Assembly (NCBI GenBank): GCA_964610465.1
Contig: CAZSWA010000002.1
Coordinates: 13,423-77,422 of the forward strand
DNA length: 64,000 nucleotides
DNA from: an uncultured Gammaproteobacteria bacterium
GTDB taxonomy: Bacteria; Patescibacteriota; Microgenomatia; Levybacterales; UBA12049
Direction: 5' to 3'
Part shown: positions 1 to 64,000 of the stretch, piece by piece
How positions within the stretch are numbered: the stretch's first letter is position 1
How the letters are laid out: every line of letters starts with the position of its first letter
The notes under the pieces: model-generated
Seen by the model: the letters and a program-made list of their open reading frames with translations, nothing else
Told to the model about the DNA's origin: nothing
Databases searched by the model: none
Translations under genes and position numbers: made by a program

Positions 1-674
1 AATTTATCAGTATTGCCTCACATGAACTAAAAACACCTGTAACCAGTATCAAAGTATTTATCAATATCTTACAAAAAATCATGAAACAAGAAGGGAATAC
101 AAAAATCCTTGAGTATCTGGAACGGATGAACAGACAAACTGATAAGCTTACAGGACTTGTGAAAGATCTGCTTGATTTATCAAGAATCCAAACTGGAAAA
201 TTTGAGTATAAAGAAGAACTCTTTTCTCTTGATGAATTGATAAAGGAGATTGTTGACTATATCCAACCAACTACCAGTAAACACAAAATAATAATAAGTA
301 ACGTGGAAAAGAAGAAAATTAAGGGAGATAGAGATAGAATAGGACAGGTAGTCATAAATTTACTCACCAATGCAATTAAATATTCACCAAAAGGAGGCCG
401 CATAACAGTATCTACCAAGACAAAAGACTCGCACATTACTGTTCGGGTTAAAGACCAAGGAATTGGAATAGATAAAAACCAGCAAAAGAAAATCTTTGAA
501 CGGTTTTATCAGGCAAATAGTACTGATTCAGGCTATCCAGGCCTTGGCATTGGGCTTTATATCTCAAGCGAAATTCTCAAACGTCATAACGGGAAAATCT
601 GGGTAAGAAGTACCACAGGTAAAGGCTCCTCGTTCTATTTCAGCTTACCTATAATTGATAAAGTTAAGAATTAA
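1..674 (+). CDS. Sensor histidine kinase, C-terminal part; the 5' end lies outside the window
   Basis: The frame is open from nt 3. Upstream residues FISIASHELKTPVTSIKV form an H-box. N-box NLLTNAIKYS, G1-box DQGIGI and G2-box GLGIGL are present, giving HisKA plus HATPase_c architecture. Confidence 0.8.
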   Translation, partial: FISIASHELKTPVTSIKVFINILQKIMKQEGNTKILEYLERMNRQTDKLTGLVKDLLDLSRIQTGKFEYKEELFSLDELIKEIVDYIQPTTSKHKIIISNVEKKKIKGDRDRIGQVVINLLTNAIKYSPKGGRITVSTKTKDSHITVRVKDQGIGIDKNQQKKIFERFYQANSTDSGYPGLGIGLYISSEILKRHNGKIWVRSTTGKGSSFYFSLPIIDKVKN

Positions 675-845
675 AGAAGTTATACATAGCTTTTATAATC
701 CCGCTTAACCTCCTATATGCTAACTATGCACAATATTGTATGTATGTACTATTGAACCTATATTTGTTGCCTGCTGTGCATATTGTCCCTTTGCCAAAAT
801 ACCTCTTGCATATTATAAAGCCTTATAGTATAATACTATAACTAT

Positions 846-1817
846 ATGGAGAATTTAAAATATCTTTCTGTAATTTTAGCGTTATTTACCTTACTGCTTA
901 CTGCAGATCAGGTAGTTCCAGCGTATGCTACAAATAATAATAACGATGATGCCAAGGCTGAACAAAAAGTTGACATGCCTCAAATAGACTTCTCAAAGTT
1001 TGATAAAGAAGTAAAAGGAGCTCAAGACCTAAAAGACAACAATGTCCATATCGACGTAAATCTTGTTACCAAAGGAAATGACGATAAAAACCAAAATAAC
1101 GGTAAAGATAAAAATCCAGGTGGTTGTGACCAAAATGGTTCAACAGGTGATAAAAACGGTGCACCATGCAATCCTGGGAAAAATAATGCTTCACCAGAAG
1201 GATGCTTACATGGAGAACCTGATTGTACAAAAACACCTACACCTAAGCCAACTGATTGTCCACCGAAAGCAACTCCAACACCAACTTATAAACCAAAACC
1301 AACTGAAAAACCAACAATAACACCAAAACCGACTTCTACTCCAAAGCCGACTGATTGCCCGCCAAAGGTCACACCAACTCCTACTCATAAGCCAACGGAA
1401 ACTCCTACACCAAAACCAACTCATACGCCAACACCAACTGTAACTCCAACTGCTACACCAACAACATTGCCAACTGTTACACCAACTCCTACACAAGAAG
1501 TGGAAACCCAAACACCTATCGTAATAAATAACAACAATACCAATAATAATAATGTCACGATAAACAACGACTTTACCAATACCAACGAAAACACCAATAC
1601 AAATAACAACAATAATTCAGTTGAGGAAACTCCTACACAAACTCCAACTCCAACTCCACAAGGAAAGGTTTTGGGGGTATCAACTGAAAATCTTCCAAAC
1701 ACAGGTAATTTCTTACCAAATCTTGGAAAACTCTTCCAAGCATGGGCAGCATTTGCATTAGGATTAATAGCAATAACTCGTATACGAAAAAACAAAACAT
1801 TGGCAGAGGCGAGATAA
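846..1817 (+). CDS. LPXTG-anchored surface protein with Thr/Pro-rich tandem repeats and an Asn-rich low-complexity segment
   Basis: N-terminal signal peptide. Repeats of the form PKPTDCPPK(A/V)TPTPT(Y/H)KP. C-terminal LPNTG followed by a hydrophobic stretch and a basic tail (RIRKNK), which is a classic sortase sorting signal. Confidence 0.75.
   Translation: MENLKYLSVILALFTLLLTADQVVPAYATNNNNDDAKAEQKVDMPQIDFSKFDKEVKGAQDLKDNNVHIDVNLVTKGNDDKNQNNGKDKNPGGCDQNGSTGDKNGAPCNPGKNNASPEGCLHGEPDCTKTPTPKPTDCPPKATPTPTYKPKPTEKPTITPKPTSTPKPTDCPPKVTPTPTHKPTETPTPKPTHTPTPTVTPTATPTTLPTVTPTPTQEVETQTPIVINNNNTNNNNVTINNDFTNTNENTNTNNNNNSVEETPTQTPTPTPQGKVLGVSTENLPNTGNFLPNLGKLFQAWAAFALGLIAITRIRKNKTLAEAR
1240..1500 (+). 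repeat. Imperfect in-frame tandem nucleotide repeats encoding the PT-rich linker of the LPXTG protein
   Basis: A repeated ccaactgattg(t/c)cc(a/g)cc(g/a)aa(a/g)g..acaccaac unit is seen directly. Spurious ORFs arise on both strands here. Confidence 0.5.
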
Positions 1818-1821
1818 TCTT

Positions 1822-2340
1822 ATGAAAACTCAACTTGCCCTTGTCTTTGGAAGCATCTTACTTCTTTCTTCTGGAATTCTTCTTCAATTTTCTGATACTT
1901 TTATCGATGCACCAAAAATTCCAGTTACCGTACAAGCACAGGTAACTAATTCATCTCCTGAAGAAGTTAAAATTCCATCAGTCAATATAGACCTATCCCT
2001 TGAACCAGGCGGATTTTATAATGGCAAATGGGTTTTATCGGAAACTACAGGAAATTTTATGCCGGTTAATGCGAATATTGCAGCTGGAGACGGATTTGTA
2101 GTCTATGCACACAAACGGGTAAATCTATTTATAAGTCTTAAGAATGTCAAAAAAGGCGATAAAATTATTGTTATGGATAATAAAAATAAAACATATACCT
2201 ATGATGTTTATAATCTGGAAGATATACGTGGAAATGAAGTAGGTAAAGTTGAATCAAATGAAAAAAATACCATTGTCCTTTTTACTTGTGATGGAGTGTT
2301 CGATGAAAAAAGACTTGTGGTAAGAGCAAAGAGAATCTAA
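1822..2340 (+). CDS. Sortase (class A/E-like transpeptidase)
   Basis: N-terminal membrane anchor. Conserved His (VYAHK), catalytic TLxTC-type motif (VLFTCDG) and C-terminal Arg (VVRAKR). It lies immediately downstream of its LPNTG substrate. Confidence 0.8.
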   Translation: MKTQLALVFGSILLLSSGILLQFSDTFIDAPKIPVTVQAQVTNSSPEEVKIPSVNIDLSLEPGGFYNGKWVLSETTGNFMPVNANIAAGDGFVVYAHKRVNLFISLKNVKKGDKIIVMDNKNKTYTYDVYNLEDIRGNEVGKVESNEKNTIVLFTCDGVFDEKRLVVRAKRI

Positions 2341-2359
2341 TAACCTGTATTTTTCCCAT

Positions 2360-2388
2360 TGACTCATTCATTTATTTCTGTTAAATTT
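2360..2388 (+). promoter_or_regulatory. Candidate sigma70-type promoter (TTGACT-17-TTAAAT) for the pyr operon leader
   Basis: Hexamers read from the sequence. The predicted start site falls at the beginning of the hairpin at 2393. Confidence 0.3.
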
Positions 2389-2392
2389 AAAT

Positions 2393-2429
2393 CCCAGAGC
2401 TCTATCCACTTATCCAGCTCTGTTTTTTT
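2393..2429 (+). terminator. Stem-loop (CAGAGCT..AGCTCTG) plus T7 run abutting the pyrB ATG. Either an intrinsic terminator of the sortase unit or an attenuator of the pyr operon.
   Basis: A 7-bp inverted repeat with a 14-nt loop is followed by TTTTTTT, and the pyrB ATG begins at the next base. The loop UCCCAGAGCUCUAUCC loosely resembles PyrR-type binding loops. Confidence 0.4.
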
Positions 2430-3401
2430 ATGAGAGACTTAGGGTATACACCTATAGGCAATTCATTTAAAGGAAAAGATATCCTCTCAATTACTCAATT
2501 TGATGCAAAAAGCATCCACAAACTTTTCTCCTTTGTCCCCAAAATGGCAGATATTGCCAAGCATGCAAAAGCTTCTCATATTTTAGAAGGAAATATTGTA
2601 TCTATTCTTTTTTTTGAACCATCAAGCAGAACATTTAATTCATTTGCAGCAAGTGTCAAGCAGCTTGGCGGACAAACACTTGAACAGCAAAATCCTATGC
2701 AGTTTTCATCATTTGCCAAAGGTGAATCCCTTGAGGATGCAATAAAAGTATTTGAAGCCTACTGTGACGCAATAATACTCCGCCATCCGGAAGTAGGAAC
2801 AGCCAAGAAAGCAGCAGACGCTGCTTTTTTTGTACCTGTTATCAACGCAGGTGATGGGATAGGCGAGCATCCAACACAAGCATTACTTGATATGTATACT
2901 ATTTATGAAAAATTTGGCAGACTGGACAATCTCACAGGAGTACTTGCAGGTGATATGCTCAATGGCCGAACAGTACACTCATTAATTCAAGGATTATCAC
3001 AGTTTAGAAACAACACTCTCTATCTTTTGTCTCCTGAATCGCTAAAGCTTAAAGAAGATGACTTGCTTGAATTTCAAAACAGGGGAGTCAAACTTATTGA
3101 AATTGACAGTGAAAATGATATTCCAAAAGATAGTCATTTCTGGTATTGGACGAGAGTGCAAAAAGAACGTTTTTCAGACCCAAAAGAATATGAAAAAGTA
3201 AAACACGCATTTATTGTTACCCCAAAACTTCTTGAAGAATATGCGTCAAAACATATGATTCTTATGCATCCTTTGCCAAGAGTTGGAGAAATAAGTACAG
3301 CTGTTGATAGTGATACTCGTTCTGTATATTTGACAACTCAAATCAGAAACGGAATGTATGTACGAATGGCACTCCTGGGCTTGGTGCTAGGCAAACTGTA
3401 A
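2430..3401 (+). CDS. pyrB: Aspartate carbamoyltransferase catalytic subunit
   Basis: SSRTFNSF (STRTR-region variant), GEHPTQALLD (HPxQ) and HPLPR motifs. First gene of the pyr cluster. Confidence 0.85.
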   Translation: MRDLGYTPIGNSFKGKDILSITQFDAKSIHKLFSFVPKMADIAKHAKASHILEGNIVSILFFEPSSRTFNSFAASVKQLGGQTLEQQNPMQFSSFAKGESLEDAIKVFEAYCDAIILRHPEVGTAKKAADAAFFVPVINAGDGIGEHPTQALLDMYTIYEKFGRLDNLTGVLAGDMLNGRTVHSLIQGLSQFRNNTLYLLSPESLKLKEDDLLEFQNRGVKLIEIDSENDIPKDSHFWYWTRVQKERFSDPKEYEKVKHAFIVTPKLLEEYASKHMILMHPLPRVGEISTAVDSDTRSVYLTTQIRNGMYVRMALLGLVLGKL

Positions 3402-3429
3402 ATCTTTTAAGAAAGAAGTTTTTAATAAT

Positions 3430-4524
3430 ATGGTGGGAAAACTTATTCTGCAAGACGGAACCTCAATTGAAGGACAAAGCTTTGGCGCAACGATAGCTAG
3501 CGCAGGTGAAGCAGTATTTTCAACCGGTATGGTCGGATACCCGGAAAGTCTCACTGATCCATCTTATAAAGGGCAATTGCTTATCCTAACTTATCCATTA
3601 GTTGGAAATTATGGAGTCCCAAATAAAAAACTATGGGAATCAAATAATCTTATGGTTTCAGGTCTCATAGTTAATAACTATATTGATACTCCTTCACATT
3701 TTCTAAGTGCAAGAACTCTTGCTCAGTGGTTTCAAAACGAAGGTATTCCGCTTATACAGGTAGCAGACACACGAATGCTAACCCAAAAGATACGGGATGA
3801 AGGCAACAAACTTGCAAAAATAGTTTTTGATAAAGATATTACGTATTATGACCCAAATCAGGAAAATCTTGTCGCTCAAGTATCAACGAAAGAAATTATT
3901 TTCAATCCTGCACCTGCGTCCAACGGAAAAACAAAAACGATTTTACTTATTGATTGCGGAGCGAAGAAAAATATTGAACGGGAGCTTCTTAAACGAAATG
4001 TAAATGTAATAACAGTTCCATGGGATTTTAATCCTTTTTCATCAAAAGGAGAAAATGTGCTTAAAGAACTTACTGGCAAAGAACACTTTGATGGCATACT
4101 TGTATCCAATGGTCCAGGCGATCCAAAATTTGCACAAAAAACAATTCAAACAATTAAAAAAGCACTAGATCTCAAAATTCCTGTTCTTGGAATTTGTCTT
4201 GGACATCAACTTTTAAGCCTTGCAGCAGGCGGAGATACGAAAAAACTAAAATACGGACACAGAAGCCAAAATCAACCATGTATTATGGAAGGAAGCAGCA
4301 GATGTTTTATTACGACGCAAAATCATGGATTTGCCGTTTTTGAAATTCCGGATGGGTTTAAGACCTGGTTTACCAATGCCAATGATGGATCAAATGAAGG
4401 CGTAATTCATACCAAATTGCCTTTTATGTCAGTACAATTTCATCCTGAAGCAACACCTGGCCCTGTTGATGCAGATTGGATATTTGATTATTTCTTGAAA
4501 CGAATTGGAAATCAGGAATTATGA
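3430..4524 (+). CDS. carA: Carbamoyl-phosphate synthase small (glutaminase) subunit
   Basis: CPSase small N-domain followed by a class I glutamine amidotransferase domain with GICLGHQLL (catalytic Cys) and FHPE. Confidence 0.9.
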   Translation: MVGKLILQDGTSIEGQSFGATIASAGEAVFSTGMVGYPESLTDPSYKGQLLILTYPLVGNYGVPNKKLWESNNLMVSGLIVNNYIDTPSHFLSARTLAQWFQNEGIPLIQVADTRMLTQKIRDEGNKLAKIVFDKDITYYDPNQENLVAQVSTKEIIFNPAPASNGKTKTILLIDCGAKKNIERELLKRNVNVITVPWDFNPFSSKGENVLKELTGKEHFDGILVSNGPGDPKFAQKTIQTIKKALDLKIPVLGICLGHQLLSLAAGGDTKKLKYGHRSQNQPCIMEGSSRCFITTQNHGFAVFEIPDGFKTWFTNANDGSNEGVIHTKLPFMSVQFHPEATPGPVDADWIFDYFLKRIGNQEL

Positions 4525-4560
4525 ATCAAACCATGATTCCTTATTCATGATTCAAAAGCT

Positions 4561-7500
4561 ATGAAACAAATGAAAAACGAAAAAAAGTTTCAAAAGGTAT
4601 TAGTTCTTGGTTCCGGTGCACTCAAAATAGGGGAGGCAGGAGAGTTTGATTATTCTGGCTCTCAGGCAATAAAAGCAATGAAAGAAGAGGGGATACAAAC
4701 AGTATTGGTCAATCCCAATATCGCAACTATACAAACTTCAAAATTTCTTGCTGACTCAGTGTATTTTCTGCCGGTCAATGAATTTTTTGTTACAAAAGTG
4801 ATAGAAAAGGAAAAACCTGATGGCATTCTCTTATCTTTTGGCGGACAGACAGCACTAAATTGCGGTATTCAACTGTACAAAAAGAAAATTCTTGAGAGAA
4901 ATGGCATCGAAATTTTGGGAACTCCCATGTCTGCAATTCTTTTGTCAGAAGACAGAAAAAAATTTGCCAATCATCTGCACAAACTTAATGTCTCAACACC
5001 AATCAGTAAAACTGCATATAAAACAAGAGAGGCTTTAGAAATTGCACAGGGATTAGGCTATCCGGTTATGGTACGTGCAGGATTTGCGCTTGGAGGACAG
5101 GGATCTGGTATTGCACAAAATGAGGAGCATCTAAAACAAATTGCTGACCATGCGTTTTCATTTGTACCCCAAATTCTGGTTGAAAAATATCTGCATCACT
5201 ATAAAGAAGTTGAATATGAAGTAGTCAGAGATAAATATGACAACTGTATTACAGTCTGCAATATGGAGAATATGGACCCGCTTGGAATTCATACTGGTGA
5301 ATCAATTGTTATTGCTCCAAGCCAAACGCTTACCAATTTTGAATATCATACCCTTCGCAATATTTCTATCAAAATTGTAAAAAGTCTTGGGATAGTAGGC
5401 GAGTGCAATGTACAGTTTGCGTTGAATCCGCGTCCACAAAATGATACTTCAATTGAGTATTACGTAATAGAACTGAATGCACGGCTTTCAAGAAGTTCAG
5501 CACTTGCTAGTAAAGCAACCGGATATCCTTTGGCATATGTTGCAGCCAAGTTGGCTCTTGGAAAGAATCTTACCCAATTGCAAAATAAAGTCACCAAAGC
5601 AACCCAATTTTGTTTTGAGCCTGCACTCGATTATGTCACTGTCAAAATTCCAAGATGGGATATTGAAAAATTCAAAGGTGCAGAAGAAACTATCGGCAGC
5701 AGCATGAAATCAGTTGGAGAAGTAATGGGAATCGGACGAACTTTTGAAGAAGCATATCAGAAGGCGCTTCGAATGCTGGATTTAAATTTTGAAGGAGCAG
5801 TTAATGAAAAAGTATTTCAAAAGAATGGAGAAAAAATCACCCATCTTCTTGGAAGACCAACTCCCAAACGTATGTTTGCAATAGCCAAGGCATTGATGGA
5901 AGGAGTAAGTGTTGAAGAAATCTATGATATCACTGGCATTGATCCGTGGTTTATCTATAGAATCAAAAATATTGTAGAAGAAGAAAAGAAATTAACCATG
6001 TCATCTCGAAAAGTTCTGCAAAGCAGAACGACGAGAGATCCCCTACACCCAAGTAGCATGCATGAGATTTCTCCCCACACTCGGCGGGGTCGAAATGACA
6101 CAATAACAAAATCCCATCTTCTTCACCTTAAGCAGCTTGGTTTTTCTGACAAAAGAATAGGATTTCTCTTAGGAGTATCTGAGCTTGAAATACGAAGTTT
6201 GAGGAAAAAATATGAAGTTATCCCTTCCATATTTCAAATTGATACGTTGGCTGGAGAATTTCCTGCTCAAACTAATTATCTCTACCTCACTTATAATGGT
6301 GCTCATAATGATGTGAAACCTACCAATCAGCAAGGAGTCATTGTCTTAGGTTCTGGACCATATAGAATTGGTTCATCGGTTGAGTTTGACTGGACAAGTG
6401 TCAACACAGTTATGTCCCTAAAAAAACATGGGAAAAAATCAATCATTATCAATTGCAACCCCGAAACTGTTTCAACTGATTATGATATTTCTGATAGATT
6501 GTATTTTGAAGAATTGACCTTTGAACGTATTGCTGATGTGTATGACTTTGAAAATCCCTATGGAGTTATTATTTCAGTTGGTGGACAAACACCAAACAAC
6601 AGAGCAATGCCATTAAAAAAATATGGATGCAATATACTAGGAACTGACCCTTATGATATTGATAGAGCAGAAGATAGGAATAAATTTTCAGCACTTCTTG
6701 ATACACTTGGTATTAAGCAGCCTTCCTGGAATAAGTTTAATAATATTGATGAAGCGCTCAAATTTGCTGAGAAAGTCGGCTTTCCTGTTCTTATTCGTCC
6801 ATCCTATGTATTATCTGGAAGTAACATGAAAATTTGTCACAATCCTGCAGAACTTATGCAATATCTTGAGCAAGTCTCAACAATTTCTCAGGAGTATCCT
6901 ATCACTGTCTCAAAGTTTATACGTGATGCCAAAGAAATCGAGATAGATGGTGTTTCTGAAAAAGGAATTGTGAAAGCAATTGTTATCTCAGAACATATCG
7001 AAAATGCAGGTGTTCATTCAGGAGACGCGTCAATTCTGCTTCCACCGCAAAAACTCTATATTGCAACACTTCGGAAATTAAGAATCATTGCTGCTGATGT
7101 GGCAGAAGCGCTCAACATCACAGGACCATTTAATATCCAGTGTCTTGCCAAAGACAATCAGGTTTCAGTTATTGAAATCAATCTTCGCGCCTCCCGCACA
7201 TTACCGTTTATTTCGAAAGTAACAGGAGTGAATTTTATTGAGATGGCAACAGATGCGTTTTTCCATAAAAATATAAAACCTTTATCAATCAATTTCCTTG
7301 ACTACAATTATGTTGCAGCAAAAGTCGCACAGTTCTCCTTTGCTCGTTTAACTGGAGCAGACCCTGTGCTTGATGTTGAAATGGCATCAACAGGAGAAGT
7401 TGCCTGCTTTGGCGAAGATGCGGAAGAAGCATTTCTCAAAGCAGAATTAAGTGTGGGAGGCCATATACCACAAAAAGGAGTCTTTGTAAGTCTTGGCGGA

Positions 7501-7950
7501 GATATAAATAAAGTAAAATTCCTGGAAAGCGCAAGAAGATTACAAATACTTGGGCTCCCTATATATGCAACTGAAAAAACTGCCAAATATCTTAAAAAAA
7601 ATGGAATTCAAGTAAAACGCTTGTATAAATTGCATGAACAAAAAACTCCAAACATTTTACAGTACTTTCAGAAAGGCAAAGTTGACCTTGCAATTAATAT
7701 TACAGATAAAGATATAAAAAAAGAAGTGAATGATGACTATGCGATTCGTAGAACTGCAGTGGATTTAAATATCCCGCTTTTTACCAATCCGCAAAAAGCA
7801 GCACTTTTTATCAAAGCACTGTCTGAAAAAAATCTGCTACATCTTCCTATCAAGTCATGGGATCAATATCTCAATAATGAAAAAGCATCTAAAAAAATAA
7901 AAAAAGCTCCACAGATTGCAGAATTAATCACAACAAAAACCGATCTATAA
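4561..7950 (+). CDS. carB: Carbamoyl-phosphate synthase large subunit. It carries a ~28-aa GC-rich in-frame insertion in the oligomerisation region.
   Basis: Two ATP-grasp halves, an LGFSD oligomerisation motif and a C-terminal MGS-like domain across 1129 aa. The insertion at nt 6027-6110 is listed separately. Confidence 0.95.
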   Translation: MKQMKNEKKFQKVLVLGSGALKIGEAGEFDYSGSQAIKAMKEEGIQTVLVNPNIATIQTSKFLADSVYFLPVNEFFVTKVIEKEKPDGILLSFGGQTALNCGIQLYKKKILERNGIEILGTPMSAILLSEDRKKFANHLHKLNVSTPISKTAYKTREALEIAQGLGYPVMVRAGFALGGQGSGIAQNEEHLKQIADHAFSFVPQILVEKYLHHYKEVEYEVVRDKYDNCITVCNMENMDPLGIHTGESIVIAPSQTLTNFEYHTLRNISIKIVKSLGIVGECNVQFALNPRPQNDTSIEYYVIELNARLSRSSALASKATGYPLAYVAAKLALGKNLTQLQNKVTKATQFCFEPALDYVTVKIPRWDIEKFKGAEETIGSSMKSVGEVMGIGRTFEEAYQKALRMLDLNFEGAVNEKVFQKNGEKITHLLGRPTPKRMFAIAKALMEGVSVEEIYDITGIDPWFIYRIKNIVEEEKKLTMSSRKVLQSRTTRDPLHPSSMHEISPHTRRGRNDTITKSHLLHLKQLGFSDKRIGFLLGVSELEIRSLRKKYEVIPSIFQIDTLAGEFPAQTNYLYLTYNGAHNDVKPTNQQGVIVLGSGPYRIGSSVEFDWTSVNTVMSLKKHGKKSIIINCNPETVSTDYDISDRLYFEELTFERIADVYDFENPYGVIISVGGQTPNNRAMPLKKYGCNILGTDPYDIDRAEDRNKFSALLDTLGIKQPSWNKFNNIDEALKFAEKVGFPVLIRPSYVLSGSNMKICHNPAELMQYLEQVSTISQEYPITVSKFIRDAKEIEIDGVSEKGIVKAIVISEHIENAGVHSGDASILLPPQKLYIATLRKLRIIAADVAEALNITGPFNIQCLAKDNQVSVIEINLRASRTLPFISKVTGVNFIEMATDAFFHKNIKPLSINFLDYNYVAAKVAQFSFARLTGADPVLDVEMASTGEVACFGEDAEEAFLKAELSVGGHIPQKGVFVSLGGDINKVKFLESARRLQILGLPIYATEKTAKYLKKNGIQVKRLYKLHEQKTPNILQYFQKGKVDLAINITDKDIKKEVNDDYAIRRTAVDLNIPLFTNPQKAALFIKALSEKNLLHLPIKSWDQYLNNEKASKKIKKAPQIAELITTKTDL
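6027..6110 (+). repeat. GC-rich palindromic miniature element inserted in-frame in carB (family copy A)
   Basis: The ~50% GC patch lies in a ~33% GC gene and contains CCCC..GGGG and TCGAAATGACACAATAAC. It shares GA(G/A)(A/T)TTTCTCCC and a TCGA..ACAATAA tail with the pepP element. Confidence 0.45.
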
Positions 7951-7954
7951 ACGC

Positions 7955-9007
7955 ATGAGATTATTTACCTTACCAGGACTTATTGACCCACATGTGCATT
8001 TTCGCACTCCTGGCCAAACTCATAAAGAAGATTTTTTTACTGGAACCTCTGCCGCCCTTGCCGGAGGTTATACCACAGTAATTGACATGCCAAACAATCT
8101 TCAGCTAATCACTACAGAAGAGCGACTCAAAGAGAAAATTGCATTAGCAAAAGAGCAAGCCGTAGGTGATATAGGTTTTTACTTTGGATCGCTTGGGGAA
8201 AATTTTGCTGAGTTTCGCAAAGTGCAGAATAAAGTATTGGGACTTAAAATCTATCTTAATCAAACAACTGGCGGTTTTATTGTTGATGAAAATGTTTTCA
8301 GAAAAATCTGTGAAGCCTGGCCCAAACAACATCCAATTCTTGTCCATGCGGAAGCTGATGTTATTGCGCAAATTATCGAAATCGCTCATGAAACCAGGCA
8401 AAAACTACATATTGCACATGTAAGCTCAGAAGATGAACTGCAAACCATCATAACTGCGAAAGAAAAAGGACAGCTAGTTACCTGTGGAGTAACTCCGCAC
8501 CACTTATTTCTTACCTCAGATGATGAAAAATATCTGGGAAGTTTTGCCAAAATGAAACCAACTCTTAAATCAAAAAAAGATGTTGCATTTTTATGGAAAC
8601 ATCTTAAGTCAATTGACATAATTGAATCAGATCATGCTCCTCATACCAAAGAAGAAAAGCTATCAGAAATCTCGCCATTTGGTGTACCAGGACTTGAGAC
8701 AACGCTACCATTACTTTTGACCAGTATGCATCAGAGGAAAATTATGCTGGAAGGAATTATACAATTATGTTTTACAAATCCATCAAAAATATTTGGTATT
8801 AAACAAGATAAAGAAACAAAAATTGAAATAGATTCAACGCAAGAGTGGGAACTAAAAAATGAAAATCTTTTTACCAAATGCAAATGGTCACCTTTCAATG
8901 GCTGGAAAATGAAAGGAAAAGTCAAACGGGTATTCCTAAGAGGTACAAAAGTATTTGAAAATGATACAATGCTTGTTAAACCAGGATTTGGAAAGATAGT
9001 TTCTTAG
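7955..9007 (+). CDS. pyrC: Dihydroorotase
   Basis: N-terminal DPHVHFR metal-binding motif and the amidohydrolase fold. Consistent with its position in the pyr operon. Confidence 0.85.
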   Translation: MRLFTLPGLIDPHVHFRTPGQTHKEDFFTGTSAALAGGYTTVIDMPNNLQLITTEERLKEKIALAKEQAVGDIGFYFGSLGENFAEFRKVQNKVLGLKIYLNQTTGGFIVDENVFRKICEAWPKQHPILVHAEADVIAQIIEIAHETRQKLHIAHVSSEDELQTIITAKEKGQLVTCGVTPHHLFLTSDDEKYLGSFAKMKPTLKSKKDVAFLWKHLKSIDIIESDHAPHTKEEKLSEISPFGVPGLETTLPLLLTSMHQRKIMLEGIIQLCFTNPSKIFGIKQDKETKIEIDSTQEWELKNENLFTKCKWSPFNGWKMKGKVKRVFLRGTKVFENDTMLVKPGFGKIVS

Positions 9008-9027
9008 ATAATTATTTAATTATTGTC

Positions 9028-9048
9028 ATTCCCGACTTGATCGGGAAT
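9028..9048 (+). terminator. Short perfect hairpin ATTCCCGA-cttga-TCGGGAAT downstream of pyrC. It may be a terminator or a processing/regulatory stem.
   Basis: An 8-bp inverted repeat is seen directly with no clear T-run after it. It begins with TGTCATTC, like the GC-rich element upstream of prfA. Confidence 0.3.
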
Positions 9049-9192
9049 CTATACAACATGAATATTGCTCCTTTTTATAATCCAAATAAAACTTACGAAG
9101 AAAATTTTAATGAAGGTCCTTTTGGCGCGTTTGCAGATTAAAAAATCTATAAAGACAAAGGAGAACCAAAATATAAAGTCTTTGGAATCCCT

Positions 9193-10146
9193 GTGCATCT
9201 CCCATTTGGTATTCCTGCAGGTCCACTTCTCAATGGCAAATTTGTTAAAGCTGCACTGGATAAAGGATTTGATATTGTTGTCTACAAAACCGTTCGAACC
9301 CGCAAATATCCATGCGCTCCCTGGCCAAATGTACTTGCTATCAGGGTAAAAGACAAAATTACACTTGAAATGGCAGACAAAGGAGTGCTTGCTGATACAC
9401 AGTACCAAGAACCGCTTTCTATCACTAACTCTTTTGGAGTCCCGTCGTTTGAGCCGGACTTTTGGCAAAAAGATATGGCAGATACAGTAAAGTATGCCAA
9501 AGAAGGACAAATAATTGTAGGAAGTTTTCAGGGAACAACCACTCCCGATGGAAATATAAAAGAGTATATAAAAGATTTTGTGCTTGCTGCCAAACTCGTG
9601 AAAGAAACAGGAGCCAAAATTCTTGAAGCAAATCTCAGCTGTCCCAATGAAAGCACTTCTCATTTACTTTGTTTTGATATTGAGCGGACAAAAGAAATTG
9701 TAGAGGCGATTAAAAACGAAATTGGAAATACACCGCTCGTAATAAAAGTTGCTTATTTCCAAGATGTCGTAGCGTTTCGAAAACTCGTACAAGAAGTAGG
9801 GAATATCGTTGATGGAATCTCAACCATCAATACTATTCCTGCTAAGATTTACAAAGACAAAGAACATACAACGCAAGCATTACCTGGAAATAATCGTTTG
9901 GTAAGCGGCACATGCGGACATGCTATCAAATGGGCAGGACTTGAAAGTGTAAAAAGACTAAAACAACTTCATGAAGAGTTGAGAATGTCCTACACCATAT
10001 TTGGAGTCGGCGGAGTAACTGTTCCTGAAGATTATTTTGAATATAAAAAGGCAGGTGCCGATGTAGTAATGAGCGCAACTGGCGCTATGTGGAATCCACA
10101 TCTGGCAAAGGAAACGAAACAAAAAGCACTTAGTACTTATGACTAA
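9193..10146 (+). CDS. pyrD: Dihydroorotate dehydrogenase, class 1-like, with a probable GTG start
   Basis: FGIPAGPLLNG, ANLSCPN (active-site Cys) and FGVGGV motifs. The TAA stop overlaps the pyrF start (ATGACTAA). Confidence 0.85.
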   Translation: MHLPFGIPAGPLLNGKFVKAALDKGFDIVVYKTVRTRKYPCAPWPNVLAIRVKDKITLEMADKGVLADTQYQEPLSITNSFGVPSFEPDFWQKDMADTVKYAKEGQIIVGSFQGTTTPDGNIKEYIKDFVLAAKLVKETGAKILEANLSCPNESTSHLLCFDIERTKEIVEAIKNEIGNTPLVIKVAYFQDVVAFRKLVQEVGNIVDGISTINTIPAKIYKDKEHTTQALPGNNRLVSGTCGHAIKWAGLESVKRLKQLHEELRMSYTIFGVGGVTVPEDYFEYKKAGADVVMSATGAMWNPHLAKETKQKALSTYD

Positions 10147-11011
10147 ACACAAATCTGAATTTATTACTAAATTAGAAAACCGCTGGAGACAAAATACATT
10201 TGTTTGTGTAGGGCTTGATTCTGAATACAAACAAATTCCTCAATCGGTAAAAGATTCTTTTCCTCAAACCTTAAAAGAAGAAGTTATTTTTACCTTTAAT
10301 CAACAAATTATAGATGCAACAAATGACTTAGTATGTGCATACAAACCAAACGCCGCCTTTTATGAAGCGCAAGGCGATAATGGATATAGAGCACTGAGAA
10401 GAACGGTACAATATATTAAGAACAAATATTCTGATATTCCAGTGATATTAGATGCCAAACGCGCAGACATAGGAAATACCAATAATGAATATGTCCAATC
10501 AGCGTTTGATGAATTGGGAGTTGACGCAATTACTGTCAATCCATACTTAGGAAAGGAAGCACTGAAACCATTTTTAGATAGAAAAGAAAAAGGAATTATC
10601 GTGTTAGTAAAAACTTCAAACCCTGGTTCTGAAGAATTTCAGAATCTTCAGGTTTTAGTTGATGGAGAACAAAAGCCTCAATACCAAGTGGTTGCAAGAA
10701 ATGTTGCTGAGGATTGGAATATAAACGGCAATTGTAGCGTAGTAGTTGGCGCAACATATCCTCATGAACTTGCTCAAGTAAGAACACTAATTGGTGATAT
10801 GCCAATCCTTATTCCAGGTATTGGAGCACAAGGAGGAGAAATTGAAAATACCGTAAAAGCCGGAAAAGATAGTAGGGAATGGGGGATGATTATTAATTCA
10901 TCAAGAGGTATTATTTTTGCTTCAAAAGGAGCAGATTTTGCAGAAAAGGCAAGGCAAGAAACTGAAAAACTAAAAAATGAAATAAATAAACATAGGAGCA
11001 ACAAGAATTAG
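10139..11011 (+). CDS. pyrF: Orotidine 5'-phosphate decarboxylase (long/type 2 form)
   Basis: LDAKRADIGNT motif and ~290 aa length. The start overlaps the pyrD stop. Confidence 0.85.
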   Translation: MTKHKSEFITKLENRWRQNTFVCVGLDSEYKQIPQSVKDSFPQTLKEEVIFTFNQQIIDATNDLVCAYKPNAAFYEAQGDNGYRALRRTVQYIKNKYSDIPVILDAKRADIGNTNNEYVQSAFDELGVDAITVNPYLGKEALKPFLDRKEKGIIVLVKTSNPGSEEFQNLQVLVDGEQKPQYQVVARNVAEDWNINGNCSVVVGATYPHELAQVRTLIGDMPILIPGIGAQGGEIENTVKAGKDSREWGMIINSSRGIIFASKGADFAEKARQETEKLKNEINKHRSNKN

Positions 11012-11043
11012 TAAAGGTAACTCTTGATTCTTACTTCTAATAT

Positions 11044-11664
11044 ATGACTGAAGTTCTGGAAATATTGAAAAAATCGAATGCAATTATTACCAACAGTCAT
11101 GTTGTCCTGACTTCTGGCAAACATTCAGATAGTTATATCAACAAAGATGCGCTCTATCCTCATACACAATTTACATCACGAATTGGTGAACTATTTGCAG
11201 AAAAACATAAAGATTTGGATATTGATATCGTTGCAGCACCGGCACTGGGAGGCATAATTCTTTCTCAATGGACCGCATATCATTTATCGAAAATGAAAAA
11301 TAGGGAAGTGCTTGGAGTGTATACGGAAAAAGATACTGAGAAAAATCAGGTCTTTACCAGAAGATATGACAAATTAGTAAAGGGTAAAAATGTGCTCGTA
11401 ATTGAAGATTTAACGACCACAGGAGGTTCAGTACAAAAAGTCGTAACCAGTGTACAAAATGTCGGAGGGAATGTAATAGGAGTATCGGTTATGGTAAATC
11501 GCAATCCGGAAAATGTAAATTCAGAATTTATGGGAGTACCTTTTTCATCACTTGCTACTCTACAGGTTGAAGCATGGGAAGAAAAAGATTGTCAGCTCTG
11601 TAAACAGAATATCGCTATCAATACCAGTGTCGGACACGGTAAAAAATATCTTATGGAAAAATAG
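11044..11664 (+). CDS. pyrE: Orotate phosphoribosyltransferase
   Basis: PRPP-binding VLVIEDLTTTGGS motif and type I PRTase fold. Last gene of the pyr cluster. Confidence 0.8.
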   Translation: MTEVLEILKKSNAIITNSHVVLTSGKHSDSYINKDALYPHTQFTSRIGELFAEKHKDLDIDIVAAPALGGIILSQWTAYHLSKMKNREVLGVYTEKDTEKNQVFTRRYDKLVKGKNVLVIEDLTTTGGSVQKVVTSVQNVGGNVIGVSVMVNRNPENVNSEFMGVPFSSLATLQVEAWEEKDCQLCKQNIAINTSVGHGKKYLMEK

Positions 11665-12352
11665 TTCCTCCTTGGTTTGCAGCTGGCGGTTGTTTTGCAG
11701 CCTCTAATGCCTTTTTTGTAGCTTCAAACGCAATCTGTCGATAAGCAGTAAGACTTTTCGCTGTTTTGTCTTCTATACCAAACTGTCCATAAGTACTAGA
11801 TTCTGTTGGGATACGAAGCGCAAGATATCCAGCCTTAATAAAATCAGCTAAATCAGTTACCAGGTGAGATTCGGCTACATTACTACCTTTTTTGCGTAAC
11901 CTGAATTCTTCATCCTGAATTATTTGTAAATGGTTCTTTGCATCACTTGAGATAAAGATACCTATAACATTTTTTTCATTTTTTGGAAGACCTTTATTAA
12001 AAACAGGGCTATCTTTCCGAGATGGTCCTTCTATTAATTGGCGTAAAAGAATTCGCATTTTTTTATATACTCCATATTTGGCAAGATTTGCTCTTTCTTG
12101 TAGATTTAACAATTGAAATGCTTCATCACCACTTTGCATATATAGTACCGAAGGAACAATAACTCCGCCTTTTTGAAATATGTCAGTCATTTTTGTAGTA
12201 AATTCATCAATAAGTTTTTGTCTTGCTTGTTCTTTATCTTCACGAAGTCCTCTACGAAGAACTACAGTATCTGGGTCTGCGAGTTTTTTACGACCGCCAA
12301 TACTTCTCATTTGATCCAGACGGATTATTCGTAATTCTTCAATTGATGGCAT
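11651..12352 (-). CDS. Hypothetical protein (233 aa), no recognisable domain
   Basis: Long ORF convergent with pyrE. No family was recognised by eye. Confidence 0.45.
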   Translation of the reverse strand: MPSIEELRIIRLDQMRSIGGRKKLADPDTVVLRRGLREDKEQARQKLIDEFTTKMTDIFQKGGVIVPSVLYMQSGDEAFQLLNLQERANLAKYGVYKKMRILLRQLIEGPSRKDSPVFNKGLPKNEKNVIGIFISSDAKNHLQIIQDEEFRLRKKGSNVAESHLVTDLADFIKAGYLALRIPTESSTYGQFGIEDKTAKSLTAYRQIAFEATKKALEAAKQPPAANQGGTIFP

Positions 12353-12565
12353 AATAGACTCAAGAATAGCATAACTTATTGTTTATTTCTCGAGTAATTT
12401 TGCTTGTAAATCTTCAAAATACAGTAAGAAACCCTACTATTAATAACTACTCTTGAGCTATTATTACTTTCTGTCTTTGGACTTTTTGCGTGGAGTGCTG
12501 TGATGTATCTTCTTGCAGTCAGAACGTTTAAATGGGAATAATCTGACAATTACCAAACAGTATCT

Positions 12566-12594
12566 TGACAAAAAGAATAATTAAGATACAATCT
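12566..12594 (+). promoter_or_regulatory. Candidate promoter TTGACA-16-TACAAT upstream of a small ORF
   Basis: Hexamers read from the sequence. The ATG at 12610 lies ~15 nt downstream. Confidence 0.35.
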
Positions 12595-12609
12595 AACTAA
12601 GAAATATCT

Positions 12610-12825
12610 ATGCCAAGTCTAGAAATTTCAGTTGTAACCAGAAAACCTGAAGAACCAATGTGGAGACCATACGATCATCCTGTAGCTAAATCTGTTACAG
12701 ATAAACCAATGTACGCAGATACTTTTAAGAGAGTATTAAGCACCAATGGTTCTTCTATATCTAAAACAGAATCTCAAAAACAAACTGGAAAAGACATTAA
12801 CTCTTCTAGTACTCTTAAGAAATAA
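12610..12825 (+). CDS. Small hypothetical protein (71 aa)
   Basis: ORF preceded by a good promoter. No similarity recognised. Confidence 0.3.
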   Translation: MPSLEISVVTRKPEEPMWRPYDHPVAKSVTDKPMYADTFKRVLSTNGSSISKTESQKQTGKDINSSSTLKK

Positions 12826-12904
12826 CTAATTTCAATAAGAACTTTTATTTTTCTTTTTTTCTCATCCCTTGACATATCCTGCCGTTTTAGTATTAGATAA
12901 TAAG

Positions 12905-13069
12905 TATGGCAGAACACTTTCGAAGAATTGGAAGAAATCCAGACAATCGAAATAGAAAAGAAAAACGATCCGTGCAAAAAAATAATCCAAACCCTTCAAT
13001 AGATTCTGATTTTGTAAAACGTACTCTTCCATCAGGAACAATTGTTTATGAAGTAAAACAAGCAAGATA
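12905..13069 (+). CDS. Small basic protein (54 aa) below the ORF-track threshold; unknown function
   Basis: ATG at 12905 is preceded by TTGACA-17-TATTAG/TAGATAAT. The protein reads MAEHFRRIGRNPDNRNRKEKRS.. and ends 4 nt before the next gene. Confidence 0.3.
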
Positions 13070-13073
13070 ATCT

Positions 13074-13823
13074 ATGCATATAGGAAACGCGCTTAAAATT
13101 GCATTGACTACTGTTCTTTTCACTTTTGTTTGTTTGGTTATATTTGCCAAGTATTTTGGCCCAATTCCTCTTTTTGTAAATAGCGTAAACACTACCAAGA
13201 CAGATCTTTTTACTGTTGATGGGAAAGGGGAGGCAACTGTTATTCCTGATACTGCATCTTTTTCAGTCGGCATTACCAAGTCTTCATCAACTGTCAAAGA
13301 TGCGCAGGACACAGTAAATAACACTATCACGAAAATTACTCAGGATTTGAAAAATTTAGGAGTCAATGAAAAGGATATTAAGACAACCGACTACTCAGTA
13401 AATCCCAATTATGATTTTCTCAATGGTAGACAAAATACCAATGGATATACGGTATCTGCTAATCTTGATATCAAAGTAAAACCAATCGACAAAGCAAATA
13501 AAGCAGTTGATATCTCAACAGCGGATGGTGCCAATATGGTCAATGGAGTGATATTCACTGTTGATGATGCAACGCTGAAATCACTTGAGGAAAAAGCGCG
13601 CAATATGGCAATTGATGATGCCAGACAAAAAGCAGAAAGTATTGCCTATGCAGCAGGAATTCGGCTTGGTAGAATTGTCAATGTCCAAGAAAATGCTCAA
13701 AACCCTCGTCCAATTCCAATGATGGCTCCTGTTGGTGCAGAGAAAACATCAGATCAAACACAACTTAATCCTGGGAAAAATAGTATTTCAACAACAGTAA
13801 CTCTTTCTTACGAAACATACTAA
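13074..13823 (+). CDS. SIMPL/DUF541-family periplasmic protein (YggE-like)
   Basis: N-terminal TM anchor and SIMPL-domain-like architecture (..DARQKAESIAYAAGIRLGRIVNV..). Confidence 0.7.
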   Translation: MHIGNALKIALTTVLFTFVCLVIFAKYFGPIPLFVNSVNTTKTDLFTVDGKGEATVIPDTASFSVGITKSSSTVKDAQDTVNNTITKITQDLKNLGVNEKDIKTTDYSVNPNYDFLNGRQNTNGYTVSANLDIKVKPIDKANKAVDISTADGANMVNGVIFTVDDATLKSLEEKARNMAIDDARQKAESIAYAAGIRLGRIVNVQENAQNPRPIPMMAPVGAEKTSDQTQLNPGKNSISTTVTLSYETY

Positions 13824-13846
13824 CTAAACTATCTGCCAATTGCTCT

Positions 13847-14779
13847 CTATTTATTCCCTGAATGGAAGGCTTTGTGGATATCACGAAGTTGTTTATTGGT
13901 AACATGAGTATAGATTTGTGTCGTTGCAATATTTTTATGTCCCAGCATTTCCTGAACCGAACGGATATCAGCGCCATTTGTCAAAAGATCTGTCGCAAAT
14001 GAATGCCGAAGAGTATGTACCGATGCATCAACCGGCAAACGGGCAAGCTTTACATATTTTTTGACAATCCGTTCAATACTACGAACGGTAAGCCGCATTT
14101 TCTCACCATTATCTTCTTCAATTATTTGACCTGAATAACGGATAAATAATGGTTTAAAATTATCTTTCCGCTCTTTTATATATCTGTTAACCCAATCTTT
14201 TGCTCTGTCTGATATAAACACAACCCGTGCCCGTCCGCCTTTGCCAATTACTCCAAATTCACCGCGTTCAAGATTAATTTGATCACGATTAAGGCGCACT
14301 AATTCTGATACGCGAAGTCCGGTTGAGAATAATAACTCTAAAATTGCCCGGTCCCGTATTCCTTCTTCCTTTGATGTATCAGGCATTGTAACGAGCCTAT
14401 CAATCTGTTCACGTTCTAAAAACTTCAAACTTCTGCTTTCAGTTTTTGGTAAATCAATTTTTGATGGCTCCAAAGTTTTGATATCACTTTTAATAAGAAA
14501 TCTCAAGAAAGACCGAAGCGCTATCACATAATAATTTTGTGTCACGCGTTTAAGCATTTGGCCTTGTTCATCAGTCTGATTGGCAAGATAGACCCGATAC
14601 CGTCTTACCGTTGCCAAATCAAGCTGCTCAATTGTCTTATGCGATTGAGTAGAGGAAAACCAGTTGAGAAATCTCTCAAGGTAATGCCTGTAATCCCGAA
14701 GTGTTAGCTTACTACAATTCTTTTCAATCTCCAAGTACTCTAAGAACTGATTAATTAAATTTGGCAGATCTGTTTGCAT
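13847..14779 (-). CDS. Tyrosine site-specific recombinase, XerC/XerD family
   Basis: N-terminal SAM-like domain. The catalytic signature includes ARGGRAR, HTLRHSFAT, LGHKNIATTQIYTH and the catalytic Tyr. Confidence 0.85.
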   Translation of the reverse strand: MQTDLPNLINQFLEYLEIEKNCSKLTLRDYRHYLERFLNWFSSTQSHKTIEQLDLATVRRYRVYLANQTDEQGQMLKRVTQNYYVIALRSFLRFLIKSDIKTLEPSKIDLPKTESRSLKFLEREQIDRLVTMPDTSKEEGIRDRAILELLFSTGLRVSELVRLNRDQINLERGEFGVIGKGGRARVVFISDRAKDWVNRYIKERKDNFKPLFIRYSGQIIEEDNGEKMRLTVRSIERIVKKYVKLARLPVDASVHTLRHSFATDLLTNGADIRSVQEMLGHKNIATTQIYTHVTNKQLRDIHKAFHSGNK

Positions 14780-14973
14780 ACTTTTACTTTAGTACAAAAT
14801 AGGGAAGTCTGTCAATATTGTGCGACACGGAGGTAATTTTTTCGAAAAACTATATTTTTACTCTATTCGGAGCTATTTTTGTGGTTCTAATAATATATCA
14901 TTTATTTAAAAATGATCTAATAAGATTTTATAAGCTTGATTCTTACTTCTCAAAAATGGTTTAATAAAAGAAT

Positions 14974-16383
14974 ATGTCCCCCTGGCAAGAAGAATATAAA
15001 GATTGTTTGGAATATATTGATAGCTACTGGAATAAAATAATTTACAAAACATATAGTATGAGACTTCCTCATACTATGAATATATTTCCAGTAAAAGATA
15101 AGATTGAAAAATATCATATTATTCCTATTCCTCATACATATTTTGTTCCTAATGACAAAAAATTTAAATTCATATTCTACTGGGATAGCTTTTTTATGTT
15201 CCGAGGTCTTTTAGGCACCCACCGACATTGGCTTACCAAATCAATGGTGAATAATTTTATGTATCTTTTTAATAAATACCAGATTATTCCAAATTTCAAT
15301 GCGCCTGCATCTATGGGGCGTTCGCAACCTCCATTTTTTTCTTCAATGATTATGGATTCCTATCTTACACTGATAAAACAAAAGAGCAAAGGCAATCTTC
15401 GAAGGTTTTATTCAGAAGTTTATAAAATAGGGAACACGCAGTGGTTTAAAAATGCTATAAAAACTGCCAAAAAAGAATACGATATTGTCTGGATAGATAA
15501 AGAAAAGCTGTATAATCACTCAGTTGACGGCTATGAACTTTCCCGTTTTGGTGATAGAGATATTGGCTATGCACATTCATCAGAGCTTGAATCCGGATGG
15601 GATATGACTTCCCGCTTTTATAATCGCTGCAATGAATATTTTCCTATCGATTTAAACATATACCTTTATAAGTATGAACTGGATTTTGCAAAAGCCGGTC
15701 AAATACTCCACAAAAAAAATGATGAAACCTATTGGCTTGAAAAATCTGAGAAACGGCGCGCTACTATCAATACGTATATGTGGGATGATACATTAGGATT
15801 TTATTTTGACTATAACTATAAGGATAACCAAAAAAGCGATTTCTATTCACTTGCGTCATTTACACCGCTTTGGGCGGGTCTTGCGACCTTTGAACAGGCA
15901 AAGAAAATGCAGAAACATTTAGCAAAATTTGAGACGAAATGCGGACTTACTATTACAGATAAGAATTCTTTGGCAAAAGCAATTGATTTTATGAAAATTC
16001 AGGAACAATATCGTCCTGCAATTGAAGAGGTTATAAAGCCTAAGCAATGGGATTATCCAAATATCTGGTCACCTTTGGAATATCTCACTGTCATAGGATT
16101 ACTTCGGTATGGTTTTATCGCTGATGCTAAACGCATTATGAAAAATTCAGTTAATGCTCATGCTAGTTTATTCCGTAAATACCAATCTTTTTTTGAAAAA
16201 ATTAACGGTGAGACTGGTGAACCTTCTGCAAGTTTTCATTATGAAAGTCAGAAAGGTTTTGGCTGGACCAATGCTGTATTTTATCGATATATCCAAATTC
16301 TTGACGCATTAGATAGCTCAAAAGATATATATCTTACGCCCAAACCTTCTGAGCCGCCCTACGAACTTTCTATTATTTATTAG
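14974..16383 (+). CDS. Trehalase (glycoside hydrolase family 37)
   Basis: Trehalase signature 1 (FKFIFYWDSFFMFRGL, cf. PGGRFxExYYWDSY) and signature 2 (KQWDYPNIWSPLE, cf. QWDYPNGWAPL). Confidence 0.8.
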   Translation: MSPWQEEYKDCLEYIDSYWNKIIYKTYSMRLPHTMNIFPVKDKIEKYHIIPIPHTYFVPNDKKFKFIFYWDSFFMFRGLLGTHRHWLTKSMVNNFMYLFNKYQIIPNFNAPASMGRSQPPFFSSMIMDSYLTLIKQKSKGNLRRFYSEVYKIGNTQWFKNAIKTAKKEYDIVWIDKEKLYNHSVDGYELSRFGDRDIGYAHSSELESGWDMTSRFYNRCNEYFPIDLNIYLYKYELDFAKAGQILHKKNDETYWLEKSEKRRATINTYMWDDTLGFYFDYNYKDNQKSDFYSLASFTPLWAGLATFEQAKKMQKHLAKFETKCGLTITDKNSLAKAIDFMKIQEQYRPAIEEVIKPKQWDYPNIWSPLEYLTVIGLLRYGFIADAKRIMKNSVNAHASLFRKYQSFFEKINGETGEPSASFHYESQKGFGWTNAVFYRYIQILDALDSSKDIYLTPKPSEPPYELSIIY

Positions 16384-17316
16384 GTATCCTCTACCTATCA
16401 AAAATCTATTTTGCAAGGGGACAAGTAAGTAATTCTTATAAAGTAGCCTCATATTTTCACATATATTGTGAAATTAGCTTCAGTTTTTCACAATTTCAGC
16501 CCTATAGTAGGGGATATTTTAGGAACCTATAAAACTAAACAGTAGTACTGAAATCGAAAGAGCTATTGGTACACAACCGGAAGAAAAATAATTACCTGTA
16601 GCTAGTTTAAGTATAATAGAATGTGCAATATGTAAGCCACTCCTCCCGGATTTCAGCCTTCTTGACGTCGTAAAAGTATTATTGTGCGACATAGGTAGTT
16701 TATGTTCCTAACCTGGTTTTTTGTTTACAATCTTATTCCCACCAATCATAAGATAAAAGAAACTAATAGTAATGTTCTCTAGTTAGGAAGGCACGTAATG
16801 CCCTGGAAACAACATTCATCATCCAAAAGGTACACTTGATAGTCTTAGACTACAAATAGACAATGATTATTGGGAGAAAGTAAGTCCTTCTCTCAGAATA
16901 TTGTTAAGAGTAACTTAAATTAGATTGTCCTATCAATGTAATCTTAATAATTTAGCTTCAATATTACTGAGTTGCATTATTAGCACTCAGTAGAAATCAC
17001 TGCAATTTTAATTGATATATCAACCTAAACATTAATTTTTAGCCTCAGAAATGGCGAGTTTATGTTTTCGTATTTTTTTCGAGGAGATATATGTAACAGA
17101 GATGCTTAGAAGAGCGGTGGAATCCACTCCCTTATTCGAATTGAGTAGTATAAAAAGTTTCTCTCTATGAATATATGTTACTTAATACCTGTATATCCAT
17201 GCTTGAAAAACGAACCTAGAAAGCTGTGAAAAGTCAGCTTGGAAGTATGTGAAAATTGTAAGAAGTTATCCACAATATAGTATCAAACTATATCATTTAG
17301 GTCCTATAACTTTATT
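16384..17316. other. AT-rich tract of ~930 nt with no ORF. It contains palindromes, a perfect DnaA box and repeated TTTCACA/TGTGAAA motifs. Candidate origin/iteron or regulatory region.
   Basis: Stops occur in all six frames. TTTCACA-TATAT-TGTGAAA sits at 16455-16473, CCCTA-TAG-TAGGG at 16500-16512, and TTATCCACA at 17266-17274, with several TGTGAAAA copies. Confidence 0.3.
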
Positions 17317-17429
17317 ATGTCAAGTTGTATCATTTTTCTTATAGGCTTTTTGGTTCTCATATTTCTTCCTTCCCTCTTCCCCACTTTTCCCGAGATAAAA
17401 AAATTTCAAAGTCCTAGAAATAAAAAAAG

Positions 17430-17957
17430 TTATTTTTCTTTTATCTCATCAATGAGACCCATCTCTAATGCTTGTTTTGCTGAGAGATATTTACGAGGTT
17501 CATACAATTTTTCTACTTCTTCCCTACTTACCTTTGCTCTTTCTATTGTTAATTTTATGAACAAATCATGATTTCTTTTATATGCTTCAACTATTGTTAA
17601 AATCTCATTATATGGTTTTCCCTCTTCTTGAGACATATTAGAAGGATGTATCATAAAAGTAGTAAGTGGACGTGCGCTTCTCTTTCTTCCTGCTTGAAGT
17701 ATCATCACAGCAGCAGACATACAATATCCTTCTGCGATAATATCTATTGGTTTTGAGGACGCTTTTATATGTTCATACAACGCAAATCCTTCATATAACA
17801 TTCCTCCTCTACTTGATATTGTTACTACAATTTCTTCTACATGATCTAAAGAGTTTGCCGTGTCAATATCTTTCATAACTTCTTTTATTGATTTTTCATT
17901 GACATCTCCAACCAGTCGAGTATAAAATATTGAATTTTTGTTATTCTGATTATCCAT
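17430..17957 (-). CDS. ClpP-family (S14) peptidase-like protein. It is N-terminally short, and the catalytic Asp position appears substituted.
   Basis: SSRGGMLYEGFALYEHI, GYCMSAA (Ser) and MIHPS (His) align with ClpP. The ERDRFLSA-equivalent region reads EPRKYLSA. Confidence 0.65.
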   Translation of the reverse strand: MDNQNNKNSIFYTRLVGDVNEKSIKEVMKDIDTANSLDHVEEIVVTISSRGGMLYEGFALYEHIKASSKPIDIIAEGYCMSAAVMILQAGRKRSARPLTTFMIHPSNMSQEEGKPYNEILTIVEAYKRNHDLFIKLTIERAKVSREEVEKLYEPRKYLSAKQALEMGLIDEIKEK

Positions 17958-17985
17958 ATAAAAAATTATAGCATAAGCTTAATGC

Positions 17986-18840
17986 TCATTTCCCCCATTG
18001 AGTGAATAAAATTAATACAAAGAATACAATTGCTCCTACCCACACATATTCCCAAAGTACTCCTTTAAATAATCTTTTTTCAAACCATATATGTGACAGA
18101 CCTCCAATATTGTAGAAAAATCCTGTGAGGAAAAGTGAGATAACAGTCGGACTGCTTGGCCAAAACCAAAGTACCGCCGCAATTTCGCTGATACAGCAAG
18201 TAAGCGCCAGAACCCATAAAGGCAGGGGTGTTGGTATTTTTGCAAGCGTATATGTCCACATTGAGTGATACATCAGTAAATAAGTATACAAAAATATGAT
18301 GGCAATTGTTGGTAAAATCGAGAAATGAAAAGTAAATACGATATTGGTAAGAAAGAAAAAAGACATAAGAGTTATGACAAATGACACAATACGTGCTCCT
18401 GACAAAAGTTGAATACTTCTAAACGATGAAACAATAAATATATTTTGACTAAGGAATAAAGAATATAGTCCAAATGCATAAATTGCAGTTATGATAATAC
18501 GTGACAAAAATACCGCAGGAGTTAGAAAATAAAATAAAGCGAACGCAAGACTATAGAAAAACGGTAGAAGAAATACTTCATAGGTAAAACTTTCCCGTAT
18601 GTCCTGATAAAGTGCCCAAAAGATAAATATATTGGTAAGAATTGGAAGTAACACAGAAATATAAAGACCAGCCTGACTAAACTTATATTCAGCAATAAAA
18701 AGACTGAGTGCTAAAAATATAGTTCCAATTACAATTTTTTTTCGTTTATCAATTGCAAAAGAAACGGACTTTTTACCTTTTTTTCTACCAATAAAGCGCT
18801 TCGTAAATGAACCTAAAAGAGCGTTTTGTCTGTTTATCAT
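17986..18840 (-). CDS. Polytopic integral membrane protein, hypothetical
   Basis: About 8 hydrophobic helices. Immediately upstream of, and co-oriented with, the ClpP-like gene. Confidence 0.5.
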   Translation of the reverse strand: MINRQNALLGSFTKRFIGRKKGKKSVSFAIDKRKKIVIGTIFLALSLFIAEYKFSQAGLYISVLLPILTNIFIFWALYQDIRESFTYEVFLLPFFYSLAFALFYFLTPAVFLSRIIITAIYAFGLYSLFLSQNIFIVSSFRSIQLLSGARIVSFVITLMSFFFLTNIVFTFHFSILPTIAIIFLYTYLLMYHSMWTYTLAKIPTPLPLWVLALTCCISEIAAVLWFWPSSPTVISLFLTGFFYNIGGLSHIWFEKRLFKGVLWEYVWVGAIVFFVLILFTQWGK

Positions 18841-18889
18841 GTTGCTAGATTTCTGAAGAATATGTGCTTTATAAAGTATACTCTATTCC

Positions 18890-19648
18890 CTATTCTGCTT
18901 GCTCACTTTTTATCAAAGTATCTGGTATGTCAAAGTTTGCATATACTTTTTGTACATCGCCTAAATCTTCAAGCTTCTCAAGAAATGAAAATGCTCTATC
19001 AGTTGATTCTTTATCAGCAATAGGGGTTGTAGTGACTGGTTTCCATGTAAGTTCTGCTTCTTTTACTGAAAATCCTGCACTAAGTAATGCACTTCTTACT
19101 TTGGATAAATCTTCAGGTTTCGTATAGACAAGAACTGAATCCATAACTTCTTCTACATCTTCTGCTCCGTTGTCTGCTGCAGCAAAAAAAATGTCATCCA
19201 TTGATTTGCCATTTTTATCTACTGTAATAAGACCTTTTTGGACAAATTGGTACATTACACTTCCCGGTACTCCCATTGTTCCACCGTTCTTATCAAAAGT
19301 ATTTTTGACTTCTGCAACTGTTCGCTGTTTGTTATCGGTAACTGCCTCAACTATGACACTAAATCCTCCTGGACCAAATCCTTCATAGAGTGCTTCTTCC
19401 ATATTCTCTGCCTGTTTCCCTGCTGCTCTTTGTATTGCCCTTTCAATATTTTCCTTTGGCATATTGGCATTGCGTGCTGATTCAATGGCTAGACGAAGTT
19501 TGAAATTACTTTCAGGGTCACCTATCCCTCCCCCTTGACGTACTGCCAACGTAATTGCATTGGACAATTTAGTAAACATTTGTCCTCTTTTTATATCATT
19601 TGCGCCTTTTTGTCTTTTAATGGTTGCCCACTTTGAATGCCCACTCAT
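18890..19648 (-). CDS. YebC/PmpR-family DNA-binding regulatory protein
   Basis: N-terminal MSGHSKWATIKRQKG and overall YebC/TACO1 conservation. Confidence 0.9.
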   Translation of the reverse strand: MSGHSKWATIKRQKGANDIKRGQMFTKLSNAITLAVRQGGGIGDPESNFKLRLAIESARNANMPKENIERAIQRAAGKQAENMEEALYEGFGPGGFSVIVEAVTDNKQRTVAEVKNTFDKNGGTMGVPGSVMYQFVQKGLITVDKNGKSMDDIFFAAADNGAEDVEEVMDSVLVYTKPEDLSKVRSALLSAGFSVKEAELTWKPVTTTPIADKESTDRAFSFLEKLEDLGDVQKVYANFDIPDTLIKSEQAE

Positions 19649-19711
19649 TCGCTAATTATACCTTTTCTTACTTGACTTTTGCAACAAAGGTTAGTAGAAT
19701 GACTTTCATTA

Positions 19712-20482
19712 TTGGAACTCTTCTACAGGGATAATAGACCCGAAGGAAGAAAGACAATTTACATGACGCCATTAAAATCCCAAGCTATACAAACTGCCTT
19801 AATGGGAGATTGGAATAGCGCCATCATTTTTAATCGACAACTTCTGGAAGAGAGTCCTAATGATATTGATACTCTCAATAGGCTCGCTTATGCATGCTTA
19901 AGTGCAGGTGACGTAAAAGAAGCAAAAAACCTCTATCAAAAAGTCCTTACTCTTGATATGAAAAACCCTATTGCCTTAAAAAACCTCAAACGTTTGTCTG
20001 ATACGGATTTTAAACGTTCCAATGTGCAATTAAATAATCTTTTTATTGAAGAACCCGGAAAAACGAAAGTCGTTGAACTTATAAATATCGCTGATAAAAA
20101 ATTAATTAGTCCTCTGCGTTCAGGAGAATACCTTAACATGTGTATAAAACGCATGAAAATTTTTGTTCTTGATTCAGATGAAAAATACATTGGCATGCTT
20201 CCTGATGATATAGGTAAAAGACTTATTAAATTCATCAATGGCGGAAACAAATATGAAGCATATGTTCGGACTGTTGGCAATAATCGGATAACGATATTCA
20301 TTCGCGAATTGAAACGTGTAAAACGATATAAGGATCAACCATCATTTATTTCAACTGACAAAGTAAAACTTTCTTTGGAAAATAACACGCTTTCTATAAA
20401 GGCTCAAAACAATACCAAACAGAAAGTGAATGAAGATATTGATGAAAAAGAATCTCAGCCAGAAGAAGAAGAATCTTTATGA
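19712..20482 (+). CDS. TPR-repeat protein, hypothetical
   Basis: N-terminal TPR-like helical repeats and an acidic C-terminus. Confidence 0.55.
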   Translation: MELFYRDNRPEGRKTIYMTPLKSQAIQTALMGDWNSAIIFNRQLLEESPNDIDTLNRLAYACLSAGDVKEAKNLYQKVLTLDMKNPIALKNLKRLSDTDFKRSNVQLNNLFIEEPGKTKVVELINIADKKLISPLRSGEYLNMCIKRMKIFVLDSDEKYIGMLPDDIGKRLIKFINGGNKYEAYVRTVGNNRITIFIRELKRVKRYKDQPSFISTDKVKLSLENNTLSIKAQNNTKQKVNEDIDEKESQPEEEESL

Positions 20483-20613
20483 TAAATAACCTTGCCTCGT
20501 TTTAATGATTTTTTCGCAAGCCGTAACTCCTCTATTCTATTCTGTTTTTTAAGTTCCCATAAAGCAAGTAAAACTGAAACTAGTGCAATAACGATAACAA
20601 TATAAATAAACAT
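20455..20613 (-). CDS. Possible small single-TM protein (~52 aa)
   Basis: Internal ATG 4 nt after the stop of the LytR_C-domain gene. Hydrophobic helix followed by a basic tail. Weak call. Confidence 0.2.
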   Translation of the reverse strand: MFIYIVIVIALVSVLLALWELKKQNRIEELRLAKKSLKRGKVIYHKDSSSSG

Positions 20614-20617
20614 GCTT

Positions 20618-21430
20618 TTAAAATAAAGTCGTATTTGTACTGTCTCTCCCGATTGTAATAACAATGTCTGCTATTGATTTCTGCGTTAGTTTTTCAGATG
20701 GCATTTGAAAAATTTGCATCAACTTGTGCAAAGTATACGACTCATTGCCATAATATGCAATGTATGTATCAGGATCTATATCTCTTGAAGTACTTACAGA
20801 CACTACATTAGCACCCATATTGTTAAGTATTCGTTCAAGTCGTGTTCCTATTCCTGCTACTCCACTTCCATTAATAATTTCAATACTGATATTTTCTTGT
20901 GAAATAGTAGCATCAGTAAATAATTCAGATATTACTTTGTCTAATTGTTGCATATCCATCGGAAGAGAAATATTTTCTTGTGAAACATTTACACTTTGGA
21001 TTTTTTGTGTAAGCAAAAACAATCTAAGTTTGTCAAACAATGATAATGAGCTTCTAAAGTTAGTATTAAATAGTACTTGTGAAGAAAAGGCATTGATATT
21101 TGTTGTATCGGGAATAGAGTTATTTGTTGTAACTACTGCGTCAGAAGCAATACCTAAAGTTCTTGCTATTGTTGACAGGGTCAATTTTGTACTATCTTTG
21201 ATAGTAAGAATAGATGCTGATGTAGTCTGAGGGTTAAATGAAACTACTTCATTTACCTTCTGGTTTTGTGAAAAGACTAGAGTAAATCTATGAGTACCGT
21301 CAAATTTGCTTTCTTTAATAACAAAAACTGTTTTAATAGCAAATGAACTAAGAATGAGAATAAGTACTACTGCACAAAAAACAATAAAAATGCGAAAAGT
21401 ATTTTTGGGAGACGTTGCTTTTTTAGGCAT
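20618..21430 (-). CDS. Membrane-anchored LytR_C-domain protein (LytR/CpsA/Psr-associated C-terminal domain)
   Basis: N-terminal TM segment. C-terminal IEIINGSGVAGIGTRLERILNNMGANVVSVSTSRDID matches the LytR_C domain. Confidence 0.6.
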   Translation of the reverse strand: MPKKATSPKNTFRIFIVFCAVVLILILSSFAIKTVFVIKESKFDGTHRFTLVFSQNQKVNEVVSFNPQTTSASILTIKDSTKLTLSTIARTLGIASDAVVTTNNSIPDTTNINAFSSQVLFNTNFRSSLSLFDKLRLFLLTQKIQSVNVSQENISLPMDMQQLDKVISELFTDATISQENISIEIINGSGVAGIGTRLERILNNMGANVVSVSTSRDIDPDTYIAYYGNESYTLHKLMQIFQMPSEKLTQKSIADIVITIGRDSTNTTLF

Positions 21431-21440
21431 TATATCTATT

Positions 21441-22211
21441 TTACGCTTGAATGAGGTTGTTTTTCAAGAATTCATCAAGCTCATCTGGCAACAGACTTTC
21501 AAATGATAATTGTATGTGGCTTGTCGGGTGAGTAAAAGAAATTTTTGCCGCATGGAGAAATACTCTTCCCAATATTTTTCTATCTCGCTTCATTGTTTTT
21601 CTCCCGGCATAGAGAAAATCAGAAAAAATTGGATATCCCGCATATTTAAGATGTACTCTGATTTGGTGAGTCCTCCCTGTTTGCGGATAGAGTTCAAGAA
21701 AGCTTAATGTTTCATTCTCTTTTGTTTGGTAATATCTAAGTACTTTGTACTCCGTAACTGACTCCCGCCCACCAGGAATTATTCCAAAGCGTTTTCTATT
21801 CCATGGCAGTCGTCCAACAGGAACATTTATCTCCCCTGTTTGAGGAATTGTTTTTCCATGTGCTAATGCAACATATGCTTTTTTGACAACTCTTTCTTTA
21901 AATTGTTTCTGTAAATCTTCAAATGCTCTAGGAGTTTTCGCAAGTAATAAAATACCTGATGTCTCTTTATCCAATCTATGTACCACTCCTCCCCTTTTAT
22001 AAAAATCTGATGTTTCTTTCTCAGGAGACGATAATTTAAGATTGGTAATCTTTTGTTCTGCCCAATCTTGCACAGTAACTTCATTTTTTGTAGTATCAGC
22101 TTTGTTTACTGTTATTCCGGCAGGTTTATCAATGACTAGAAGATCATCGTCTTCATAGATGATCTTTATCCTGTCTTCAATATTTTTTTGAGTCTCCATA
22201 TGTTTATTCAA
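21441..22211 (-). CDS. Pseudouridine synthase, RluA family
   Basis: HRLDKETSGILLLAK catalytic motif and an S4-less RluA-type core. Confidence 0.85.
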   Translation of the reverse strand: MNKHMETQKNIEDRIKIIYEDDDLLVIDKPAGITVNKADTTKNEVTVQDWAEQKITNLKLSSPEKETSDFYKRGGVVHRLDKETSGILLLAKTPRAFEDLQKQFKERVVKKAYVALAHGKTIPQTGEINVPVGRLPWNRKRFGIIPGGRESVTEYKVLRYYQTKENETLSFLELYPQTGRTHQIRVHLKYAGYPIFSDFLYAGRKTMKRDRKILGRVFLHAAKISFTHPTSHIQLSFESLLPDELDEFLKNNLIQA

Positions 22212-22263
22212 GAACTAAGAAAGTGAAAAATTAATAAATCCTGCTTCATGATTTTCTTGATTC

Positions 22264-22947
22264 TTACTTTTTGTTTCTCGTTGTTCTATGCTCTTGTTTC
22301 ATCAAAAGAATAAGACTAAGCAGAAATAAACTCACCATAAAAAAATCATCTATTTTCATGAATAAAAATATCCCGTTGACCGGATTTAGCATTGAAGAAA
22401 GGATTGATGCTGCTGAAAAAGAAAGTAAGAAGAGAATACTCAAACTGCCTTCTCTGAGATTTCCGCTTAACAATCTTGGATAGAGTATTTTTATAAAAAA
22501 CGCAGTTAAGATAAGATAAAGAATGCCTGAAACAAGTGTCAAAAGGATGTCTCCTTTTGCAACAAAAAACGCATTCCCTATAAAAAGAATTGGTAGAACA
22601 GATAGAAATGAAAGAGAAAAGAAGTCAAAAACTCGACCCAGGGGCAACTTATCTTTTCTGCTAATAAGATACAAACAGATAGCAGCTCCCAACACTCCAC
22701 CGGTAAGTGATAATCCATTTATAGACGATGAAAAAAGCTCCATAAAAGAATTTTGTTCTTTTGAGGCATGTAAAACGAGATAGAAAAAACGAGCAAAAAT
22801 AAAACCTCCAAAAGTAATAAGGAATGCAATGTCGAAGATTTTTTCCATAGAGATATTTTTTCTCATGAAGACAAAATCTTCCTTACCCAATTTGTAAATT
22901 CCAAAAAGAAAGATAAAAAAAATGATAAATAGTAATAAAAATTGCAT
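22264..22947 (-). CDS. Probable prolipoprotein diacylglyceryl transferase-like membrane protein
   Basis: Multi-TM protein with Lgt-like ARFFYLV and GLSLTGGVLGAAI (G-loop). Short for Lgt, so tentative. Confidence 0.45.
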   Translation of the reverse strand: MQFLLLFIIFFIFLFGIYKLGKEDFVFMRKNISMEKIFDIAFLITFGGFIFARFFYLVLHASKEQNSFMELFSSSINGLSLTGGVLGAAICLYLISRKDKLPLGRVFDFFSLSFLSVLPILFIGNAFFVAKGDILLTLVSGILYLILTAFFIKILYPRLLSGNLREGSLSILFLLSFSAASILSSMLNPVNGIFLFMKIDDFFMVSLFLLSLILLMKQEHRTTRNKK

Positions 22948-22948
22948 A

Positions 22949-24205
22949 TTATTTCCAAAAAACTCTTACTAAACTGAGTAATAAGAGTAATACTCCTATG
23001 CCTGTAATTACTGCTCCAACTCCAATTAAATCTGAAAGTCCTCCTACAATTATAATAGGAAGAAGGGAAAAAATTCCAACTATTGTATTCATAAATCCAT
23101 AAACTTTCCCCCGAAATTCATCTGAGGTTTTTTCTTGAAGGATAGTATTTGCTGGTACAAAAACTAATGCATTTGCAAAACCAAGAATAAATGCCAAAAA
23201 CGTCATAATATGAAGGATATTGATTTGGAGGAAATGAGGAAGATATACATTAATGTCATGCACAAAATCTCGCGATGTCACTCTTGATCCATATGGCAAA
23301 AATAGCATTGCAATTCCTGAAAAAAATATTCCCCAGGTAATAATATTTTTCTTAGGATGCATATGGAAAAAATTTACTACGGCCATTGCACCAATTACCA
23401 TTCCGAGTGCTGCAGGAGTAACAAAAATTATCGGGAATTCCTCAACACGAATACCCAAGACTTGACTTGCATATCCTGGAGCAATAGTCGCAACCAAAAG
23501 AATAAGAATTTGAGACAATGCCAGAAGAAAAAGCGTATTGTAAATTTCGCGTGTACGCGCCATCATTGATAATGCGTATCGTATGTCTTGAATAATATTA
23601 AGCTTTTCATCTAGCTGCTCTTTTTCTTTCGTACTAAGTATGCGAATCATTGAGATAAAAATTCCACCAACAACGAGCATAAAAGCAAGAACGATAAGTG
23701 TCTTTGTATCTCCCAAAAGTAAAATTAACGGACCTGAAAGAACATAAGCAATAAGTATTGAACCATAAATACCCATGCCAAAAAGCGCATTTGCTGAAAG
23801 AAGAAGTCTATTATCAACAACTAATGGAATGATAGGAGTTTCAGCAGGAATAAAAAACTGGGTTAGAACCGAAAATACAAACGAAATAAAGTAAATCAAG
23901 AAAAGATTATGAATAGAAAATACGAGAACAAGAAGAAGTAAGGCTCGTGCAATATTGGTAATAATAAGAACTTTTTTTTTACTCCATCTATCAACAAATA
24001 CTCCGGCTAATGATCCAAAGAGAATTGCCGGAATAGTGAATGAAATAACAATCCCTGATACTGCAGTATTTGAATGTGCTATTTTAAATACAACAAGTAT
24101 CAGGAAAAAGTTAAAAAGATTGACTGCTATTTGAGTGAACACTTCCCCTATCCAAAGATAGAGAAATGATTTTTCCGTGAGAGCACGAAAAATGTTGCTT
24201 TTCAT
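22949..24205 (-). CDS. MFS transporter
   Basis: 12-TM topology with a D-R-x-S-K-K-like motif. The start was moved to the internal ATG (MKSNIF) that overlaps the efp stop (ATGA-type junction). Confidence 0.8.
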   Translation of the reverse strand: MKSNIFRALTEKSFLYLWIGEVFTQIAVNLFNFFLILVVFKIAHSNTAVSGIVISFTIPAILFGSLAGVFVDRWSKKKVLIITNIARALLLLVLVFSIHNLFLIYFISFVFSVLTQFFIPAETPIIPLVVDNRLLLSANALFGMGIYGSILIAYVLSGPLILLLGDTKTLIVLAFMLVVGGIFISMIRILSTKEKEQLDEKLNIIQDIRYALSMMARTREIYNTLFLLALSQILILLVATIAPGYASQVLGIRVEEFPIIFVTPAALGMVIGAMAVVNFFHMHPKKNIITWGIFFSGIAMLFLPYGSRVTSRDFVHDINVYLPHFLQINILHIMTFLAFILGFANALVFVPANTILQEKTSDEFRGKVYGFMNTIVGIFSLLPIIIVGGLSDLIGVGAVITGIGVLLLLLSLVRVFWK

Positions 24206-24206
24206 T

Positions 24207-24761
24207 TTATGCTTTTTCGCAATATGCACCTGTACGGGTATCGACACGAATGGAATCATTCGTATCTATAAAAAGAGGCACTTTTGTTGTAATACCATTT
24301 TCAAGTACTGCGTCTTTGAAAACATTGGTTGCTGAATTCCCTCGAATTGATGGTCCTGTCTCCAGCACTTTAAAAACCATTTTGGGCGGGAATAAAACAG
24401 AGAGTGCCTCTCCTTCCAAAAAGCTTATGGTAAAACTCTCCCCTTCTTTAAGATACTGATTGTCAGGAATTATTGCAAGTGAGATGGAAACTTGTTCAAA
24501 TGTATCAGGATTCATAAAGTAGGCAAAATCATCATCTTTATAGAGATACTGCATATCTCTTTTTTGAACCTGTACATCATCAACTTTTGCACCGTTTATG
24601 TAACTTTTTTCAGTTGTTGAACCGCTTTTGAGGTTTTTCACCTTGACTTTAATATTGGCTGATCCTCTTCCCATTTTGATATGTTCATAAGACACAACCT
24701 GCAGAAGCTGTCCGTTTTCTCTATATGTTGTTCCAGCACGAAGCTCTGTAACGGATATCAT
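24207..24761 (-). CDS. efp: Elongation factor P
   Basis: KOW and OB domains, length 184 aa, typical EF-P N-terminus. Confidence 0.9.
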   Translation of the reverse strand: MISVTELRAGTTYRENGQLLQVVSYEHIKMGRGSANIKVKVKNLKSGSTTEKSYINGAKVDDVQVQKRDMQYLYKDDDFAYFMNPDTFEQVSISLAIIPDNQYLKEGESFTISFLEGEALSVLFPPKMVFKVLETGPSIRGNSATNVFKDAVLENGITTKVPLFIDTNDSIRVDTRTGAYCEKA

Positions 24762-24928
24762 AGGACTCTATTTTACCAGAAAAGGAGTATGTATTACAAA
24801 TCTATACAGCAACAGTACAAAGTATAAAACAAAAATTGATTTTTATTTTCAAACTGCTATTTTACACTTTTCGCTTTGCATTTTGCGCTACCTTAAATTG
24901 GGAGATAATAGAAGATTATTTTAGTTGA

Positions 24929-26446
24929 CTAATTTTCTCTTAACAAATTAAGCACCGTTCTTACTCCATGTCCTGTTGCACCTTTTGGACCCAAATCACT
25001 TGGTCTAGTAAGAAATGCCGGCCCTGCAATATCAAGATGAACCCATGGTTTGTTGTCTACAAATTCTTCCAAGAAAAGTCCTGCTGCGATTGCTCCTGCA
25101 GCATATCTTGAGTTTGGAATATTGGAGATATCTGCGACATCACTTTTATTGAGTTCTTTGTATTCTTTTTCAAGTGGTAACTCCCACATTTTTTCTCCTG
25201 CATCAAATGCTGCAGCTTTTACTTTTTCAGCCAAATCACGATTGTTTGAAAACAGACCGGTAATATCATTTCCAAGCGCTACAATACATGCGCCTGTGAG
25301 TGTAGCAAAATCTATAAGCTCTGTTGCTCCTTCTTTCACAGCATAAGACAAACTGTCAGCCATTGTCACTCTACCTTCTGCATCAGTATTAAGAATTTCA
25401 ATTGTTTTACCATTGTATGCACGGGCTACATCACCTGGCACAGTGGATGTTCCTGAAATAAGATTTGGAGTGGCAGCAATAAGTCCCATCACTGGAAAAT
25501 CCGGTTGAATATCTGAAATCACTGAGAAAACTCCCAACACAATAGCAGCTCCTGACATATCGCATTTCATTGTCATCATGCTATCTGGCGGTTTGAGAGA
25601 AATTCCTCCACTATCAAATGTTATTCCCTTTCCTATCAGTGCAAGCTTTTTTTTACTCTTTCCTTTTTGTGTTGTGTACTCAAGATGGATAAATTTCGGT
25701 GGAGTATCAGCAGCTTGCGCAATAGAAAGAAACGCTCCCATACCCATTTTTTTTGCTTCATCTTTGTCAATAATTCTGCATTTGATATGTTTGGGGTTGG
25801 ATTTGGCAATATCGACTGCCAAATTGGCAAGAAAAGTAGGTGTTGCGACATTTGCCGGCTCGTTAACCAAGTCACGTGCCAAGATAGTCGCTTGAGAATA
25901 TAATTCTGCAGTCTTAATCGCATCCCGTATTTCTTTTTTCTCAGACTCTTTTTTGGCTGAAATGATAACTGATGCAAATTCTTTTGTCTCTTTTGATTTC
26001 TCTCTGTATTTATTAAATTCATATACGCCAAGAAGCAATCCTTCCGCTATTACATGAGAAAGCACTGTTAGGTCTGTTACTTTCTCCAAGTCTCCTGGTA
26101 TCACAAGAGACGCAGAGTCAATCAAGTGATTCATTCTTCCAGCAAAAACTCCCATTGCCCGGCGCAAGTCATCTGCGACAAATGTATCTTTTGCACCTAG
26201 TCCAATAACAAAGATTCTGGTTGGAACTATTTTTTTATTTGGGATAACAGATAAAATCTCTCCCCTTTTTCCGGTAAATTTGGAAAGTTTGGCGGCAGTA
26301 CTTAACTGTCCGGCTAATGCCTTATCCATATCCTGAAAACTGCCAAGCGGAACAAATGTTTGGTCTTTGGTATTTTGAAATGAAAATACAAGTGCAGCAT
26401 CTGAAGATATTTGAGAAAGTGGATTTTCTGAAAACTCAAAACGCAT
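24929..26446 (-). CDS. pepA: Leucyl aminopeptidase (M17)
   Basis: NTDAEGRV active-site signature and M17 architecture. Confidence 0.9.
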   Translation of the reverse strand: MRFEFSENPLSQISSDAALVFSFQNTKDQTFVPLGSFQDMDKALAGQLSTAAKLSKFTGKRGEILSVIPNKKIVPTRIFVIGLGAKDTFVADDLRRAMGVFAGRMNHLIDSASLVIPGDLEKVTDLTVLSHVIAEGLLLGVYEFNKYREKSKETKEFASVIISAKKESEKKEIRDAIKTAELYSQATILARDLVNEPANVATPTFLANLAVDIAKSNPKHIKCRIIDKDEAKKMGMGAFLSIAQAADTPPKFIHLEYTTQKGKSKKKLALIGKGITFDSGGISLKPPDSMMTMKCDMSGAAIVLGVFSVISDIQPDFPVMGLIAATPNLISGTSTVPGDVARAYNGKTIEILNTDAEGRVTMADSLSYAVKEGATELIDFATLTGACIVALGNDITGLFSNNRDLAEKVKAAAFDAGEKMWELPLEKEYKELNKSDVADISNIPNSRYAAGAIAAGLFLEEFVDNKPWVHLDIAGPAFLTRPSDLGPKGATGHGVRTVLNLLREN

Positions 26447-26480
26447 GTCGTAGGTATTGTAACACTATTTTTTTCAAAAA

Positions 26481-26500
26481 TAAAGGCTAAAATGATATAA
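26481..26500 (+). promoter_or_regulatory. Promoter TTCAAA-17-TATAAT for tRNA-Leu
   Basis: The -10 ends ~17 nt upstream of the tRNA 5' end. Confidence 0.4.
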
Positions 26501-26517
26501 TACTAAAGTTACTTTCC

Positions 26518-26600
26518 GGGCGAGTGGCGGAATGGTATACGCGGTAGTCTCAAAAACTACTAGTCGCAAGGCTGTGTGGGTTCGACTCCCTCCTCGCCCA
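26518..26600 (+). tRNA. tRNA-Leu (anticodon CAA), type II with a long variable arm
   Basis: Acceptor GGGCGAG/CTCGCCC plus discriminator A. Anticodon stem GTAGT/ACTAC with loop CTCAAAA. Long variable arm. GGTTCGACTCC T-loop. No encoded CCA. Confidence 0.8.
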
Positions 26601-27051
26601 CAACCAGGTTACCTGTCAGTTTATAGGCTTCATTTAATTGAAAAATTGACTTCATTTTATTAGTTATAGTGTTAGTTCGATACTTCAACTCATCATAAGT
26701 AGGTTTTGTCTTAAAAATAGCACCAAATAGTACTGCATTCTTGATAGGATCAGACCCATTTAGCAATGTATCTTCAAGATGTTCGAGAAAATAAAAGCAG
26801 CGATTTATGACAGTCTGAACATCTGATTGTTCAACATCCTTTCTTAGTTTCTCTTCTTGAATTTGCATTCTTTCTAACACAAGCTCCTCTAGCTTTTGTT
26901 CCTGTGCTCGGATTGCATGTATAGATGTAAGTCTCGGTAATGTTTCATTGATTAGTTGTTCTTCAGATTCAATATCTTTGAGTTTTTGTGTAAGAGATAT
27001 ACTGTCTTCGATTACTCTTCCTCTTTTCTTTTGCCAATCAGCAATTACCAA
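26560..27051 (-). CDS. Hypothetical coiled-coil protein (163 aa). The 3' end overlaps the tRNA-Leu gene.
   Basis: ORF only. The last ~14 codons are antisense to the tRNA. Confidence 0.35.
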   Translation of the reverse strand: MVIADWQKKRGRVIEDSISLTQKLKDIESEEQLINETLPRLTSIHAIRAQEQKLEELVLERMQIQEEKLRKDVEQSDVQTVINRCFYFLEHLEDTLLNGSDPIKNAVLFGAIFKTKPTYDELKYRTNTITNKMKSIFQLNEAYKLTGNLVVGEEGVEPTQPCD

Positions 27052-27272
27052 CTCCTGTAGTCTTTTGAGAAATTTATCACTTTGGAATAGTGTGAGGTTG
27101 TTTTGTCCATGCTTTGGATAGACCTACTTAACCTACTCATCATTTCAACAACTGCACCTTGTCCACGAAGTCCTGTATCTGCAACATCTGATAATTCTTC
27201 GTCAGTCAAATCACTCAAGACAGCACCACTTGGTACTTGCGATACTGCTCTTATCCTATATGTTTTACTCAT
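27045..27272 (-). CDS. Small hypothetical protein (75 aa) with a leader-peptide-like N-terminal half
   Basis: ..AVLSDLTDEELSDVADTG.. resembles double-glycine/NHLP-type leaders. Locally higher GC. Confidence 0.3.
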   Translation of the reverse strand: MSKTYRIRAVSQVPSGAVLSDLTDEELSDVADTGLRGQGAVVEMMSRLSRSIQSMDKTTSHYSKVINFSKDYRSW

Positions 27273-27334
27273 GGTGTAATTATACTACGCAGAAGAAAAT
27301 GATTGCAGTGCTATACAAACATCTATCGCAGTTT

Positions 27335-28216
27335 TTACAGAAGTGCACCTTTTAGAAGCCTAAATTCTTTCTTCGTGTTCCAAATGTCCAAGAGCTTTTC
27401 AAAATTCTCGTCAGGTTGTTGCATCAGCTTTGCTAGGTCATCTATCTCTTGTAACTTCTCCTCTGGGTTTTTTGAAAAACTTTGCAGCATAGCCAATTCT
27501 GGATGGTGAAGATACATGATTTCACTGTTCATAAGGCAATGGAAGTCATAGAAAAGTTGCCAAGCAATAGTTATGAGTCCCTTAAATCCTCCTGCATTGT
27601 TAAAGTAGCTACCATCTCTTCTTTTTTCTCTTACAGCAAGCCATGCATCTGCTGACCACTCAAATTTTCCTTCTGGGATGTCATACATATCAAATCCAGT
27701 TCTATGCAAGCTACCATCCACATCCATTGTTATCCACCTATCTTCTGTCTTGTTCCAGTACTGAGTTATCCAATGATCCCATGCTACTTTCTCTCCTTCA
27801 AAATATCCTGCAAATCCAGCTCGTACTCTTGCAGGTATCGTCTTTGCTTTAAGAATTGATGCCATAAGAATAGAGACATATCTGCATGTTAGCACAACCT
27901 TATCTTCAACTTTTCTATCCATAGTCAGTCCATTTTGATCTCTTCTAAAAAATTCTGCAAGCATAGCAGCAGTTGTTGCTAGGTTATCATCCTCTGCTTG
28001 TCTGTACCAAGGAACTTTTGTCATATCTCCATATTTCAAGTCTGCATTTGTCCCAACATTACCAGCAGCAAGGGTTGTGCGGTGAATGAAGTTTTTCCGA
28101 AGTAGTAAGCCTAGTTCTCTGACATCATCAGGAAGGGTTTTCAAATAGTCTTCATATAAACCAGGGTAAGTAAACAATCCATATTCAAGGTAGTGGTCTA
28201 TGACTTTTTGTTGCAT
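27335..28216 (-). CDS. Transglutaminase-like cysteine peptidase superfamily protein
   Basis: C-H-D triad context: LTCRYVSILMASILKAKTIPARVRAGF, WDHWITQYW and DRWITMDVD. Confidence 0.7.
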   Translation of the reverse strand: MQQKVIDHYLEYGLFTYPGLYEDYLKTLPDDVRELGLLLRKNFIHRTTLAAGNVGTNADLKYGDMTKVPWYRQAEDDNLATTAAMLAEFFRRDQNGLTMDRKVEDKVVLTCRYVSILMASILKAKTIPARVRAGFAGYFEGEKVAWDHWITQYWNKTEDRWITMDVDGSLHRTGFDMYDIPEGKFEWSADAWLAVREKRRDGSYFNNAGGFKGLITIAWQLFYDFHCLMNSEIMYLHHPELAMLQSFSKNPEEKLQEIDDLAKLMQQPDENFEKLLDIWNTKKEFRLLKGALL

Positions 28217-28376
28217 TAAGTAAGTATAGCATGACAGAAAAGTCTAGGCTAAAAATAAAGGATACTGTAGTTGTTCAAATAACTGATTCATGCTCAAGAA
28301 ATCTTCTATCAATTGGTTCGAGAATGAGCCCTGACTGTCCACTTAATTTCGCCCGGCTTTCAAAAACTCGTGAGGG

Positions 28377-28952
28377 TTAAAAAATAGTTATTCCAAACTT
28401 CTTGAGTTCCCTTGCCAGTGCAAATAAAGGAAGACCTACTACATTAAAGTAATCTCCTTCTATTTTCTCAACAAATACCACTCCTATTCCTTGTATCGCA
28501 TACGCGCCGGCTTTGTCTAAGAGATTTTCTTTCTCTATATAACTTCGTATTTCTTTCTCCTGCAGATTTTTAAAAAAAACTTTTGTTTCAACTGATTTGG
28601 TTATTTTTTTTTGATTTTCTGTGTCCAAAATAGTAAACCCTGTAATAACGGTATGTACTTTTCCACTTAATTTTTTAAGAATTCTTCTTGCATCCCTCCC
28701 ATCTTGCGGTTTGACTAGTACTTCATCTTCCAAAGCAATTATTGTATCTGCTGCAATGATAATTGCGTCATTATACTTTGCGGCAACAGCTTTGGCTTTT
28801 TCTTTTGAAAGCAGTTCTGCTTGCCCTTTGGGTTTAAGTCTTGGATTGAGCTTTTCTTCTATCTCACTTGGAACTACTTCAAAATCGATATCAAGTTGTT
28901 TCAACAACCGTTTACGCCTTGGAGATTCTGATGCTAAAATAATTCTTCTCAT
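28377..28952 (-). CDS. maf: Maf-like nucleoside triphosphate pyrophosphatase
   Basis: N-terminal ILASESPRRKRLL and ~190 aa Maf/Ham1 fold. Confidence 0.85.
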   Translation of the reverse strand: MRRIILASESPRRKRLLKQLDIDFEVVPSEIEEKLNPRLKPKGQAELLSKEKAKAVAAKYNDAIIIAADTIIALEDEVLVKPQDGRDARRILKKLSGKVHTVITGFTILDTENQKKITKSVETKVFFKNLQEKEIRSYIEKENLLDKAGAYAIQGIGVVFVEKIEGDYFNVVGLPLFALARELKKFGITIF

Positions 28953-28978
28953 GCTTTCTTTGTCTCAAATTTCGGATT

Positions 28979-30064
28979 TTATTTATATGAAGTTTTAAGC
29001 TTTTGTTCTCTCTGAAAGCGTTCAATTGCTAAATCAATAAGTCTATCAATAAGTTCAGAATATGAGATCCCACTTGCTTCCCAAAGTTTTGGATACATAC
29101 TTATTCTGGTAAACCCAGGAATCGTATTAACTTCATTTACATATATCTTTCCATTTTGAAGAAACATATCAACTCGGCTCATACCTTCACCACAAAGTGT
29201 TTTAAAAGCTTTAAGTGCAATTGCTTGAATTCGTCTTACTATATCCTTATCAAGCTTCGCAGGTATCTCAAGAATGGCTCCATTTTCATCAAGGTATTTG
29301 GCTTCATATGAATAGAATCCTTTCTGAGGAATTACTTCACCTGGAAGTGAAGCAATTGGATGTTCATTTCCTAAAACTGAGCATTCTATTTCACGGCCAT
29401 GTATACATTCTTCAATAAGTAGTTTCCTGTCAAACTGAAACGCTTCCTCCACTGCTTTTCTAAGCTCTGACTCATTTTGTACTTTGGAAACTCCAACCGA
29501 TGAACCTAAATTTGCGGGTTTTACAAAGACTGGAAGACCTAACTCTTTTTTTACTCTTTCAAAATTAATCTGCTCTCTGTCTTGCTCTTCATAAACCAGA
29601 AATTTCGCAATTGGCAGCCCTGCATCCCGAAGAAGACGTTTCATTATGTCTTTATCCATACCAACAGCTGAAGCCAAAATACCTGCACCAACATACGGGA
29701 CATTGATAAGTTTTAACAATCCCTGTACACTACCATCCTCTCCATATGGTCCATGCAAAACTGGAAACACTACATCCAAAGCATTTATTACCTGAGTAAT
29801 GCTCGTATTTGCCCTTGGCTTAAGAGATTTTACTGCATTCTCAGCCAATCGTGCAGGTTGCAAAAGGACATCACTGGAGGATTCTGAAATTTCTTTCAGA
29901 GACAATGTGTTATGCCATTTGCCTTTCTTATCAATTCCTATGAGAACAATGTCATACTTCTTTTTGTCTATTGCGTCATACACATTTTCAGCTGATTGAA
30001 GTGAAATTTCATGTTCCGCTGACCTGCCGCCAAACAAAATCGCAATTCGTTTCTTTCTTTTCAT
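28979..30064 (-). CDS. ddl: D-alanine--D-alanine ligase
   Basis: N-terminal ILFGGRSAEHEISL. ATP-grasp architecture. Confidence 0.9.
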   Translation of the reverse strand: MKRKKRIAILFGGRSAEHEISLQSAENVYDAIDKKKYDIVLIGIDKKGKWHNTLSLKEISESSSDVLLQPARLAENAVKSLKPRANTSITQVINALDVVFPVLHGPYGEDGSVQGLLKLINVPYVGAGILASAVGMDKDIMKRLLRDAGLPIAKFLVYEEQDREQINFERVKKELGLPVFVKPANLGSSVGVSKVQNESELRKAVEEAFQFDRKLLIEECIHGREIECSVLGNEHPIASLPGEVIPQKGFYSYEAKYLDENGAILEIPAKLDKDIVRRIQAIALKAFKTLCGEGMSRVDMFLQNGKIYVNEVNTIPGFTRISMYPKLWEASGISYSELIDRLIDLAIERFQREQKLKTSYK

Positions 30065-30097
30065 ACCTTTAAACTAAACGGTATACATAACACGCTC

Positions 30098-31423
30098 TTA
30101 TACAGTTTCTCTCTTTTTCTCAATTGAATGGAATCGTATTCTATCGCCTCTGAAAAGTAAATCTATCTCACCTGTTGGGCCGTTACGATGTTTGGCAATG
30201 AGAAGTTTGGTTGGGATATGTGCGCCGGTACTTTCAATATCTGGTCTGTATAAAAACATGACGACATCTGCATCCTGTTCTATTGCTCCCGATTCACGAA
30301 GGTCCGCAAGTTGAGGTTTTCTCTCTCCCCTATGCTCAACTGCACGAGATAACTGAGATGCAGAAAGAACAGGAACATTGAGTTCACGTGCCAGATTTTT
30401 CAGCGCTTGTGAAACTGCTGAAACCTCCTGTACACGGTTATCATAGCGTTTGCCTGGATCTACAAGCTGCAAATAGTCAACGATGAAAAGTCCAATTCCG
30501 TGTTCAAGTTGCAAACGTCTTGCTTTACTTCTCATTTCAACCAGTGACAATCCAGGGGTATCATCAATAAAAAGAGGCGCTTCTGCTAACTGTCCCATTG
30601 CGTCTGAAATTTTTAGAAAATCATCTTCTGAGAGCCTTCCTGTTTTAAGCCTCCATGCATCTACATCAGATTGCGCAATAAGCAACCTGTCTACCAGTTC
30701 TTCCTTACTCATTTCCAAAGAAAATATTCCAACGGGCACTTTCTCAGCAACTGATACTGATTGTGCAATATTAAGTACCAATGCTGTTTTCCCCTGTCCT
30801 GGACGTGCAGCCAGAATAATAAGATTGGACTTTTGCATTCCTGAAAGTATTGTATCTAAGTCAGTAAAACCAGTTTTTATTCCTCTTAAGCCTGCGCCAT
30901 TTTTATGTAAATCATCTATTCTATCAAAACTTTCAGTAAGAGTTGCTTTAATTGATATAAAGCCTCTTTTCATATGAGATTGAGAAATCGCAAAGATTGA
31001 AGCTTCTGCCTTATCGAGAATATCTTTCACTTCCTGATTTTCTTGAAACCCAATTTCTACGATTTCAGTTCCTGCTTGAATAAGCCTTCTTTTGGTCGCA
31101 TGAGCTTTGACAATAGTGGCATAAAATTCAATATTGGCAGCTGTTGGCACCGCATTTACCAAGTCTGTAAGATAGGCAGAATCAACTTTCTTGATTTGTT
31201 TATTTTTCTTAAGCTCTTCTGTGAGTGTGAGAATATCTATCGCCTGATTTTCTTCATACAGTGCAAGCATTGCTATGTAAATAATGGCGTTGATATCATT
31301 ATAAAAATCTTTTGGACTTAACATTTCAGAGACAAGATTGATAGCATCTTTATCTATAAGAATTGCTCCAAGTACACTTTGCTCTGCTTCATCATTATGA
31401 GGAAGAACCTTTATCTGCGACAT
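30098..31423 (-). CDS. dnaB: Replicative DNA helicase
   Basis: Walker A GQGKTA, a RecA-like C-terminal domain and the DnaB N-domain. The start was moved to the internal ATG (MSQIKVLPHNDEAEQSVLGAIL). Confidence 0.9.
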   Translation of the reverse strand: MSQIKVLPHNDEAEQSVLGAILIDKDAINLVSEMLSPKDFYNDINAIIYIAMLALYEENQAIDILTLTEELKKNKQIKKVDSAYLTDLVNAVPTAANIEFYATIVKAHATKRRLIQAGTEIVEIGFQENQEVKDILDKAEASIFAISQSHMKRGFISIKATLTESFDRIDDLHKNGAGLRGIKTGFTDLDTILSGMQKSNLIILAARPGQGKTALVLNIAQSVSVAEKVPVGIFSLEMSKEELVDRLLIAQSDVDAWRLKTGRLSEDDFLKISDAMGQLAEAPLFIDDTPGLSLVEMRSKARRLQLEHGIGLFIVDYLQLVDPGKRYDNRVQEVSAVSQALKNLARELNVPVLSASQLSRAVEHRGERKPQLADLRESGAIEQDADVVMFLYRPDIESTGAHIPTKLLIAKHRNGPTGEIDLLFRGDRIRFHSIEKKRETV

Positions 31424-31492
31424 ATGCCATATCTTACCTGCCATGAGCATAAATTGCAAATACTACAAAATGGAACACACTTGCTATTTTCT

Positions 31493-32002
31493 CTATTGGA
31501 GAAGTATTGTTTGCATTTCCTGGGGTAATTTATCAACTGTCGTTGTATATTTGGGCATTGTTTGGAGAGAATCTTTTCCAAAATTATTGATAATTTCCTG
31601 CGCTTTTTCACCTGAGAAAATCAGTACATTTGAGGCAAGGGATGTAGCAAATTCAGGGTTTACAACAGAATCAGCAATTGCTACTACCACATTATGTTCT
31701 TTTAATTTGTGTTGCATTTTCTCAAGTGATTTGAGTTGTCCCAGGAGAATTTCTACTCTATCTACTATGAAACTATAAATAGTATCTCCTTCATTACGTA
31801 ATCCTGTAATTTTAATTCCTCCAACTTCATATTCACCAGGTCCGTTTATTATGACTGTATCTTCTTGATTAGATATTTCTTCAGGTGATTTCCCAAGCGC
31901 AATAATACCATTATAGGTACTTCTATCTTGAGGATTTATTGCTAGAGTCGCGTGTTTGCCTTTTATTTTTAAAGCGCCTTTTGGAAGTGTCGTTATTTCC
32001 AT
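31493..32002 (-). CDS. Hypothetical protein (169 aa)
   Basis: ORF directly upstream of dnaB. No family recognised. Confidence 0.45.
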   Translation of the reverse strand: MEITTLPKGALKIKGKHATLAINPQDRSTYNGIIALGKSPEEISNQEDTVIINGPGEYEVGGIKITGLRNEGDTIYSFIVDRVEILLGQLKSLEKMQHKLKEHNVVVAIADSVVNPEFATSLASNVLIFSGEKAQEIINNFGKDSLQTMPKYTTTVDKLPQEMQTILLQ

Positions 32003-32030
32003 GAAGAAAATACTAACATATCTTTACCTT

Positions 32031-32059
32031 CCTTGACAAGAGGATTCTTTTGTCGTATT
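32031..32059 (+). promoter_or_regulatory. Candidate promoter TTGACA-17-TATTAT
   Basis: Divergent intergenic region upstream of the 32151 gene. Confidence 0.3.
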
Positions 32060-32150
32060 ATGAACTCAACGTATGAAAGGCAGGAATTTTGATTCTTGTC
32101 CTTTTATATATATTCTGCTCAGCACTCATCAAAACTCTTAAATCTAATTT

Positions 32151-32579
32151 ATGAAGACAGAAAAAATAATCTTGTCCTTTATTGCAATTGTTGTTGGATT
32201 ATTAGCTGCAGGCGTTGCGTTTTACTTTTACCAAATGACAAAAACCGTTCCTTCTTCCAAAAGTCAACCTATCACGATAAAAACAAATGCTACTCCTACA
32301 CCTGATAGTGCTAACTTATTGACTGTTGATAGTCCAAAGGATGAAGCAGTCTTTGATAAAAAAACGCTTACAATATCTGGGAAAACTGCAACTGATGCAA
32401 CCATTATCGTCTCATCTGAATCAGATGATCAAGTAGTAAAACCTTCAGCCAACGGAGATTATACATTAACTGATACTCTTCCTGATGGTACAAGTACTAT
32501 TCAAATTACCGCGATATTTACAAATGGACAACAAAAAACAATAACACGTACAGTTACGTATTCAACTGAAAGTTTCTAA
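32151..32579 (+). CDS. Membrane-anchored secreted protein with an Ig-like beta domain
   Basis: N-terminal TM/signal anchor and a beta-rich Thr-rich ectodomain. Confidence 0.5.
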   Translation: MKTEKIILSFIAIVVGLLAAGVAFYFYQMTKTVPSSKSQPITIKTNATPTPDSANLLTVDSPKDEAVFDKKTLTISGKTATDATIIVSSESDDQVVKPSANGDYTLTDTLPDGTSTIQITAIFTNGQQKTITRTVTYSTESF

Positions 32580-32580
32580 T

Positions 32581-33465
32581 ATGAAAAAAATTTTATTATT
32601 ACTACTATTACTCTGTATTGTCAGTATAGTTACAATGAAGGCATACGCTGCGACTCCTGCTCCTACAGCTTCAACAAATTCAGATAAAACTGCAAGTTCT
32701 TCTTCTAATGCTTCTTCTTCAGCCAATATCGGAAAAAAACTTGAAGATCAACTCAATGAGATAAAAGAACGTATTGCATCACGTGTGGCACAATTAAATC
32801 TAGTTGAAAAAAGAGCAGTTATTGGAAATGTACAAAGTACTACAACAAGCCAGATAACACTTACTGATTTACAAGGCAATACCAGATACGTTGATGTTGA
32901 TGAAATTACCAAATTCTCATCACCTTCTGCCAAAGGTTCCTTTGGAATTTCTGACTTGACTAAAGGAACAAAAGTGAGGGTATTGGGACTTTACAACAAG
33001 CAAACACAAAGAATTCAAGCGCGTTTTGTAGATGTTATCACTGAACCAACTCGTCTAGTGGGTGAAATAGCAAGTCTTGATAAAACTAATTTCACTCTTA
33101 CGTTAACAACAGAAGATAACAAACAAAAAAATATCGACATTGAAAATTTTACAAAAATCTCAAAATATACCAAGGATGGAGGCATTGCAAAATATGGATT
33201 CTCCAAATTACAGTTGGGAGATTTATTATTTGTCATAGGATTCCCAGACAAAAAAGACTCGACTCTACTTGTCGCTGATAGAATACTTGTGATAGGTGAC
33301 GTAGCAAAAGATCCAAAAATATCAGTAACTGTTCCAACGCCAACTGAGATCCCAGTTGAAAATACTCCATCAAGTATAAGTGGAAAGAAAACGAACCAAG
33401 GCTCACCCACTCCAACTACTAAAACGCCATCTCCAACCGCAAAAGCTTCAGTACCAACGAAATAA
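32581..33465 (+). CDS. Secreted Ser/Thr-rich protein, hypothetical
   Basis: Signal peptide MKKILLLLLLLCIVSIV..AYA and a low-complexity PT-rich C-terminus without LPXTG. Confidence 0.5.
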   Translation: MKKILLLLLLLCIVSIVTMKAYAATPAPTASTNSDKTASSSSNASSSANIGKKLEDQLNEIKERIASRVAQLNLVEKRAVIGNVQSTTTSQITLTDLQGNTRYVDVDEITKFSSPSAKGSFGISDLTKGTKVRVLGLYNKQTQRIQARFVDVITEPTRLVGEIASLDKTNFTLTLTTEDNKQKNIDIENFTKISKYTKDGGIAKYGFSKLQLGDLLFVIGFPDKKDSTLLVADRILVIGDVAKDPKISVTVPTPTEIPVENTPSSISGKKTNQGSPTPTTKTPSPTAKASVPTK

Positions 33466-33477
33466 ATACTTTCTTCT

Positions 33478-34644
33478 ATGAATTTGCTTGAGAGAGTAAA
33501 AAAATTATTAGCTGAAGAGAAACTTGATGCAATTCTCCTATCATCAGTTCCCAATATTCTCTATCTCACTGGGTTTTCTCACTTTTCAAAAGATGAACGG
33601 GAAGCTTTTTTGTTAATTACTAAAAAGAATCAGTATATTTTGACAGATGGACGCTACTCGCATGCAGTGAGAACTCATATCAAAGATTTTCAGCTTGAAG
33701 AAATCTCATCCCATACTCCATTGAAAAAATTACTTTCAAAAATAGTCAAAAAAGAGAAACTTGCAAATGTTGGTATTGAAGAAACCAATCTTACAGTGGC
33801 GGAATACAAAAAATTAAAACCGCTTTTTAAAAAAGTACACCATATCACTTTGCATTCGCTTCGCGAAATAAAATCTCCACAGGAAATTACTTTGATACAA
33901 AATGCTTGTACTATCGGAGATAAAGCGTTTTCATTTATACTGACAAAACTCAAACCTGGAATTACAGAAAAAGCAATTGCCTTCGAACTTGAGTGGTTCA
34001 TCAAAAAAGAAGGTGCAGATTTTTCTTTCCCGGCAATAGTTGCATTTGCAGAAAATGCAGCCGTCCCTCATCACAAAACCGGCACTAAAAAACTTGAAGA
34101 CAATATGCCGGTGCTATTGGACTTTGGAGTCAAGTATAATGAGTATTGTTCTGATATGACAAGAACAGTATTTTTTTGCAAAGCGACAAAGAAACAAAAA
34201 ACTATCTATCACACAGTTCTTGCCGCACAACAGAAAGCAATATACTATATTGAACAACAACTAAAGCTATATTCTTCGAGCGACCACGCTCAGCGTGGGA
34301 ATCGAGAAGTTTCTCCCTATACTAAGCACGACAGTTCTCGACTTCGCTCAAACAATAATCTAGAAGCTTCTGAAGTTGATAAAGTAGCAAGAGACTATAT
34401 TATTTTCCAAAACTTCCCTTCTATTCCTCACTCTCTTGGTCATGGCATTGGTCTTGAAGTCCATGAAACACCTCACCTCTCACCAAAATCAAAAGATGTT
34501 TTAAAAAATGGCATGGTTTTCTCTCTAGAGCCAGGAATTTATGTACCGGATTTCATGGGAGTTCGGATTGAAGATTTATTTACAATACAGGAAGGCAAAC
34601 TTCTACACCTTACAAAATCCCCTAAGAATCTTATTGAATTATAA
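33478..34644 (+). CDS. pepP: Xaa-Pro aminopeptidase (M24B). It carries a ~28-aa GC-rich in-frame insertion.
   Basis: Creatinase N-domain. M24 metal ligands include HGIGLEVHE and D/D/E positions. The insertion at nt 34275-34358 is listed separately. Confidence 0.85.
   Translation: MNLLERVKKLLAEEKLDAILLSSVPNILYLTGFSHFSKDEREAFLLITKKNQYILTDGRYSHAVRTHIKDFQLEEISSHTPLKKLLSKIVKKEKLANVGIEETNLTVAEYKKLKPLFKKVHHITLHSLREIKSPQEITLIQNACTIGDKAFSFILTKLKPGITEKAIAFELEWFIKKEGADFSFPAIVAFAENAAVPHHKTGTKKLEDNMPVLLDFGVKYNEYCSDMTRTVFFCKATKKQKTIYHTVLAAQQKAIYYIEQQLKLYSSSDHAQRGNREVSPYTKHDSSRLRSNNNLEASEVDKVARDYIIFQNFPSIPHSLGHGIGLEVHETPHLSPKSKDVLKNGMVFSLEPGIYVPDFMGVRIEDLFTIQEGKLLHLTKSPKNLIEL
34275..34358 (+). repeat. GC-rich palindromic miniature element inserted in-frame in pepP (family copy B)
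   Basis: GAGCG-ACCA-CGCTC palindrome, GAAGTTTCTCCCT and a TCGACTTCGCTCAAACAATAATC tail. These features are shared with the carB element. Confidence 0.45.
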
Positions 34645-34671
34645 CCCATACATTATGGTAAAATTGTACAT

Positions 34672-35961
34672 ATGTTAAAAGCACAAACATTAAAAGGCTT
34701 TCGGGATTTTCTACCACAGGAAGCCAAGAAACGGCAATACTTCATAAACACCTTACAATCGGTGTTTAAACTCTATGGCTTTGAACCACTTGAGACTCCA
34801 GCTCTTGAATATGAAGAGATTCTTCTTGGGAAATACGGCGAAGAAGGCGATAAACTTATGTATCGGTTTGAAGATTTGGGGAAACGCAAAGTCGCGCTTC
34901 GCTATGACCAAACCGTTCCTCTTGCCCGTGTAGCAGCACAATATGCTTCAGTAAGCTCAGCACAAGGTCAACCACTCCTTCCTATGCCATTTAAACGTTA
35001 TCAAATCCAGCCGGTATGGCGCGCAGAAAACACGCAGAAAGGACGGTTTAGAGAGTTTCTGCAATGTGACATAGATACGCTTGGTACTTCATCTCTTATC
35101 GCAGATGCGGAAATTATTGCTGCTTGCGTAAATGCATTACAGAAACTTGGATTTCAAAATTTTAAAATACTCGTAAATGACAGACGCGTATTTTCAACTC
35201 TTATTGAGCGAGAGCTAGCAAGTGAAGTTGAGATACCACTTATTGTTCGCGCGATTGATAAAATGAAAAAAATTGGTACAGAAGGAGTGATAAAAGAGCT
35301 TATTGACGCAGGAATTGCTGAGCAACGTTCACAAGAGATATTAGATACTATGAAATCCCAGCAAGAATCAGATACTGTTGTCAAGGAAATACGCAATACT
35401 CTTAAAACTCTTTCAATAGATGAGAAATATATTGAATTTGACCCGACACTTGCACGAGGTCTTGATTATTATACAGGCATGATTTTTGAAGTTGAAATTG
35501 AAGGATATAGTGCAGGTTCCGTTGCAGGAGGCGGAAGATATGACAATCTTATTGGTTTATTTACTAACCAACCAATTCCAGCAGTTGGTTGCGCATTTGG
35601 ATTTGACAGAATTATGGAAGCATTGGAAAAACAAAACCTTTTCCCATCAAACCTTACTGAATCCTCAACCAAAATTCTGGTAACTATTTTTTCACCTGAG
35701 TTAAAAGAGCAATCAATTAAAATCAGTTCTCAATTGCGTTTGAACAATATTACTACTGAAATCTACTTAAACGAGAATGCAAAACTTGATAAGCAACTTA
35801 AATATGCAGACAACAAAAATATTCCCTTTGTACTTATTGCAGGTCCTGAAGAAATAAAAAACAATCAGGTAAAAGTAAAAAATATGAGGGAAAGAACAGA
35901 ACAATCATTGACTTTAGATGAACTTCTTAATAAGCTAAAAGATAGCAGTGAAAATCTCTAA
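34672..35961 (+). CDS. hisS: Histidine--tRNA ligase
   Basis: Class II motifs (GFRDFLP, YRFEDL..R, GGGRYD) and an anticodon-binding C-domain. Confidence 0.9.
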   Translation: MLKAQTLKGFRDFLPQEAKKRQYFINTLQSVFKLYGFEPLETPALEYEEILLGKYGEEGDKLMYRFEDLGKRKVALRYDQTVPLARVAAQYASVSSAQGQPLLPMPFKRYQIQPVWRAENTQKGRFREFLQCDIDTLGTSSLIADAEIIAACVNALQKLGFQNFKILVNDRRVFSTLIERELASEVEIPLIVRAIDKMKKIGTEGVIKELIDAGIAEQRSQEILDTMKSQQESDTVVKEIRNTLKTLSIDEKYIEFDPTLARGLDYYTGMIFEVEIEGYSAGSVAGGGRYDNLIGLFTNQPIPAVGCAFGFDRIMEALEKQNLFPSNLTESSTKILVTIFSPELKEQSIKISSQLRLNNITTEIYLNENAKLDKQLKYADNKNIPFVLIAGPEEIKNNQVKVKNMRERTEQSLTLDELLNKLKDSSENL

Positions 35962-36853
35962 AATTCGTCTTGCTGTTATCGGGCTTATTATTGCAAACTT
36001 TATTTGGGGAGCTGCCCCTCCTATATTTAAATGGTCGCTTCAAGGAATACATCCATTCACCCTCGCATTTTTCCGTTCCTTTATTGCTGCAATGGTGCTT
36101 CTTCCTTTCACTATTACAAAATTAAAAGTCAAACGTCGGGATGTGGCGCTTCTTATTCTTCTTTCAGTACTTGGAATGGCTTTTAATATCAGTTATTTTC
36201 TTTGGGGTTTACAATATACCCAAAGTATTAATGCGCCTATCATCTCATCTGCTGCGCCGATTTTACTTATAATTGGTTCTGTAGTTTTTTTACATGAAAG
36301 ACCAAAGGTAAAAGTAGTCTTAGGAACAATTATCAGTCTTATTGGTGTCTCTGTTATAGTTTTCCAGCCGCTGCTTATTACCAAACTAGATGGTGCAGTG
36401 ATGGGAAATGCGTTCTTTGTGGTAGCTATGATGCTTTCTGTATTGTATACCTTGCTTTTGAAAGAAATTATGCCAAGATATAGCTCATTTACTATCACAT
36501 TTTGGGTTTTTGCAATCTCTTCACTCGCACTTCTCCCCTTTGTACTTCTTGAGATACATAACGGACGTATCATTGATGGATTTACTGGACGTGGCATTAT
36601 TGGAATACTTTGGGGAGGATTTATTTCATCTGCTATAGCCTATCTTTTTTATTCATTTGCAGTAAAATATATTGCAACAAGTGAAGTAGGAATTTTCTTA
36701 TATGTTGACCCCGTAGTTACTGCAGTTATCGCGTGGCTCTTACTTGGTGAGACTGTCAATCCTACATTTCTTTTTGGAGCAGTCCTTGTGTTTTTTGGCA
36801 TCTTTATTGCCAAAGGTCGCCTCCACTTCCACCCGGTACATTTATTGAGATAA
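35948..36853 (+). CDS. DMT-superfamily (EamA-like) transporter
   Basis: 10-TM protein with duplicated EamA domains. Confidence 0.75.
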   Translation: MKISKIRLAVIGLIIANFIWGAAPPIFKWSLQGIHPFTLAFFRSFIAAMVLLPFTITKLKVKRRDVALLILLSVLGMAFNISYFLWGLQYTQSINAPIISSAAPILLIIGSVVFLHERPKVKVVLGTIISLIGVSVIVFQPLLITKLDGAVMGNAFFVVAMMLSVLYTLLLKEIMPRYSSFTITFWVFAISSLALLPFVLLEIHNGRIIDGFTGRGIIGILWGGFISSAIAYLFYSFAVKYIATSEVGIFLYVDPVVTAVIAWLLLGETVNPTFLFGAVLVFFGIFIAKGRLHFHPVHLLR

Positions 36854-36917
36854 AATTTATAAATCTATAATTATCTGATTCTGTGTTATGGACTATACTT
36901 ACAATAGTTTCAGTACC

Positions 36918-39176
36918 TTATTGTTTAATAGTTTTCCCTACTTGATCTCGTAAGTTTTTTGTACAATGTTCACAAAATTCATGTTTATTAATAAGCCCTT
37001 CTCTGATTTTTTCAAGCAATTGTTGTTGCTCGAAGTCAGGAGTGTTTGTTCTAAATAATTTTTCTATCATATCTGAATCACTTACAAATTCTTCTACAGC
37101 ACTACGTAATTTTGGTAAAGCTTGTAAGAGAGACTCTGTTGATATATCCTTTCCCTGGCGATGTAAGCTTCCAGTAGCTCTTGCTGCTTCAGATCTTATA
37201 TCTTCACGTTGTTTATTTGATAATGGTACTCTTTCTCCATTACCAAGAACAGGATTGCTACAATCTTCAATTCTATTTAATTCAGATTCTGAGAGAATAT
37301 TTTTTATTTCATCATTATGCCTTTTTTCCAACGGATCTCTTTGCTCATATTCTTTTCTTTTTCCAGGTGATAACATTACTGTATCAATGTAACTATTAAA
37401 TATTCTGTCTCTCTTCTGCTCAAACGATTCTTCTTCAGTTCCAGCTCCTTCCATACGAATTATTTTAAGAAGCCATTTTCTATAATCTCCAATTTCATCA
37501 TCAATGATATGTAACCATGCTTGTTTATTGCTACTAATTGAACTTCGGGTATCTGCTTCTATTTCTTTTCGCAGGTCTACCAGCGCATCAAAAGGACTCA
37601 AGCATTTTGCGCCGTTTTCTTTTGCCTTTAATACGATATTGTAAAATTTATCTGTAATATATGCTTCAGACATGCCGATAGCACCTTCTCCATTCGCTTT
37701 TCCATCTTCTTCAATATCTTTTCTATTTTTTTGAGAGAAACCATCTTCTGATCTACCATCATAAATAGCAAGCTTGATTCTTGGTGTTAATTTTTTATCA
37801 ACAAGCTGTTTGTCTTTAGGTTGCGTAATCCTTGATAATATAGCAACATTCGCAATTCTTTCAGCTCTGATATGCATGGCATCCTTATCAAAAAAACCTC
37901 GTTCTCTTCTTCTTTTTCTATGCAATTCTTTTATATTACGGTAAAACGATATGTCTTTTTTCTCTAATGTCGTTTCTAATTCACTCACTACCTCTGATCG
38001 TGAAAGGCGGTAATGAATATCAACTTTTTCAAGACGTTCTTCAATTGCTTTTGCTATATCTCCTGAGGAATCTTTTTTGCCTTTTTCTTCAATTTCTCCA
38101 AGAAGAGTGTCGTACTCTTCATTCGTAGTTTCAGCAAATATCATAAAATCAAGATTTTCATATCGTAAACTATCTATATTCAAAGATCCGCTGCGAATAA
38201 AGTTAAGTATATCATTTCTAAATTTAGGATCATGCTTCATAAATTCAGCAATATGAAGGATTCCTCCATTCGCGCCTAATATTCTTTTAAATGCGTCCTT
38301 TCTCCCTTCTTCAGAATTAGTATCCTTTGGTTCAAGAGTTGCTACCCCACGTGACAACTGTGACGAGGAGAATGCCACTGGTTCTGTAAGAACTTCTGAT
38401 GGATTATAATGATGTTCTTTTAAAAGAGCTTCACAATGGGCACATAGCCCTCTTGTTACTCCATATGCTTTTCGTAATCCTTGTCTTTCTTGAACTGTTA
38501 TATTTTTCCCTGCGAGAAGAGCTTTTAATGCTGGTTCATTTATTTCACAACCTTTTATTATGTCAAAAGATTCTTTATCTCCAAAATGTTTTACTGTATA
38601 GTCAATTGTGCCTTGTTTAATAGCATCTAAAATAACCGACTTTCCTGATCCACTTGGACCTACAAGGAAAACCATTTTTGAAGATTGTGTTTCTCCTGCT
38701 TGTTTTCTCGCAATATTTTCTATCTGCTCTTTCACTTCTCCCATTCCATCTACTCTCTCAGTTGAATCTCTCATTGATGTATAGAACGTATTTTCCATAT
38801 GGCCTGAAGGAAGTGGATAATGTTCACCTTCCATTAATGCTCTATATACACGGTGGGCAGCATTTCTTGCAGGACGCTTTTCTTTTGTTGCGATTTTATT
38901 GACGAGCTCTTGAACAGTCAATTCTCTATCTACTATTTCTCTTTCTTGCTGTTCACGAGCTATACGTTCAAGAATAGGACGAGGGTCATAATATACCTCC
39001 TTTTCAGGTATTTTTCTGGATTTTCTTCTTGTTTCTCGTGTTATTGAGAGAACTTTAGGTGACGGTAAGATATCAACTTGTGAAGCTCTTCTCACTCTAC
39101 TAGAAGTTACTTCACGAGGAAACTGCCCATTAGAAACGGCATTTAGAGGTAAATCTTCACTTCTTTCAAGACTCAT
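36918..39176 (-). CDS. PrkA-family serine protein kinase-like AAA ATPase (YeaG/PrkA homologue) with an N-terminal extension
   Basis: Walker A LVGPSGSGKS, then DIIKGCEINEPAL (cf. B. subtilis PrkA AIKGCPMHEDPL), and LHIAEFMKHDPKFRNDILNFIRSG (cf. MEFQEMLKCDEKFLWHLLSLTQEG). Two CxHC pairs. Confidence 0.7.
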   Translation of the reverse strand: MSLERSEDLPLNAVSNGQFPREVTSSRVRRASQVDILPSPKVLSITRETRRKSRKIPEKEVYYDPRPILERIAREQQEREIVDRELTVQELVNKIATKEKRPARNAAHRVYRALMEGEHYPLPSGHMENTFYTSMRDSTERVDGMGEVKEQIENIARKQAGETQSSKMVFLVGPSGSGKSVILDAIKQGTIDYTVKHFGDKESFDIIKGCEINEPALKALLAGKNITVQERQGLRKAYGVTRGLCAHCEALLKEHHYNPSEVLTEPVAFSSSQLSRGVATLEPKDTNSEEGRKDAFKRILGANGGILHIAEFMKHDPKFRNDILNFIRSGSLNIDSLRYENLDFMIFAETTNEEYDTLLGEIEEKGKKDSSGDIAKAIEERLEKVDIHYRLSRSEVVSELETTLEKKDISFYRNIKELHRKRRRERGFFDKDAMHIRAERIANVAILSRITQPKDKQLVDKKLTPRIKLAIYDGRSEDGFSQKNRKDIEEDGKANGEGAIGMSEAYITDKFYNIVLKAKENGAKCLSPFDALVDLRKEIEADTRSSISSNKQAWLHIIDDEIGDYRKWLLKIIRMEGAGTEEESFEQKRDRIFNSYIDTVMLSPGKRKEYEQRDPLEKRHNDEIKNILSESELNRIEDCSNPVLGNGERVPLSNKQREDIRSEAARATGSLHRQGKDISTESLLQALPKLRSAVEEFVSDSDMIEKLFRTNTPDFEQQQLLEKIREGLINKHEFCEHCTKNLRDQVGKTIKQ

Positions 39177-39228
39177 GATTGAGATATGTATAAATGGCAG
39201 TTATTAAACGGTCAGTTATAGAACACTA

Positions 39229-40053
39229 TCAGGCTATTTTACTTCGTAAATTAACTTTTTCTCCTATATATTTTGCCGCTACTTTTTCGAGTCTTCTGTC
39301 CTTGATATAAAACTCCCCAGCTGTCTTAATAATCCCTTTTACTTGCTCTATCACTTGAGATTGTTTATCATCAGGTAATGCGTTTTCTGTTGAAAGAAGC
39401 AGCGGAGTTCTATAGAGTGGATTACTTCTCTGTATCCTTCTTGCTTCAGATATATTTCTCAGTGTATATGCTGACCCTTCTCTTGTAAGACTTTTTACTC
39501 TTGCTTTTTCTCTTCCATCAGTTGTTCCAGTAGTAATAAATAGCTCATCTTCTCCATCAACTTGAGATACCTCTTGAAATCTACCATCTGTTGTCTCAAG
39601 TCTCATTCTATGCCATACCTCAATTGGTTTTCTCCCTTCACTCTCTGCTAAAGATTTCATATGTGCATAAAGTTTTTTATCTTCTGGAGTAAGTAGTTTA
39701 CCATCCCCATTATATTTTCCCAATACAATTGTCATGTTTTGAAATATGTTTCTGATGTTTTGTTGTGTCTCACGAATTTTCTGTCTTGATGCCCTTTCAA
39801 TATCTTCTGAGCCTACTGTTTCCTCAGGTTGGTATATAACACGTTCGCTTCCAGGGGGAATATCCTCACTTAAAAGACCATGTTCCGCTTGCCAACGGGC
39901 AAATCTTGCACGCTTAGGATCTATTCCTTGTTCTTGCAATTCTCCTTCCTGATTAGTAACTCTTAATTTAGCTAATCTGTTAACTTCTTGTTGTGTGAAA
40001 CCTTTTGCTTGTAAACTTTGAATATCTTGTAAATTTTCTTTAGGTACTGCCAT
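39229..40053 (-). CDS. Hypothetical protein (~274 aa) upstream of the PrkA-like gene
   Basis: ORF with the start taken at ATG 40053 (MAVPKEN). It is preceded on its own strand by leader repeat copy 1 with a terminator. Confidence 0.5.
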   Translation of the reverse strand: MAVPKENLQDIQSLQAKGFTQQEVNRLAKLRVTNQEGELQEQGIDPKRARFARWQAEHGLLSEDIPPGSERVIYQPEETVGSEDIERASRQKIRETQQNIRNIFQNMTIVLGKYNGDGKLLTPEDKKLYAHMKSLAESEGRKPIEVWHRMRLETTDGRFQEVSQVDGEDELFITTGTTDGREKARVKSLTREGSAYTLRNISEARRIQRSNPLYRTPLLLSTENALPDDKQSQVIEQVKGIIKTAGEFYIKDRRLEKVAAKYIGEKVNLRSKIA

Positions 40054-40063
40054 ATTTTTATAC

Positions 40064-40166
40064 AAAAAAACCCCTCTTTGTGTGAGGGGAAGGTTTGTCG
40101 ATATTTTTTCTACCTACTCCTCCCTCCCCTTCATCTTTTGAAGGGTAAAGCAGATAATAGAAAATG
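40064..40166 (-). promoter_or_regulatory. Leader repeat copy 1: purine-rich segment, small hairpin, then intrinsic terminator (CCCCTC..GAGGGG plus U7) ~10 nt before the start codon of the 274-aa gene
   Basis: Directly seen, and homologous to copy 2 (~75% identity over ~100 nt). Confidence 0.45.
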
Positions 40167-40247
40167 TATGTTTCATGTTCATGGTTTCATTAAATCACCA
40201 AACTAATTGCTTGTCAATAGTTTTATTGTTGCTCTTATAAAAAGTTC

Positions 40248-40487
40248 TTAAAATGTGGGCAGATCAGGATAACGTAAATCAGGATCAATTTCTTCTGGTC
40301 CTTTTTGTCGAGGTGGTTTTGGAGTTTTTTCTTGAGCAATAAAGATATCTTTCTCATTTCTTTTCTTCTCCCCTTGCAACTTTTCTATCTCATGACGAGG
40401 TCCTTTTTTATATTCTTCTTTCCGTGCTTTCAGTTTATCCTGTGCTTCAATAGAGAATTGGGCTAATAATCTTGATTCGTTTTCCAT
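40248..40487 (-). CDS. Small highly charged hypothetical protein (79 aa)
   Basis: ORF bracketed by the two leader repeats. Confidence 0.4.
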   Translation of the reverse strand: MENESRLLAQFSIEAQDKLKARKEEYKKGPRHEIEKLQGEKKRNEKDIFIAQEKTPKPPRQKGPEEIDPDLRYPDLPTF

Positions 40488-40496
40488 ATTTTTTCC

Positions 40497-40590
40497 AAAA
40501 AAAATCCCTCTTGTCAGAGGGTTAGGTATACTATTTTCTTTACAGAATACCTATCCCCTCCTTATGAAGGGAAAAGTAAAGAAAAATGCA
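40497..40590 (-). promoter_or_regulatory. Leader repeat copy 2: same architecture (CCCTCT..AGAGGG plus U8) ~10 nt before the start codon of the 79-aa gene
   Basis: Directly seen. On the + strand it ends at the ATG of a spurious N-terminal extension of rpmE. Confidence 0.45.
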
Positions 40591-40704
40591 AAAGAAGAGT
40601 TATGTATCATATAGTTATGATAGTACAAAAGATTCCGTTTTTCAAGGTTCAGTTCCATCTAGTCTTTACTTGCTACCCAATTTTGAGGGTAAAACCCTGG
40701 CCTC

Positions 40705-40733
40705 CAGCTTGTATATCCTGCTAGAATACGCTA
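40705..40733 (+). promoter_or_regulatory. Promoter TTGTAT-17-TATAAT for rpmE. It predicts a near-leaderless mRNA.
   Basis: The -10 ends 11 nt before the ATG at 40745. Confidence 0.4.
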
Positions 40734-40744
40734 TAATAGTTTTT

Positions 40745-41044
40745 ATGAAAGCAACTATCCATCCTAAATATTACGAAAACGCTGAGGTAATTTGTGTCTG
40801 TGGAAATAGATTTACCACAGGTTCAACAAGCCCAGTTATTCATGTGGAGCTTTGCAATAAATGCCATCCGTTTTATACCGGCAAGCAGGCTTTTATTGAT
40901 TCACGCTCAAAGATCAAGAATTTCGAAGCCAAACGTCAAGCTGCCACTCAATATCAAACCACGGTAGCCAAGAAAAAAGCTGAGGAAAAGAAAAAGACAG
41001 AAGGTCCAAAGACTCTTCGCGAAATGCTTATGGGGCTTAAATAG
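40745..41044 (+). CDS. rpmE: Ribosomal protein L31 (Zn-ribbon type) with a Lys-rich C-terminal extension
   Basis: MKATIHPKYY..CVCGN..CNKCHPFYTGKQ. The start is at the internal ATG of ORF 40586..41044. Confidence 0.85.
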   Translation: MKATIHPKYYENAEVICVCGNRFTTGSTSPVIHVELCNKCHPFYTGKQAFIDSRSKIKNFEAKRQAATQYQTTVAKKKAEEKKKTEGPKTLREMLMGLK

Positions 41045-41049
41045 CTCTA

Positions 41050-41118
41050 CTGTCATTCTGAGCCGCTTTGGCGAACGAAGAATCCCATGAGATCCTTCGC
41101 TATCGCTCAGGATGACCC
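41050..41118 (+). repeat. GC-rich structured element in the rpmE-prfA spacer (family copy C)
   Basis: A 12-bp long-range stem GTCATTCTGAGC/GCTCAGGATGAC encloses CCCATGAGATCCTTCGC. It shares CATGAGAT..TC with the carB copy. Confidence 0.4.
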
Positions 41119-41128
41119 TAAACCTCTT

Positions 41129-42019
41129 ATGTCAGATTATAGACTCATTCAACTCCAGGAACTAGACCAAAAAATACAAGAAACCAAATCACTTCTTGAA
41201 GATCCTTCTATGGCTGAATTGGCACATCAAGAAATAGCAGATCTTGAAAACCAAAAGAAAGTAATTGAAGAAAGTCTTGAGCGTTCTACGAGTAATAATG
41301 AACAGAGTCTTGATGAAAGAAATGTGCTTTTGGAAGTAAAAGGAGCTGCGGGTGGAGATGAGGCAAAATTGTGGGCTGAAGAACTGATTCGTATGTACTT
41401 GCGCTATGCTCAAAGAAAAGGATTCAATGTCGAACTACTTGATGAAACTGTTATTAAAATAAAAGGAAGAAATGCATTTGGAAATTTTAAGTATGAAGCT
41501 GGCGTGCATCGTGTTCAAAGAATTCCTAAGACTGAGAAAAAAGGACGTATCCATACCTCAACTGCAACTGTGTCGATATTACCGGAGCTTGAAGATATTG
41601 ATATGCATATTAATCCGGAAGATATAGATTTTGAAGCATTTAGAAGCGGCGGACATGGCGGCCAAAATGTCAATAAAGTTTCAACAGCAGTAAGGATAAA
41701 ACATATCCCAACAGGAATTGTAGTTACCTCACAGGCTGAGCGTTCACAAATACAGAATCGTGAGATAGCAATGGAACTTCTTAGAGCAAAACTTTGGGAA
41801 ATGCAAATTGAAAAACAAAATAAGGAAATCTCGTCCCTTAAAGCAACTCAGGTGGGACGCGGAATGCGGGCTGAGAAAATCAAAACATATAATTTCCCGC
41901 AGGATAGACTCACAGATCACAGAATTAATAAATCCTGGAAAAATTTGCCGCTTATACTTGATGGAGATATACCTGAAGAAAAACCAACAGAAGAACAAGC
42001 TATAGGAGTGCAAGAGTAA
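41129..42019 (+). CDS. prfA: Peptide chain release factor 1
   Basis: GGQ motif (SGGHGGQNVNKV) and an RF1-type tripeptide region IPKTEKKGRIHTS (PKT in place of PAT). The start is at the internal ATG (MSDYRLIQ). Confidence 0.9.
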   Translation: MSDYRLIQLQELDQKIQETKSLLEDPSMAELAHQEIADLENQKKVIEESLERSTSNNEQSLDERNVLLEVKGAAGGDEAKLWAEELIRMYLRYAQRKGFNVELLDETVIKIKGRNAFGNFKYEAGVHRVQRIPKTEKKGRIHTSTATVSILPELEDIDMHINPEDIDFEAFRSGGHGGQNVNKVSTAVRIKHIPTGIVVTSQAERSQIQNREIAMELLRAKLWEMQIEKQNKEISSLKATQVGRGMRAEKIKTYNFPQDRLTDHRINKSWKNLPLILDGDIPEEKPTEEQAIGVQE

Positions 42020-42037
42020 ATTCTTTTGATTTGAAAT

Positions 42038-43720
42038 TTACTCGAGGTATTTAAGATCTTTTTCCTTAAATTCTTTTAGAGATTCCAAGTGTTTGTCTTT
42101 AAGCATTTTTGCCACATGTCTTCCTCCTGCCAAATGCGGCATCACGACATAATCTGCTCCTGCTTTGTAGAGAATTTTTGCTTCATCTTTATCAAATGCC
42201 ATTACAACAATTTTTGCTCTATGATTGAGTCTCTGCATTGCTTCAATCATAATAAGATTGTCTTCCAAGTCTGGAACTGTTGAGATGATAAGTTTGGCTC
42301 TATCAAGTCCTATTCTTTCCTGAATTTCACCATCTGCAATATCTCCAAAAATACTTAACACTCCTTCTTCTTTAAGTTTTTTAGTAATGTCAGGATTGAA
42401 ATCGACTACCAATACTTTCTCTCCATCTCCTTCAAGAGAACGAAGAATACTCTGTCCCATTTGATGTGCCCCAACTAAGATAACATGATCTTTTAAGTCA
42501 GAAAGCTCATCTTGAGACATAGAGTGCTCCAGAGATGAACTCCCATTAAAAATATCAAGATGTTTTCCAAATTTCTTATACAAACTATTTCCGTTTTGTA
42601 AAAGATACACAGAAACTGCAAACGTAATAATCCCAACAAAAGTCAAAAGCGTAACTATTTCATTTGAGATAAAGCCAAGTTTGTTGCCCAAAAAAATCAT
42701 AATTAAACTGAATTCTGAAATTTGACTTTGGGAAATACCAGAAAGAAATGAGGTACGCTTTCTGTATCCCAGAGCAGTCACAATTGCCATTACAATGAAA
42801 GGTTTGATAATTATGACAAATAGAGACAAAATAATTCCTGGAAGAAGAATTTGGAAAAGATTAGCAAAAGTCATTTGCAATCCAAGCATTACAAAGAAAA
42901 TCGTGACAAAGAAATCCCGAAGCGAACGCATCCTGGCAATAATTTGAAAATTCTCATGCGCATTAGCAAGCGCAAGGCCTGCCAGAAGTCCTCCTATCTC
43001 AACTGAAAAACCGATAAATGGCGATGAGACAATCGCAGAAAGCAGAAAAACCCAGCCTAAACTAAAAAGAAACAAGGATTCTGAAGATTTAGCAATCATC
43101 CGGGTAAACTGTGGAAAAACTGCAGTACTTAGATACGTTGTTACTCCAAAAAGAGCAGTTACCTTAACTATGATTACACCTGTTTGTTGCAAAATATCTC
43201 CTCCACCCAATGAATGAATACTGGACAAAAAGACAATAACAAGAATGGCAAATAAATCCTGCATCAGCGTAATTCCTATGGCAATTTTCCCATGAAGCGA
43301 AGTTAAATCCTTTCTGTCAGAAAGAAATTTGACGATAATAATCGTACTTGAAAACGAAAGGGCAGTACCAATATATATTGATGGAATTTTGCCAACGCCA
43401 AGAAGCAAGGCGAGAAAAAATCCTGCGACAAAACTAAACCACATCTGAAGGGTTCCGACAATAATTGCTGATTTGCCAATGGAACGAAGTTCGGTAATTT
43501 TGAGTTCAAGACCAAGAGTAAACAAAAGAAGCGTAATGCCAAGTTGTCCAAATGCAGCAAGCGCTTCTTTGTTATCGATATGGAATAACCCCAAAGGTCC
43601 TAAGATAATTCCTGTTAGTATATATGCAAGAATAGAAGGCTGTTTGAAAAAGCGGAACACAATTGAAAAGAATGCCGCAACACAAATGATAATGGTAAGT
43701 TCAAAAAAAATACTTTCCAT
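42038..43720 (-). CDS. CPA2-family monovalent cation:proton antiporter with a C-terminal RCK/TrkA-N domain (KefB/C-like)
   Basis: ~12 TM Na_H_Exchanger core plus Rossmann GxGxxG (VGAHQMGQS). Confidence 0.85.
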   Translation of the reverse strand: MESIFFELTIIICVAAFFSIVFRFFKQPSILAYILTGIILGPLGLFHIDNKEALAAFGQLGITLLLFTLGLELKITELRSIGKSAIIVGTLQMWFSFVAGFFLALLLGVGKIPSIYIGTALSFSSTIIIVKFLSDRKDLTSLHGKIAIGITLMQDLFAILVIVFLSSIHSLGGGDILQQTGVIIVKVTALFGVTTYLSTAVFPQFTRMIAKSSESLFLFSLGWVFLLSAIVSSPFIGFSVEIGGLLAGLALANAHENFQIIARMRSLRDFFVTIFFVMLGLQMTFANLFQILLPGIILSLFVIIIKPFIVMAIVTALGYRKRTSFLSGISQSQISEFSLIMIFLGNKLGFISNEIVTLLTFVGIITFAVSVYLLQNGNSLYKKFGKHLDIFNGSSSLEHSMSQDELSDLKDHVILVGAHQMGQSILRSLEGDGEKVLVVDFNPDITKKLKEEGVLSIFGDIADGEIQERIGLDRAKLIISTVPDLEDNLIMIEAMQRLNHRAKIVVMAFDKDEAKILYKAGADYVVMPHLAGGRHVAKMLKDKHLESLKEFKEKDLKYLE

Positions 43721-43933
43721 CTATTCTTATGGTAACACAAAAGTTTAGAATTAAGAATTAAGAAGCAAGAAATAAGTATTCTCTTCTATATAGATGCTTT
43801 TTTACTCTGTTTTTTACAATGATGTACTTATGCTACACTTAAAATACTTATAAAACAGATATCTATTATTGCACAGAGAAGGAAAGAAAAACGAGGGATA
43901 CTACTTACTTTACTTCTCATAGCCTATATATTT

Positions 43934-44266
43934 TTGATTCTGGGAGAAATCCATTTTTTTCTTTCACAAATACTACAGTATTCACGAGTTTTTCATTTTT
44001 TTCCGATGAATCCGTTCGTTGAAATTATATACCGTTGTGTAGCTTTGTCAGAGGCGTTACTATTTGTTATTGGCGTTATTCTTTGGGATAAAAGAGTTCT
44101 ATACGCGTATGGTATCTGCTATGCACTTAATTTTGTGCTTAGTGGTATATTCTTTTTTATTTTTAACAATCGTATCCTACCTCCCGCAGGAGCATTAGTC
44201 TGGAAAATCTTTCTCTCTTTTCTTATATTTTGGATACTCAAACGCAAATGGCATCTATTTACGTAA
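43934..44266 (+). CDS. Small membrane protein, hypothetical
   Basis: Three predicted TM helices. Divergent from the CPA2 gene. Confidence 0.4.
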   Translation: MILGEIHFFLSQILQYSRVFHFFPMNPFVEIIYRCVALSEALLFVIGVILWDKRVLYAYGICYALNFVLSGIFFFIFNNRILPPAGALVWKIFLSFLIFWILKRKWHLFT

Positions 44267-44324
44267 TATGCATAGACTATCGTCAGGATATTGACTCAGC
44301 CTACTCAAATCCGCATAATGAGGT

Positions 44325-45602
44325 ATGGGGTTGATTAGGAATTATGATTCACTTGCATTAAATGATGAACGAAAAGTAGTCCTTTCCCTTATTGAAGCAG
44401 CACTCTCTTCTGTTCAGCCTAAACAAGTTCTCGAACACGAATTTGTAATCGAAAAAAATTCTCTCACTATTAAAAACGAAAAATTCGATCTTTCCAGTTA
44501 TGATCGGATTTTTCTTCTTGGGTTTGGCAAAGGATCATCTGGTATTTGTAAAATTATTGAAGAGAAATTGGGAGAGAAACTTACTCTTGGCTTTGATATT
44601 GATTTGGTCGATGAGACATTTCAAAAAGTTAAATATACCAAAGGCACTCATCCTCTGCCTTCTCAAACAAATTTTTATTTTACCAAAAATGCGCTTGATG
44701 CTATCGGGCAAACTACTGAAAAAGATTTGGTGCTAGTCGTTATCTGCGGGGGCGGGTCGGTAATGTTTGAAACGCCATATAAAGTAAGTATTGAAAAACT
44801 TACACAAGTTGTTGATGCGCTTCTTAAGTCAGGTGCAGATATTACAGAAATGAATGTAATACGAAAGCATCTATCACGGGTCAAAGGTGGAGGTCTGGCA
44901 AAACTGTTATATCCTGCAAGTGTCGCAAGTCTTATCTTTTCCGATGTGCCAGGAAATAACCTGTCGACAATCGCATCAGGACCAACGGTAAAAGACGCAA
45001 GTACTCTGCAGGATGCCGCAAATATTCTTGAAAAATATCAAATACATCAAAAAGTCGAGCTTTCAGATGATGATTTTACAGAAACAGGAAGAGAAGACAA
45101 ATATTTTGAGAAAGTCAAAAATATTCTTATCATCAGTAATCTTACAGCTCTTTCTGCAATGGAACAAAAAGCAAAAGAGATGGGATTCAAAACATTGACG
45201 ACAACTGATAGATTGCAAGGCGATGCCAGAGTCATGGGCAAACAACTTATTGACCAGGCAACTGCTGGTGAAATACTTCTTGCGGGCGGTGAAACTACAA
45301 TCAAAGTAAAAGGAACAGGCAAAGGCGGACGCAATCAGGCTTTAGTACTTAGTGCCCTTCTCTATCTTGGCAACAATACAGTTCTTGCATCATTTGGCTC
45401 AGATGGATGGGATTTTTATGGATTTGCCGGAGCAATTGGTGATAAAGAAACACTACGGAAAGCAAAAGAGCTGCAACTTGACTATAAAACATTTTTAGAT
45501 GATGATAATAGTTACGAGTTCTTTTCAAAAGAGGGTGATGGAATTGATACCGGCAAACTGGAATCAAACGTGGCGGATTTGTATATTGTGTTGAAAAAAT
45601 AG
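44325..45602 (+). CDS. Glycerate 2-kinase (MOFRL family)
   Basis: DUF4147-like N-domain (IFLLGFGKGS) and MOFRL C-domain (LVVICGGGS..RKHLSRVKGG). Confidence 0.7.
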   Translation: MGLIRNYDSLALNDERKVVLSLIEAALSSVQPKQVLEHEFVIEKNSLTIKNEKFDLSSYDRIFLLGFGKGSSGICKIIEEKLGEKLTLGFDIDLVDETFQKVKYTKGTHPLPSQTNFYFTKNALDAIGQTTEKDLVLVVICGGGSVMFETPYKVSIEKLTQVVDALLKSGADITEMNVIRKHLSRVKGGGLAKLLYPASVASLIFSDVPGNNLSTIASGPTVKDASTLQDAANILEKYQIHQKVELSDDDFTETGREDKYFEKVKNILIISNLTALSAMEQKAKEMGFKTLTTTDRLQGDARVMGKQLIDQATAGEILLAGGETTIKVKGTGKGGRNQALVLSALLYLGNNTVLASFGSDGWDFYGFAGAIGDKETLRKAKELQLDYKTFLDDDNSYEFFSKEGDGIDTGKLESNVADLYIVLKK

Positions 45603-45677
45603 AAGCAAATTTTTAAGCATTTAGATTTTAATAAAAATTGAAAATTTCGAATTGAAAATTATTTTCATAATTCTTAT

Positions 45678-46568
45678 ATGATTGCTGAATTGTACGAAGA
45701 CAAATTGAGAGATTTGGAATTCAAAGCAAACGAAGCGCGTCAGCTTTTGATTGAATCATTAGTTGCCGCAGGTTCCGGGCATACCGGCGGACCATTGGGA
45801 CTTACTGAGATATTTATTTCATTTTATTTTCATATCCTGCGTCACGATCCAAAAAATCCTGATTGGCCTGATAGAGATAGACTTATTCTCTCAAATGGTC
45901 ATACCTGCCCTATTCGTTATACCGTTATGGCAATGGCAGGATATTTCCCAACTGAAGAATTGAAAACCTTACGACACATGGGTTCACGACTTCAAGGACA
46001 TCCTCATCGGACTGCATTACAAGGAGTTGAGACGACATCCGGTCCACTTGGTGAAGGGTTATCACAAGGAATAGGTATTGCACTTGCCGGAAAACTTGAT
46101 AAAAAAGATTATCACGTCTATGTAGTTACCTCAGATGGCGAACATCAGGAAGGCAATACCTGGGAAGCAGCGATGTTTGCGGCAAAATATCGACTGAATA
46201 ATTTAACCTTGATTGTTGATAGAAATAATATTCAAATTGATGGGACAACAGAAGACGTGATGCCGCTTGAACCTTTTGCTGATAAATATAAAGCCTTTAA
46301 CTGGAATGTGCTTGAAATCGAAGGGAATAATATCCGGGCGATTGTCAATGCTGTCAAAGAAGCACGTGCAGTGACTGAAAAACCAACTGTCATTGTCGCT
46401 GATACAGTGCCAGGAAAAGGAGTAAGTTTTATGGAGTATGATTATCGTTGGCATGGCATGCCGCCTGATCTAAAAGATATGTCCGGCGCACCACCCAAAG
46501 GCGAACAAGCCAAAAAAGCACTGGAAGAACTGAAGATGATTGAACAAAGGTTAAAAGAAATATATTAA
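45678..46568 (+). CDS. Transketolase, N-terminal (TPP-binding) subunit
   Basis: SGHTGGPLGL and GDGE..EG motifs. Split-tkt arrangement. Confidence 0.9.
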   Translation: MIAELYEDKLRDLEFKANEARQLLIESLVAAGSGHTGGPLGLTEIFISFYFHILRHDPKNPDWPDRDRLILSNGHTCPIRYTVMAMAGYFPTEELKTLRHMGSRLQGHPHRTALQGVETTSGPLGEGLSQGIGIALAGKLDKKDYHVYVVTSDGEHQEGNTWEAAMFAAKYRLNNLTLIVDRNNIQIDGTTEDVMPLEPFADKYKAFNWNVLEIEGNNIRAIVNAVKEARAVTEKPTVIVADTVPGKGVSFMEYDYRWHGMPPDLKDMSGAPPKGEQAKKALEELKMIEQRLKEIY

Positions 46569-46600
46569 TAAGAAGATCATGCACTGACGATAGGTGAATT

Positions 46601-47596
46601 ATGCTCAATCCATATCTAAAATTAAATCTAAAATTGTTTGATGAAGACGTTACCCAAAAAGCAACGCGTGAAGGATTTGGTGATGGTCTTATGGCTCTTG
46701 GTGAATCCAATCCTAATATTGTGGTGTTAACTGCTGACTTAAGTGACTCTACTCAATGTGAGAAATTTGCGCAAAAATATCCTGAACGTTTTTTTGATTG
46801 CGGAGTTGCAGAACAAAACATGGCAGCTGTTGCGGCTGGTCTTGGCGCAACAGGTAAAATTGCATTTATCTCATCCTATGCTACCTTCTCCCCTGGAAAA
46901 AACTGGGAAACTATAAGAACTACTATTGTATATAATCAATCAAATGTAAAAATCGCTGGACATCATGCTGGTATTATGACAGGACCAGATGGTGCAACCC
47001 ATCAGGCAACTGAAGATATCGCTATAACTCGTTGCTGGCCTGATATCCAAGTATATATCCCCTGCGATAGCATTGAAGCCAAAAAAGCAACAATTGAATC
47101 TGCGAAAACTCCTCTACCTGTATATCTTCGTTATACCAGAGATAAAACTCCTGTCATGACAACTGAAGAAACTCCCTTTAGTGTTGGGAAAATTCAAGCT
47201 TTTTGGGTATCTAATACTCCTCAAGTAACTATCTTTGCCACAGGATACATGTTGTATTATGCGATGGTTGCTGCCAAAGAACTGGAAAATGAAGGTATTC
47301 AAACATTTGTTGCCAATGTCACAACCATTAAGCCGCTTGACGGAGAAAACATCATCAAACTTACTGAACAAACAAAAGCAGTAGTGACAGTTGAAGATCA
47401 TCAAGTTACAGGAGGACTCGGTAGCGCAGTTGCTGAATTTTTGGCAAAGAACAATCCCCTGCCCATGGAATTTATCGGTTTGCAGGATACGTTTGGAGAA
47501 ACAGGAACACCCAAAGAACTGATTGAAAAATATCATATGGGAATAAGTGCAATTAAAGATGCTGTCAAGAAAGTGCTTGTAAGAAAAGCAAAATAG
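46601..47596 (+). CDS. Transketolase, C-terminal (pyrimidine-binding) subunit
   Basis: Transket_pyr and transketolase_C domains. Adjacent to the N-terminal subunit. Confidence 0.9.
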   Translation: MLNPYLKLNLKLFDEDVTQKATREGFGDGLMALGESNPNIVVLTADLSDSTQCEKFAQKYPERFFDCGVAEQNMAAVAAGLGATGKIAFISSYATFSPGKNWETIRTTIVYNQSNVKIAGHHAGIMTGPDGATHQATEDIAITRCWPDIQVYIPCDSIEAKKATIESAKTPLPVYLRYTRDKTPVMTTEETPFSVGKIQAFWVSNTPQVTIFATGYMLYYAMVAAKELENEGIQTFVANVTTIKPLDGENIIKLTEQTKAVVTVEDHQVTGGLGSAVAEFLAKNNPLPMEFIGLQDTFGETGTPKELIEKYHMGISAIKDAVKKVLVRKAK

Positions 47597-47611
47597 CTCT
47601 ACTATAGATAT

Positions 47612-49312
47612 ATGGATGCCCAATTAACTCCAACTTTGCAACAAACTACTCAAGCACTCGATATTCAATTGATTGAAGAATTGAAAACTCTTATCAAAGG
47701 AGATGTCGTAACTGACATTGATACATTAAATCACTTCAGTCATGATACAAGTCTTTTTGAAGTAAAGCCTCAAATCGTTGTATTTCCAAAAGATGATGAA
47801 GATGTCAAAAAGCTTATTGAATTTGTCAATAAATACAAGAAAAAATATCCTAATTTATCACTTACTGGACGTTCAGCTGGAACTGATATGAGTGGTGGAT
47901 CTATCAATGACTCTATTCTTGTAGTATTTCAAAAATATTTTACCAATCTTAAGGAAATTAAGGACAACGAAGCAACTGTTCAGCCAGGTATGTTTTATCG
48001 GGATTTTGAAAAAGCAACGTTACAGCATGGACTCCTCTTTCCTTCTTATCCTGCATCCCGTGAGATTTGTGCAATTGGGGGTATTGTCAACAACAATTCA
48101 GGTGGAGAAAAATCTTTGTGTTATGGGAAAACAGAAAATTTTGTTAGAAGATTAAAAGCAGTTTTTTCAGATGGAAATAGATATGAGATAAAACCACTTA
48201 CTGAAACAGAAGTAAAACGAAAAATGCTGAAGAAAGATTTTGAAGGAGAAGTGTATCGAAAAATGTATCACTTAATTACCAAAAACTATGACCTTCTCCA
48301 GGAAGCAAAACCGAAAGTTTCCAAAAATTCTGCAGGCTACTATCTGTGGAATGTATATAACAAAGAGAAAAAAATATTTGATTTGACTAAACTTATCGTT
48401 GGTGCGCAAGGAACTCTCTGTCTTATCACTGAAGTTACTTTAGGACTTATGCCGGTCAAACCATATAGTGAAATGATGATAATATTTTTAAACGATTTAA
48501 AACATCTGGGTGAAATTATCAATGCGGTTCTCCCTCTTAAACCTGAAACATTTGAAACTTACGATGACCATACCCTAAACCTTGCGATGAAGTTCTTCCC
48601 GGAATTTGCAGCCAAACTGGGTACAAAGAATTTTATCTCAACCGGATTTCAATTTCTTCCTGAAGTACTGATGATGGTAACCGGAGGAAAACCAAAATTG
48701 ATTCTCCAAGTCGAATTTGAAGATACCAATCCGGATATCATTAATGATAAACTTGATAAATTACAGGAAGCGTTAAAACCTTTTGGAGTTCGTACCCGTA
48801 TTGCGGGTTCTATAAAAGCAGAACAAAAGTATTGGCTTATACGAAGAGAAAGTTTTAACCTCTTAAGGCAAAAAATCCGCAATAAACATACTGCACCATT
48901 TATTGACGATTTTGCAGTACGTCCTGAGTATTTACCGGAATTTTTACCAAAACTTAATGCCTTATTTACCAAATATCCGCATCTTATTTACACAGTTGCA
49001 GGACATGTAGGAGATGGAAATTTTCATATTATTCCGCTTATGAATATCGAAGACCCCAAGCAGCGTGAGATAATTCCGGTTCTTGGCAAGGAAGTATATG
49101 ATTTGGTAATCCAATACAAAGGAACCATCACCGCAGAACATAATGACGGGCTTATTCGTACACCTTATCTTCACCAGATGTATGGAGATAAAGTCTATAA
49201 GCTATTTGAAGAAACTAAAAATATTTTTGATCCCCATCATATATTTAATCCCCGTAAAAAAGTGTTTGGAGATTTAGACTTTGCCATGAGCCACGTAAGA
49301 ACCAGCTGGTAG
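47612..49312 (+). CDS. FAD-linked oxidase (FAD_binding_4/PCMH; D-lactate dehydrogenase or glycolate-oxidase-like)
   Basis: LSLTGRSAGTDMSGGS FAD-binding motif and a C-terminal FAD-oxidase_C domain. Confidence 0.8.
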   Translation: MDAQLTPTLQQTTQALDIQLIEELKTLIKGDVVTDIDTLNHFSHDTSLFEVKPQIVVFPKDDEDVKKLIEFVNKYKKKYPNLSLTGRSAGTDMSGGSINDSILVVFQKYFTNLKEIKDNEATVQPGMFYRDFEKATLQHGLLFPSYPASREICAIGGIVNNNSGGEKSLCYGKTENFVRRLKAVFSDGNRYEIKPLTETEVKRKMLKKDFEGEVYRKMYHLITKNYDLLQEAKPKVSKNSAGYYLWNVYNKEKKIFDLTKLIVGAQGTLCLITEVTLGLMPVKPYSEMMIIFLNDLKHLGEIINAVLPLKPETFETYDDHTLNLAMKFFPEFAAKLGTKNFISTGFQFLPEVLMMVTGGKPKLILQVEFEDTNPDIINDKLDKLQEALKPFGVRTRIAGSIKAEQKYWLIRRESFNLLRQKIRNKHTAPFIDDFAVRPEYLPEFLPKLNALFTKYPHLIYTVAGHVGDGNFHIIPLMNIEDPKQREIIPVLGKEVYDLVIQYKGTITAEHNDGLIRTPYLHQMYGDKVYKLFEETKNIFDPHHIFNPRKKVFGDLDFAMSHVRTSW

Positions 49313-49361
49313 AAATTGTTGCAAAGTTTTTTATTGGAGAATCAATAATCCCTCGTTGTTC

Positions 49362-51296
49362 TTAAGCACTAATGAAAACTTTCTGCAAACCCAATGTGTC
49401 GAAATCTTTTTCAGGAAGATTTGCAAATACTTTGTAAAAATAGAAGAAATTTTTACTAATGATATCAATTGCTTCATGAAGTGTAATCTTGCCATTGTAA
49501 TGGGAAACAATGGCATCCCAGAAAATAGTCCTTCCGACGGCAAATCCGACAACACCTGGAACTTTTGCTCCTTCCTGTATCCATCTGGTAACTTTTTCTT
49601 TATTTGCACCTCGTCCTAGGACTACCATACTGACATTATTTCTGTTATCACTTCGTATCTGCCGCATAATTTTTTTGTAATCCTTTTCCGTTTCTAATCC
49701 TTCAAGTTTCCAGATATCAGGTTCTATTCGTGCATCTTGAAGCTCTTTTATAAGTTTTGCTACTAGTTTTGGACGAAGGATACTATCATACATGTCTATA
49801 TCGTTTTTCACTTTTGTAAGTTGCCTTTGAGATGGAGGTACGACAACTTCGAGGAGAAATTTATAGCCTCTTTGATGACAGAAATTACTTAGTTCCCTCA
49901 AACCTTTTTGCTGTGCTTTTTTCTGTTTTACGTCATCATCAGGATTGTATTTGATAAGTGCCTTTGCAAAAGTCGGATGATATAGTTCTATATGCGCTTT
50001 AAAATCTTCACCATACTCAAAAGTAAATGCCTTCTGTCCCGTTTTTTCAGTAGTAAGAATGGTTGAAAAATTATTTTTATTGGCATTTCGCAAAATTGCA
50101 TATCCGTATTCTTCATCTACCAATATTGCTGCATCTTCTTTGGGTATACCCATTGCAACTGCATCCCGAAAGGCTTCATAAATAATTTGTTTGAAATCCC
50201 GTATCAAAGCTCTCTGCTCAAGAGTCATATGTTCAACTTCAGTTTTAAATAAATGTTCAGCAAAGGTATTCCTATGGTCAAAAGCCAAAATATATAATGG
50301 ATTTCTATATCCTAGAGAATATTCTGTTGAATCAATCCGCTCACGCATTTTTTCTTTGGTGAGAAGCCCTGCTTCAGACCCTACTTTTTCAATTACAGAT
50401 GCTGCATTTAATGCTCCCCAGCGCATCGCTTCTGTGATTGACTGTCCGTGAAGTAATGCTGCAAGAAATCCTGAAGTATATGCATCTCCAGCTCCTGTTT
50501 TTTCAATAACTTTAGCAGGAACAAGCCCAAAGATATGTGTCTTTCCATGTTCATCAATCGTATATGATCCATGTGCTCCATCTGTCATAACGACAATTCT
50601 TGGACCAAGTTTTTGTAATTTTATAAGAAGTTCTTCTTTATATTTTTCATCATCATTTTTAGTCTCACTGCCAAAAAGGAGTTGCTCTCCTTCTTCTTTA
50701 TTGAGAAAAAGAACATACGTTTTGGCAAGGAGCTTTTTTACTACATCTTTTCCTTCTCGAAGTTGAATGCTACCGGGATTAAATGCAATTTGAACATTGT
50801 GAGTAACTGCATATTCAAGCGCTTTTTTGTAAGGTGTCTCCCATTCCTGTCCGAGACTGGTTAAGAAAAGCATTTTTGCATGAACCCCTTCATAATTGAA
50901 CTCGTGTTCACGATGAATATGCTCACTAAACAGCGTTCTGTCTCCTTTGAAATTGATAGCAATAGAAAACGAAGAGGGAGCGTGTCGTGAATGTTTGACA
51001 AAACTTCTTGTCATATTTTCATGAGCTAACATATTTACAATTTTGAGAGAGAATTCATCATTTCCAATTTCTGAGAAGAGTGCAGTTTTTATACCCAAAC
51101 GTGAAAGACCGACGGCAACATTGGTAGCATTCCCCCCAAGACAAAATTCACTATGCTCAACCTCTATTTTTTCACCATGCTTGACACAAAGGTCACGGCT
51201 AGCTGCGTCTACTCTGCATTTGTTGTTGGAATCATGGATTGAAAGGAAGATATCAAGCTTCGTATCACCTACACTGATGACATCATATTCGTACAT
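49362..51296 (-). CDS. PfkB-family sugar kinase fused to a C-terminal LacD/DUF2090-like aldolase-type domain (cf. bifunctional IolC/IolJ-type 5-dehydro-2-deoxygluconokinase/aldolase)
   Basis: N-terminal ~310 aa carry the PfkB signature (..GAGDAYTSGFLAALLHG). The C-terminal ~330 aa (..ILAFDHR..LLEVVV..) is judged aldolase-like by resemblance only. Confidence 0.55.
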   Translation of the reverse strand: MYEYDVISVGDTKLDIFLSIHDSNNKCRVDAASRDLCVKHGEKIEVEHSEFCLGGNATNVAVGLSRLGIKTALFSEIGNDEFSLKIVNMLAHENMTRSFVKHSRHAPSSFSIAINFKGDRTLFSEHIHREHEFNYEGVHAKMLFLTSLGQEWETPYKKALEYAVTHNVQIAFNPGSIQLREGKDVVKKLLAKTYVLFLNKEEGEQLLFGSETKNDDEKYKEELLIKLQKLGPRIVVMTDGAHGSYTIDEHGKTHIFGLVPAKVIEKTGAGDAYTSGFLAALLHGQSITEAMRWGALNAASVIEKVGSEAGLLTKEKMRERIDSTEYSLGYRNPLYILAFDHRNTFAEHLFKTEVEHMTLEQRALIRDFKQIIYEAFRDAVAMGIPKEDAAILVDEEYGYAILRNANKNNFSTILTTEKTGQKAFTFEYGEDFKAHIELYHPTFAKALIKYNPDDDVKQKKAQQKGLRELSNFCHQRGYKFLLEVVVPPSQRQLTKVKNDIDMYDSILRPKLVAKLIKELQDARIEPDIWKLEGLETEKDYKKIMRQIRSDNRNNVSMVVLGRGANKEKVTRWIQEGAKVPGVVGFAVGRTIFWDAIVSHYNGKITLHEAIDIISKNFFYFYKVFANLPEKDFDTLGLQKVFISA

Positions 51297-51506
51297 ATTA
51301 AAATGCCTATTTTTAGCATAGAACTTTTTTTATGACATCTCAAGAGGGAAAAACATATAGAAGGTAGCATATAGTAAATAGCGAACGGCGAAAAGAGAGA
51401 AAGTATGAGTTATATGTAATATCCGATTATTGTTGAGGAGGATTTGAAGAACGCTAAACACTCTATTTGTTGCAATACATATTTTTTTTTGCTACTATGC
51501 GTATCC

Positions 51507-52925
51507 ATGCTGCCTAAAAAACTTGTTTTTGTTGATATCGAAACTACAGGCGCACGATCCTTTTATGATAGGATTATTGAAATAGGAATTTTGCGTGTTG
51601 AAGATAACAAAATAGTCTCAACCTTTAACTCTCTTGTCAATCCTGATGTTTACCTTCCTCAAGAAATAGAAATGCTTACTGGTATTACCTATCAGGATTT
51701 AGAACATGCTCCCACATTCAGACAAATTGCCAAAGATATATTTACTATGATAAAAGATTGTATTTTTGTTGCCCATAATGTGCGTTTTGATTATTCGTTT
51801 CTCAAAAATGAATTCAAACGAGAAGAAATCTCTTTCTCAGCGAAAAATCTTTGTACAGTAAAACTTTCCCGACTTCTCTATCCAGCATACCCTAAACACA
51901 ACCTTGATGCGCTGATTGAACGATTTGGCTTCTCCTGTGAAAGAAGACATCGTGCGTTTGATGATGCAAAGGTACTTTTTGATTTTTTTCAAAAAGTTCA
52001 ACAGGAATTTTCTCTAGAACTAATTGAAGAAGCAGTTAATAAAGTACTTAAAAAGCCATATCTGCCTCCCAAATTAAAACACACTGACCTTGAAACACTT
52101 CCTGAGCATGCAGGTGTCTATGTGTTTTATGCAGAAGGCGGGACTCCGCTTTATATCGGCAAAAGCAAAAATGTGAAAGAACGGGTGCTTTCTCATTTTT
52201 CTTCAGACATTAGTTCTCCATCTGAAATGAAAATAGCCCAACAAGTCGAAAGTATTGAAGTAGTAAAAACTCCAGGAGAGCTTGGAGCCTTGCTTCTTGA
52301 ATCGTATATGATCAAGAAATTTTTGCCTATTTATAATAAAAAATCACGTATAAAAAAAGAACTGATTGCACTTAAATATAAAGAAAATGAAGATGGATAT
52401 AAAACAGTCTATCTTGAACCGATAACTACAATTGATGTAGCATATCTTGATACATTCCTTGGTTTTTTTCGATCAAGAAGACAAGCAAAGGATTTTCTGG
52501 TACATCTTTGTAAAGAATATTCGTTATGTGAGAAGCTGCTCTCCCTTGAAAATACCAAGTCTTCCTGTTTTGCTTATAGACTGAATACCTGTAAAGGCGC
52601 ATGCATTAAAAAAGAAAAACCATTATTCTATAATTTGCGTTTTACCACAGCATTCTCTGCTTTTAAAATCAAACCGTGGCCATTTAGAGGACCTGTTATG
52701 ATTGAAGAGTATGATGATGAAGGAAATAAAGAATACTATGTATTAGATAAATGGTGCTACTTAGGAAAAATTACTCATGATAAGCAAGATAGTATACTTC
52801 CGGCTTCATTAGATACACTTATATTTGATCTTGATGTCTACTATATTCTAAAACAATATTTAAGAAATATAAAAAATAGCAAATATATTCATCAATGTAC
52901 GTATGAACAACTACAATCGTTCTAA
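51507..52925 (+). CDS. DnaQ-like 3'-5' exonuclease (DEDDh) fused to a GIY-YIG nuclease domain
   Basis: Exo I FVDIETTG, Exo II and Exo III (HRAFDDA), then GIY-YIG (GVYVFYAEGGTPLYIGKSKNVKERV). The start was moved to the internal ATG (MLPKKLVFVD). Confidence 0.8.
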   Translation: MLPKKLVFVDIETTGARSFYDRIIEIGILRVEDNKIVSTFNSLVNPDVYLPQEIEMLTGITYQDLEHAPTFRQIAKDIFTMIKDCIFVAHNVRFDYSFLKNEFKREEISFSAKNLCTVKLSRLLYPAYPKHNLDALIERFGFSCERRHRAFDDAKVLFDFFQKVQQEFSLELIEEAVNKVLKKPYLPPKLKHTDLETLPEHAGVYVFYAEGGTPLYIGKSKNVKERVLSHFSSDISSPSEMKIAQQVESIEVVKTPGELGALLLESYMIKKFLPIYNKKSRIKKELIALKYKENEDGYKTVYLEPITTIDVAYLDTFLGFFRSRRQAKDFLVHLCKEYSLCEKLLSLENTKSSCFAYRLNTCKGACIKKEKPLFYNLRFTTAFSAFKIKPWPFRGPVMIEEYDDEGNKEYYVLDKWCYLGKITHDKQDSILPASLDTLIFDLDVYYILKQYLRNIKNSKYIHQCTYEQLQSF

Positions 52926-52970
52926 AATAAATTCGTTTAACGAATATTGTTCTAGATAAATAAGCAGATT

Positions 52971-53132
52971 TTATCTAAAAAGCAAGAGTAAAAGTGCAAC
53001 TACTACAAATCCTCCTCCAAGCACTATATAAAACAAATCTTTCTCATGCTTTGTCCAATGATGACTTCTGCTTGCTGCATGTGATGTATGATGTCTTGCG
53101 ACATGTCTGTGTGAAACTTTTTTTCTTTTCAA
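52971..53132 (-). CDS. Small His-rich single-TM protein (~53 aa, TTG start). Below the ORF-track threshold.
   Basis: Strong SD AAAGGAGGTGA 8 nt before TTG. The sequence reads ..VSHRHVARHHTSHAASRSHHW.. then LFYIVLGGGFVVVALLLLLF (YjcZ-like GGGF hydrophobic tail). Confidence 0.35.
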   Translation of the reverse strand: MKRKKVSHRHVARHHTSHAASRSHHWTKHEKDLFYIVLGGGFVVVALLLLLFR

Positions 53133-53140
53133 TCTGATCA

Positions 53141-53230
53141 CCTCCTTTAAAATCTCTTGATTTTAAAGGATCCTCACGGAGGCCTGCGGCCTGAGAACCG
53201 CAGTTCGAAGGACCCTTCCTCGATAGTTTT
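53141..53230 (-). ncRNA. GC-rich structured leader/ncRNA candidate. An 11-bp hairpin partly sequesters the SD of the small His-rich protein, and a cluster of short GC hairpins lies upstream.
   Basis: CCTTTAAAATC-aaga-GATTTTAAAGG overlaps AAAGGAGG. Hairpins CCTC-CGT-GAGG, CTGCGG..CCGCAG and GAAGG-GTC-CTTC. The ~60% GC patch sits in an AT-rich spacer. Confidence 0.3.
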
Positions 53231-53364
53231 CTTAAATTCTAATATTAAGTACTATTACAACATCCGAGACTTGCATTGCTCTTTTCACCACAAAAATAAT
53301 TGGTCTTTATCTATGATACAGTATTTTAAGATGGGCTTGTCAAGAGGAAAAATAGATGAGTAAA

Positions 53365-54084
53365 CTAGTAACTTACAAATGTACTTACCTGTGCTTTTGC
53401 ACGGAGTCCATCAAGCCACGGCTGATATTCTTCATTAAGTTTTTCTTGATATAACTTGTCATGTGCTAATTTGTTTAACTGTGCAGGGCTTTGATCTTGT
53501 AGAAGAGTATCTTTATTATTATCTATGTACGTTTGTATATCTTTATCAGTTATCTTAATGCGTTTTGCAAGCATTTTCTCAGCTAGTTTGTCTACCACAA
53601 TAAGTTTTTTGAGATCATTTCTTGTCATATTTTGGGCTTGTAACGCAGAATCTAATTTTTGATTTTGCTTGGCTAAGGTTGATTCCATCTGATTCATTTG
53701 ATCATTTACTTCTTTGTCGCTGACTGTGACATGTTCTCGTTGTGCTTCCTGTTCGACAAGTTTTCTCGTAATGAGTGAATCAAGAACTTGTTTCCCTTGC
53801 TGTTTTTCAAGTTCACTGATTACTGTAAAACGACTTATGGGCTGTCCATTGACAACTGCTGCAACAAAAAGGCCTCTGAAAATATAAAGAAGTGACGCAA
53901 GAACAATAAGTACAAAAGCGGTAATCGCATATGATTTTCTAATCCTAACACCTGAAGTTTTTGTAGTAGAAGTTTGAGATTTTCTAGAAGTATCTATAGT
54001 ATTTTCTTTAGGGACTGCTGTTTTTTTTGCTGTTGTTCTTTTTACTATTTTTTTAGTTGTAGATTTAGCTTTTGTTCTCGGCAT
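53365..54084 (-). CDS. Membrane-anchored SurA N-terminal-domain-like chaperone (no PPIase domain)
   Basis: Basic N-terminal tail, one TM helix, then a SurA_N-type helical domain (..LITRKLVEQEAQ..). Confidence 0.55.
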   Translation of the reverse strand: MPRTKAKSTTKKIVKRTTAKKTAVPKENTIDTSRKSQTSTTKTSGVRIRKSYAITAFVLIVLASLLYIFRGLFVAAVVNGQPISRFTVISELEKQQGKQVLDSLITRKLVEQEAQREHVTVSDKEVNDQMNQMESTLAKQNQKLDSALQAQNMTRNDLKKLIVVDKLAEKMLAKRIKITDKDIQTYIDNNKDTLLQDQSPAQLNKLAHDKLYQEKLNEEYQPWLDGLRAKAQVSTFVSY

Positions 54085-54141
54085 AGTCAGTATTATATAG
54101 TCATCATTTTATAATTGCAAGACCTAAATTTATAGGTTTAT

Positions 54142-55335
54142 TTATTCAGGTGTAGAAGTTAATGTAGCTTGTAAATCAACTGTTTGCCTTTGTGAGTTAT
54201 CATTTTGATTATTATCACGATATACACTTATTGTTATCGTATCTCCTACTTTCTTTTTACTAATAAGAGTTGATAATTCTGTAGTTCCAGAAATTCTCTG
54301 TCCATCTATTTTGACAATAATATCTCCTTGTTGCACTCCCGCCTTTTCTGCCGGTGATCCCTGTACTACTTGCTGCACATATGCACCTTCTGGGATATTA
54401 TCAAGAAGTGCTAAATCACGTGAAATTGTTTTGTAGGCAACTCCAAGATATGGTCTATTAAATTGACCTGTTTGATTAAAGTTGTTCAAAGAATCTTTGA
54501 TAACATTGATAGGAATTGCAAAACCAATATTTTGTCCGCTTTCAGAAACCGCAGTATTTACTCCAATTACCTGTCCTGAAGAATTAAGAAGCGGACCTCC
54601 ACTATTCCCTGGATTTATTGCTGCATTGGTTTGGATTACATTATCAAGTTTTTCAACAAATCCTTCAAAAGGACTCCCAGCAGTAATGCCTCGTCCCAAT
54701 CCTGAAATAACTCCTGTGGTAACTGTATTTCTAAATTCTCCAAGTGCAGTTCCAATTGCGATTACATACTGACCAACTTGTAGATTTGAAGAGTTACCAA
54801 GATTAATTGGAGGTAATGACGTGCTTGCATTTTCATTGGGGTCTATTTTTAAAATTGCGACATCATTAAGAGGATCTCTATACACTTTTTGCACCGTGTA
54901 TTTTTTATCATCGTTAGTTATTATCTGATACTTTCCCTGGGTATCTGAAACAACATGTTTGTTGGTAACAATCATCCCGTCTGATGAAAGAATAAATCCT
55001 GAACCTATGCTCTGTGGTTGATTTGGTTGTATATTTTGTTGGCCTTGATCCTGCGGGAAAGGTATACCAAAAAAAGAGAATGGTCCTGAATCAAATGGCG
55101 AACTGTTAGATTGCTGTGGAGCGTTTTCAGCAACAGTAACAACTGAGGGACTTGCTTTTTTGACAATGTCTATTGTTACTGATTCTTCGGTAACTATTTT
55201 TATTTTTTCAGAACTTTGTGGAGTTGTAGAACTATTGATAAAATAATTCCCAAGGTTTGGAGCATATTTTTGAATGCTACTTATTACTCCAAGAACAATA
55301 AGCAAAACTGCAATTAATACTACTAACCTTCTCAT
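54142..55335 (-). CDS. HtrA/DegP-family serine protease with a PDZ domain
   Basis: Trypsin-like catalytic motifs including GNSGGPLLN, and a C-terminal PDZ domain. Confidence 0.9.
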   Translation of the reverse strand: MRRLVVLIAVLLIVLGVISSIQKYAPNLGNYFINSSTTPQSSEKIKIVTEESVTIDIVKKASPSVVTVAENAPQQSNSSPFDSGPFSFFGIPFPQDQGQQNIQPNQPQSIGSGFILSSDGMIVTNKHVVSDTQGKYQIITNDDKKYTVQKVYRDPLNDVAILKIDPNENASTSLPPINLGNSSNLQVGQYVIAIGTALGEFRNTVTTGVISGLGRGITAGSPFEGFVEKLDNVIQTNAAINPGNSGGPLLNSSGQVIGVNTAVSESGQNIGFAIPINVIKDSLNNFNQTGQFNRPYLGVAYKTISRDLALLDNIPEGAYVQQVVQGSPAEKAGVQQGDIIVKIDGQRISGTTELSTLISKKKVGDTITISVYRDNNQNDNSQRQTVDLQATLTSTPE

Positions 55336-55714
55336 TTCTGTTGTTCTTTATTATAAATATTCTTATGTTTCTCTGCAAGTGTAGTATGGAATTCTTAAAA
55401 AAAGCTGAAAAGTATGTGACTAATCTTTTTATTTATTTTTTGGGTGCAGAAGTTTGAGGTTTGTGATTTTGATTATATTCTATGTGTGCTTTTACTAATT
55501 TGTTTACCATAGGCAACATTTTTTCTCTTTCTTGTTGTTGACTTTTATTCTCTCCAGAAAGAGGTATATAGTGATTGCTTGCCCACTGATATACATCCGA
55601 ATCGACATTTCCATGAAGTGCCTGTGTTGCAATCTCATCAAAATCAATCGTAGGGTTATTTTCTTGTTGATGTTAAGGTTTATTTTCAGGACTTCTCATG
55701 TGATGAATATTATA

Positions 55715-56995
55715 TTATTGATTGACTAATGCTTCAACTGCTTTTTCAAGTTGTGTATCATGAGTTGGATCTTTTTGATCTAACTCAACGCTTATATCTG
55801 GTTTGAGTCCTGTACCATCTTTTCCATTTCCAACCCATGTACCATTTGGAGTTAACCATTTGGCAATAGTGATATGAAGTCCTGCTCCGCCACCTAGATC
55901 TTCTGCTTCTTGTACTGTTCCTTTCCCAAATGAATTTTCACCAACAAGTATGGCGCGTTTGTTGTCTCGCAACGCGCCTGAGACTATTTCGGCTGCAGAT
56001 GCTGAACCTTTATTGAGAAGAACTACCACAGGGATATCTGTTAATCGACCTTGTCCCGTAACTTTTTCAGAAGTTCTATTCCCATTTCTGTCTTCCTCTA
56101 AAACGACATCTCCATCTTTTATAAATTCTGAAGCAATATATTTCGCATCGTTCAAATATCCGCCAGGATTATTGCGTACATCCAAAATAATTCCTTTGGG
56201 CTTTTTACCATTTTGGATATCATTCACAATCCCATTTACGACATTTTGCCATTCCTGATTGGTTGAATCTCCAAATTGGGAGAGTCTTATATACGTAATG
56301 GGAGTATTGAGATTACTCTTTAAATCTCCATTTTTGTTTATCCCTTCAATATCTTTCACTTGTTTGGTCCAGGAAGTCACACTTTTAACAGATATTGTAT
56401 CTCTCACAATATGAATATCGGTTGGTGGCTCACCTGATTTTCGCAGTACAGTAAGTGTAACGGATGTTCCTTTGGGCCCTCTAATTTTATCAACTGCTTG
56501 ATTAAGAGACCAACCTGCAGTTACTACACCATCTACTTTTATCACCGCGTCTCCTGCTTTAACGCCTGCTTTTTGTGCTGGACTTCCATCAAGAGGTGCA
56601 ACGACAATAATTTGTTTATTTTTCATTCCGAGTTCTGCGCCAATTCCTTCAAATTTCCCTGCTAAATTCTGTTTGAAATTATCATTTTGTTGAGGAGGAA
56701 GATAAAGAGTATATGGATCGTCAACACTGTTCACCATTCCAGAAATTGCTCCGTCCAAGATTTTTTGCGCGTCTATTGCGTTCTTGTTGTAATAGTTGGA
56801 TTGAAGTTTATCAAGTACATTCCAGAACTGAGTAAAATCTGCATGCATCAATGAAGGTGGTGGTTCCTTGCTTGAGAATGCAACTTGCGGCTGAAAATTT
56901 TTCCAATCAAGACTAACTTTGGTTATTCCAACCCAGTAGCCTATCAATAATGAAACAACTATTATCAGCCCTAATCGTAATTTTGATGTATTCAT
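55715..56995 (-). CDS. Carboxyl-terminal processing protease (S41, CtpA-like) with a PDZ domain
   Basis: RNNPGGYL and S41 core. The start is at the internal ATG that overlaps the upstream stop (ATGA). Confidence 0.85.
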   Translation of the reverse strand: MNTSKLRLGLIIVVSLLIGYWVGITKVSLDWKNFQPQVAFSSKEPPPSLMHADFTQFWNVLDKLQSNYYNKNAIDAQKILDGAISGMVNSVDDPYTLYLPPQQNDNFKQNLAGKFEGIGAELGMKNKQIIVVAPLDGSPAQKAGVKAGDAVIKVDGVVTAGWSLNQAVDKIRGPKGTSVTLTVLRKSGEPPTDIHIVRDTISVKSVTSWTKQVKDIEGINKNGDLKSNLNTPITYIRLSQFGDSTNQEWQNVVNGIVNDIQNGKKPKGIILDVRNNPGGYLNDAKYIASEFIKDGDVVLEEDRNGNRTSEKVTGQGRLTDIPVVVLLNKGSASAAEIVSGALRDNKRAILVGENSFGKGTVQEAEDLGGGAGLHITIAKWLTPNGTWVGNGKDGTGLKPDISVELDQKDPTHDTQLEKAVEALVNQ

Positions 56996-57780
56996 AAATC
57001 TGTGAGTAGTACTGCTTTCGCTTTCCCTTCCAGATATATCCTCTTTGCCTTCCATTTCATTAGTGTATCATATTCTCCATCAGGTATTTCAATTACAGGT
57101 GTGATAATATTTTTTTCTGTAAGATATGTGATATCTTCGTCCTCTATATTGGTTGCGATTATTCCTTTTACTCCTATCGCTATGGCTTTTAGTAAAATTT
57201 CTCTTTCAAATCGCTTCCCTGTAATTACTTTATCTATCACTTTATCATCTATTTGATAAGCTTGAATTCCTTTTCCATCTTCCGGCTCACGCAATTCATA
57301 TAATTCCCCTTCTCCTTTATCTCCGCTACCTTTGTTTGCTATGAGTGCGTTTGCCTGAGTAGTAACAGCAATTTTTTCATTATTGCATAAATCCACCATA
57401 CCATCAACAGGTGAAATAATATTTTCTGTAAGAGACTGGTATGAATTTCCATCTTCTGCCTGTAATTTGATAACAAGATTTCCGCTGTCGCGTTCATAGC
57501 GTATAACTGCTCCTTGGACGTTGCTTATCACTTCTGACTTGTCCATTCCGAGGAAATTACTTTTTATGGCAAGGATATCACCTGGGGTGACAATATCTCC
57601 TGGTTTTTTCTTCACCAGCGTTCTTGCTTTCTGGACCGGTACTCCTAATTCTTCTGCAATATTGATAATTTTTTCCTGGACAATTTCTTTTGTTGCAAGA
57701 GATTGCCCTTTTTTGACTGTATCACCTTGTTTTACAAGAGGTGAAAATCCATTTGATAAAGAAAATGTAAGTGTAGGCAT
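56992..57780 (-). CDS. Hypothetical protein with lipoyl/biotinyl-like hybrid barrel motifs
   Basis: VKQGDTVKKGQSL and GDIVTPGDILAIK. Translationally coupled to ctpA. Confidence 0.45.
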   Translation of the reverse strand: MPTLTFSLSNGFSPLVKQGDTVKKGQSLATKEIVQEKIINIAEELGVPVQKARTLVKKKPGDIVTPGDILAIKSNFLGMDKSEVISNVQGAVIRYERDSGNLVIKLQAEDGNSYQSLTENIISPVDGMVDLCNNEKIAVTTQANALIANKGSGDKGEGELYELREPEDGKGIQAYQIDDKVIDKVITGKRFEREILLKAIAIGVKGIIATNIEDEDITYLTEKNIITPVIEIPDGEYDTLMKWKAKRIYLEGKAKAVLLTDL

Positions 57781-57808
57781 TGCGACCCTTTATTTAGAAT
57801 AGCAAATA

Positions 57809-58054
57809 TTAGTCGTGTGCTACAAATGGCAATAATGCAAGATGGCGGCCATATTTTACTGCGAGGGTGAGTTGTTTTTGATGATGACTGCAGAGACCAT
57901 TTACTTGCCTGTTTACAATCTTGCCTCTATCGGTAACAAACCTTTGCAAAACTGAAATATCAGCATAGTTTGGCTGTGATTTCTCAGTGCAGAAAAAGCA
58001 CGTCTTTGGCGCTACTGTTTTTTTTCTTTTTATAACTTTTCTTTCTTTTGCCAT
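57809..58054 (-). CDS. rpsR: Ribosomal protein S18
   Basis: CFFC..D.L..F....GKI..R..GL conserved core. Confidence 0.9.
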   Translation of the reverse strand: MAKERKVIKRKKTVAPKTCFFCTEKSQPNYADISVLQRFVTDRGKIVNRQVNGLCSHHQKQLTLAVKYGRHLALLPFVAHD

Positions 58055-58065
58055 ATAATTACTTT

Positions 58066-58554
58066 CTAAAAAGGTATATCATCAGGAGCTACTTCTTCCC
58101 CTCCTGTACTCGCTGGTTCTTCGTGTGTTTCTTCTTTTTCTTCCTTTGCAGGTGCTTTGGCTTTTGGTTTGGCAGGTTCACTTGCTCTTTCTGTACCATT
58201 GGCAGCTGCAGTTCCTTGGTTTTTGTTATCAAGAAGTATCATATCATCAATCACAACTTCTGTAAGTGATTTTTGTTGTCCATCCTGTGCTGTCCAACTT
58301 CTGGTAGAAAGTCTTCCTTCTACATATACTTTTCTGCCTTTTACCAAAAACTGACTGCAAAGCTCTGCTAATTTATTCCAGGCAACAATTCTATGAAACT
58401 CTGTATCTTCCTTTTTCTCTCCGGAATCAGTTGTCCAGGAACGGTTGGTTGCCAAACCAAATGTACAGACCGCAGTACCACTTGGCGTATATCTAAGCTC
58501 TGGGTCTCTTGTCAAATTTCCTATCAACTGTACTCTGTTTAAACTTCGTGCCAT
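58066..58554 (-). CDS. ssb: Single-stranded DNA-binding protein
   Basis: OB-fold N-domain, Gly/Pro-rich tail and C-terminal DDIPF. Confidence 0.9.
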   Translation of the reverse strand: MARSLNRVQLIGNLTRDPELRYTPSGTAVCTFGLATNRSWTTDSGEKKEDTEFHRIVAWNKLAELCSQFLVKGRKVYVEGRLSTRSWTAQDGQQKSLTEVVIDDMILLDNKNQGTAAANGTERASEPAKPKAKAPAKEEKEETHEEPASTGGEEVAPDDIPF

Positions 58555-58559
58555 ACCTT

Positions 58560-58838
58560 TTACTTCGTCCTCAAAAGCAAATGCCGTAATACTTTTTCAT
58601 TTCTATGTAATTTTTGTTCAACATCAGATGGGATAACCTTTTCTGTTTCCAATTTCATAAGGTGATAAAATCCGGCAAGCTCTTTTTTAATAGAGTACGC
58701 AAGCGGTTTTTGTCCCCACTCTTCTTCTTTGGTAATTTTTATATCTTTAAGCGATTCTTTGACACTTGTCAAAAGCTTTTTTCGCTCAATTTCAGACAGT
58801 GAAGGCTTAAGAACCAAAACTAAATCATATAAACGCAT
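58560..58838 (-). CDS. rpsF: Ribosomal protein S6
   Basis: MRLYDLVLVL N-terminus. Conserved rpsF-ssb-rpsR order. Confidence 0.9.
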   Translation of the reverse strand: MRLYDLVLVLKPSLSEIERKKLLTSVKESLKDIKITKEEEWGQKPLAYSIKKELAGFYHLMKLETEKVIPSDVEQKLHRNEKVLRHLLLRTK

Positions 58839-58914
58839 AGTAGTATCGTATAATTGTACTCAAATCTGCCTCAAAAAGCAAGAGATATATTATTTTTAAG
58901 CTGTGAACAAAAAA

Positions 58915-59355
58915 AATGTAAGCCTTTTTCCCACGAAAAAACCCCTGGAACTTCAAATGCGCTTATACAAGCATTGCGGTGACGCCATTGTCACCGCCGT
59001 GTACAAATCGCATCCCTGCGAAATTCCAAGGGAGCACGCCATTGTGCCCCCAATAATCATGATGGGGTTAATCCCACCAGTTCCTTCGATAGTCTTTCGA
59101 TGGACCCGTAGGTCCTGTATGAAGAATCCACGGCATTCTGTCTCGCCAATCTGGCTGCCTCCATGCATGTTTTATGCAGAAAAAGAATCCTTTCGCTACT
59201 AGACTAACTGCCATGAAGACTACAGGTACAACTGCCCCTTGCATGCCGCGTTCCTTTCGTTTCTGGCGGGACGGTTCGCAGCACCTTACTGCAAATCCAT
59301 CTTTGCCAGACCAAGTCTCGATTGAAGCGGGATTTGGTCTGGCAAGCCAGAAAAG
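58915..59355. ncRNA. GC-rich (~50%) ~440-nt island with no coherent ORF and many nested inverted repeats. Candidate structured RNA gene; class unresolved, strand unknown.
   Basis: Four overlapping 60-100 aa ORFs in different frames. Stems GCCAGACCAA..TTGGTCTGGC, GCCGTG..CACGGC and others. Shares TTCCT(T/C)CGATAGT(C/T)TTTC with the 53141-53230 element. Confidence 0.35.
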
Positions 59356-59450
59356 GTTTATATTGGGGTACACATGTAAAAGTGCTTATCTAAACAATAC
59401 CAGAAAACACAGCAAAAGTCAATATTATAGGTCTTTATTTTAACCTTAGA

Positions 59451-61397
59451 CTACGGTTTTTCTTTGTAGGTTTTTATAAATGATATTGCACTCTTACTCT
59501 CTAAACCTGCTTTTTTTGTTGCTTCCTCAAGTGGCATAAGCATTCTCTCAAGAATTTCAGGATGTTTTATCAAGGATATTTTTTTGTACGACTCTCGCGC
59601 TTTGGTAATATGATAATGTATGATGTCACACACTTCATTGATAATGTTATACCAAAATATTTCCTGAAGTTTGGGTAATGCAATATCAATTGCACCTGTT
59701 TTATTTTTTGTCTTTGATGCTCTGTATTGTGTGAGAATAAGTGCATTTACAGGATTTATATGTCCTTTTTTCAAGTCACTTTCCCAATCATGTGCATCAT
59801 CATTGAGTTGCCGTGCTATCAAGTAATGTCTAAAAAACGAAAGTAAGTTTTGAATTTCTGAAGAATCTTTTGTATAACCTAACGCAAAAAGTATTGCCAA
59901 AGGTCCCAATGCATGACCTATGGATTTATCAACAAGTATCGTGTAATTACTAAAGTCAGGTAACGGGTATTTCAAGATATCATCTTTCTCTTTTATTCTG
60001 CAATGGATAATTTCCCAACTATTGGCTGCATCTATCGTATCCATGCTGGTTTGAAAAAGCGTAAGAAACTCATTGTTTTTAGGAAGAATCGTGATGAAAA
60101 TTCTTGTCACCTCACGAAGTGAAATATTTGCAATTGATAATGTTCTTATGTCTCCTTCTTCATCCAAAAAATTATCATATATAGTATAGGCAAGCCAGCC
60201 AAATACGTTGGCACATCCTAGTTCAATAAGAAATACTTCATGTATTTTTTTTCCTTTATCTCCCAGACTCTGATTAAAATAATATGGCAAAAGAGGAATT
60301 TGTTTTCCTTTCTCTCCTTCCAATATATCTTTGAGCTGCAGTTTCATTTCTTCTTTTATACTTATATCAAATGGCTTAAATGTCTCTTCAACCTTTGTAA
60401 TAACTTTTTTATAGATTTTAATCTGTTGTTGAGACATATTTTCCTGTTTCCTGTTTTTCTTCTGGAGCGTTGTATATTTGTAGAGTGCTTCAAGACAAAA
60501 CGCAGTAGTCATTGCGTATGATCCAGAATAATACGGCACTCCATCTTTACTTGGGTCCAAATAAAATGGACAAGCATCCCAACTCCCATCCTTTTTTTGT
60601 TTTTTTAAAAGATATGAGAGGCAGTCTTCCAAACCTTCCAGCGGAACATCAAGATTGATAAGTGCCAACAGTGCAAGTGCAGTATATAAAGGATTTTCCC
60701 ACATGTTGTTTTTATCTTTTTCTTTTAAGAGCATCGTCTTTAATTTCTCTCTATATCTCCCTTTATAAAGTCTGGAAATGAAATAAATAATTGGATAAAA
60801 AGACGGATAATAGGGAGATTTGATATTCCCACTTTTAATTTTAGATTCTATAAACGTTACAAGATTTGGTAACTCTATTGCAAAAAGAGAAAGAAAGTAC
60901 GCGATATTGCTATTGACTGCCAAATCAACATCCTGCCATTTTCCGTCATCCTTATTAACCAGCCAAGTGCGGTATGGTCCTCCTTCTTTTTCTTCAACTG
61001 AAGTTAATACCATTACAATTTTTGCGAGGACCTCTCCATCAATTATCTTGTTATCAATATGTAATAATGCAGCGACTGCACAAAATGTATCATCTAAATC
61101 ATCAGGATATCGCATATCTAACGATTCTTTTGATCCTCTTGCCCAATAATTAAAAGACCAGTGTTTGCTTTTTTGTTTTAATAAGAATTTTGCAGCTCTA
61201 GATTTTATTGTATCTGCAGGTATGTCTTTTAAGGCAAGAAGGATAAGAGATGTCGTAAAAGTCGTATGATACGTAAGAGCACTTTTAAAATTGAAAGGGT
61301 CAGGTGATGAAAGACTAAGAAAACCTCCGTCTTTTTGTTGTTGTGATAAGATATAGCTTATTCCTCTTTCAAGTACTTTCTTGAAATCAGACACCAT
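59451..61397 (-). CDS. Large protein with an N-terminal class II terpene-cyclase-like (squalene-hopene-cyclase-type alpha/alpha toroid) domain and a C-terminal helical domain bearing acidic motifs
   Basis: QW-type repeats QQKDGGF and QKKDGSWD. DxDDT motif in PDDLDDTFCAVAAL. C-terminal YDNFLDEEGD and LNDDAHDWESD, similar to the DDxxD and NSE/DTE motifs of class I terpene synthases. Confidence 0.45.
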   Translation of the reverse strand: MVSDFKKVLERGISYILSQQQKDGGFLSLSSPDPFNFKSALTYHTTFTTSLILLALKDIPADTIKSRAAKFLLKQKSKHWSFNYWARGSKESLDMRYPDDLDDTFCAVAALLHIDNKIIDGEVLAKIVMVLTSVEEKEGGPYRTWLVNKDDGKWQDVDLAVNSNIAYFLSLFAIELPNLVTFIESKIKSGNIKSPYYPSFYPIIYFISRLYKGRYREKLKTMLLKEKDKNNMWENPLYTALALLALINLDVPLEGLEDCLSYLLKKQKKDGSWDACPFYLDPSKDGVPYYSGSYAMTTAFCLEALYKYTTLQKKNRKQENMSQQQIKIYKKVITKVEETFKPFDISIKEEMKLQLKDILEGEKGKQIPLLPYYFNQSLGDKGKKIHEVFLIELGCANVFGWLAYTIYDNFLDEEGDIRTLSIANISLREVTRIFITILPKNNEFLTLFQTSMDTIDAANSWEIIHCRIKEKDDILKYPLPDFSNYTILVDKSIGHALGPLAILFALGYTKDSSEIQNLLSFFRHYLIARQLNDDAHDWESDLKKGHINPVNALILTQYRASKTKNKTGAIDIALPKLQEIFWYNIINEVCDIIHYHITKARESYKKISLIKHPEILERMLMPLEEATKKAGLESKSAISFIKTYKEKP

Positions 61398-61434
61398 TAC
61401 TTAATACTAAAAAGGAACTCCTGTAAAATCAAGA

Positions 61435-62847
61435 CTACTTCCCTTTTCTCAAAGGAATGAGTATGGTAAAAAGCGTTCCGTTTTCTTTTCCTGTTTCTAC
61501 ATTGATTGTTCCGTTAAATTCCTTATCAATAATATATTTACAAATAGAAAGACCAATACCTGTATTACTGTCAAAACTTTTTGTCGTAAAGAATGGCTCA
61601 AAAATTTTATCAAGATATTTTTTTTCAATACCTTCACCATAATCCTGAACCGTTAATTGTATTGTATATTTCAGTTTTTGTGCAGTAATTTCAATTTTCT
61701 TTTCTTTTTTCCTTTTCAAATGTTCGTATGAATCAATAGCGTTTGAGATAAGATTCGTGATAACTTGATTAAACTTTAATTGATTTCCATAGAGTGTAAT
61801 AGAAGACGTTTTGTCGAGATGTATCTGGATATTTTCTTCTTTTGCTTTATAATGAAACATATCAATCACATCCTGAATTTCATCTGTTACTGAAAATCGC
61901 TTTCTTAGTTCGTGACTTTGCATTTGTTTCCTTGCAGTTTTCACAAAGTCCTCAAGCTTTTTAAGTCCTATTGTTGCACGATGCAGTAACACTTTTCTTT
62001 CATCCAATTGATTTCCTGATATTTCTTCAGCTTGCGAAGACAGTTGATTTAAATTAAGAGAGACTAAGTTGAGGGGATTTGCCAAATCATGAAAAAGTCC
62101 TGATGCAAGTCGACCAAACTCTACAAAACGGTAGAGTTGTGCAATCTTTTCCGCTTGCAATTGTTTTAATTCTTGAGTACGTTTTTCAACGGTAACTTCG
62201 AGTAAATCTCTTTGTTTTTTGAGCGCTGCTTCCGAAACTCTGGCTCTTTTCAATGCTTTCTCACCTTCAATATTGAAGAGCCAGGAAATAAGGGCAATAA
62301 TAAGCAATGTAATATATCTCACTATTGTGTCTGCCAAATTATATGCTTGCTTTTTCCAATATAAATCGGGTCTGTATATATGATTGATTTGCAAATATGA
62401 GATTGTAATAAAGGTAACTCCTGTAAGAGCTGTAGCGGTGAATATCGATTTTGTATCAATCAATATTCCTGACATAACAATAATAAGCGCATACAGGAGA
62501 AGAACCTGAGGTACGTCTGCTCCCCATCGTGCAGAAGTATAGAAAGTAGTCAAAAATAAAAAGGCGATAAAAATTGTTGCGGCTATTTTTGATTTTTTAA
62601 GTCTGGATAATATTAGGAGGATACAAAAAAATGAAAAAAATGCAAAGGTAAACACTGGTAGTAACCCATGATAAGGTGTTGAAGTAAAATAGAAAAACAA
62701 ATTTTGTCCGAAAGCGACAAATGTCAAAATAATGATGGAAACCAGCAAAATATTAAGGATAAATTCTCGACGGGCAGTATCTTTATCTTTTGAACGGGGC
62801 AGAATAATATAATGTAATAAAAAAGTAGACGTTGTTTTAAAGAACAT
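61435..62847 (-). CDS. Sensor histidine kinase with a multi-TM N-terminal sensor domain
   Basis: H-box LFHDLANPL, N-box NLISNAIDS and G-boxes DYGEGI and GIGLSI. Confidence 0.85.
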   Translation of the reverse strand: MFFKTTSTFLLHYIILPRSKDKDTARREFILNILLVSIIILTFVAFGQNLFFYFTSTPYHGLLPVFTFAFFSFFCILLILSRLKKSKIAATIFIAFLFLTTFYTSARWGADVPQVLLLYALIIVMSGILIDTKSIFTATALTGVTFITISYLQINHIYRPDLYWKKQAYNLADTIVRYITLLIIALISWLFNIEGEKALKRARVSEAALKKQRDLLEVTVEKRTQELKQLQAEKIAQLYRFVEFGRLASGLFHDLANPLNLVSLNLNQLSSQAEEISGNQLDERKVLLHRATIGLKKLEDFVKTARKQMQSHELRKRFSVTDEIQDVIDMFHYKAKEENIQIHLDKTSSITLYGNQLKFNQVITNLISNAIDSYEHLKRKKEKKIEITAQKLKYTIQLTVQDYGEGIEKKYLDKIFEPFFTTKSFDSNTGIGLSICKYIIDKEFNGTINVETGKENGTLFTILIPLRKGK

Positions 62848-63081
62848 TGCAAAATCAATAATGTTGAGCTATTATACTATTCCTAAGGAAAGCACACAAT
62901 AAAGGTTATTTTATCGTGTGCTCTCTAAGTCTAAAACTCACTTGACCTATACATTACCCCATGGATCAAGCGCGTTTGTTTTTGAAGTAAGGAGTGCTTT
63001 TACACTCTTTTTACTTCTTGCAGATTTATTTACAAGAAGTGCCTTCATTATTTCACTCATTTATATCACCCCCTTTCCTCT

Positions 63082-63753
63082 CTATCTAGTCGCTAGCTTA
63101 TATCCAAATCCATGAGCTGTCTTTATAAGTTTTTTATGAAATGGCTTATCTATTTTTTCCCGCAGATTTCTGATATGCACATCTATAAAATTAGTTGCAG
63201 CTTCTACGTCACTGTCCCATACATGATCTAAAATCATTTCACGGGTGACTACCTGTCCTTTGTTCCTCATGAGATATTCAAGTATATAAAGTTCTTTTTT
63301 CCGAATAGGAATTACCTTGTTATTTCTTTTGACAACTTTTGTACTTAAATCAAGTGTCAAATCACCAACTGATAAGATATTTGAAGGCAAAGTAGATAGT
63401 GAACGACGGCTAAGTGCATTGATTCGCGCAATAAGTTCTTCCATTGCAAAAGGTTTGATAAGATAATCATCAGCACCTGAATCAAGCGCTTGTACTTTTC
63501 TTCGTATTTCCGATTGTCCAGTCAGCATAAGAATAGGAGTTGATAGTCCTTCCTTCCGAATTTTTCGGCATATATCAATCCCATTGGCATCAGAAAGAAT
63601 CATATCTATGACAATGACATCATATATTTCATTTTGCATTTTCTTCTCGCTTTCTTTTGCACTTAATGCAATATCAACTAGAAAATGTTTAGAAAGTCCA
63701 TCTCGTATAGTAAATGCGGTAACTTTATCATCTTCTATAACAAGTAGTTTCAT
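63082..63753 (-). CDS. OmpR-family response regulator
   Basis: Receiver domain with DMILSD phospho-acceptor context, and a winged-helix trans_reg_C domain. Confidence 0.9.
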   Translation of the reverse strand: MKLLVIEDDKVTAFTIRDGLSKHFLVDIALSAKESEKKMQNEIYDVIVIDMILSDANGIDICRKIRKEGLSTPILMLTGQSEIRRKVQALDSGADDYLIKPFAMEELIARINALSRRSLSTLPSNILSVGDLTLDLSTKVVKRNNKVIPIRKKELYILEYLMRNKGQVVTREMILDHVWDSDVEAATNFIDVHIRNLREKIDKPFHKKLIKTAHGFGYKLATR

Positions 63754-63869
63754 AATGAAAGATTATTAAATATTTATTAAAATTTCATGAAATTTTTGTG
63801 GGTTACTCATATTCTATCATTTGCTAAGAGGCTAAAATAAAAAAACAAAGTGATAGAAGACACAAAGAG

Positions 63870-64000
63870 CTAGGATCCTATTTTGAATTCTATAACATCA
63901 CCGTCTTCTACCACGTAATCTCTTCCCTCTTGTCTTGCTTTCCCAAGTTCCCGTGCTTTTTTTATTCCTCCTGCTGCAACATATTCATCATATGAGACAA
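63870..64000 (-). CDS. ychF: Ribosome-binding ATPase YchF/Ola1, C-terminal (TGS) end; the 5' part lies outside the window
   Basis: The translated C-terminus ..RQEGRDYVVEDGDVIEFKIGS is the conserved YchF C-terminal signature. Confidence 0.7.
   Translation of the reverse strand, partial: VSYDEYVAAGGIKKARELGKARQEGRDYVVEDGDVIEFKIGS

Follow-up and report, generated by a model that had tools for sequence, protein, structure and literature searches.

The window, that is, the whole 64-kb stretch of DNA analysed here, comes from a Levybacteria genome of the Candidate Phyla Radiation (CPR). Near one end of it, a gene for a cyclase-like alpha/alpha-toroid protein, whose stop codon lies at 59451, is followed by a gap and then by the operon rpsF-ssb-rpsR, all on the minus strand. 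Most of this gap is the longest GC-rich tract of the window (58915-59370, GC about 0.49 vs 0.36). No other series of 100-nt windows at GC >= 0.50 is as long anywhere in the 64 kb, and 200-nt windows over 58900-59399 give 0.47-0.51 against a window mean of 0.358. An earlier note on this DNA had described the tract as a GC-rich, ORF-free island of ~440 nt, and both parts of this description were borne out. The island has only four ORFs (71-101 aa), which overlap one another on both strands and of which two have GTG starts. None of them matched Pfam, a search of 5.8 billion proteins with the concatenated six-frame translation gave no relative at E <= 10, and gene callers left the gap between the flanking genes empty in two independent Logan assemblies.

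The island also folds strongly, as computed directly for both strands. The MFE is -187.8 kcal/mol on the minus strand (z -5.75) and -157.2 kcal/mol on the plus strand (z -5.24), compared to ninety-two 450-nt background windows with a mean z of -0.44 (sd 1.35), among which the sole further outlier overlaps the island. The 5' domain defined below has a z of -6.77 on the minus strand (MFE -126.4 kcal/mol) vs -2.99 on the plus strand, and the 3' module a z of -5.66 on the minus strand; in the folding model, the fold clearly prefers the minus strand. These z-scores and the strand asymmetry, together with an intrinsic terminator and a lack of homologous proteins, favour a structured RNA gene over coding sequence. 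As such, judging from sequence and modelled folds, the gap most likely holds the gene for a strongly folded non-coding RNA of ~450 nt that belongs to no catalogued family (Table 1). All helices are predicted from a single sequence, since the island in two assemblies from other samples is 100% identical and no homologue was found, and no helix therefore has covariation support.

That the island is a decayed or unrecognised coding gene, or belongs to a dispersed GC-rich repeat family, is effectively refuted. The ORFs of 99 and 101 aa might suggest a gene, but they overlap on opposite strands, gene callers skip them, and the Pfam and six-frame searches found nothing. A 14-nt motif thought to be shared with 53141-53230 proved to be a 12/14 match (59096-59109 vs 53204-53217), of which ~0.5 are expected by chance according to our estimate. 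The island is single copy in the 64-kb window and the motif is at chance level, which leaves no basis for the suggested nest of a GC-rich repeat family; a DGR or repeat hypothesis was rejected for the same single-copy state.

Table 1. Predicted features of the island and of its boundary with rpsF (positions in the window).
Feature	Positions	Strand	Basis
Predicted transcript, ~450 nt, whole structured RNA	58936..59387	-	Fold z-scores, strand asymmetry, terminator; 3' end at U6, 5' end placed only by weak matches to a promoter
Two overlapping weak promoter candidates, TTGACT-17-TGgTATTGT (59422..59394) and TTGCTG-16-TTAGAT (59415..59388)	59388..59422	-	Consensus scan
5' domain, ~320-nt multi-branch fold closed by helix H1	59048..59376	-	MFE, z, pair probabilities
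Long hairpin, GCCAGACCAA/TTGGTCTGGC	59303..59345	-	Sequence and folds
Sub-domain closed by 13-bp long-range helix	59122..59255	-	Folds
GGACC-UACG-GGUCC hairpin with cUACGg tetraloop	59102..59115	-	Sequence and folds
Weak terminator-like hairpin, UGGUGGG-AUUAAC-CCCAUCA then UGAUUAUU	59050..59079	-	Terminator scan
P1, GGGGGCAC-AAUGGC-GUGCUCCC, ANTAR P1-type hexaloop	59030..59051	-	Fold, consensus match
Pm, UCGC-AGGGAU-GCGA, hexaloop with P2-type GC/GC closing pairs	59008..59021	-	Hexaloop scan
P2, GCGGUGAC-AAUGGC-GUCACCGC, second P1-type ANTAR hexaloop, at terminator apex	58976..58997	-	Pair probabilities, sequence
Intrinsic terminator, ~90-nt imperfect hairpin (59032-58942) and U6 tract (58941-58936)	58936..59032	-	Folds
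Own promoter of rpsF (boundary feature, outside the RNA), TTGCTT-17-TACAAT	58853..58881	-	PWM and relatives

The class of the RNA was sought among known families. RNase P RNA, tmRNA, SRP RNA and introns had been suggested, and a search of Rfam had been proposed. Rfam 15 was run on the whole window at gathering thresholds and on sub-regions of 901 and 463 nt at E <= 10 with lax filters; it returned only chance-level miRNA, snoRNA and lncRNA matches, none to the suggested classes, and no family was found for the island. ARAGORN was negative for tmRNA, with a tRNA-Leu at 26518 as its only find in the window, and tmRNA was rejected on this result and the lack of an Rfam tmRNA match. RNase P RNA was also rejected: RF00010 and RF00011 gave no match at E <= 10, CR-I (GAGGAAAGUCC) and CR-V (ACAGAAnCCGGCUUA) are absent, GAAAG and ACAGA are the only RNase P-like fragments, and the topology is incompatible. 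Similarly, mapping by eye to RNase P types A/B, tmRNA, SRP domain IV, the T-box antiterminator, the cobalamin B12 box and ykkC gave short likenesses and no consistent topology. Searches with blastn against phage and plasmid collections found no match, and scans of viral contigs with four motifs brought up nothing but unrelated phage genes and repeats of the tandem and iteron-like kinds.

Within the 5' domain, the closing helix H1 would pair CCCCAAUA (59368-59361) with UAUUGGGG (59055-59048) at pair probabilities of 0.80-0.95, and it can be extended by UGUGUA/GCACA and AGCAC/GUGCU pairing. The inverted repeat GCCAGACCAA (59306-59315) / TTGGTCTGGC (59336-59345), which had already been pointed out, is real and forms a long hairpin in the predicted fold; the hairpin is capped by a 7-nt CUUCAAU loop, whose likeness to a T-loop is by eye only. 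For the other inverted repeat that had been singled out, GCCGTG..CACGGC, both halves are present, but the partner in the predicted fold is GCGGCAU (59246-59252) and not 59006-59011. The helix that closes the sub-domain is predicted between AGGAAC-GCGGCAU (59255-59243) and AUGCCGUG-GAUUCU (59136-59122), with ACAGA preceding the 3' strand. The cUACGg tetraloop is present only in the minus-strand sense. No Rfam family matched the 5' domain at E <= 10, including Cobalamin, AdoCbl-variant and other riboswitches. The sub-domain helix has a superficial likeness to P4/J2-4 of RNase P, and the ~105 nt that it encloses are too few for the S-domain plus P15-P18.

The remaining ~125 nt, the 3' module, are built around the intrinsic terminator. 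The terminator base, CCCUUGGAAUUUCG/UGAAGUUCCAGGGG, abuts the U6 tract and has base-pair probabilities of 0.93-1.0. The three C-G pairs at its end (59032-59030) are shared with the 3' strand of P1-ext. Two folds alternate in the computed pairings, a closed one with P1 hidden and the terminator complete and an open one with P1 displayed and three terminator pairs lost; they are predicted to be 1.2 kcal/mol apart, and differences of about 1 kcal/mol fall inside the error of the folding model. At the other end of the RNA, if it is expressed from its own start, transcription would begin at the weak promoter candidates. These score 7.3 and 10.0 bits with a PWM derived from the rpsF promoters of 76 Levybacteria, rank about 200 and 71 in the window and are not statistically supported, so the island RNA could instead be a 3' UTR of the cyclase-like gene.

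By the same matrix, the promoter of rpsF itself scores 15.4 bits and is the 11th best site in the window. From the end of its -10 element to the ATG at 58838 there are 14 nt, and cTTGC-N17/18-(TG)nTAnnAT is found 6-14 nt ahead of the rpsF ATG in 76/80 relatives. The gene is without a Shine-Dalgarno sequence and appears nearly leaderless, and the U-tract of the island lies 97 nt upstream of its ATG. From this arrangement, the island RNA would be a unit independent of the rpsF leader, as rpsF keeps its conserved promoter past the terminator. An rpsF leader or S6:S18 autoregulation was considered and rejected because this promoter lies downstream of the island terminator.

The 3' module carries three hexaloop hairpins. 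Targets of ANTAR proteins are defined as two stem-loops with six-nucleotide loops that open with A (A1) and have G in fourth place (G4), and a crystal structure has identified a single hexaloop plus three closing pairs as the recognised unit. The published consensus and the P1 hairpins of eutP, eutG and nasF have an AAUGGC loop and AC/GU closing pairs. P1, P2 and Pm of the island all fold with 6-nt terminal loops (AAUGGC, AAUGGC and AGGGAU), each with A1 and G4. P1 has AC/GU closing pairs, and its GCAC-AAUGGC-GUGC fits the published consensus SYAC-AAHGRH-GUDB at 14/14 positions; it is identical to P1 of the published hits 014 and 034, and its core CAC-AAUGGC-GUG is the validated EutV site in P1 of Enterococcus faecalis eutP. 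P2 (GUGAC-AAUGGC-GUCAC) has pair probabilities of 0.99-1.0, and its stem differs from that of P1 in a compensatory manner (UGAC/GUCA vs GCAC/GUGC). ACAAUGGCGU has two exact copies in the island, no others in the 64-kb window and none in 488 kb of other Levybacteria DNA. The earlier suggestion of a structured RNA is supported and the classes named for it are not; the pair of identical AC-AAUGGC-GU hairpins, from which the element takes its identity, was absent from that account.

Pm departs from the P2 consensus RRGY-AAHGDV-GCYY in its outer stem and at positions 2, 3 and 6 of the loop, and both its strands lie within the 5' half of the terminator. It is present in the co-transcriptional prefixes of 60-90 nt and then gives way to the terminator, and the fold with Pm is weaker than that with the terminator in the module (-46.2 vs -55.1 kcal/mol) and at full length (-178.6 vs -187.8 kcal/mol). 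Mutual exclusion with the terminator thus holds for Pm and fails for P2, which is itself the terminator apex. The linkers measure 8 nt from P1-ext to Pm, 10 nt from Pm to P2 and 32 nt from P1-ext to P2. Antitermination in eut leaders is lost when the linker falls outside 5-12 nt (3 or 14 nt). The linkers of 8 and 10 nt lie inside this range; the P1-P2 spacing of 32 nt is outside it and within the 23-49 nt of five GAF-ANTAR-type leaders.

These five leaders (L117, L121, L127, L128 and L129) were found by scanning metagenomes with the motif of the island, and each has the fold of a canonical ANTAR attenuator. A GAF+ANTAR gene (PF03861, E 1e-18 to 1e-20) immediately precedes two of them, and three are upstream of glutamate-synthase-like genes. 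All carry both 12-mers of the island in the same order, (G)CAC-AAUGGC-GUG(C) and then GAC-AAUGGC-GUC, the latter being the core of P2, with 23-49 nt between the 12-mers compared to 42 nt in the island. They differ in that the 3' half of their second hairpin (GGCGUCUG...) doubles as the terminator's 5' strand, whereas the second hairpin of the island is 8 bp atop the terminator, so binding there cannot alone prevent termination.

The island could be an unrelated structured RNA, such as a lineage-specific RNP scaffold or a very divergent housekeeping RNA, for instance a CPR RNase P. In such an RNA the AAUGGC hairpins would bind a different partner or make tertiary contacts, and their likeness to ANTAR sites would be coincidence or convergence. 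It is a stand-alone, GC-rich and strongly folded sequence of ~450 nt at a synteny break, where housekeeping RNA genes often lie, and no ANTAR gene was seen in the window or at other Levybacteria loci. Diverged RNase P RNAs reported in CPR are also known to escape Rfam thresholds (Lui et al. 2021), and the island is like them in size and GC-richness, stands at an independent location and has a long-range helix with GAAAG and ACAGA beside it. However, no RNase P, tmRNA, SRP or 6S match was found at E <= 10 with lax filters for the 463-nt query, ARAGORN was negative, and beyond the missing CR-I and CR-V, the P4-like helix holds only about 105 nt and three hairpins stand between its 3' strand and the closing helix, unlike RNase P topology. 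Moreover, two exact matches of 12-14 nt to validated or consensus ANTAR hairpins, in the order of the five leaders, are very unlikely by chance. We therefore regard an unrelated RNA as an unlikely explanation.

The relatives were examined for a comparable sequence at 80 Levybacteria rpsF loci (GTDB), on three Logan contigs from the nearest relatives by S6 (70-74% identity) and at three cyclase-like loci (about 50% identity). No comparable island was present at the flanking gene blocks of these more than 80 relatives, nhmmer with the island over their loci found only the island itself, and Rfam found nothing at 20 of the loci. The island is located exactly at the break in synteny between two conserved gene blocks. 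Its position, its absence from all relatives examined, its GC content of 0.49 vs 0.36 and the lack of an ANTAR partner in view would suit a non-functional relic, in which horizontally acquired DNA of higher GC, such as an ANTAR-regulated leader from another phylum, has come to lie between the gene blocks and fallen out of use. Such a relic would not, however, keep a minus-strand-specific excess of structure of -50 kcal/mol over 450 nt. Nor would it retain an intact terminator, alternative pairings in balance and two hairpins that fit the consensus perfectly and whose stems are compensatory. The architecture is also unlike that of donor-type leaders, as P2 is not coupled to the terminator, and there is no residual similarity to GAF-ANTAR or any other protein. 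A relic is thus very improbable.

If the hairpins are ANTAR sites, they could act in cis. P1 and Pm would then form a dual-hexaloop antiterminator, in which an ANTAR protein stabilises Pm and blocks the terminator to allow read-through into rpsF-ssb-rpsR, either from the cyclase-like operon or from a promoter of the island, with the 5' domain as a long leader. The geometry is canonical, with a P1-type hairpin, an 8-nt linker (5-12 nt in eut) and a GC/GC-closed hexaloop inside the 5' half of the terminator. Pm arises in nascent prefixes before it is displaced, and the unit is on the same strand as rpsF, close upstream of it. Known dual-hexaloop leaders (eutP/G/S/A, nasF, amiE; Ramesh et al. 2012) share the A1 and G4 hexaloops, the AC/GU closing pairs that P1 matches at 14/14 positions, and a GC/GC-closed second hexaloop that cannot form together with the terminator. 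In contrast to these short leaders, the island has a structured domain of 320 nt in front and an additional P1-type hairpin at the terminator apex, both of which control in cis leaves unexplained, and its Pm loop AGGGAU is off the consensus AAHGDV at three positions. The operon downstream has no role in nitrogen metabolism, and ANTAR targets are not known to include a ribosomal-protein/SSB operon. It also has its own strong, family-conserved promoter past the terminator; with rpsF nearly leaderless and lacking a Shine-Dalgarno sequence, a read-through mRNA would probably translate S6 poorly and little S6 would be gained. Furthermore, no leader was found at rpsF in any of the >80 relatives. Taken on these points, a cis-acting attenuator is doubtful.

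Our preferred reading, held tentatively and somewhat short of probable, is that the island is a riboregulator like EutX and Rli55 that binds an ANTAR protein. EutX (E. faecalis) and Rli55 (Listeria monocytogenes) are riboswitch-containing sRNAs that sequester the ANTAR regulator EutV; each is a stand-alone RNA of about 450 nt in which an aptamer is followed by an ANTAR site uncoupled from the terminator. The island RNA would be a minus-strand non-coding RNA with a multi-helix domain of ~320 nt and a 3' module of ~125 nt around its own intrinsic terminator. The module would display three ANTAR-type hexaloops, namely P1 as a perfect fit to the P1 consensus, the P2-like Pm buried in the terminator and P2 locked at the apex. 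P1 and P2 would bind, and thus titrate, a dimeric ANTAR antiterminator protein. The 5' domain would be the sensing or gating part, as its closing helix and 5' end pair with both strands of P1, and the switch would lie in a competition between H1/H1-ext, P1-ext and the terminator base. Additionally, the P1 and Pm pair may render the RNA's own terminator sensitive to the ANTAR protein. Of all this, the analysis itself shows the fold statistics, the strand bias, the terminator, the alternative pairings and the hairpin sequences with their identity to published and metagenomic ANTAR sites; we infer the transcription start, expression, the ANTAR partner, its sequestration and any ligand.

The likeness to EutX/Rli55 extends to several properties. 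The island RNA would be about 450 nt long, stand-alone and non-coding, and has a large structured 5' domain, then ANTAR hexaloops outside the usual terminator competition (P2), and P1 with the eut-type EutV site; an early stop between its two parts is possible. An ANTAR site uncoupled from antitermination is found in P2 and, in the open fold, in P1, both as stable predicted stems. With regard to transcription as an independent unit, the terminator is clear, and the promoter candidates reach 7-10 bits vs 15.4 for rpsF. The island differs from EutX/Rli55 in that its 5' domain is neither an AdoCbl riboswitch nor a member of any Rfam family, no eut locus or ANTAR gene is near, a third hexaloop, Pm, lies inside the terminator, and the host is a CPR bacterium. 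Display of P1 is also proposed to be gated by helix competition, instead of or besides premature termination.

The search for a partner returned no ANTAR protein in the 64-kb window (tblastn and phmmer with two verified ANTAR domains as queries), and none was seen in 488 kb of other Levybacteria loci. No literature report of ANTAR in Patescibacteria was found. The usual, though not obligatory, context of ANTAR targets is nitrogen metabolism, and no such genes flank the island, with the cyclase-like gene and rpsF-ssb-rpsR in their place. The missing ANTAR gene, the weak promoters and the non-nitrogen neighbours were counted against an EutX/Rli55-like riboregulator, as were the single sequence, the 5' domain that matches no known riboswitch, the 32-nt spacing of P1 and P2 and the small energy differences.

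Regulation in CPR/Patescibacteria, with their tiny genomes, is poorly understood. We know of no earlier indication of ANTAR-type post-initiation control in these bacteria, and an EutX/Rli55-like island would be the first. To our knowledge, sensor RNAs that sequester regulatory proteins have very few examples, and EutX and Rli55 are the only ones known to us, or found, that sequester ANTAR proteins. If its 5' domain is a new class of sensing RNA, the island would be the first riboregulator linked to ANTAR in the Candidate Phyla Radiation and a second, independent invention of their 'sensor plus protein sponge' design, fed by a different input. A second design, whose sensing domain is unrelated and much larger, would show this logic to be modular and of wider occurrence, and would offer RNA biologists an orphan structured domain of 320 nt. 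The analysis also shows that GC-rich islands of CPR genomes that are negative in Rfam are partly decodable from short protein-recognition hairpins.

As the 5' domain is not a cobalamin or other known riboswitch, the term 'sensor' is an analogy. That the domain represents a new class of sensing RNA (riboswitch-like, or sensing a protein or a tRNA) which gates the display of the ANTAR hairpins is a speculative and rather unlikely proposal by analogy with EutX/Rli55. At the end of the domain, directly before P1, sits the terminator-like site with its 7-bp hairpin. The terminator scan found 1 site here vs 1.1 expected in shuffles, which is not significant alone, and by the same analogy this site could possibly be the end of a 'short form' like that of EutX/Rli55.

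The GC-rich tract between rpsF and the cyclase-like gene is very probably a real, strongly structured RNA element that falls into none of the classes considered. Its GC content is 0.47-0.51 over 58900-59399, where the whole window averages 0.358, and no other GC-rich stretch in the 64 kb is as long. The ORFs in it number just four; they overlap, measure 71-101 aa and are spread over both strands. None of these matched Pfam, the tract's concatenated six-frame translation found no relatives among 5.8 billion proteins (E <= 10), and gene callers left it without any call in two independent assemblies. Folded at full length, the minus strand reached -187.8 kcal/mol (z -5.75) versus -157.2 (z -5.24) for the plus strand; for the 5' 325 nt alone z was -6.77 versus -2.99, and for the 3' 127 nt -5.66. 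Across 92 background windows of 450 nt the mean z was -0.44 (sd 1.35), the sole further outlier overlapping the island, and a cUACGg tetraloop occurs in the minus sense only. Predicted structure is as such far beyond chance and strand-dependent. The earlier note, which proposed a structured RNA gene here from GC content near 50%, the lack of a coherent ORF and inverted repeats that are indeed present, is supported in its core idea by the fold scores, the strand bias and the absence of protein homologues.

The Rfam check that it recommended (Rfam 15) matched tRNA-Leu alone in the whole window, and on the island itself gave chance matches only (E <= 10, lax filters); ARAGORN was negative for the suggested tmRNA. 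That tRNA, a tRNA-Leu(CAA) whose variable arm is long, lies at 26518-26601 (+) and is the sole Rfam or ARAGORN match in 64 kb. RNase P RNAs of CPR bacteria are known to score below the thresholds of Rfam (Lui et al. 2021, PMC8172020), so RNase P topology was examined by hand. The island has a P4-reminiscent, long-range 13-bp helix flanked by GAAAG and ACAGA; it encloses just ~105 nt, and between it and the closing helix stand three hairpins, leaving no room for an S-domain or the P1-P4 order, and RNase P RNA was rejected.

Two minus-strand hairpins of the island, GCAC-AAUGGC-GUGC and GGUGAC-AAUGGC-GUCACC, share the 10-mer ACAAUGGCGU and differ in their stems by compensatory changes; further exact copies are absent from the window and from 488 kb of other Levybacteria DNA. 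The ANTAR antiterminator motif comprises two hexaloop hairpins whose loops have A as their first and G as their fourth nucleotide (Ramesh et al. 2012, PMC3369931; Walshe et al. 2022, PMC8934654), with sequence-specific AC/GU closing pairs in P1 and the second hexaloop inside the terminator (PMC3369931; PMC8934654). The supplement of Ramesh et al. (PMC3369931) gives the consensus P1 = SYAC-AAHGRH-GUDB and P2 = RRGY-AAHGDV-GCYY, and lists eutP P1 (AAACAC-AAUGGC-GUGUUU, an EutV site validated by experiment and crystallised), eutG P1 (GUAC-AAUGGC-GUAU), nasF (GCC-AAUGGC-GGC) and predicted hits 014 and 034 (P1 = GCAC-AAUGGC-GUGC). Island P1 fits the consensus at 14/14 positions and is identical to hits 014 and 034. 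Judged by this sequence likeness, the island hairpins are probably ANTAR-type recognition sites.

A metagenome scan with CACAATGGCGTG-N25-55-ACAATGGCGT returned 28 loci, mostly tandem repeats or coding sequence. Five share one architecture: promoter, hairpin (G)CAC-AAUGGC-GUG(C), a 23-49-nt linker, then GAC-AAUGGC-GUC, whose 3' half (GGCGUCUG...) doubles as the 5' strand of a terminator. GAF+ANTAR protein genes (PF03861, E 1e-18 to 1e-20) lie directly upstream of L117 and L128, while L117, L128 and L129 precede glutamate-synthase-like genes. These leaders form an ANTAR attenuator sub-type in which both hairpins are P1-type (CAC-AAUGGC-GUG, GAC-AAUGGC-GUC), with a linker far exceeding the 5-12 nt tolerated in eut and no Rfam family at E <= 0.01. 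The bulk of viral matches to the island motif belongs to a conserved phage gene family (L085-L111, IMG/VR; e.g. L085:6096-6145) reading ...GGCACAATGGCGTCCCA...CAGACAATGGCGTGAT... with exactly 30 nt between 10-mers, which looks like coding sequence unrelated to the island RNA.

Coordinates of the genes, island elements and metagenome leaders (window numbering unless a locus is named)
Feature	Position	Strand	Remarks
OmpR-type response regulator	63082-63753	-	
Histidine kinase	61435-62847	-	
648-aa alpha/alpha-toroid 'cyclase-like' protein	59451-61397	-	next gene beyond island
5' domain, branch 1	59303-59345 (long hairpin)		predicted fold; plus second hairpin
Branch 2			predicted fold; 135-nt sub-domain closed by P4-like helix
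Branch 3			predicted fold; UACG hairpin
Branch 4			predicted fold; UCGA-AAGACUA-UCGA hairpin
Branch 5			UGGUGGG-AUUAAC-CCCAUCA then UGAUUAUU; weak terminator-like site
P1-ext	59051-59030	-	GGGGGCAC-AAUGGC-GUGCUCCC
Pm	59021-59008	-	UCGC-AGGGAU-GCGA
P2	58997-58976	-	GCGGUGAC-AAUGGC-GUCACCGC
Terminator	59032-58942	-	~90-nt imperfect hairpin; base CCCUUGG.../...CCAGGGG adjoins U6 (58941-58936)
rpsF	58560-58838	-	
ssb	58066-58554	-	
rpsR	57809-58054	-	
262-aa protein, then CtpB-like protease	beyond rpsR	-	
Leader	L117:878-950	-	JGI metagenome
Leader	L121:1523-1573	+	JGI metagenome
Leader	L127:643-700	-	JGI metagenome
Leader	L128:2950-2996	+	JGI metagenome
Leader	L129:1144-1201	+	JGI metagenome

In the 3' module (59056-58930, minus strand), linkers of 8 and 10 nt separate P1-ext from Pm and Pm from P2. 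Pm, a third hexaloop hairpin, has A1, G4 and the P2-type GC/GC closing pairs and deviates from the consensus at loop positions 2, 3 and 6. The terminator hairpin takes in both Pm strands, and P2 sits at its apex. In modelled nascent prefixes of 60-90 nt Pm folds, and it is lost once the terminator 3' strand emerges (for the module, -46.2 with Pm versus -55.1 kcal/mol with the terminator), so that P1 and Pm show the canonical ANTAR attenuator geometry; P2 in this model is an extra site on stable display, unable to compete with the terminator. The same geometry speaks for the main rival, a purely cis-acting ANTAR attenuator governing read-through into rpsF-ssb-rpsR, which is nevertheless unlikely, as these genes have their own conserved promoter, seem near-leaderless without a Shine-Dalgarno sequence and are no known ANTAR target, and as the 5' domain and P2 are not accounted for. 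That promoter, cTTGC-N17/18-(TG)n-TAnnAT, is present ahead of rpsF in 76 of the 80 relatives (loci L002-L084, some 50 nt before each ATG). Its copy in the window (58881-58853; 15.4 bits, 11th best site in 64 kb) lies downstream of the island terminator, and the island was rejected as an rpsF leader. In the relatives the -10 ends 6-14 nt ahead of the ATG, implying a nearly leaderless mRNA, and no Shine-Dalgarno sequence precedes rpsF; from these sequences, rpsF mRNA appears leaderless or nearly so throughout the lineage.

The 5' domain (about 59376-59048) is predicted to be multi-branched and closed by the helix H1 (CCCCAAUA with UAUUGGGG, probability 0.80-0.95). In the full-length fold H1 is lengthened by UGUGUA/GCACA and AGCAC/GUGCU pairing, which takes up both P1 strands and leaves P1 a probability of 0.05. 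Forcing P1-ext costs 1.2 kcal/mol (-186.6 versus -187.8) and deprives the terminator of its three C-G pairs touching the U-tract. H1, P1-ext and the terminator base would therefore compete three ways, laid out in the model as a riboswitch expression platform is, with energy gaps inside model error. Calling the 5' domain a 'sensor' is analogy only.

The closest precedent is EutX/Rli55, stand-alone RNAs of about 450 nt (short form about 200 nt) in which an ANTAR site without terminator coupling comes after an AdoCbl aptamer, and whose full-length form sequesters active EutV (PMC5821096, PMC8079631). This precedent favours, tentatively, a similar riboregulator: an ANTAR dimer would bind the island RNA through P1 and P2 in a sponge mechanism, and the 5' domain would gate P1 display. 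The island is rated as probably an ANTAR-target or EutX-like RNA, unexpected in this lineage and with an orphan domain of 320 nt. No ANTAR gene occurs in the window or the other CPR DNA examined, and we found no literature report of ANTAR in Patescibacteria. An unrelated structured RNA with a coincidental hairpin likeness is improbable. Promoter candidates for the island are weak (7.3 and 10.0 bits), so its RNA may be the 3' UTR of the cyclase-like operon.

The source genome of the window belongs to Candidatus Levybacteria (Microgenomates, CPR/Patescibacteria), names also borne by S6 homologues and 80 related loci, and every gene neighbouring the island is on the minus strand. The closest relatives in collections are distant (best identity 74% for S6, 51% for the cyclase-like protein), and a pair of assemblies from other samples shows 100% identity. 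All fold predictions come from a single sequence. Upstream of rpsF, 80 Levybacteria loci from GTDB and three Logan contigs have a short gap that is not GC-rich and no island counterpart, nhmmer finding nothing there, and three relatives have other genes directly after the block of response regulator, kinase and cyclase-like gene. The island thus sits at a synteny break. That it is a horizontally acquired relic is quite improbable. The block itself (59451-63753, -, and L113-L115) is conserved in Patescibacteria, and the genes after it vary from relative to relative. Its ~650-aa protein shows weak prenyltransferase/SHC/TED alpha-alpha-toroid and AstC-like_C (PF28380) matches and has >850 homologues at E <= 1e-10, none named.

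A 14-nt motif said to link the island to a GC-rich element at 53141-53230 matches at 12/14 positions (chance expectation about 0.5), and the repeat family proposed with it fails for want of a second island copy anywhere in the window. The GC-rich structured leader there (53125-53245, -; -37.9 kcal/mol, z -3.4; no Rfam match) is unrelated to the island; a strong Shine-Dalgarno sequence, AAAGGAGGUGAUC, forms its end, upstream of the gene for a 56-aa protein rich in His and Arg whose tail is hydrophobic (52971-53141). Elsewhere, imperfect 18-nt-periodic repeats at 1229-1680 (+) in ORF 846-1817 encode part of a 323-aa protein, a low-complexity segment rich in Pro, Thr and Lys (PTxKPT-like).

Follow-up and report, generated by a model that had tools for sequence, protein, structure and literature searches.

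The gene at 59451..61397 (minus strand) of the 64-kb window, by which we mean the whole stretch of DNA that was analyzed, probably encodes a beta-alpha terpenoid synthase with two active sites, which would process prenyl diphosphates without elongating them and which lies in a putatively membrane-responsive operon. This is, taken as a whole, the explanation that we favor. The open reading frame, its homologs and an AlphaFold2 model indicate a complete gene for a two-domain (beta + alpha) terpenoid-synthase-like protein, with an ATG start and 648 codons plus a stop codon that is included in the coordinate range. The whole-protein model (mean pLDDT 89.2) predicts helical hairpins in the N-terminal domain (residues 1-317) and, after a short linker, a C-terminal domain that is all helical (residues 323-645), in agreement with the division into about 330 and 300 residues drawn in an earlier sequence-only reading of this DNA. 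That reading had proposed a class II cyclase fused to a class I terpene synthase, and the ORF and all motif strings that it quoted are real and correctly placed: QQKDGGF (residues 20-26), DLDDT (100-104), QKKDGSW(D) (267-274), FLDEEGD (410-416) and NDDAHDWESD (532-541). Given the conservation among 83 homologs with 36-51% identity to this protein, on which all conservation counts below are based, the motif pattern is well beyond chance. Overall, the earlier idea is largely right: the class II cyclase in the N-terminal half and the alpha fold with metal-binding motifs in the C-terminal half stand, while the class I cyclase with an NSE/DTE motif and the suggested non-terpenoid toroids do not.

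The protein belongs to a large family with at least 857 full-length homologs, and a C-domain profile search of representatives recovered 1,630 relatives at 50% identity. The 150 of these relatives that were listed either belong to this two-domain family or are shorter, with no bridge to a named family. The family appears restricted to CPR, where it occurs also in Parcubacteria lineages and has orthologs in Saccharimonadia, and every naming source labels it hypothetical. Matches of about 280-400 aa to the C-domain only were considered as possible split genes; the one examined (P0121) is a fragment located at one end of a 1.3-kb contig. Precomputed annotation assigns PF28380 to about 10% of the listed homologs, but a local Pfam scan of three of these carriers did not recover it, and such patchy coverage suggests that this model was not built on the family. 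Single-sequence searches of Pfam, NCBIfam and the PDB gave only sub-threshold toroid matches, apart from TED_complement, and nothing for the C-terminal half, and family profiles were required. We found no published description of the two-domain family: the literature retrieved on terpenes or prenyl compounds in CPR, Patescibacteria or Saccharibacteria comprised generic BGC surveys, and the text and supplement text of a Southlakia genetics paper do not mention such a protein.

Profile and structure comparisons identify the N-terminal domain (residues 1-317; 60447..61397, minus strand) as a single alpha/alpha-barrel, the beta domain of class II terpene cyclases. A family profile matched the AsDMS cyclase domain in the PDB (9mhs/9m7d) with an E-value of 1.8e-12 over profile positions 25-310. 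In a Foldseek search of the PDB, the best 33 matches were all class II cyclases, led by AsDMS (E 1e-11, r.m.s.d. about 3 Å) and followed by the monodomain cyclases 8pak/8paj (3e-10) and MstE (3e-7), with SsDMS, SHC and OSC among the further matches. The PDDLDDT stretch of the family, P98-D-D100-L-D102-D103-T104 here (61086..61106, minus strand), aligns on AsDMS FPDDLDTT as the DxDD(T) general-acid motif, with D102 as the predicted proton donor. P98, D100, D102 and T104 are each kept in 82 of the 83 homologs and D103 in 81, and the DxDD[TA] pattern matches 81 members. In the same profile alignment, Y196-Y197 (60807..60812, minus strand) fall on AsDMS Y426/Y427, and Y197 is invariant (83/83), with Y196 kept in 77. 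Mutagenesis of AsDMS found D331, D333 and Y426/Y427, the counterparts of these residues, to be essential, with Y427 hydrogen-bonding the catalytic aspartate (PMC12365925). The domain thus combines the alpha/alpha-barrel fold, the DxDD(T/A) motif and the tyrosine partner of the acid aspartate that mark class II cyclases, and the AsDMS profile match, the Foldseek results and the near-invariance of motif and partner bear out what had been read from the DxDD(T) string.

Two QW-like repeats accompany these residues. The first, QQKDGGF (residues 20-26; 61320..61340, minus strand), was found by motif scan and has phenylalanine in place of tryptophan; the second, QKKDGSW (residues 267-273; 60579..60599, minus strand), is a canonical QxxxGxW and aligns in HMMER to several SHC QW repeats. 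The pattern QxxxGx[WF] is matched in 78 of 83 members. The architecture is nevertheless a single barrel of about 317 aa, of the AsDMS/MstE kind, and has no SHC-type beta-gamma pair. Pfam SQHop_cyclase_N/C, which had been proposed as a check, stayed below threshold in this protein (SQHop_cyclase_C, 19.2 bits against a cut-off of 26.1), and membership in the SHC/OSC family is not indicated either by TIGR01787 (31 against 322.7) or by the target-normalized TM-score to SHC of just 0.35. A family-specific insertion in the beta domain, G139-G-P-Y-R-T-W145 (60963..60983, minus strand), lies where the profile alignment leaves AsDMS with a 6-residue gap; its GGPY and W145 are invariant (83/83). For relatives, a cap over the site of this domain has been proposed, formed by the HAD domain or by a mobile loop (PMC12324236). 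The four arginines by which AsDMS binds the diphosphate of FPP (R378, R380, R425 and R513) are not conserved in the family, their equivalents being W154 (83/83), D156 (82/83), P195 (71/83) and A/K/S283. This replacement suggests that the substrate of the beta domain may differ from that of any characterized relative. By analogy with SsDMS, in which acidic residues are reported to bind Mg2+-diphosphate, the essentially invariant acidic pair D156/D158 could still do so here.

The C-terminal domain (residues 323-648; 59454..60431, minus strand) is an all-helical alpha domain with a trans-isoprenyl diphosphate synthase (trans-IPPS) fold, as seen in a domain-only AlphaFold2 model (pLDDT 91, pTM 0.89). 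The best 50 Foldseek matches of this model in the PDB are all trans-IPPS, headed by 3aqb_B (TM-scores 0.72/0.74, r.m.s.d. 3.6 Å, E 1e-4). The link to IPPS is one of fold (E about 1e-4, 12-15% identity), sequence-profile homology not being significant. A first Asp-rich, FARM-like motif, D408-N409-F-L-D412 (60162..60176, minus strand; family consensus DDFLD), aligns in a mafft-profile alignment with IPPS D88-D89-x-x-D92. D408 and D412 are invariant (83/83), and position 409 is Asp in 71 members and Asn in 9; the present copy, too, has Asn instead of the motif's second Asp. This motif overlaps the FLDEEGD string picked out earlier but differs from it. A second, SARM-like motif, D533-D534-A-H536-D537-W-E-S-D541 (59775..59801, minus strand), which includes the region-VI Asp, follows Q530 and aligns onto IPPS FQxxDD...D by both hhalign and mafft-profile. 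Q530, D533, D537 and D541 are kept in all 83 members, as are R428, N459, E462 and S492, and the invariance of these residues and of both Asp-rich motifs argues for catalysis rather than scaffolding. From these residues and the structural models, we infer that both predicted sites are catalytic.

The synthase gene is consistently preceded by a two-component system. A histidine kinase of 470 aa (61435..62847, minus strand), identified by Pfam HATPase_c (3.9e-22), synteny and TM analysis, lies 37 bp upstream; it has five predicted TM helices and no large extracytoplasmic loop. A 223-aa OmpR-type response regulator (63082..63753, minus strand; Response_reg + Trans_reg_C) is also present. Of the 83 loci, 79 have the kinase cluster as the immediate upstream neighbor on the same strand (median gap 0 bp), and the remaining four have less than 2 kb of upstream contig. 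The regulator cluster is found in 68 loci, in 57 of them upstream on the same strand. TM prediction gives the kinases 4-7 helices with short loops only, and no Pfam family matched the kinase sensor region. Seventeen of the 83 loci have a canonical IPPS gene (PF00348, E 1e-54) no more than 10 kb away. In 11 of them it follows immediately downstream, same-strand and essentially gapless, and in three it is upstream on the same strand, so that 14 lie inside or abut the operon. One operon with such an adjacent IPPS is found at about 617-620 kb of OZ246417.1. Any other neighbor cluster occurs in at most seven loci; ABC ATPase, M24 peptidase, cupin, RadC, MsrA and GT2 glycosyltransferase neighbors were considered and, by eye, none is isoprenoid-related.

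These neighbors bear on an alternative that we regard as unlikely, namely a prenyltransferase-cyclase fusion of the PvCPS type, in which the C-domain would elongate DMAPP + IPP to FPP, GGPP or longer and the N-domain would cyclize the product to a cyclic prenyl diphosphate. The 50 best structural neighbors of the C-domain are indeed chain-elongating enzymes, both Asp-rich motifs are intact, 66 of 83 loci have no separate IPPS within 10 kb, and in fungi a GGPP-forming prenyltransferase is found paired with a class II cyclase in one enzyme, as reported for PvCPS (PMC12393454). Against this, PF00348 matched none of 30 members, the C-domain family profile had no sequence-level match in the PDB, and hhalign gave no significant match to 16 genuine IPPS encoded in these operons (probability 1.5%, E 0.034). 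Moreover, the basic IPP-binding residues of IPPS (GKxxR, RRG, GK/K) are missing in a heuristic mafft-profile alignment: K49 is variable, R52 is replaced by Q366, the RRG after the first motif is deleted, K240 corresponds to H536 and K250 to H/Q/R546, and only K/R at position 491 could match the lysine of the KT motif. This residue-loss argument depends on the heuristic alignment, which leaves the match of region IV (KT versus K/R-S-x-G-H) ambiguous. Finally, in the 14 loci, from several lineages, with a canonical IPPS inside or immediately downstream of the operon, that enzyme would be redundant beside an elongating C-domain.

Quite unlikely, in our judgment, is the tandem originally proposed from the acidic clusters, in which a terpene-cyclase alpha domain with DDxxD and NSE/DTE motifs would ionize the class II product and cyclize it further, in the manner of bifunctional diterpene synthases. 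It overlaps mechanistically with the favored explanation, and the domain does have the alpha fold and a motif of the DDxxD type; abietadiene synthase, as cited in a preprint, gives a precedent for class II followed by class I chemistry, and one of 30 members tested matched a terpene synthase Pfam model, weakly (Terpene_syn_C_2, E 0.007). The NSE/DTE pattern [ND]Dxx[ST]xxxE, however, occurs in 2 of 83 members and is absent from this protein, the second motif is QxxDDxxD of the IPPS type, the terpene synthase Pfam families are otherwise unmatched among the 30 members, and no class I terpene cyclase appears among the best 50 fold matches. What stands of the earlier proposal for this half is therefore a class I isoprenoid synthase alpha fold with two metal-binding motifs, with trans-prenyl diphosphate synthases rather than class I cyclases as its nearest fold. 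The missing NSE/DTE motif, the failure to match PF00348 and the loss of basic IPP-binding residues together suggest that the C-domain probably ionizes or transfers a prenyl diphosphate without elongation.

A highly improbable reading is that the protein is not a terpenoid enzyme and that its N-domain is a generic alpha/alpha-toroid binding module (A2M/TED-, LanC- or glycosidase-like) within a protein that serves the neighboring two-component system as an accessory or ligand-binding partner and catalyzes nothing: TED_complement (PF07678) scores above its gathering cut-off here (28.2 against 22 bits) and matches weakly in 20 of 30 members, an alpha-amylase-like toroid (3ren) is among the Foldseek matches (E 5e-4) and strict kinase coupling is typical of accessory proteins, but the TED match spans only profile positions 109-199 of 312, class II cyclases lead all other toroids by 6-7 orders of magnitude in E-value, genuine IPPS genes are found in the operon, and the near-invariance of the AsDMS catalytic residues and both Asp clusters is hard to account for without catalysis. 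The toroid families named as alternatives also fall on their defining motifs, and no such fold is near the top of the Foldseek list. The thioester motif CGEQ of A2M occurs in one of 83 members and is absent from this protein, where C106 is the only conserved cysteine; the LanC zinc-ligand motifs CHG and WCxG occur in 0 of 83, and this protein has no LANC_like Pfam match. The sole above-threshold Pfam match, to the A2M thioester domain, is thus misleading, and the annotation should not be propagated.

We therefore return to the beta-alpha synthase, for which we propose the following mechanism. In the N-terminal beta domain, D102 of the D100-L-D102-D103-T104 motif, polarized by Y197, would donate a proton to the C=C bond at the end of a (poly)prenyl chain, setting off a cationic ring-closing cascade. 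The C-terminal alpha domain, a highly diverged trans-IPPS fold with predicted Mg2+-binding Asp clusters (D408/D412 and D533/D534/D537, plus D541), most likely holds an allylic prenyl diphosphate by its diphosphate end and ionizes or removes the diphosphate, either by class I-type chemistry or by transfer to an acceptor other than IPP. Chain elongation would not take place in this domain, as we infer from its sequence, and a separate canonical IPPS would supply the linear prenyl diphosphate. The gene comes last in a conserved regulator-kinase-enzyme operon, in which the kinase would sense within the membrane; the topology of the kinase points to this link with the membrane. A membrane-sensing kinase in the operon suggests in turn that the enzyme probably yields a cyclic terpenoid associated with the membrane and synthesized according to the state of the envelope.

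The earlier reading had seen no isoprenoid pathway in the window and had called isoprenoid cyclases unexpected in such a reduced genome. We confirmed the lack of a visible pathway over about 2.4-64 kb, the only near-miss being a split transketolase. The claim that an isoprenoid cyclase is unexpected was overstated, given the IPPS near 17 of 83 homolog loci and the mevalonate pathway reported in most Microgenomates (PMC6107057). Precursor supply for the synthase is plausible. Weighing against the favored explanation, the 64-kb window holds no isoprenoid gene, and the family is found also in Parcubacteria, in which mevalonate genes are reported to be rare (PMC6107057).

The operon context suggests that reduced CPR bacteria make a regulated cyclic lipid. 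Patescibacteria are largely unable to build their own fatty-acid lipids. More tentatively, and with considerable doubt, the regulator-kinase-enzyme module may be a membrane-homeostasis circuit, in which an intramembrane-sensing kinase reads the physical state of the envelope and switches on a compact beta-alpha synthase whose product, formed from polyprenyl diphosphate, is a polycyclic lipid resembling hopanoids or sterols. If so, the enzyme would also be a living case of a catalytic beta domain joined to a still IPPS-like alpha domain, an intermediate such as has been postulated for how alpha-beta(-gamma) terpene synthases arose from modules. The proposed function implies that minimal, host-dependent cells invest in a regulated cyclic terpenoid. 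With it, one of the larger conserved "hypothetical" families in CPR (1,630 clusters at 50% identity) receives a biochemical role that can be tested, and the near-obligatory two-component coupling offers a rare handle on what CPR organisms sense. Since no tested member matches the IPPS Pfam model and SHC-type models are sub-threshold in this protein, domain-based mining would miss the family.

We found no description of an architecture that joins a catalytic beta domain to an IPPS-like alpha domain, which is a new variant, and its nearest relatives differ for each half. For the N-domain, the nearest by both sequence profile and fold is AsDMS/HAD-TCbeta (AstC and others; 9mhs, 9m7d), which shares a lone catalytic beta domain with no gamma, the position of the acid motif and the tyrosine partner (D333/Y427 and D102/Y197 are 94 and 95 residues apart), as well as fusion to a second, diphosphate-handling domain. 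That partner is an N-terminal HAD phosphatase in AsDMS and a C-terminal IPPS-like alpha domain here, where HAD has no match; AsDMS also has DxDTT in place of the canonical DxDDT, lacks the GGPYxTW insertion specific to the CPR family, keeps the four FPP-diphosphate arginines replaced here and is only about 22% identical. MstE (6sbb) and the myxobacterial "SHC" 8pak/8paj are likewise beta-only class II cyclases of about 340 aa that align over their full length (target-normalized TM-scores 0.64-0.70), and the D109N and Y157F mutants of MstE in the PDB point to an Asp/Tyr pair. MstE recognizes the head group of its substrate without the Arg/diphosphate pattern of AsDMS. These enzymes stand alone, whereas the CPR family is always alpha-fused, and identity is 11-19%. 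In fungal PvCPS, the cyclase is a beta-gamma pair N-terminal to the prenyltransferase, compared with beta only in the CPR family. Both unite a class II cyclase and an IPPS-fold domain in one polypeptide, but PvCPS is fungal and its prenyltransferase is reported to make GGPP (PMC12393454), whereas the IPPS-like domain of the bacterial, apparently CPR-restricted family fails PF00348 and is without the IPP-binding residues.

For the C-domain, trans-IPPS (PF00348; hexaprenyl-PP synthase 3aqb, OPPS and SPS) are nearest in fold (TM-scores 0.72-0.74) and share two Asp-rich motifs on equivalent helices with IPPS-like spacing, with QxxDDxxD and the subsequent D-x-x-x-G conserved. They differ in the lack of significant profile similarity, in the GKxxR, RRG and Lys residues absent from the CPR family, in an 11-residue deletion after its second motif and in its own invariant residues (W401, Y404, R428, N459, W461, E462, H495, H536 and W538). 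Ord1 and ComQ are IPPS-fold enzymes that use acceptors other than IPP (PMC12510300). In them, Asp-rich motifs ionize a prenyl diphosphate for such an acceptor, and Ord1 is a fold match of the C-domain (E 5.5e-4); they are not cyclase-fused, and the likeness to the CPR family is one of fold. In the Bacillus sesquarterpene pathway, two separate proteins of different families, YtpB and SqhC, offer a parallel by analogy only, a diphosphate-ionizing enzyme plus a class II cyclase, which together turn a long-chain prenyl diphosphate into a polycyclic membrane lipid.

The minus-strand interval 59451..61397 contains an ATG-start open reading frame that encodes a 648-residue protein. All of the strings quoted in a sequence-only reading of the gene are present (QQKDGGF at residues 20-26, DLDDT at 100-104, QKKDGSW at 267-273, FLDEEGD at 410-416, and NDDAHDWESD at 532-541), confirming that observation. 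A full-length AlphaFold2 model with 30 homologs as input was confident (mean pLDDT 89.2), and shows a helical-hairpin domain (residues 1-317) joined by a short linker to an all-helical domain (residues 323-645). Overall, we moderately favor a model in which the protein is a two-site terpenoid synthase; taken alone, the N-terminal domain can be assigned as a class II cyclase with high confidence.

For the N-terminal domain, single-sequence searches returned only sub-threshold toroid matches, except for a partial match to TED_complement, the A-macroglobulin thioester domain, above the Pfam cut-off (28.2 bits versus a gathering cut-off of 22). This match spans under one third of the Pfam model and is precomputed on many homologs. 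A family profile searched against the PDB instead matched the Aquimarina spongiae drimenol synthase AsDMS (9mhs, 9m7d), a HAD-TCbeta class II cyclase, over the whole domain (E 1.8e-12), aligning PYPDDLDDT with FPDDLDTT and SPYYP with RYYPA. Among the residues of AsDMS, D331, D333, and Y427 act in catalysis, and Y426 is also essential (PMC12365925); among 83 homologs, the counterparts D100 and D102 are each kept in 82, Y197 in all 83, and Y196 in 77. Foldseek also returned AsDMS as best match (E 1e-11, rmsd ~3 Å), followed by the monodomain cyclases 8pak/8paj (3e-10) and MstE (3e-7), then SsDMS, SHC, and OSC. Because the monodomain enzymes (~340 residues) are covered fully (TM to target 0.64-0.70) and SHC only by half (0.35), the domain represents a lone beta domain, not a beta-gamma pair. 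The proposed class II cyclase thus stands on profile, fold, and catalytic residues, while the toroid alternatives raised with it fail: the LanC motifs occur in 0/83 homologs, and CGEQ, the A2M-type thioester motif, in 1/83. With that motif absent and the fold that of a terpene cyclase beta domain, the TED_complement match is likely to mislead automatic annotation. Separately, PF28380.1 is a precomputed match on ~10% of the listed homologs (such as proteins P0008, P0012, and P0044), and was not reported by a local Pfam scan of three homologs carrying it.

The family also differs from AsDMS. An invariant GGPYxTW insertion is specific to it, and the four FPP-diphosphate-binding arginines of AsDMS are replaced by W154, D156, P195, and A/K/S283; the substrate head group is therefore not recognized as in AsDMS. 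The acidic pair D156/D158 could instead serve as an Mg2+-diphosphate site, as described for SsDMS.

For the C-terminal domain, we found no sequence relative in Pfam, NCBIfam, or the PDB, profile search included. Modeled separately, the domain is predicted confidently (pLDDT 91, pTM 0.89), and its top 50 Foldseek matches are trans-isoprenyl diphosphate synthases (IPPS) throughout. The best is hexaprenyl-PP synthase (3aqb_B; TM 0.72/0.74, rmsd 3.6 Å, E 1e-4), and others include solanesyl-, octaprenyl-, decaprenyl-, GGPP, and FPP synthases and the all-alpha prenyltransferase Ord1. The domain carries two acidic clusters, D408-(D/N)409-F-L-D412 and Q530-L-N-D533-D534-A-H536-D537-W-E-x-D541, in which D408, D412, Q530, D533, D537, and D541 are invariant (83/83 homologs). 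The earlier suggestion of a class I synthase thus holds for the isoprenoid synthase fold and the metal motifs, but not for the family, which is IPPS-like: the class I cyclase NSE/DTE motif occurs in only 2/83 homologs, and the top 50 matches include neither class I terpene cyclases nor squalene/phytoene synthases.

We compared the domain with 16 genuine IPPS encoded beside homologs of the gene, two of which were checked against Pfam (PF00348, E ~1e-54). The hhalign comparison was not significant (probability 1.5%), but still paired the second Asp-rich motif and region VI exactly; in a heuristic MAFFT profile-profile alignment, the first Asp-rich motif pairs as well. In this same heuristic alignment, the basic residues of IPPS are largely lost, with K49 variable, R52 replaced by Gln, the RRG after motif 1 deleted, K240 replaced by His, and K250 by His/Gln/Arg. 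None of 30 family members reached PF00348. The domain thus combines an IPPS fold and intact metal sites with a sequence outside the IPPS family, and it is unlikely to bind IPP. Ord1 and ComQ are known cases of the IPPS fold in which a prenyl diphosphate is ionized for a non-IPP acceptor (PMC12510300).

Full-length relatives of the protein (44-51% identity) number more than 857; all those with a name belong to Patescibacteria/CPR and are labeled hypothetical. An exhaustive search with a C-terminal-half profile identified 1,630 representatives at 50% clustering (1,160 with E<1e-30), and nearly all of the 150 matches listed are ~650 residues long; shorter matches also occur, and the one examined is a fragment at a contig edge. 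A pattern scan covering a single genome from each species was positive in 201 genomes, the best 80 of which include Microgenomates (Levyibacteriota, Daviesbacteria, Shapirobacteria), Parcubacteria (Moraniibacteriota, Doudnabacteria, Colwellbacteria, Paceibacterota), Saccharimonadia, and CPR2. Seventeen homolog records bear non-CPR titles (Gammaproteobacteria, Methylomirabilota, Sulfotelmatobacter, Vitreimonas, or Bacillota; loci L008, L013, L017, L019, L021, L022, L024, L026, L028, L036, L038, L041, L047, L050, L062, L064, and L067). These have 30-54% GC and the same kinase-regulator synteny in all except the truncated L026, and are probably label errors or mislabeled MAGs.

In the window, three minus-strand genes follow one another: an OmpR-type regulator, then after 234 bp a 470-residue histidine kinase, and after another 37 bp the gene itself. 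ORFs were predicted and grouped into clusters for 83 loci in which the gene is complete. In 79 of these, a same-strand member of the kinase cluster immediately precedes the gene (median gap 0 bp), and the other four each have <2 kb of contig upstream. A member of the regulator cluster is found in 68 loci, 57 of which have it upstream in the same orientation. Each kinase is predicted to have 4-7 TM helices (mode 5-6), and the longest loop has a median length of 27 residues; this predicted topology marks the kinases as intramembrane-type sensors, whose sensor regions matched no Pfam family. A canonical trans-IPPS lies near the gene in 17/83 loci, directly downstream, on the same strand and essentially gapless in 11 and upstream on the same strand in three; in locus L005, where the arrangement was seen directly, it sits between regulator and kinase. 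At position -5 before their first motif, these IPPS carry small residues instead of the aromatic one found in short-chain FPP synthases; by established chain-length rules, this would fit products of C20 or longer. Other neighbor clusters each occur in at most 7/83 loci, and none appears isoprenoid-related by eye. At L005 only (3,080-8,329), genes for a Caroten_synth protein (PF04240) and an HD-domain protein are found another 2-4 kb upstream and may be additional isoprenoid-related genes close to the operon. Isoprenoid chemistry had seemed surprising in a reduced genome; the 64-kb window indeed holds no isoprenoid gene, but a mevalonate pathway with syntenic IPPS genes has been reported for most Microgenomates (PMC6107057).

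Several other features of the window were recorded. A non-coding stretch of ~500 bp (58,900-59,400), which separates the gene (stop at 59451) from rpsF (58560-58838, minus strand), has 41-53% GC versus 28-38% in its flanks; no gene, tRNA, or tmRNA was called in it, and Rfam gave no match at thresholds up to E<=1. Its minus strand folds far more stably than shuffles (MFE -206.5 versus -158 +/- 5.9 kcal/mol, z = -8.2), and a promoter-like site with TG (59422-59394) and a terminator-like hairpin (59079-59060), both on the minus strand, would enclose a predicted ~330-nt transcript. Of 87 loci, only the contig of this genome carries the stretch, which is a candidate for a structured RNA missed by annotation. 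What seems to be a full gene set for de novo pyrimidine synthesis lies at 2,430-11,664 (aspartate carbamoyltransferase, both chains of carbamoyl-phosphate synthase, small and large, an amidohydrolase, dihydroorotate dehydrogenase, OMP decarboxylase, and a phosphoribosyltransferase), which is noteworthy in a CPR genome presumed to be reduced. A transketolase is split into separate N- and C-terminal genes (45,678-47,596), and its N half also matches DXP_synthase_N and could be mistaken for the MEP-pathway DXS. A 644-residue PfkB-DUF2090-DeoC fusion (49,362-51,296) and a 752-residue PrkA-type AAA protein kinase (36,918-39,176) are both unusual in a small genome.

We propose that in the beta domain D102, polarized by Y197, would protonate a terminal double bond and trigger cationic ring closure; these near-invariant residues are homologous to ones whose catalytic role is established by experiment. 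For the alpha domain, we infer from its fold, the retained motifs, and the lost basic residues that the Asp clusters would hold Mg2+ together with the diphosphate group of an allylic prenyl chain and ionize it, with no IPP condensation. The linear substrate would come from a separate IPPS, as synteny supports. As to the order of steps, the beta domain's lack of the arginine cluster would favor diphosphate removal first; the precedent of tandem class II then class I reactions and the acidic D156/D158 pair would favor cyclization first. Conserved coupling to an intramembrane-sensing kinase suggests that the product may act in the membrane.

We found no paper describing a catalytic beta domain fused to an IPPS-like alpha domain in CPR. 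Among the nearest relatives, AsDMS and other HAD-TCbeta enzymes share the beta domain with this family but have a different partner domain, and MstE and other monodomain cyclases share the N-terminal fold but stand alone. The fungal PvCPS joins a cyclase to a real prenyltransferase, versus the IPPS-like domain here, and trans-IPPS resemble the C-terminal domain in fold only. We rate both chemistries as familiar, but not the architecture, lineage restriction, or regulatory coupling.
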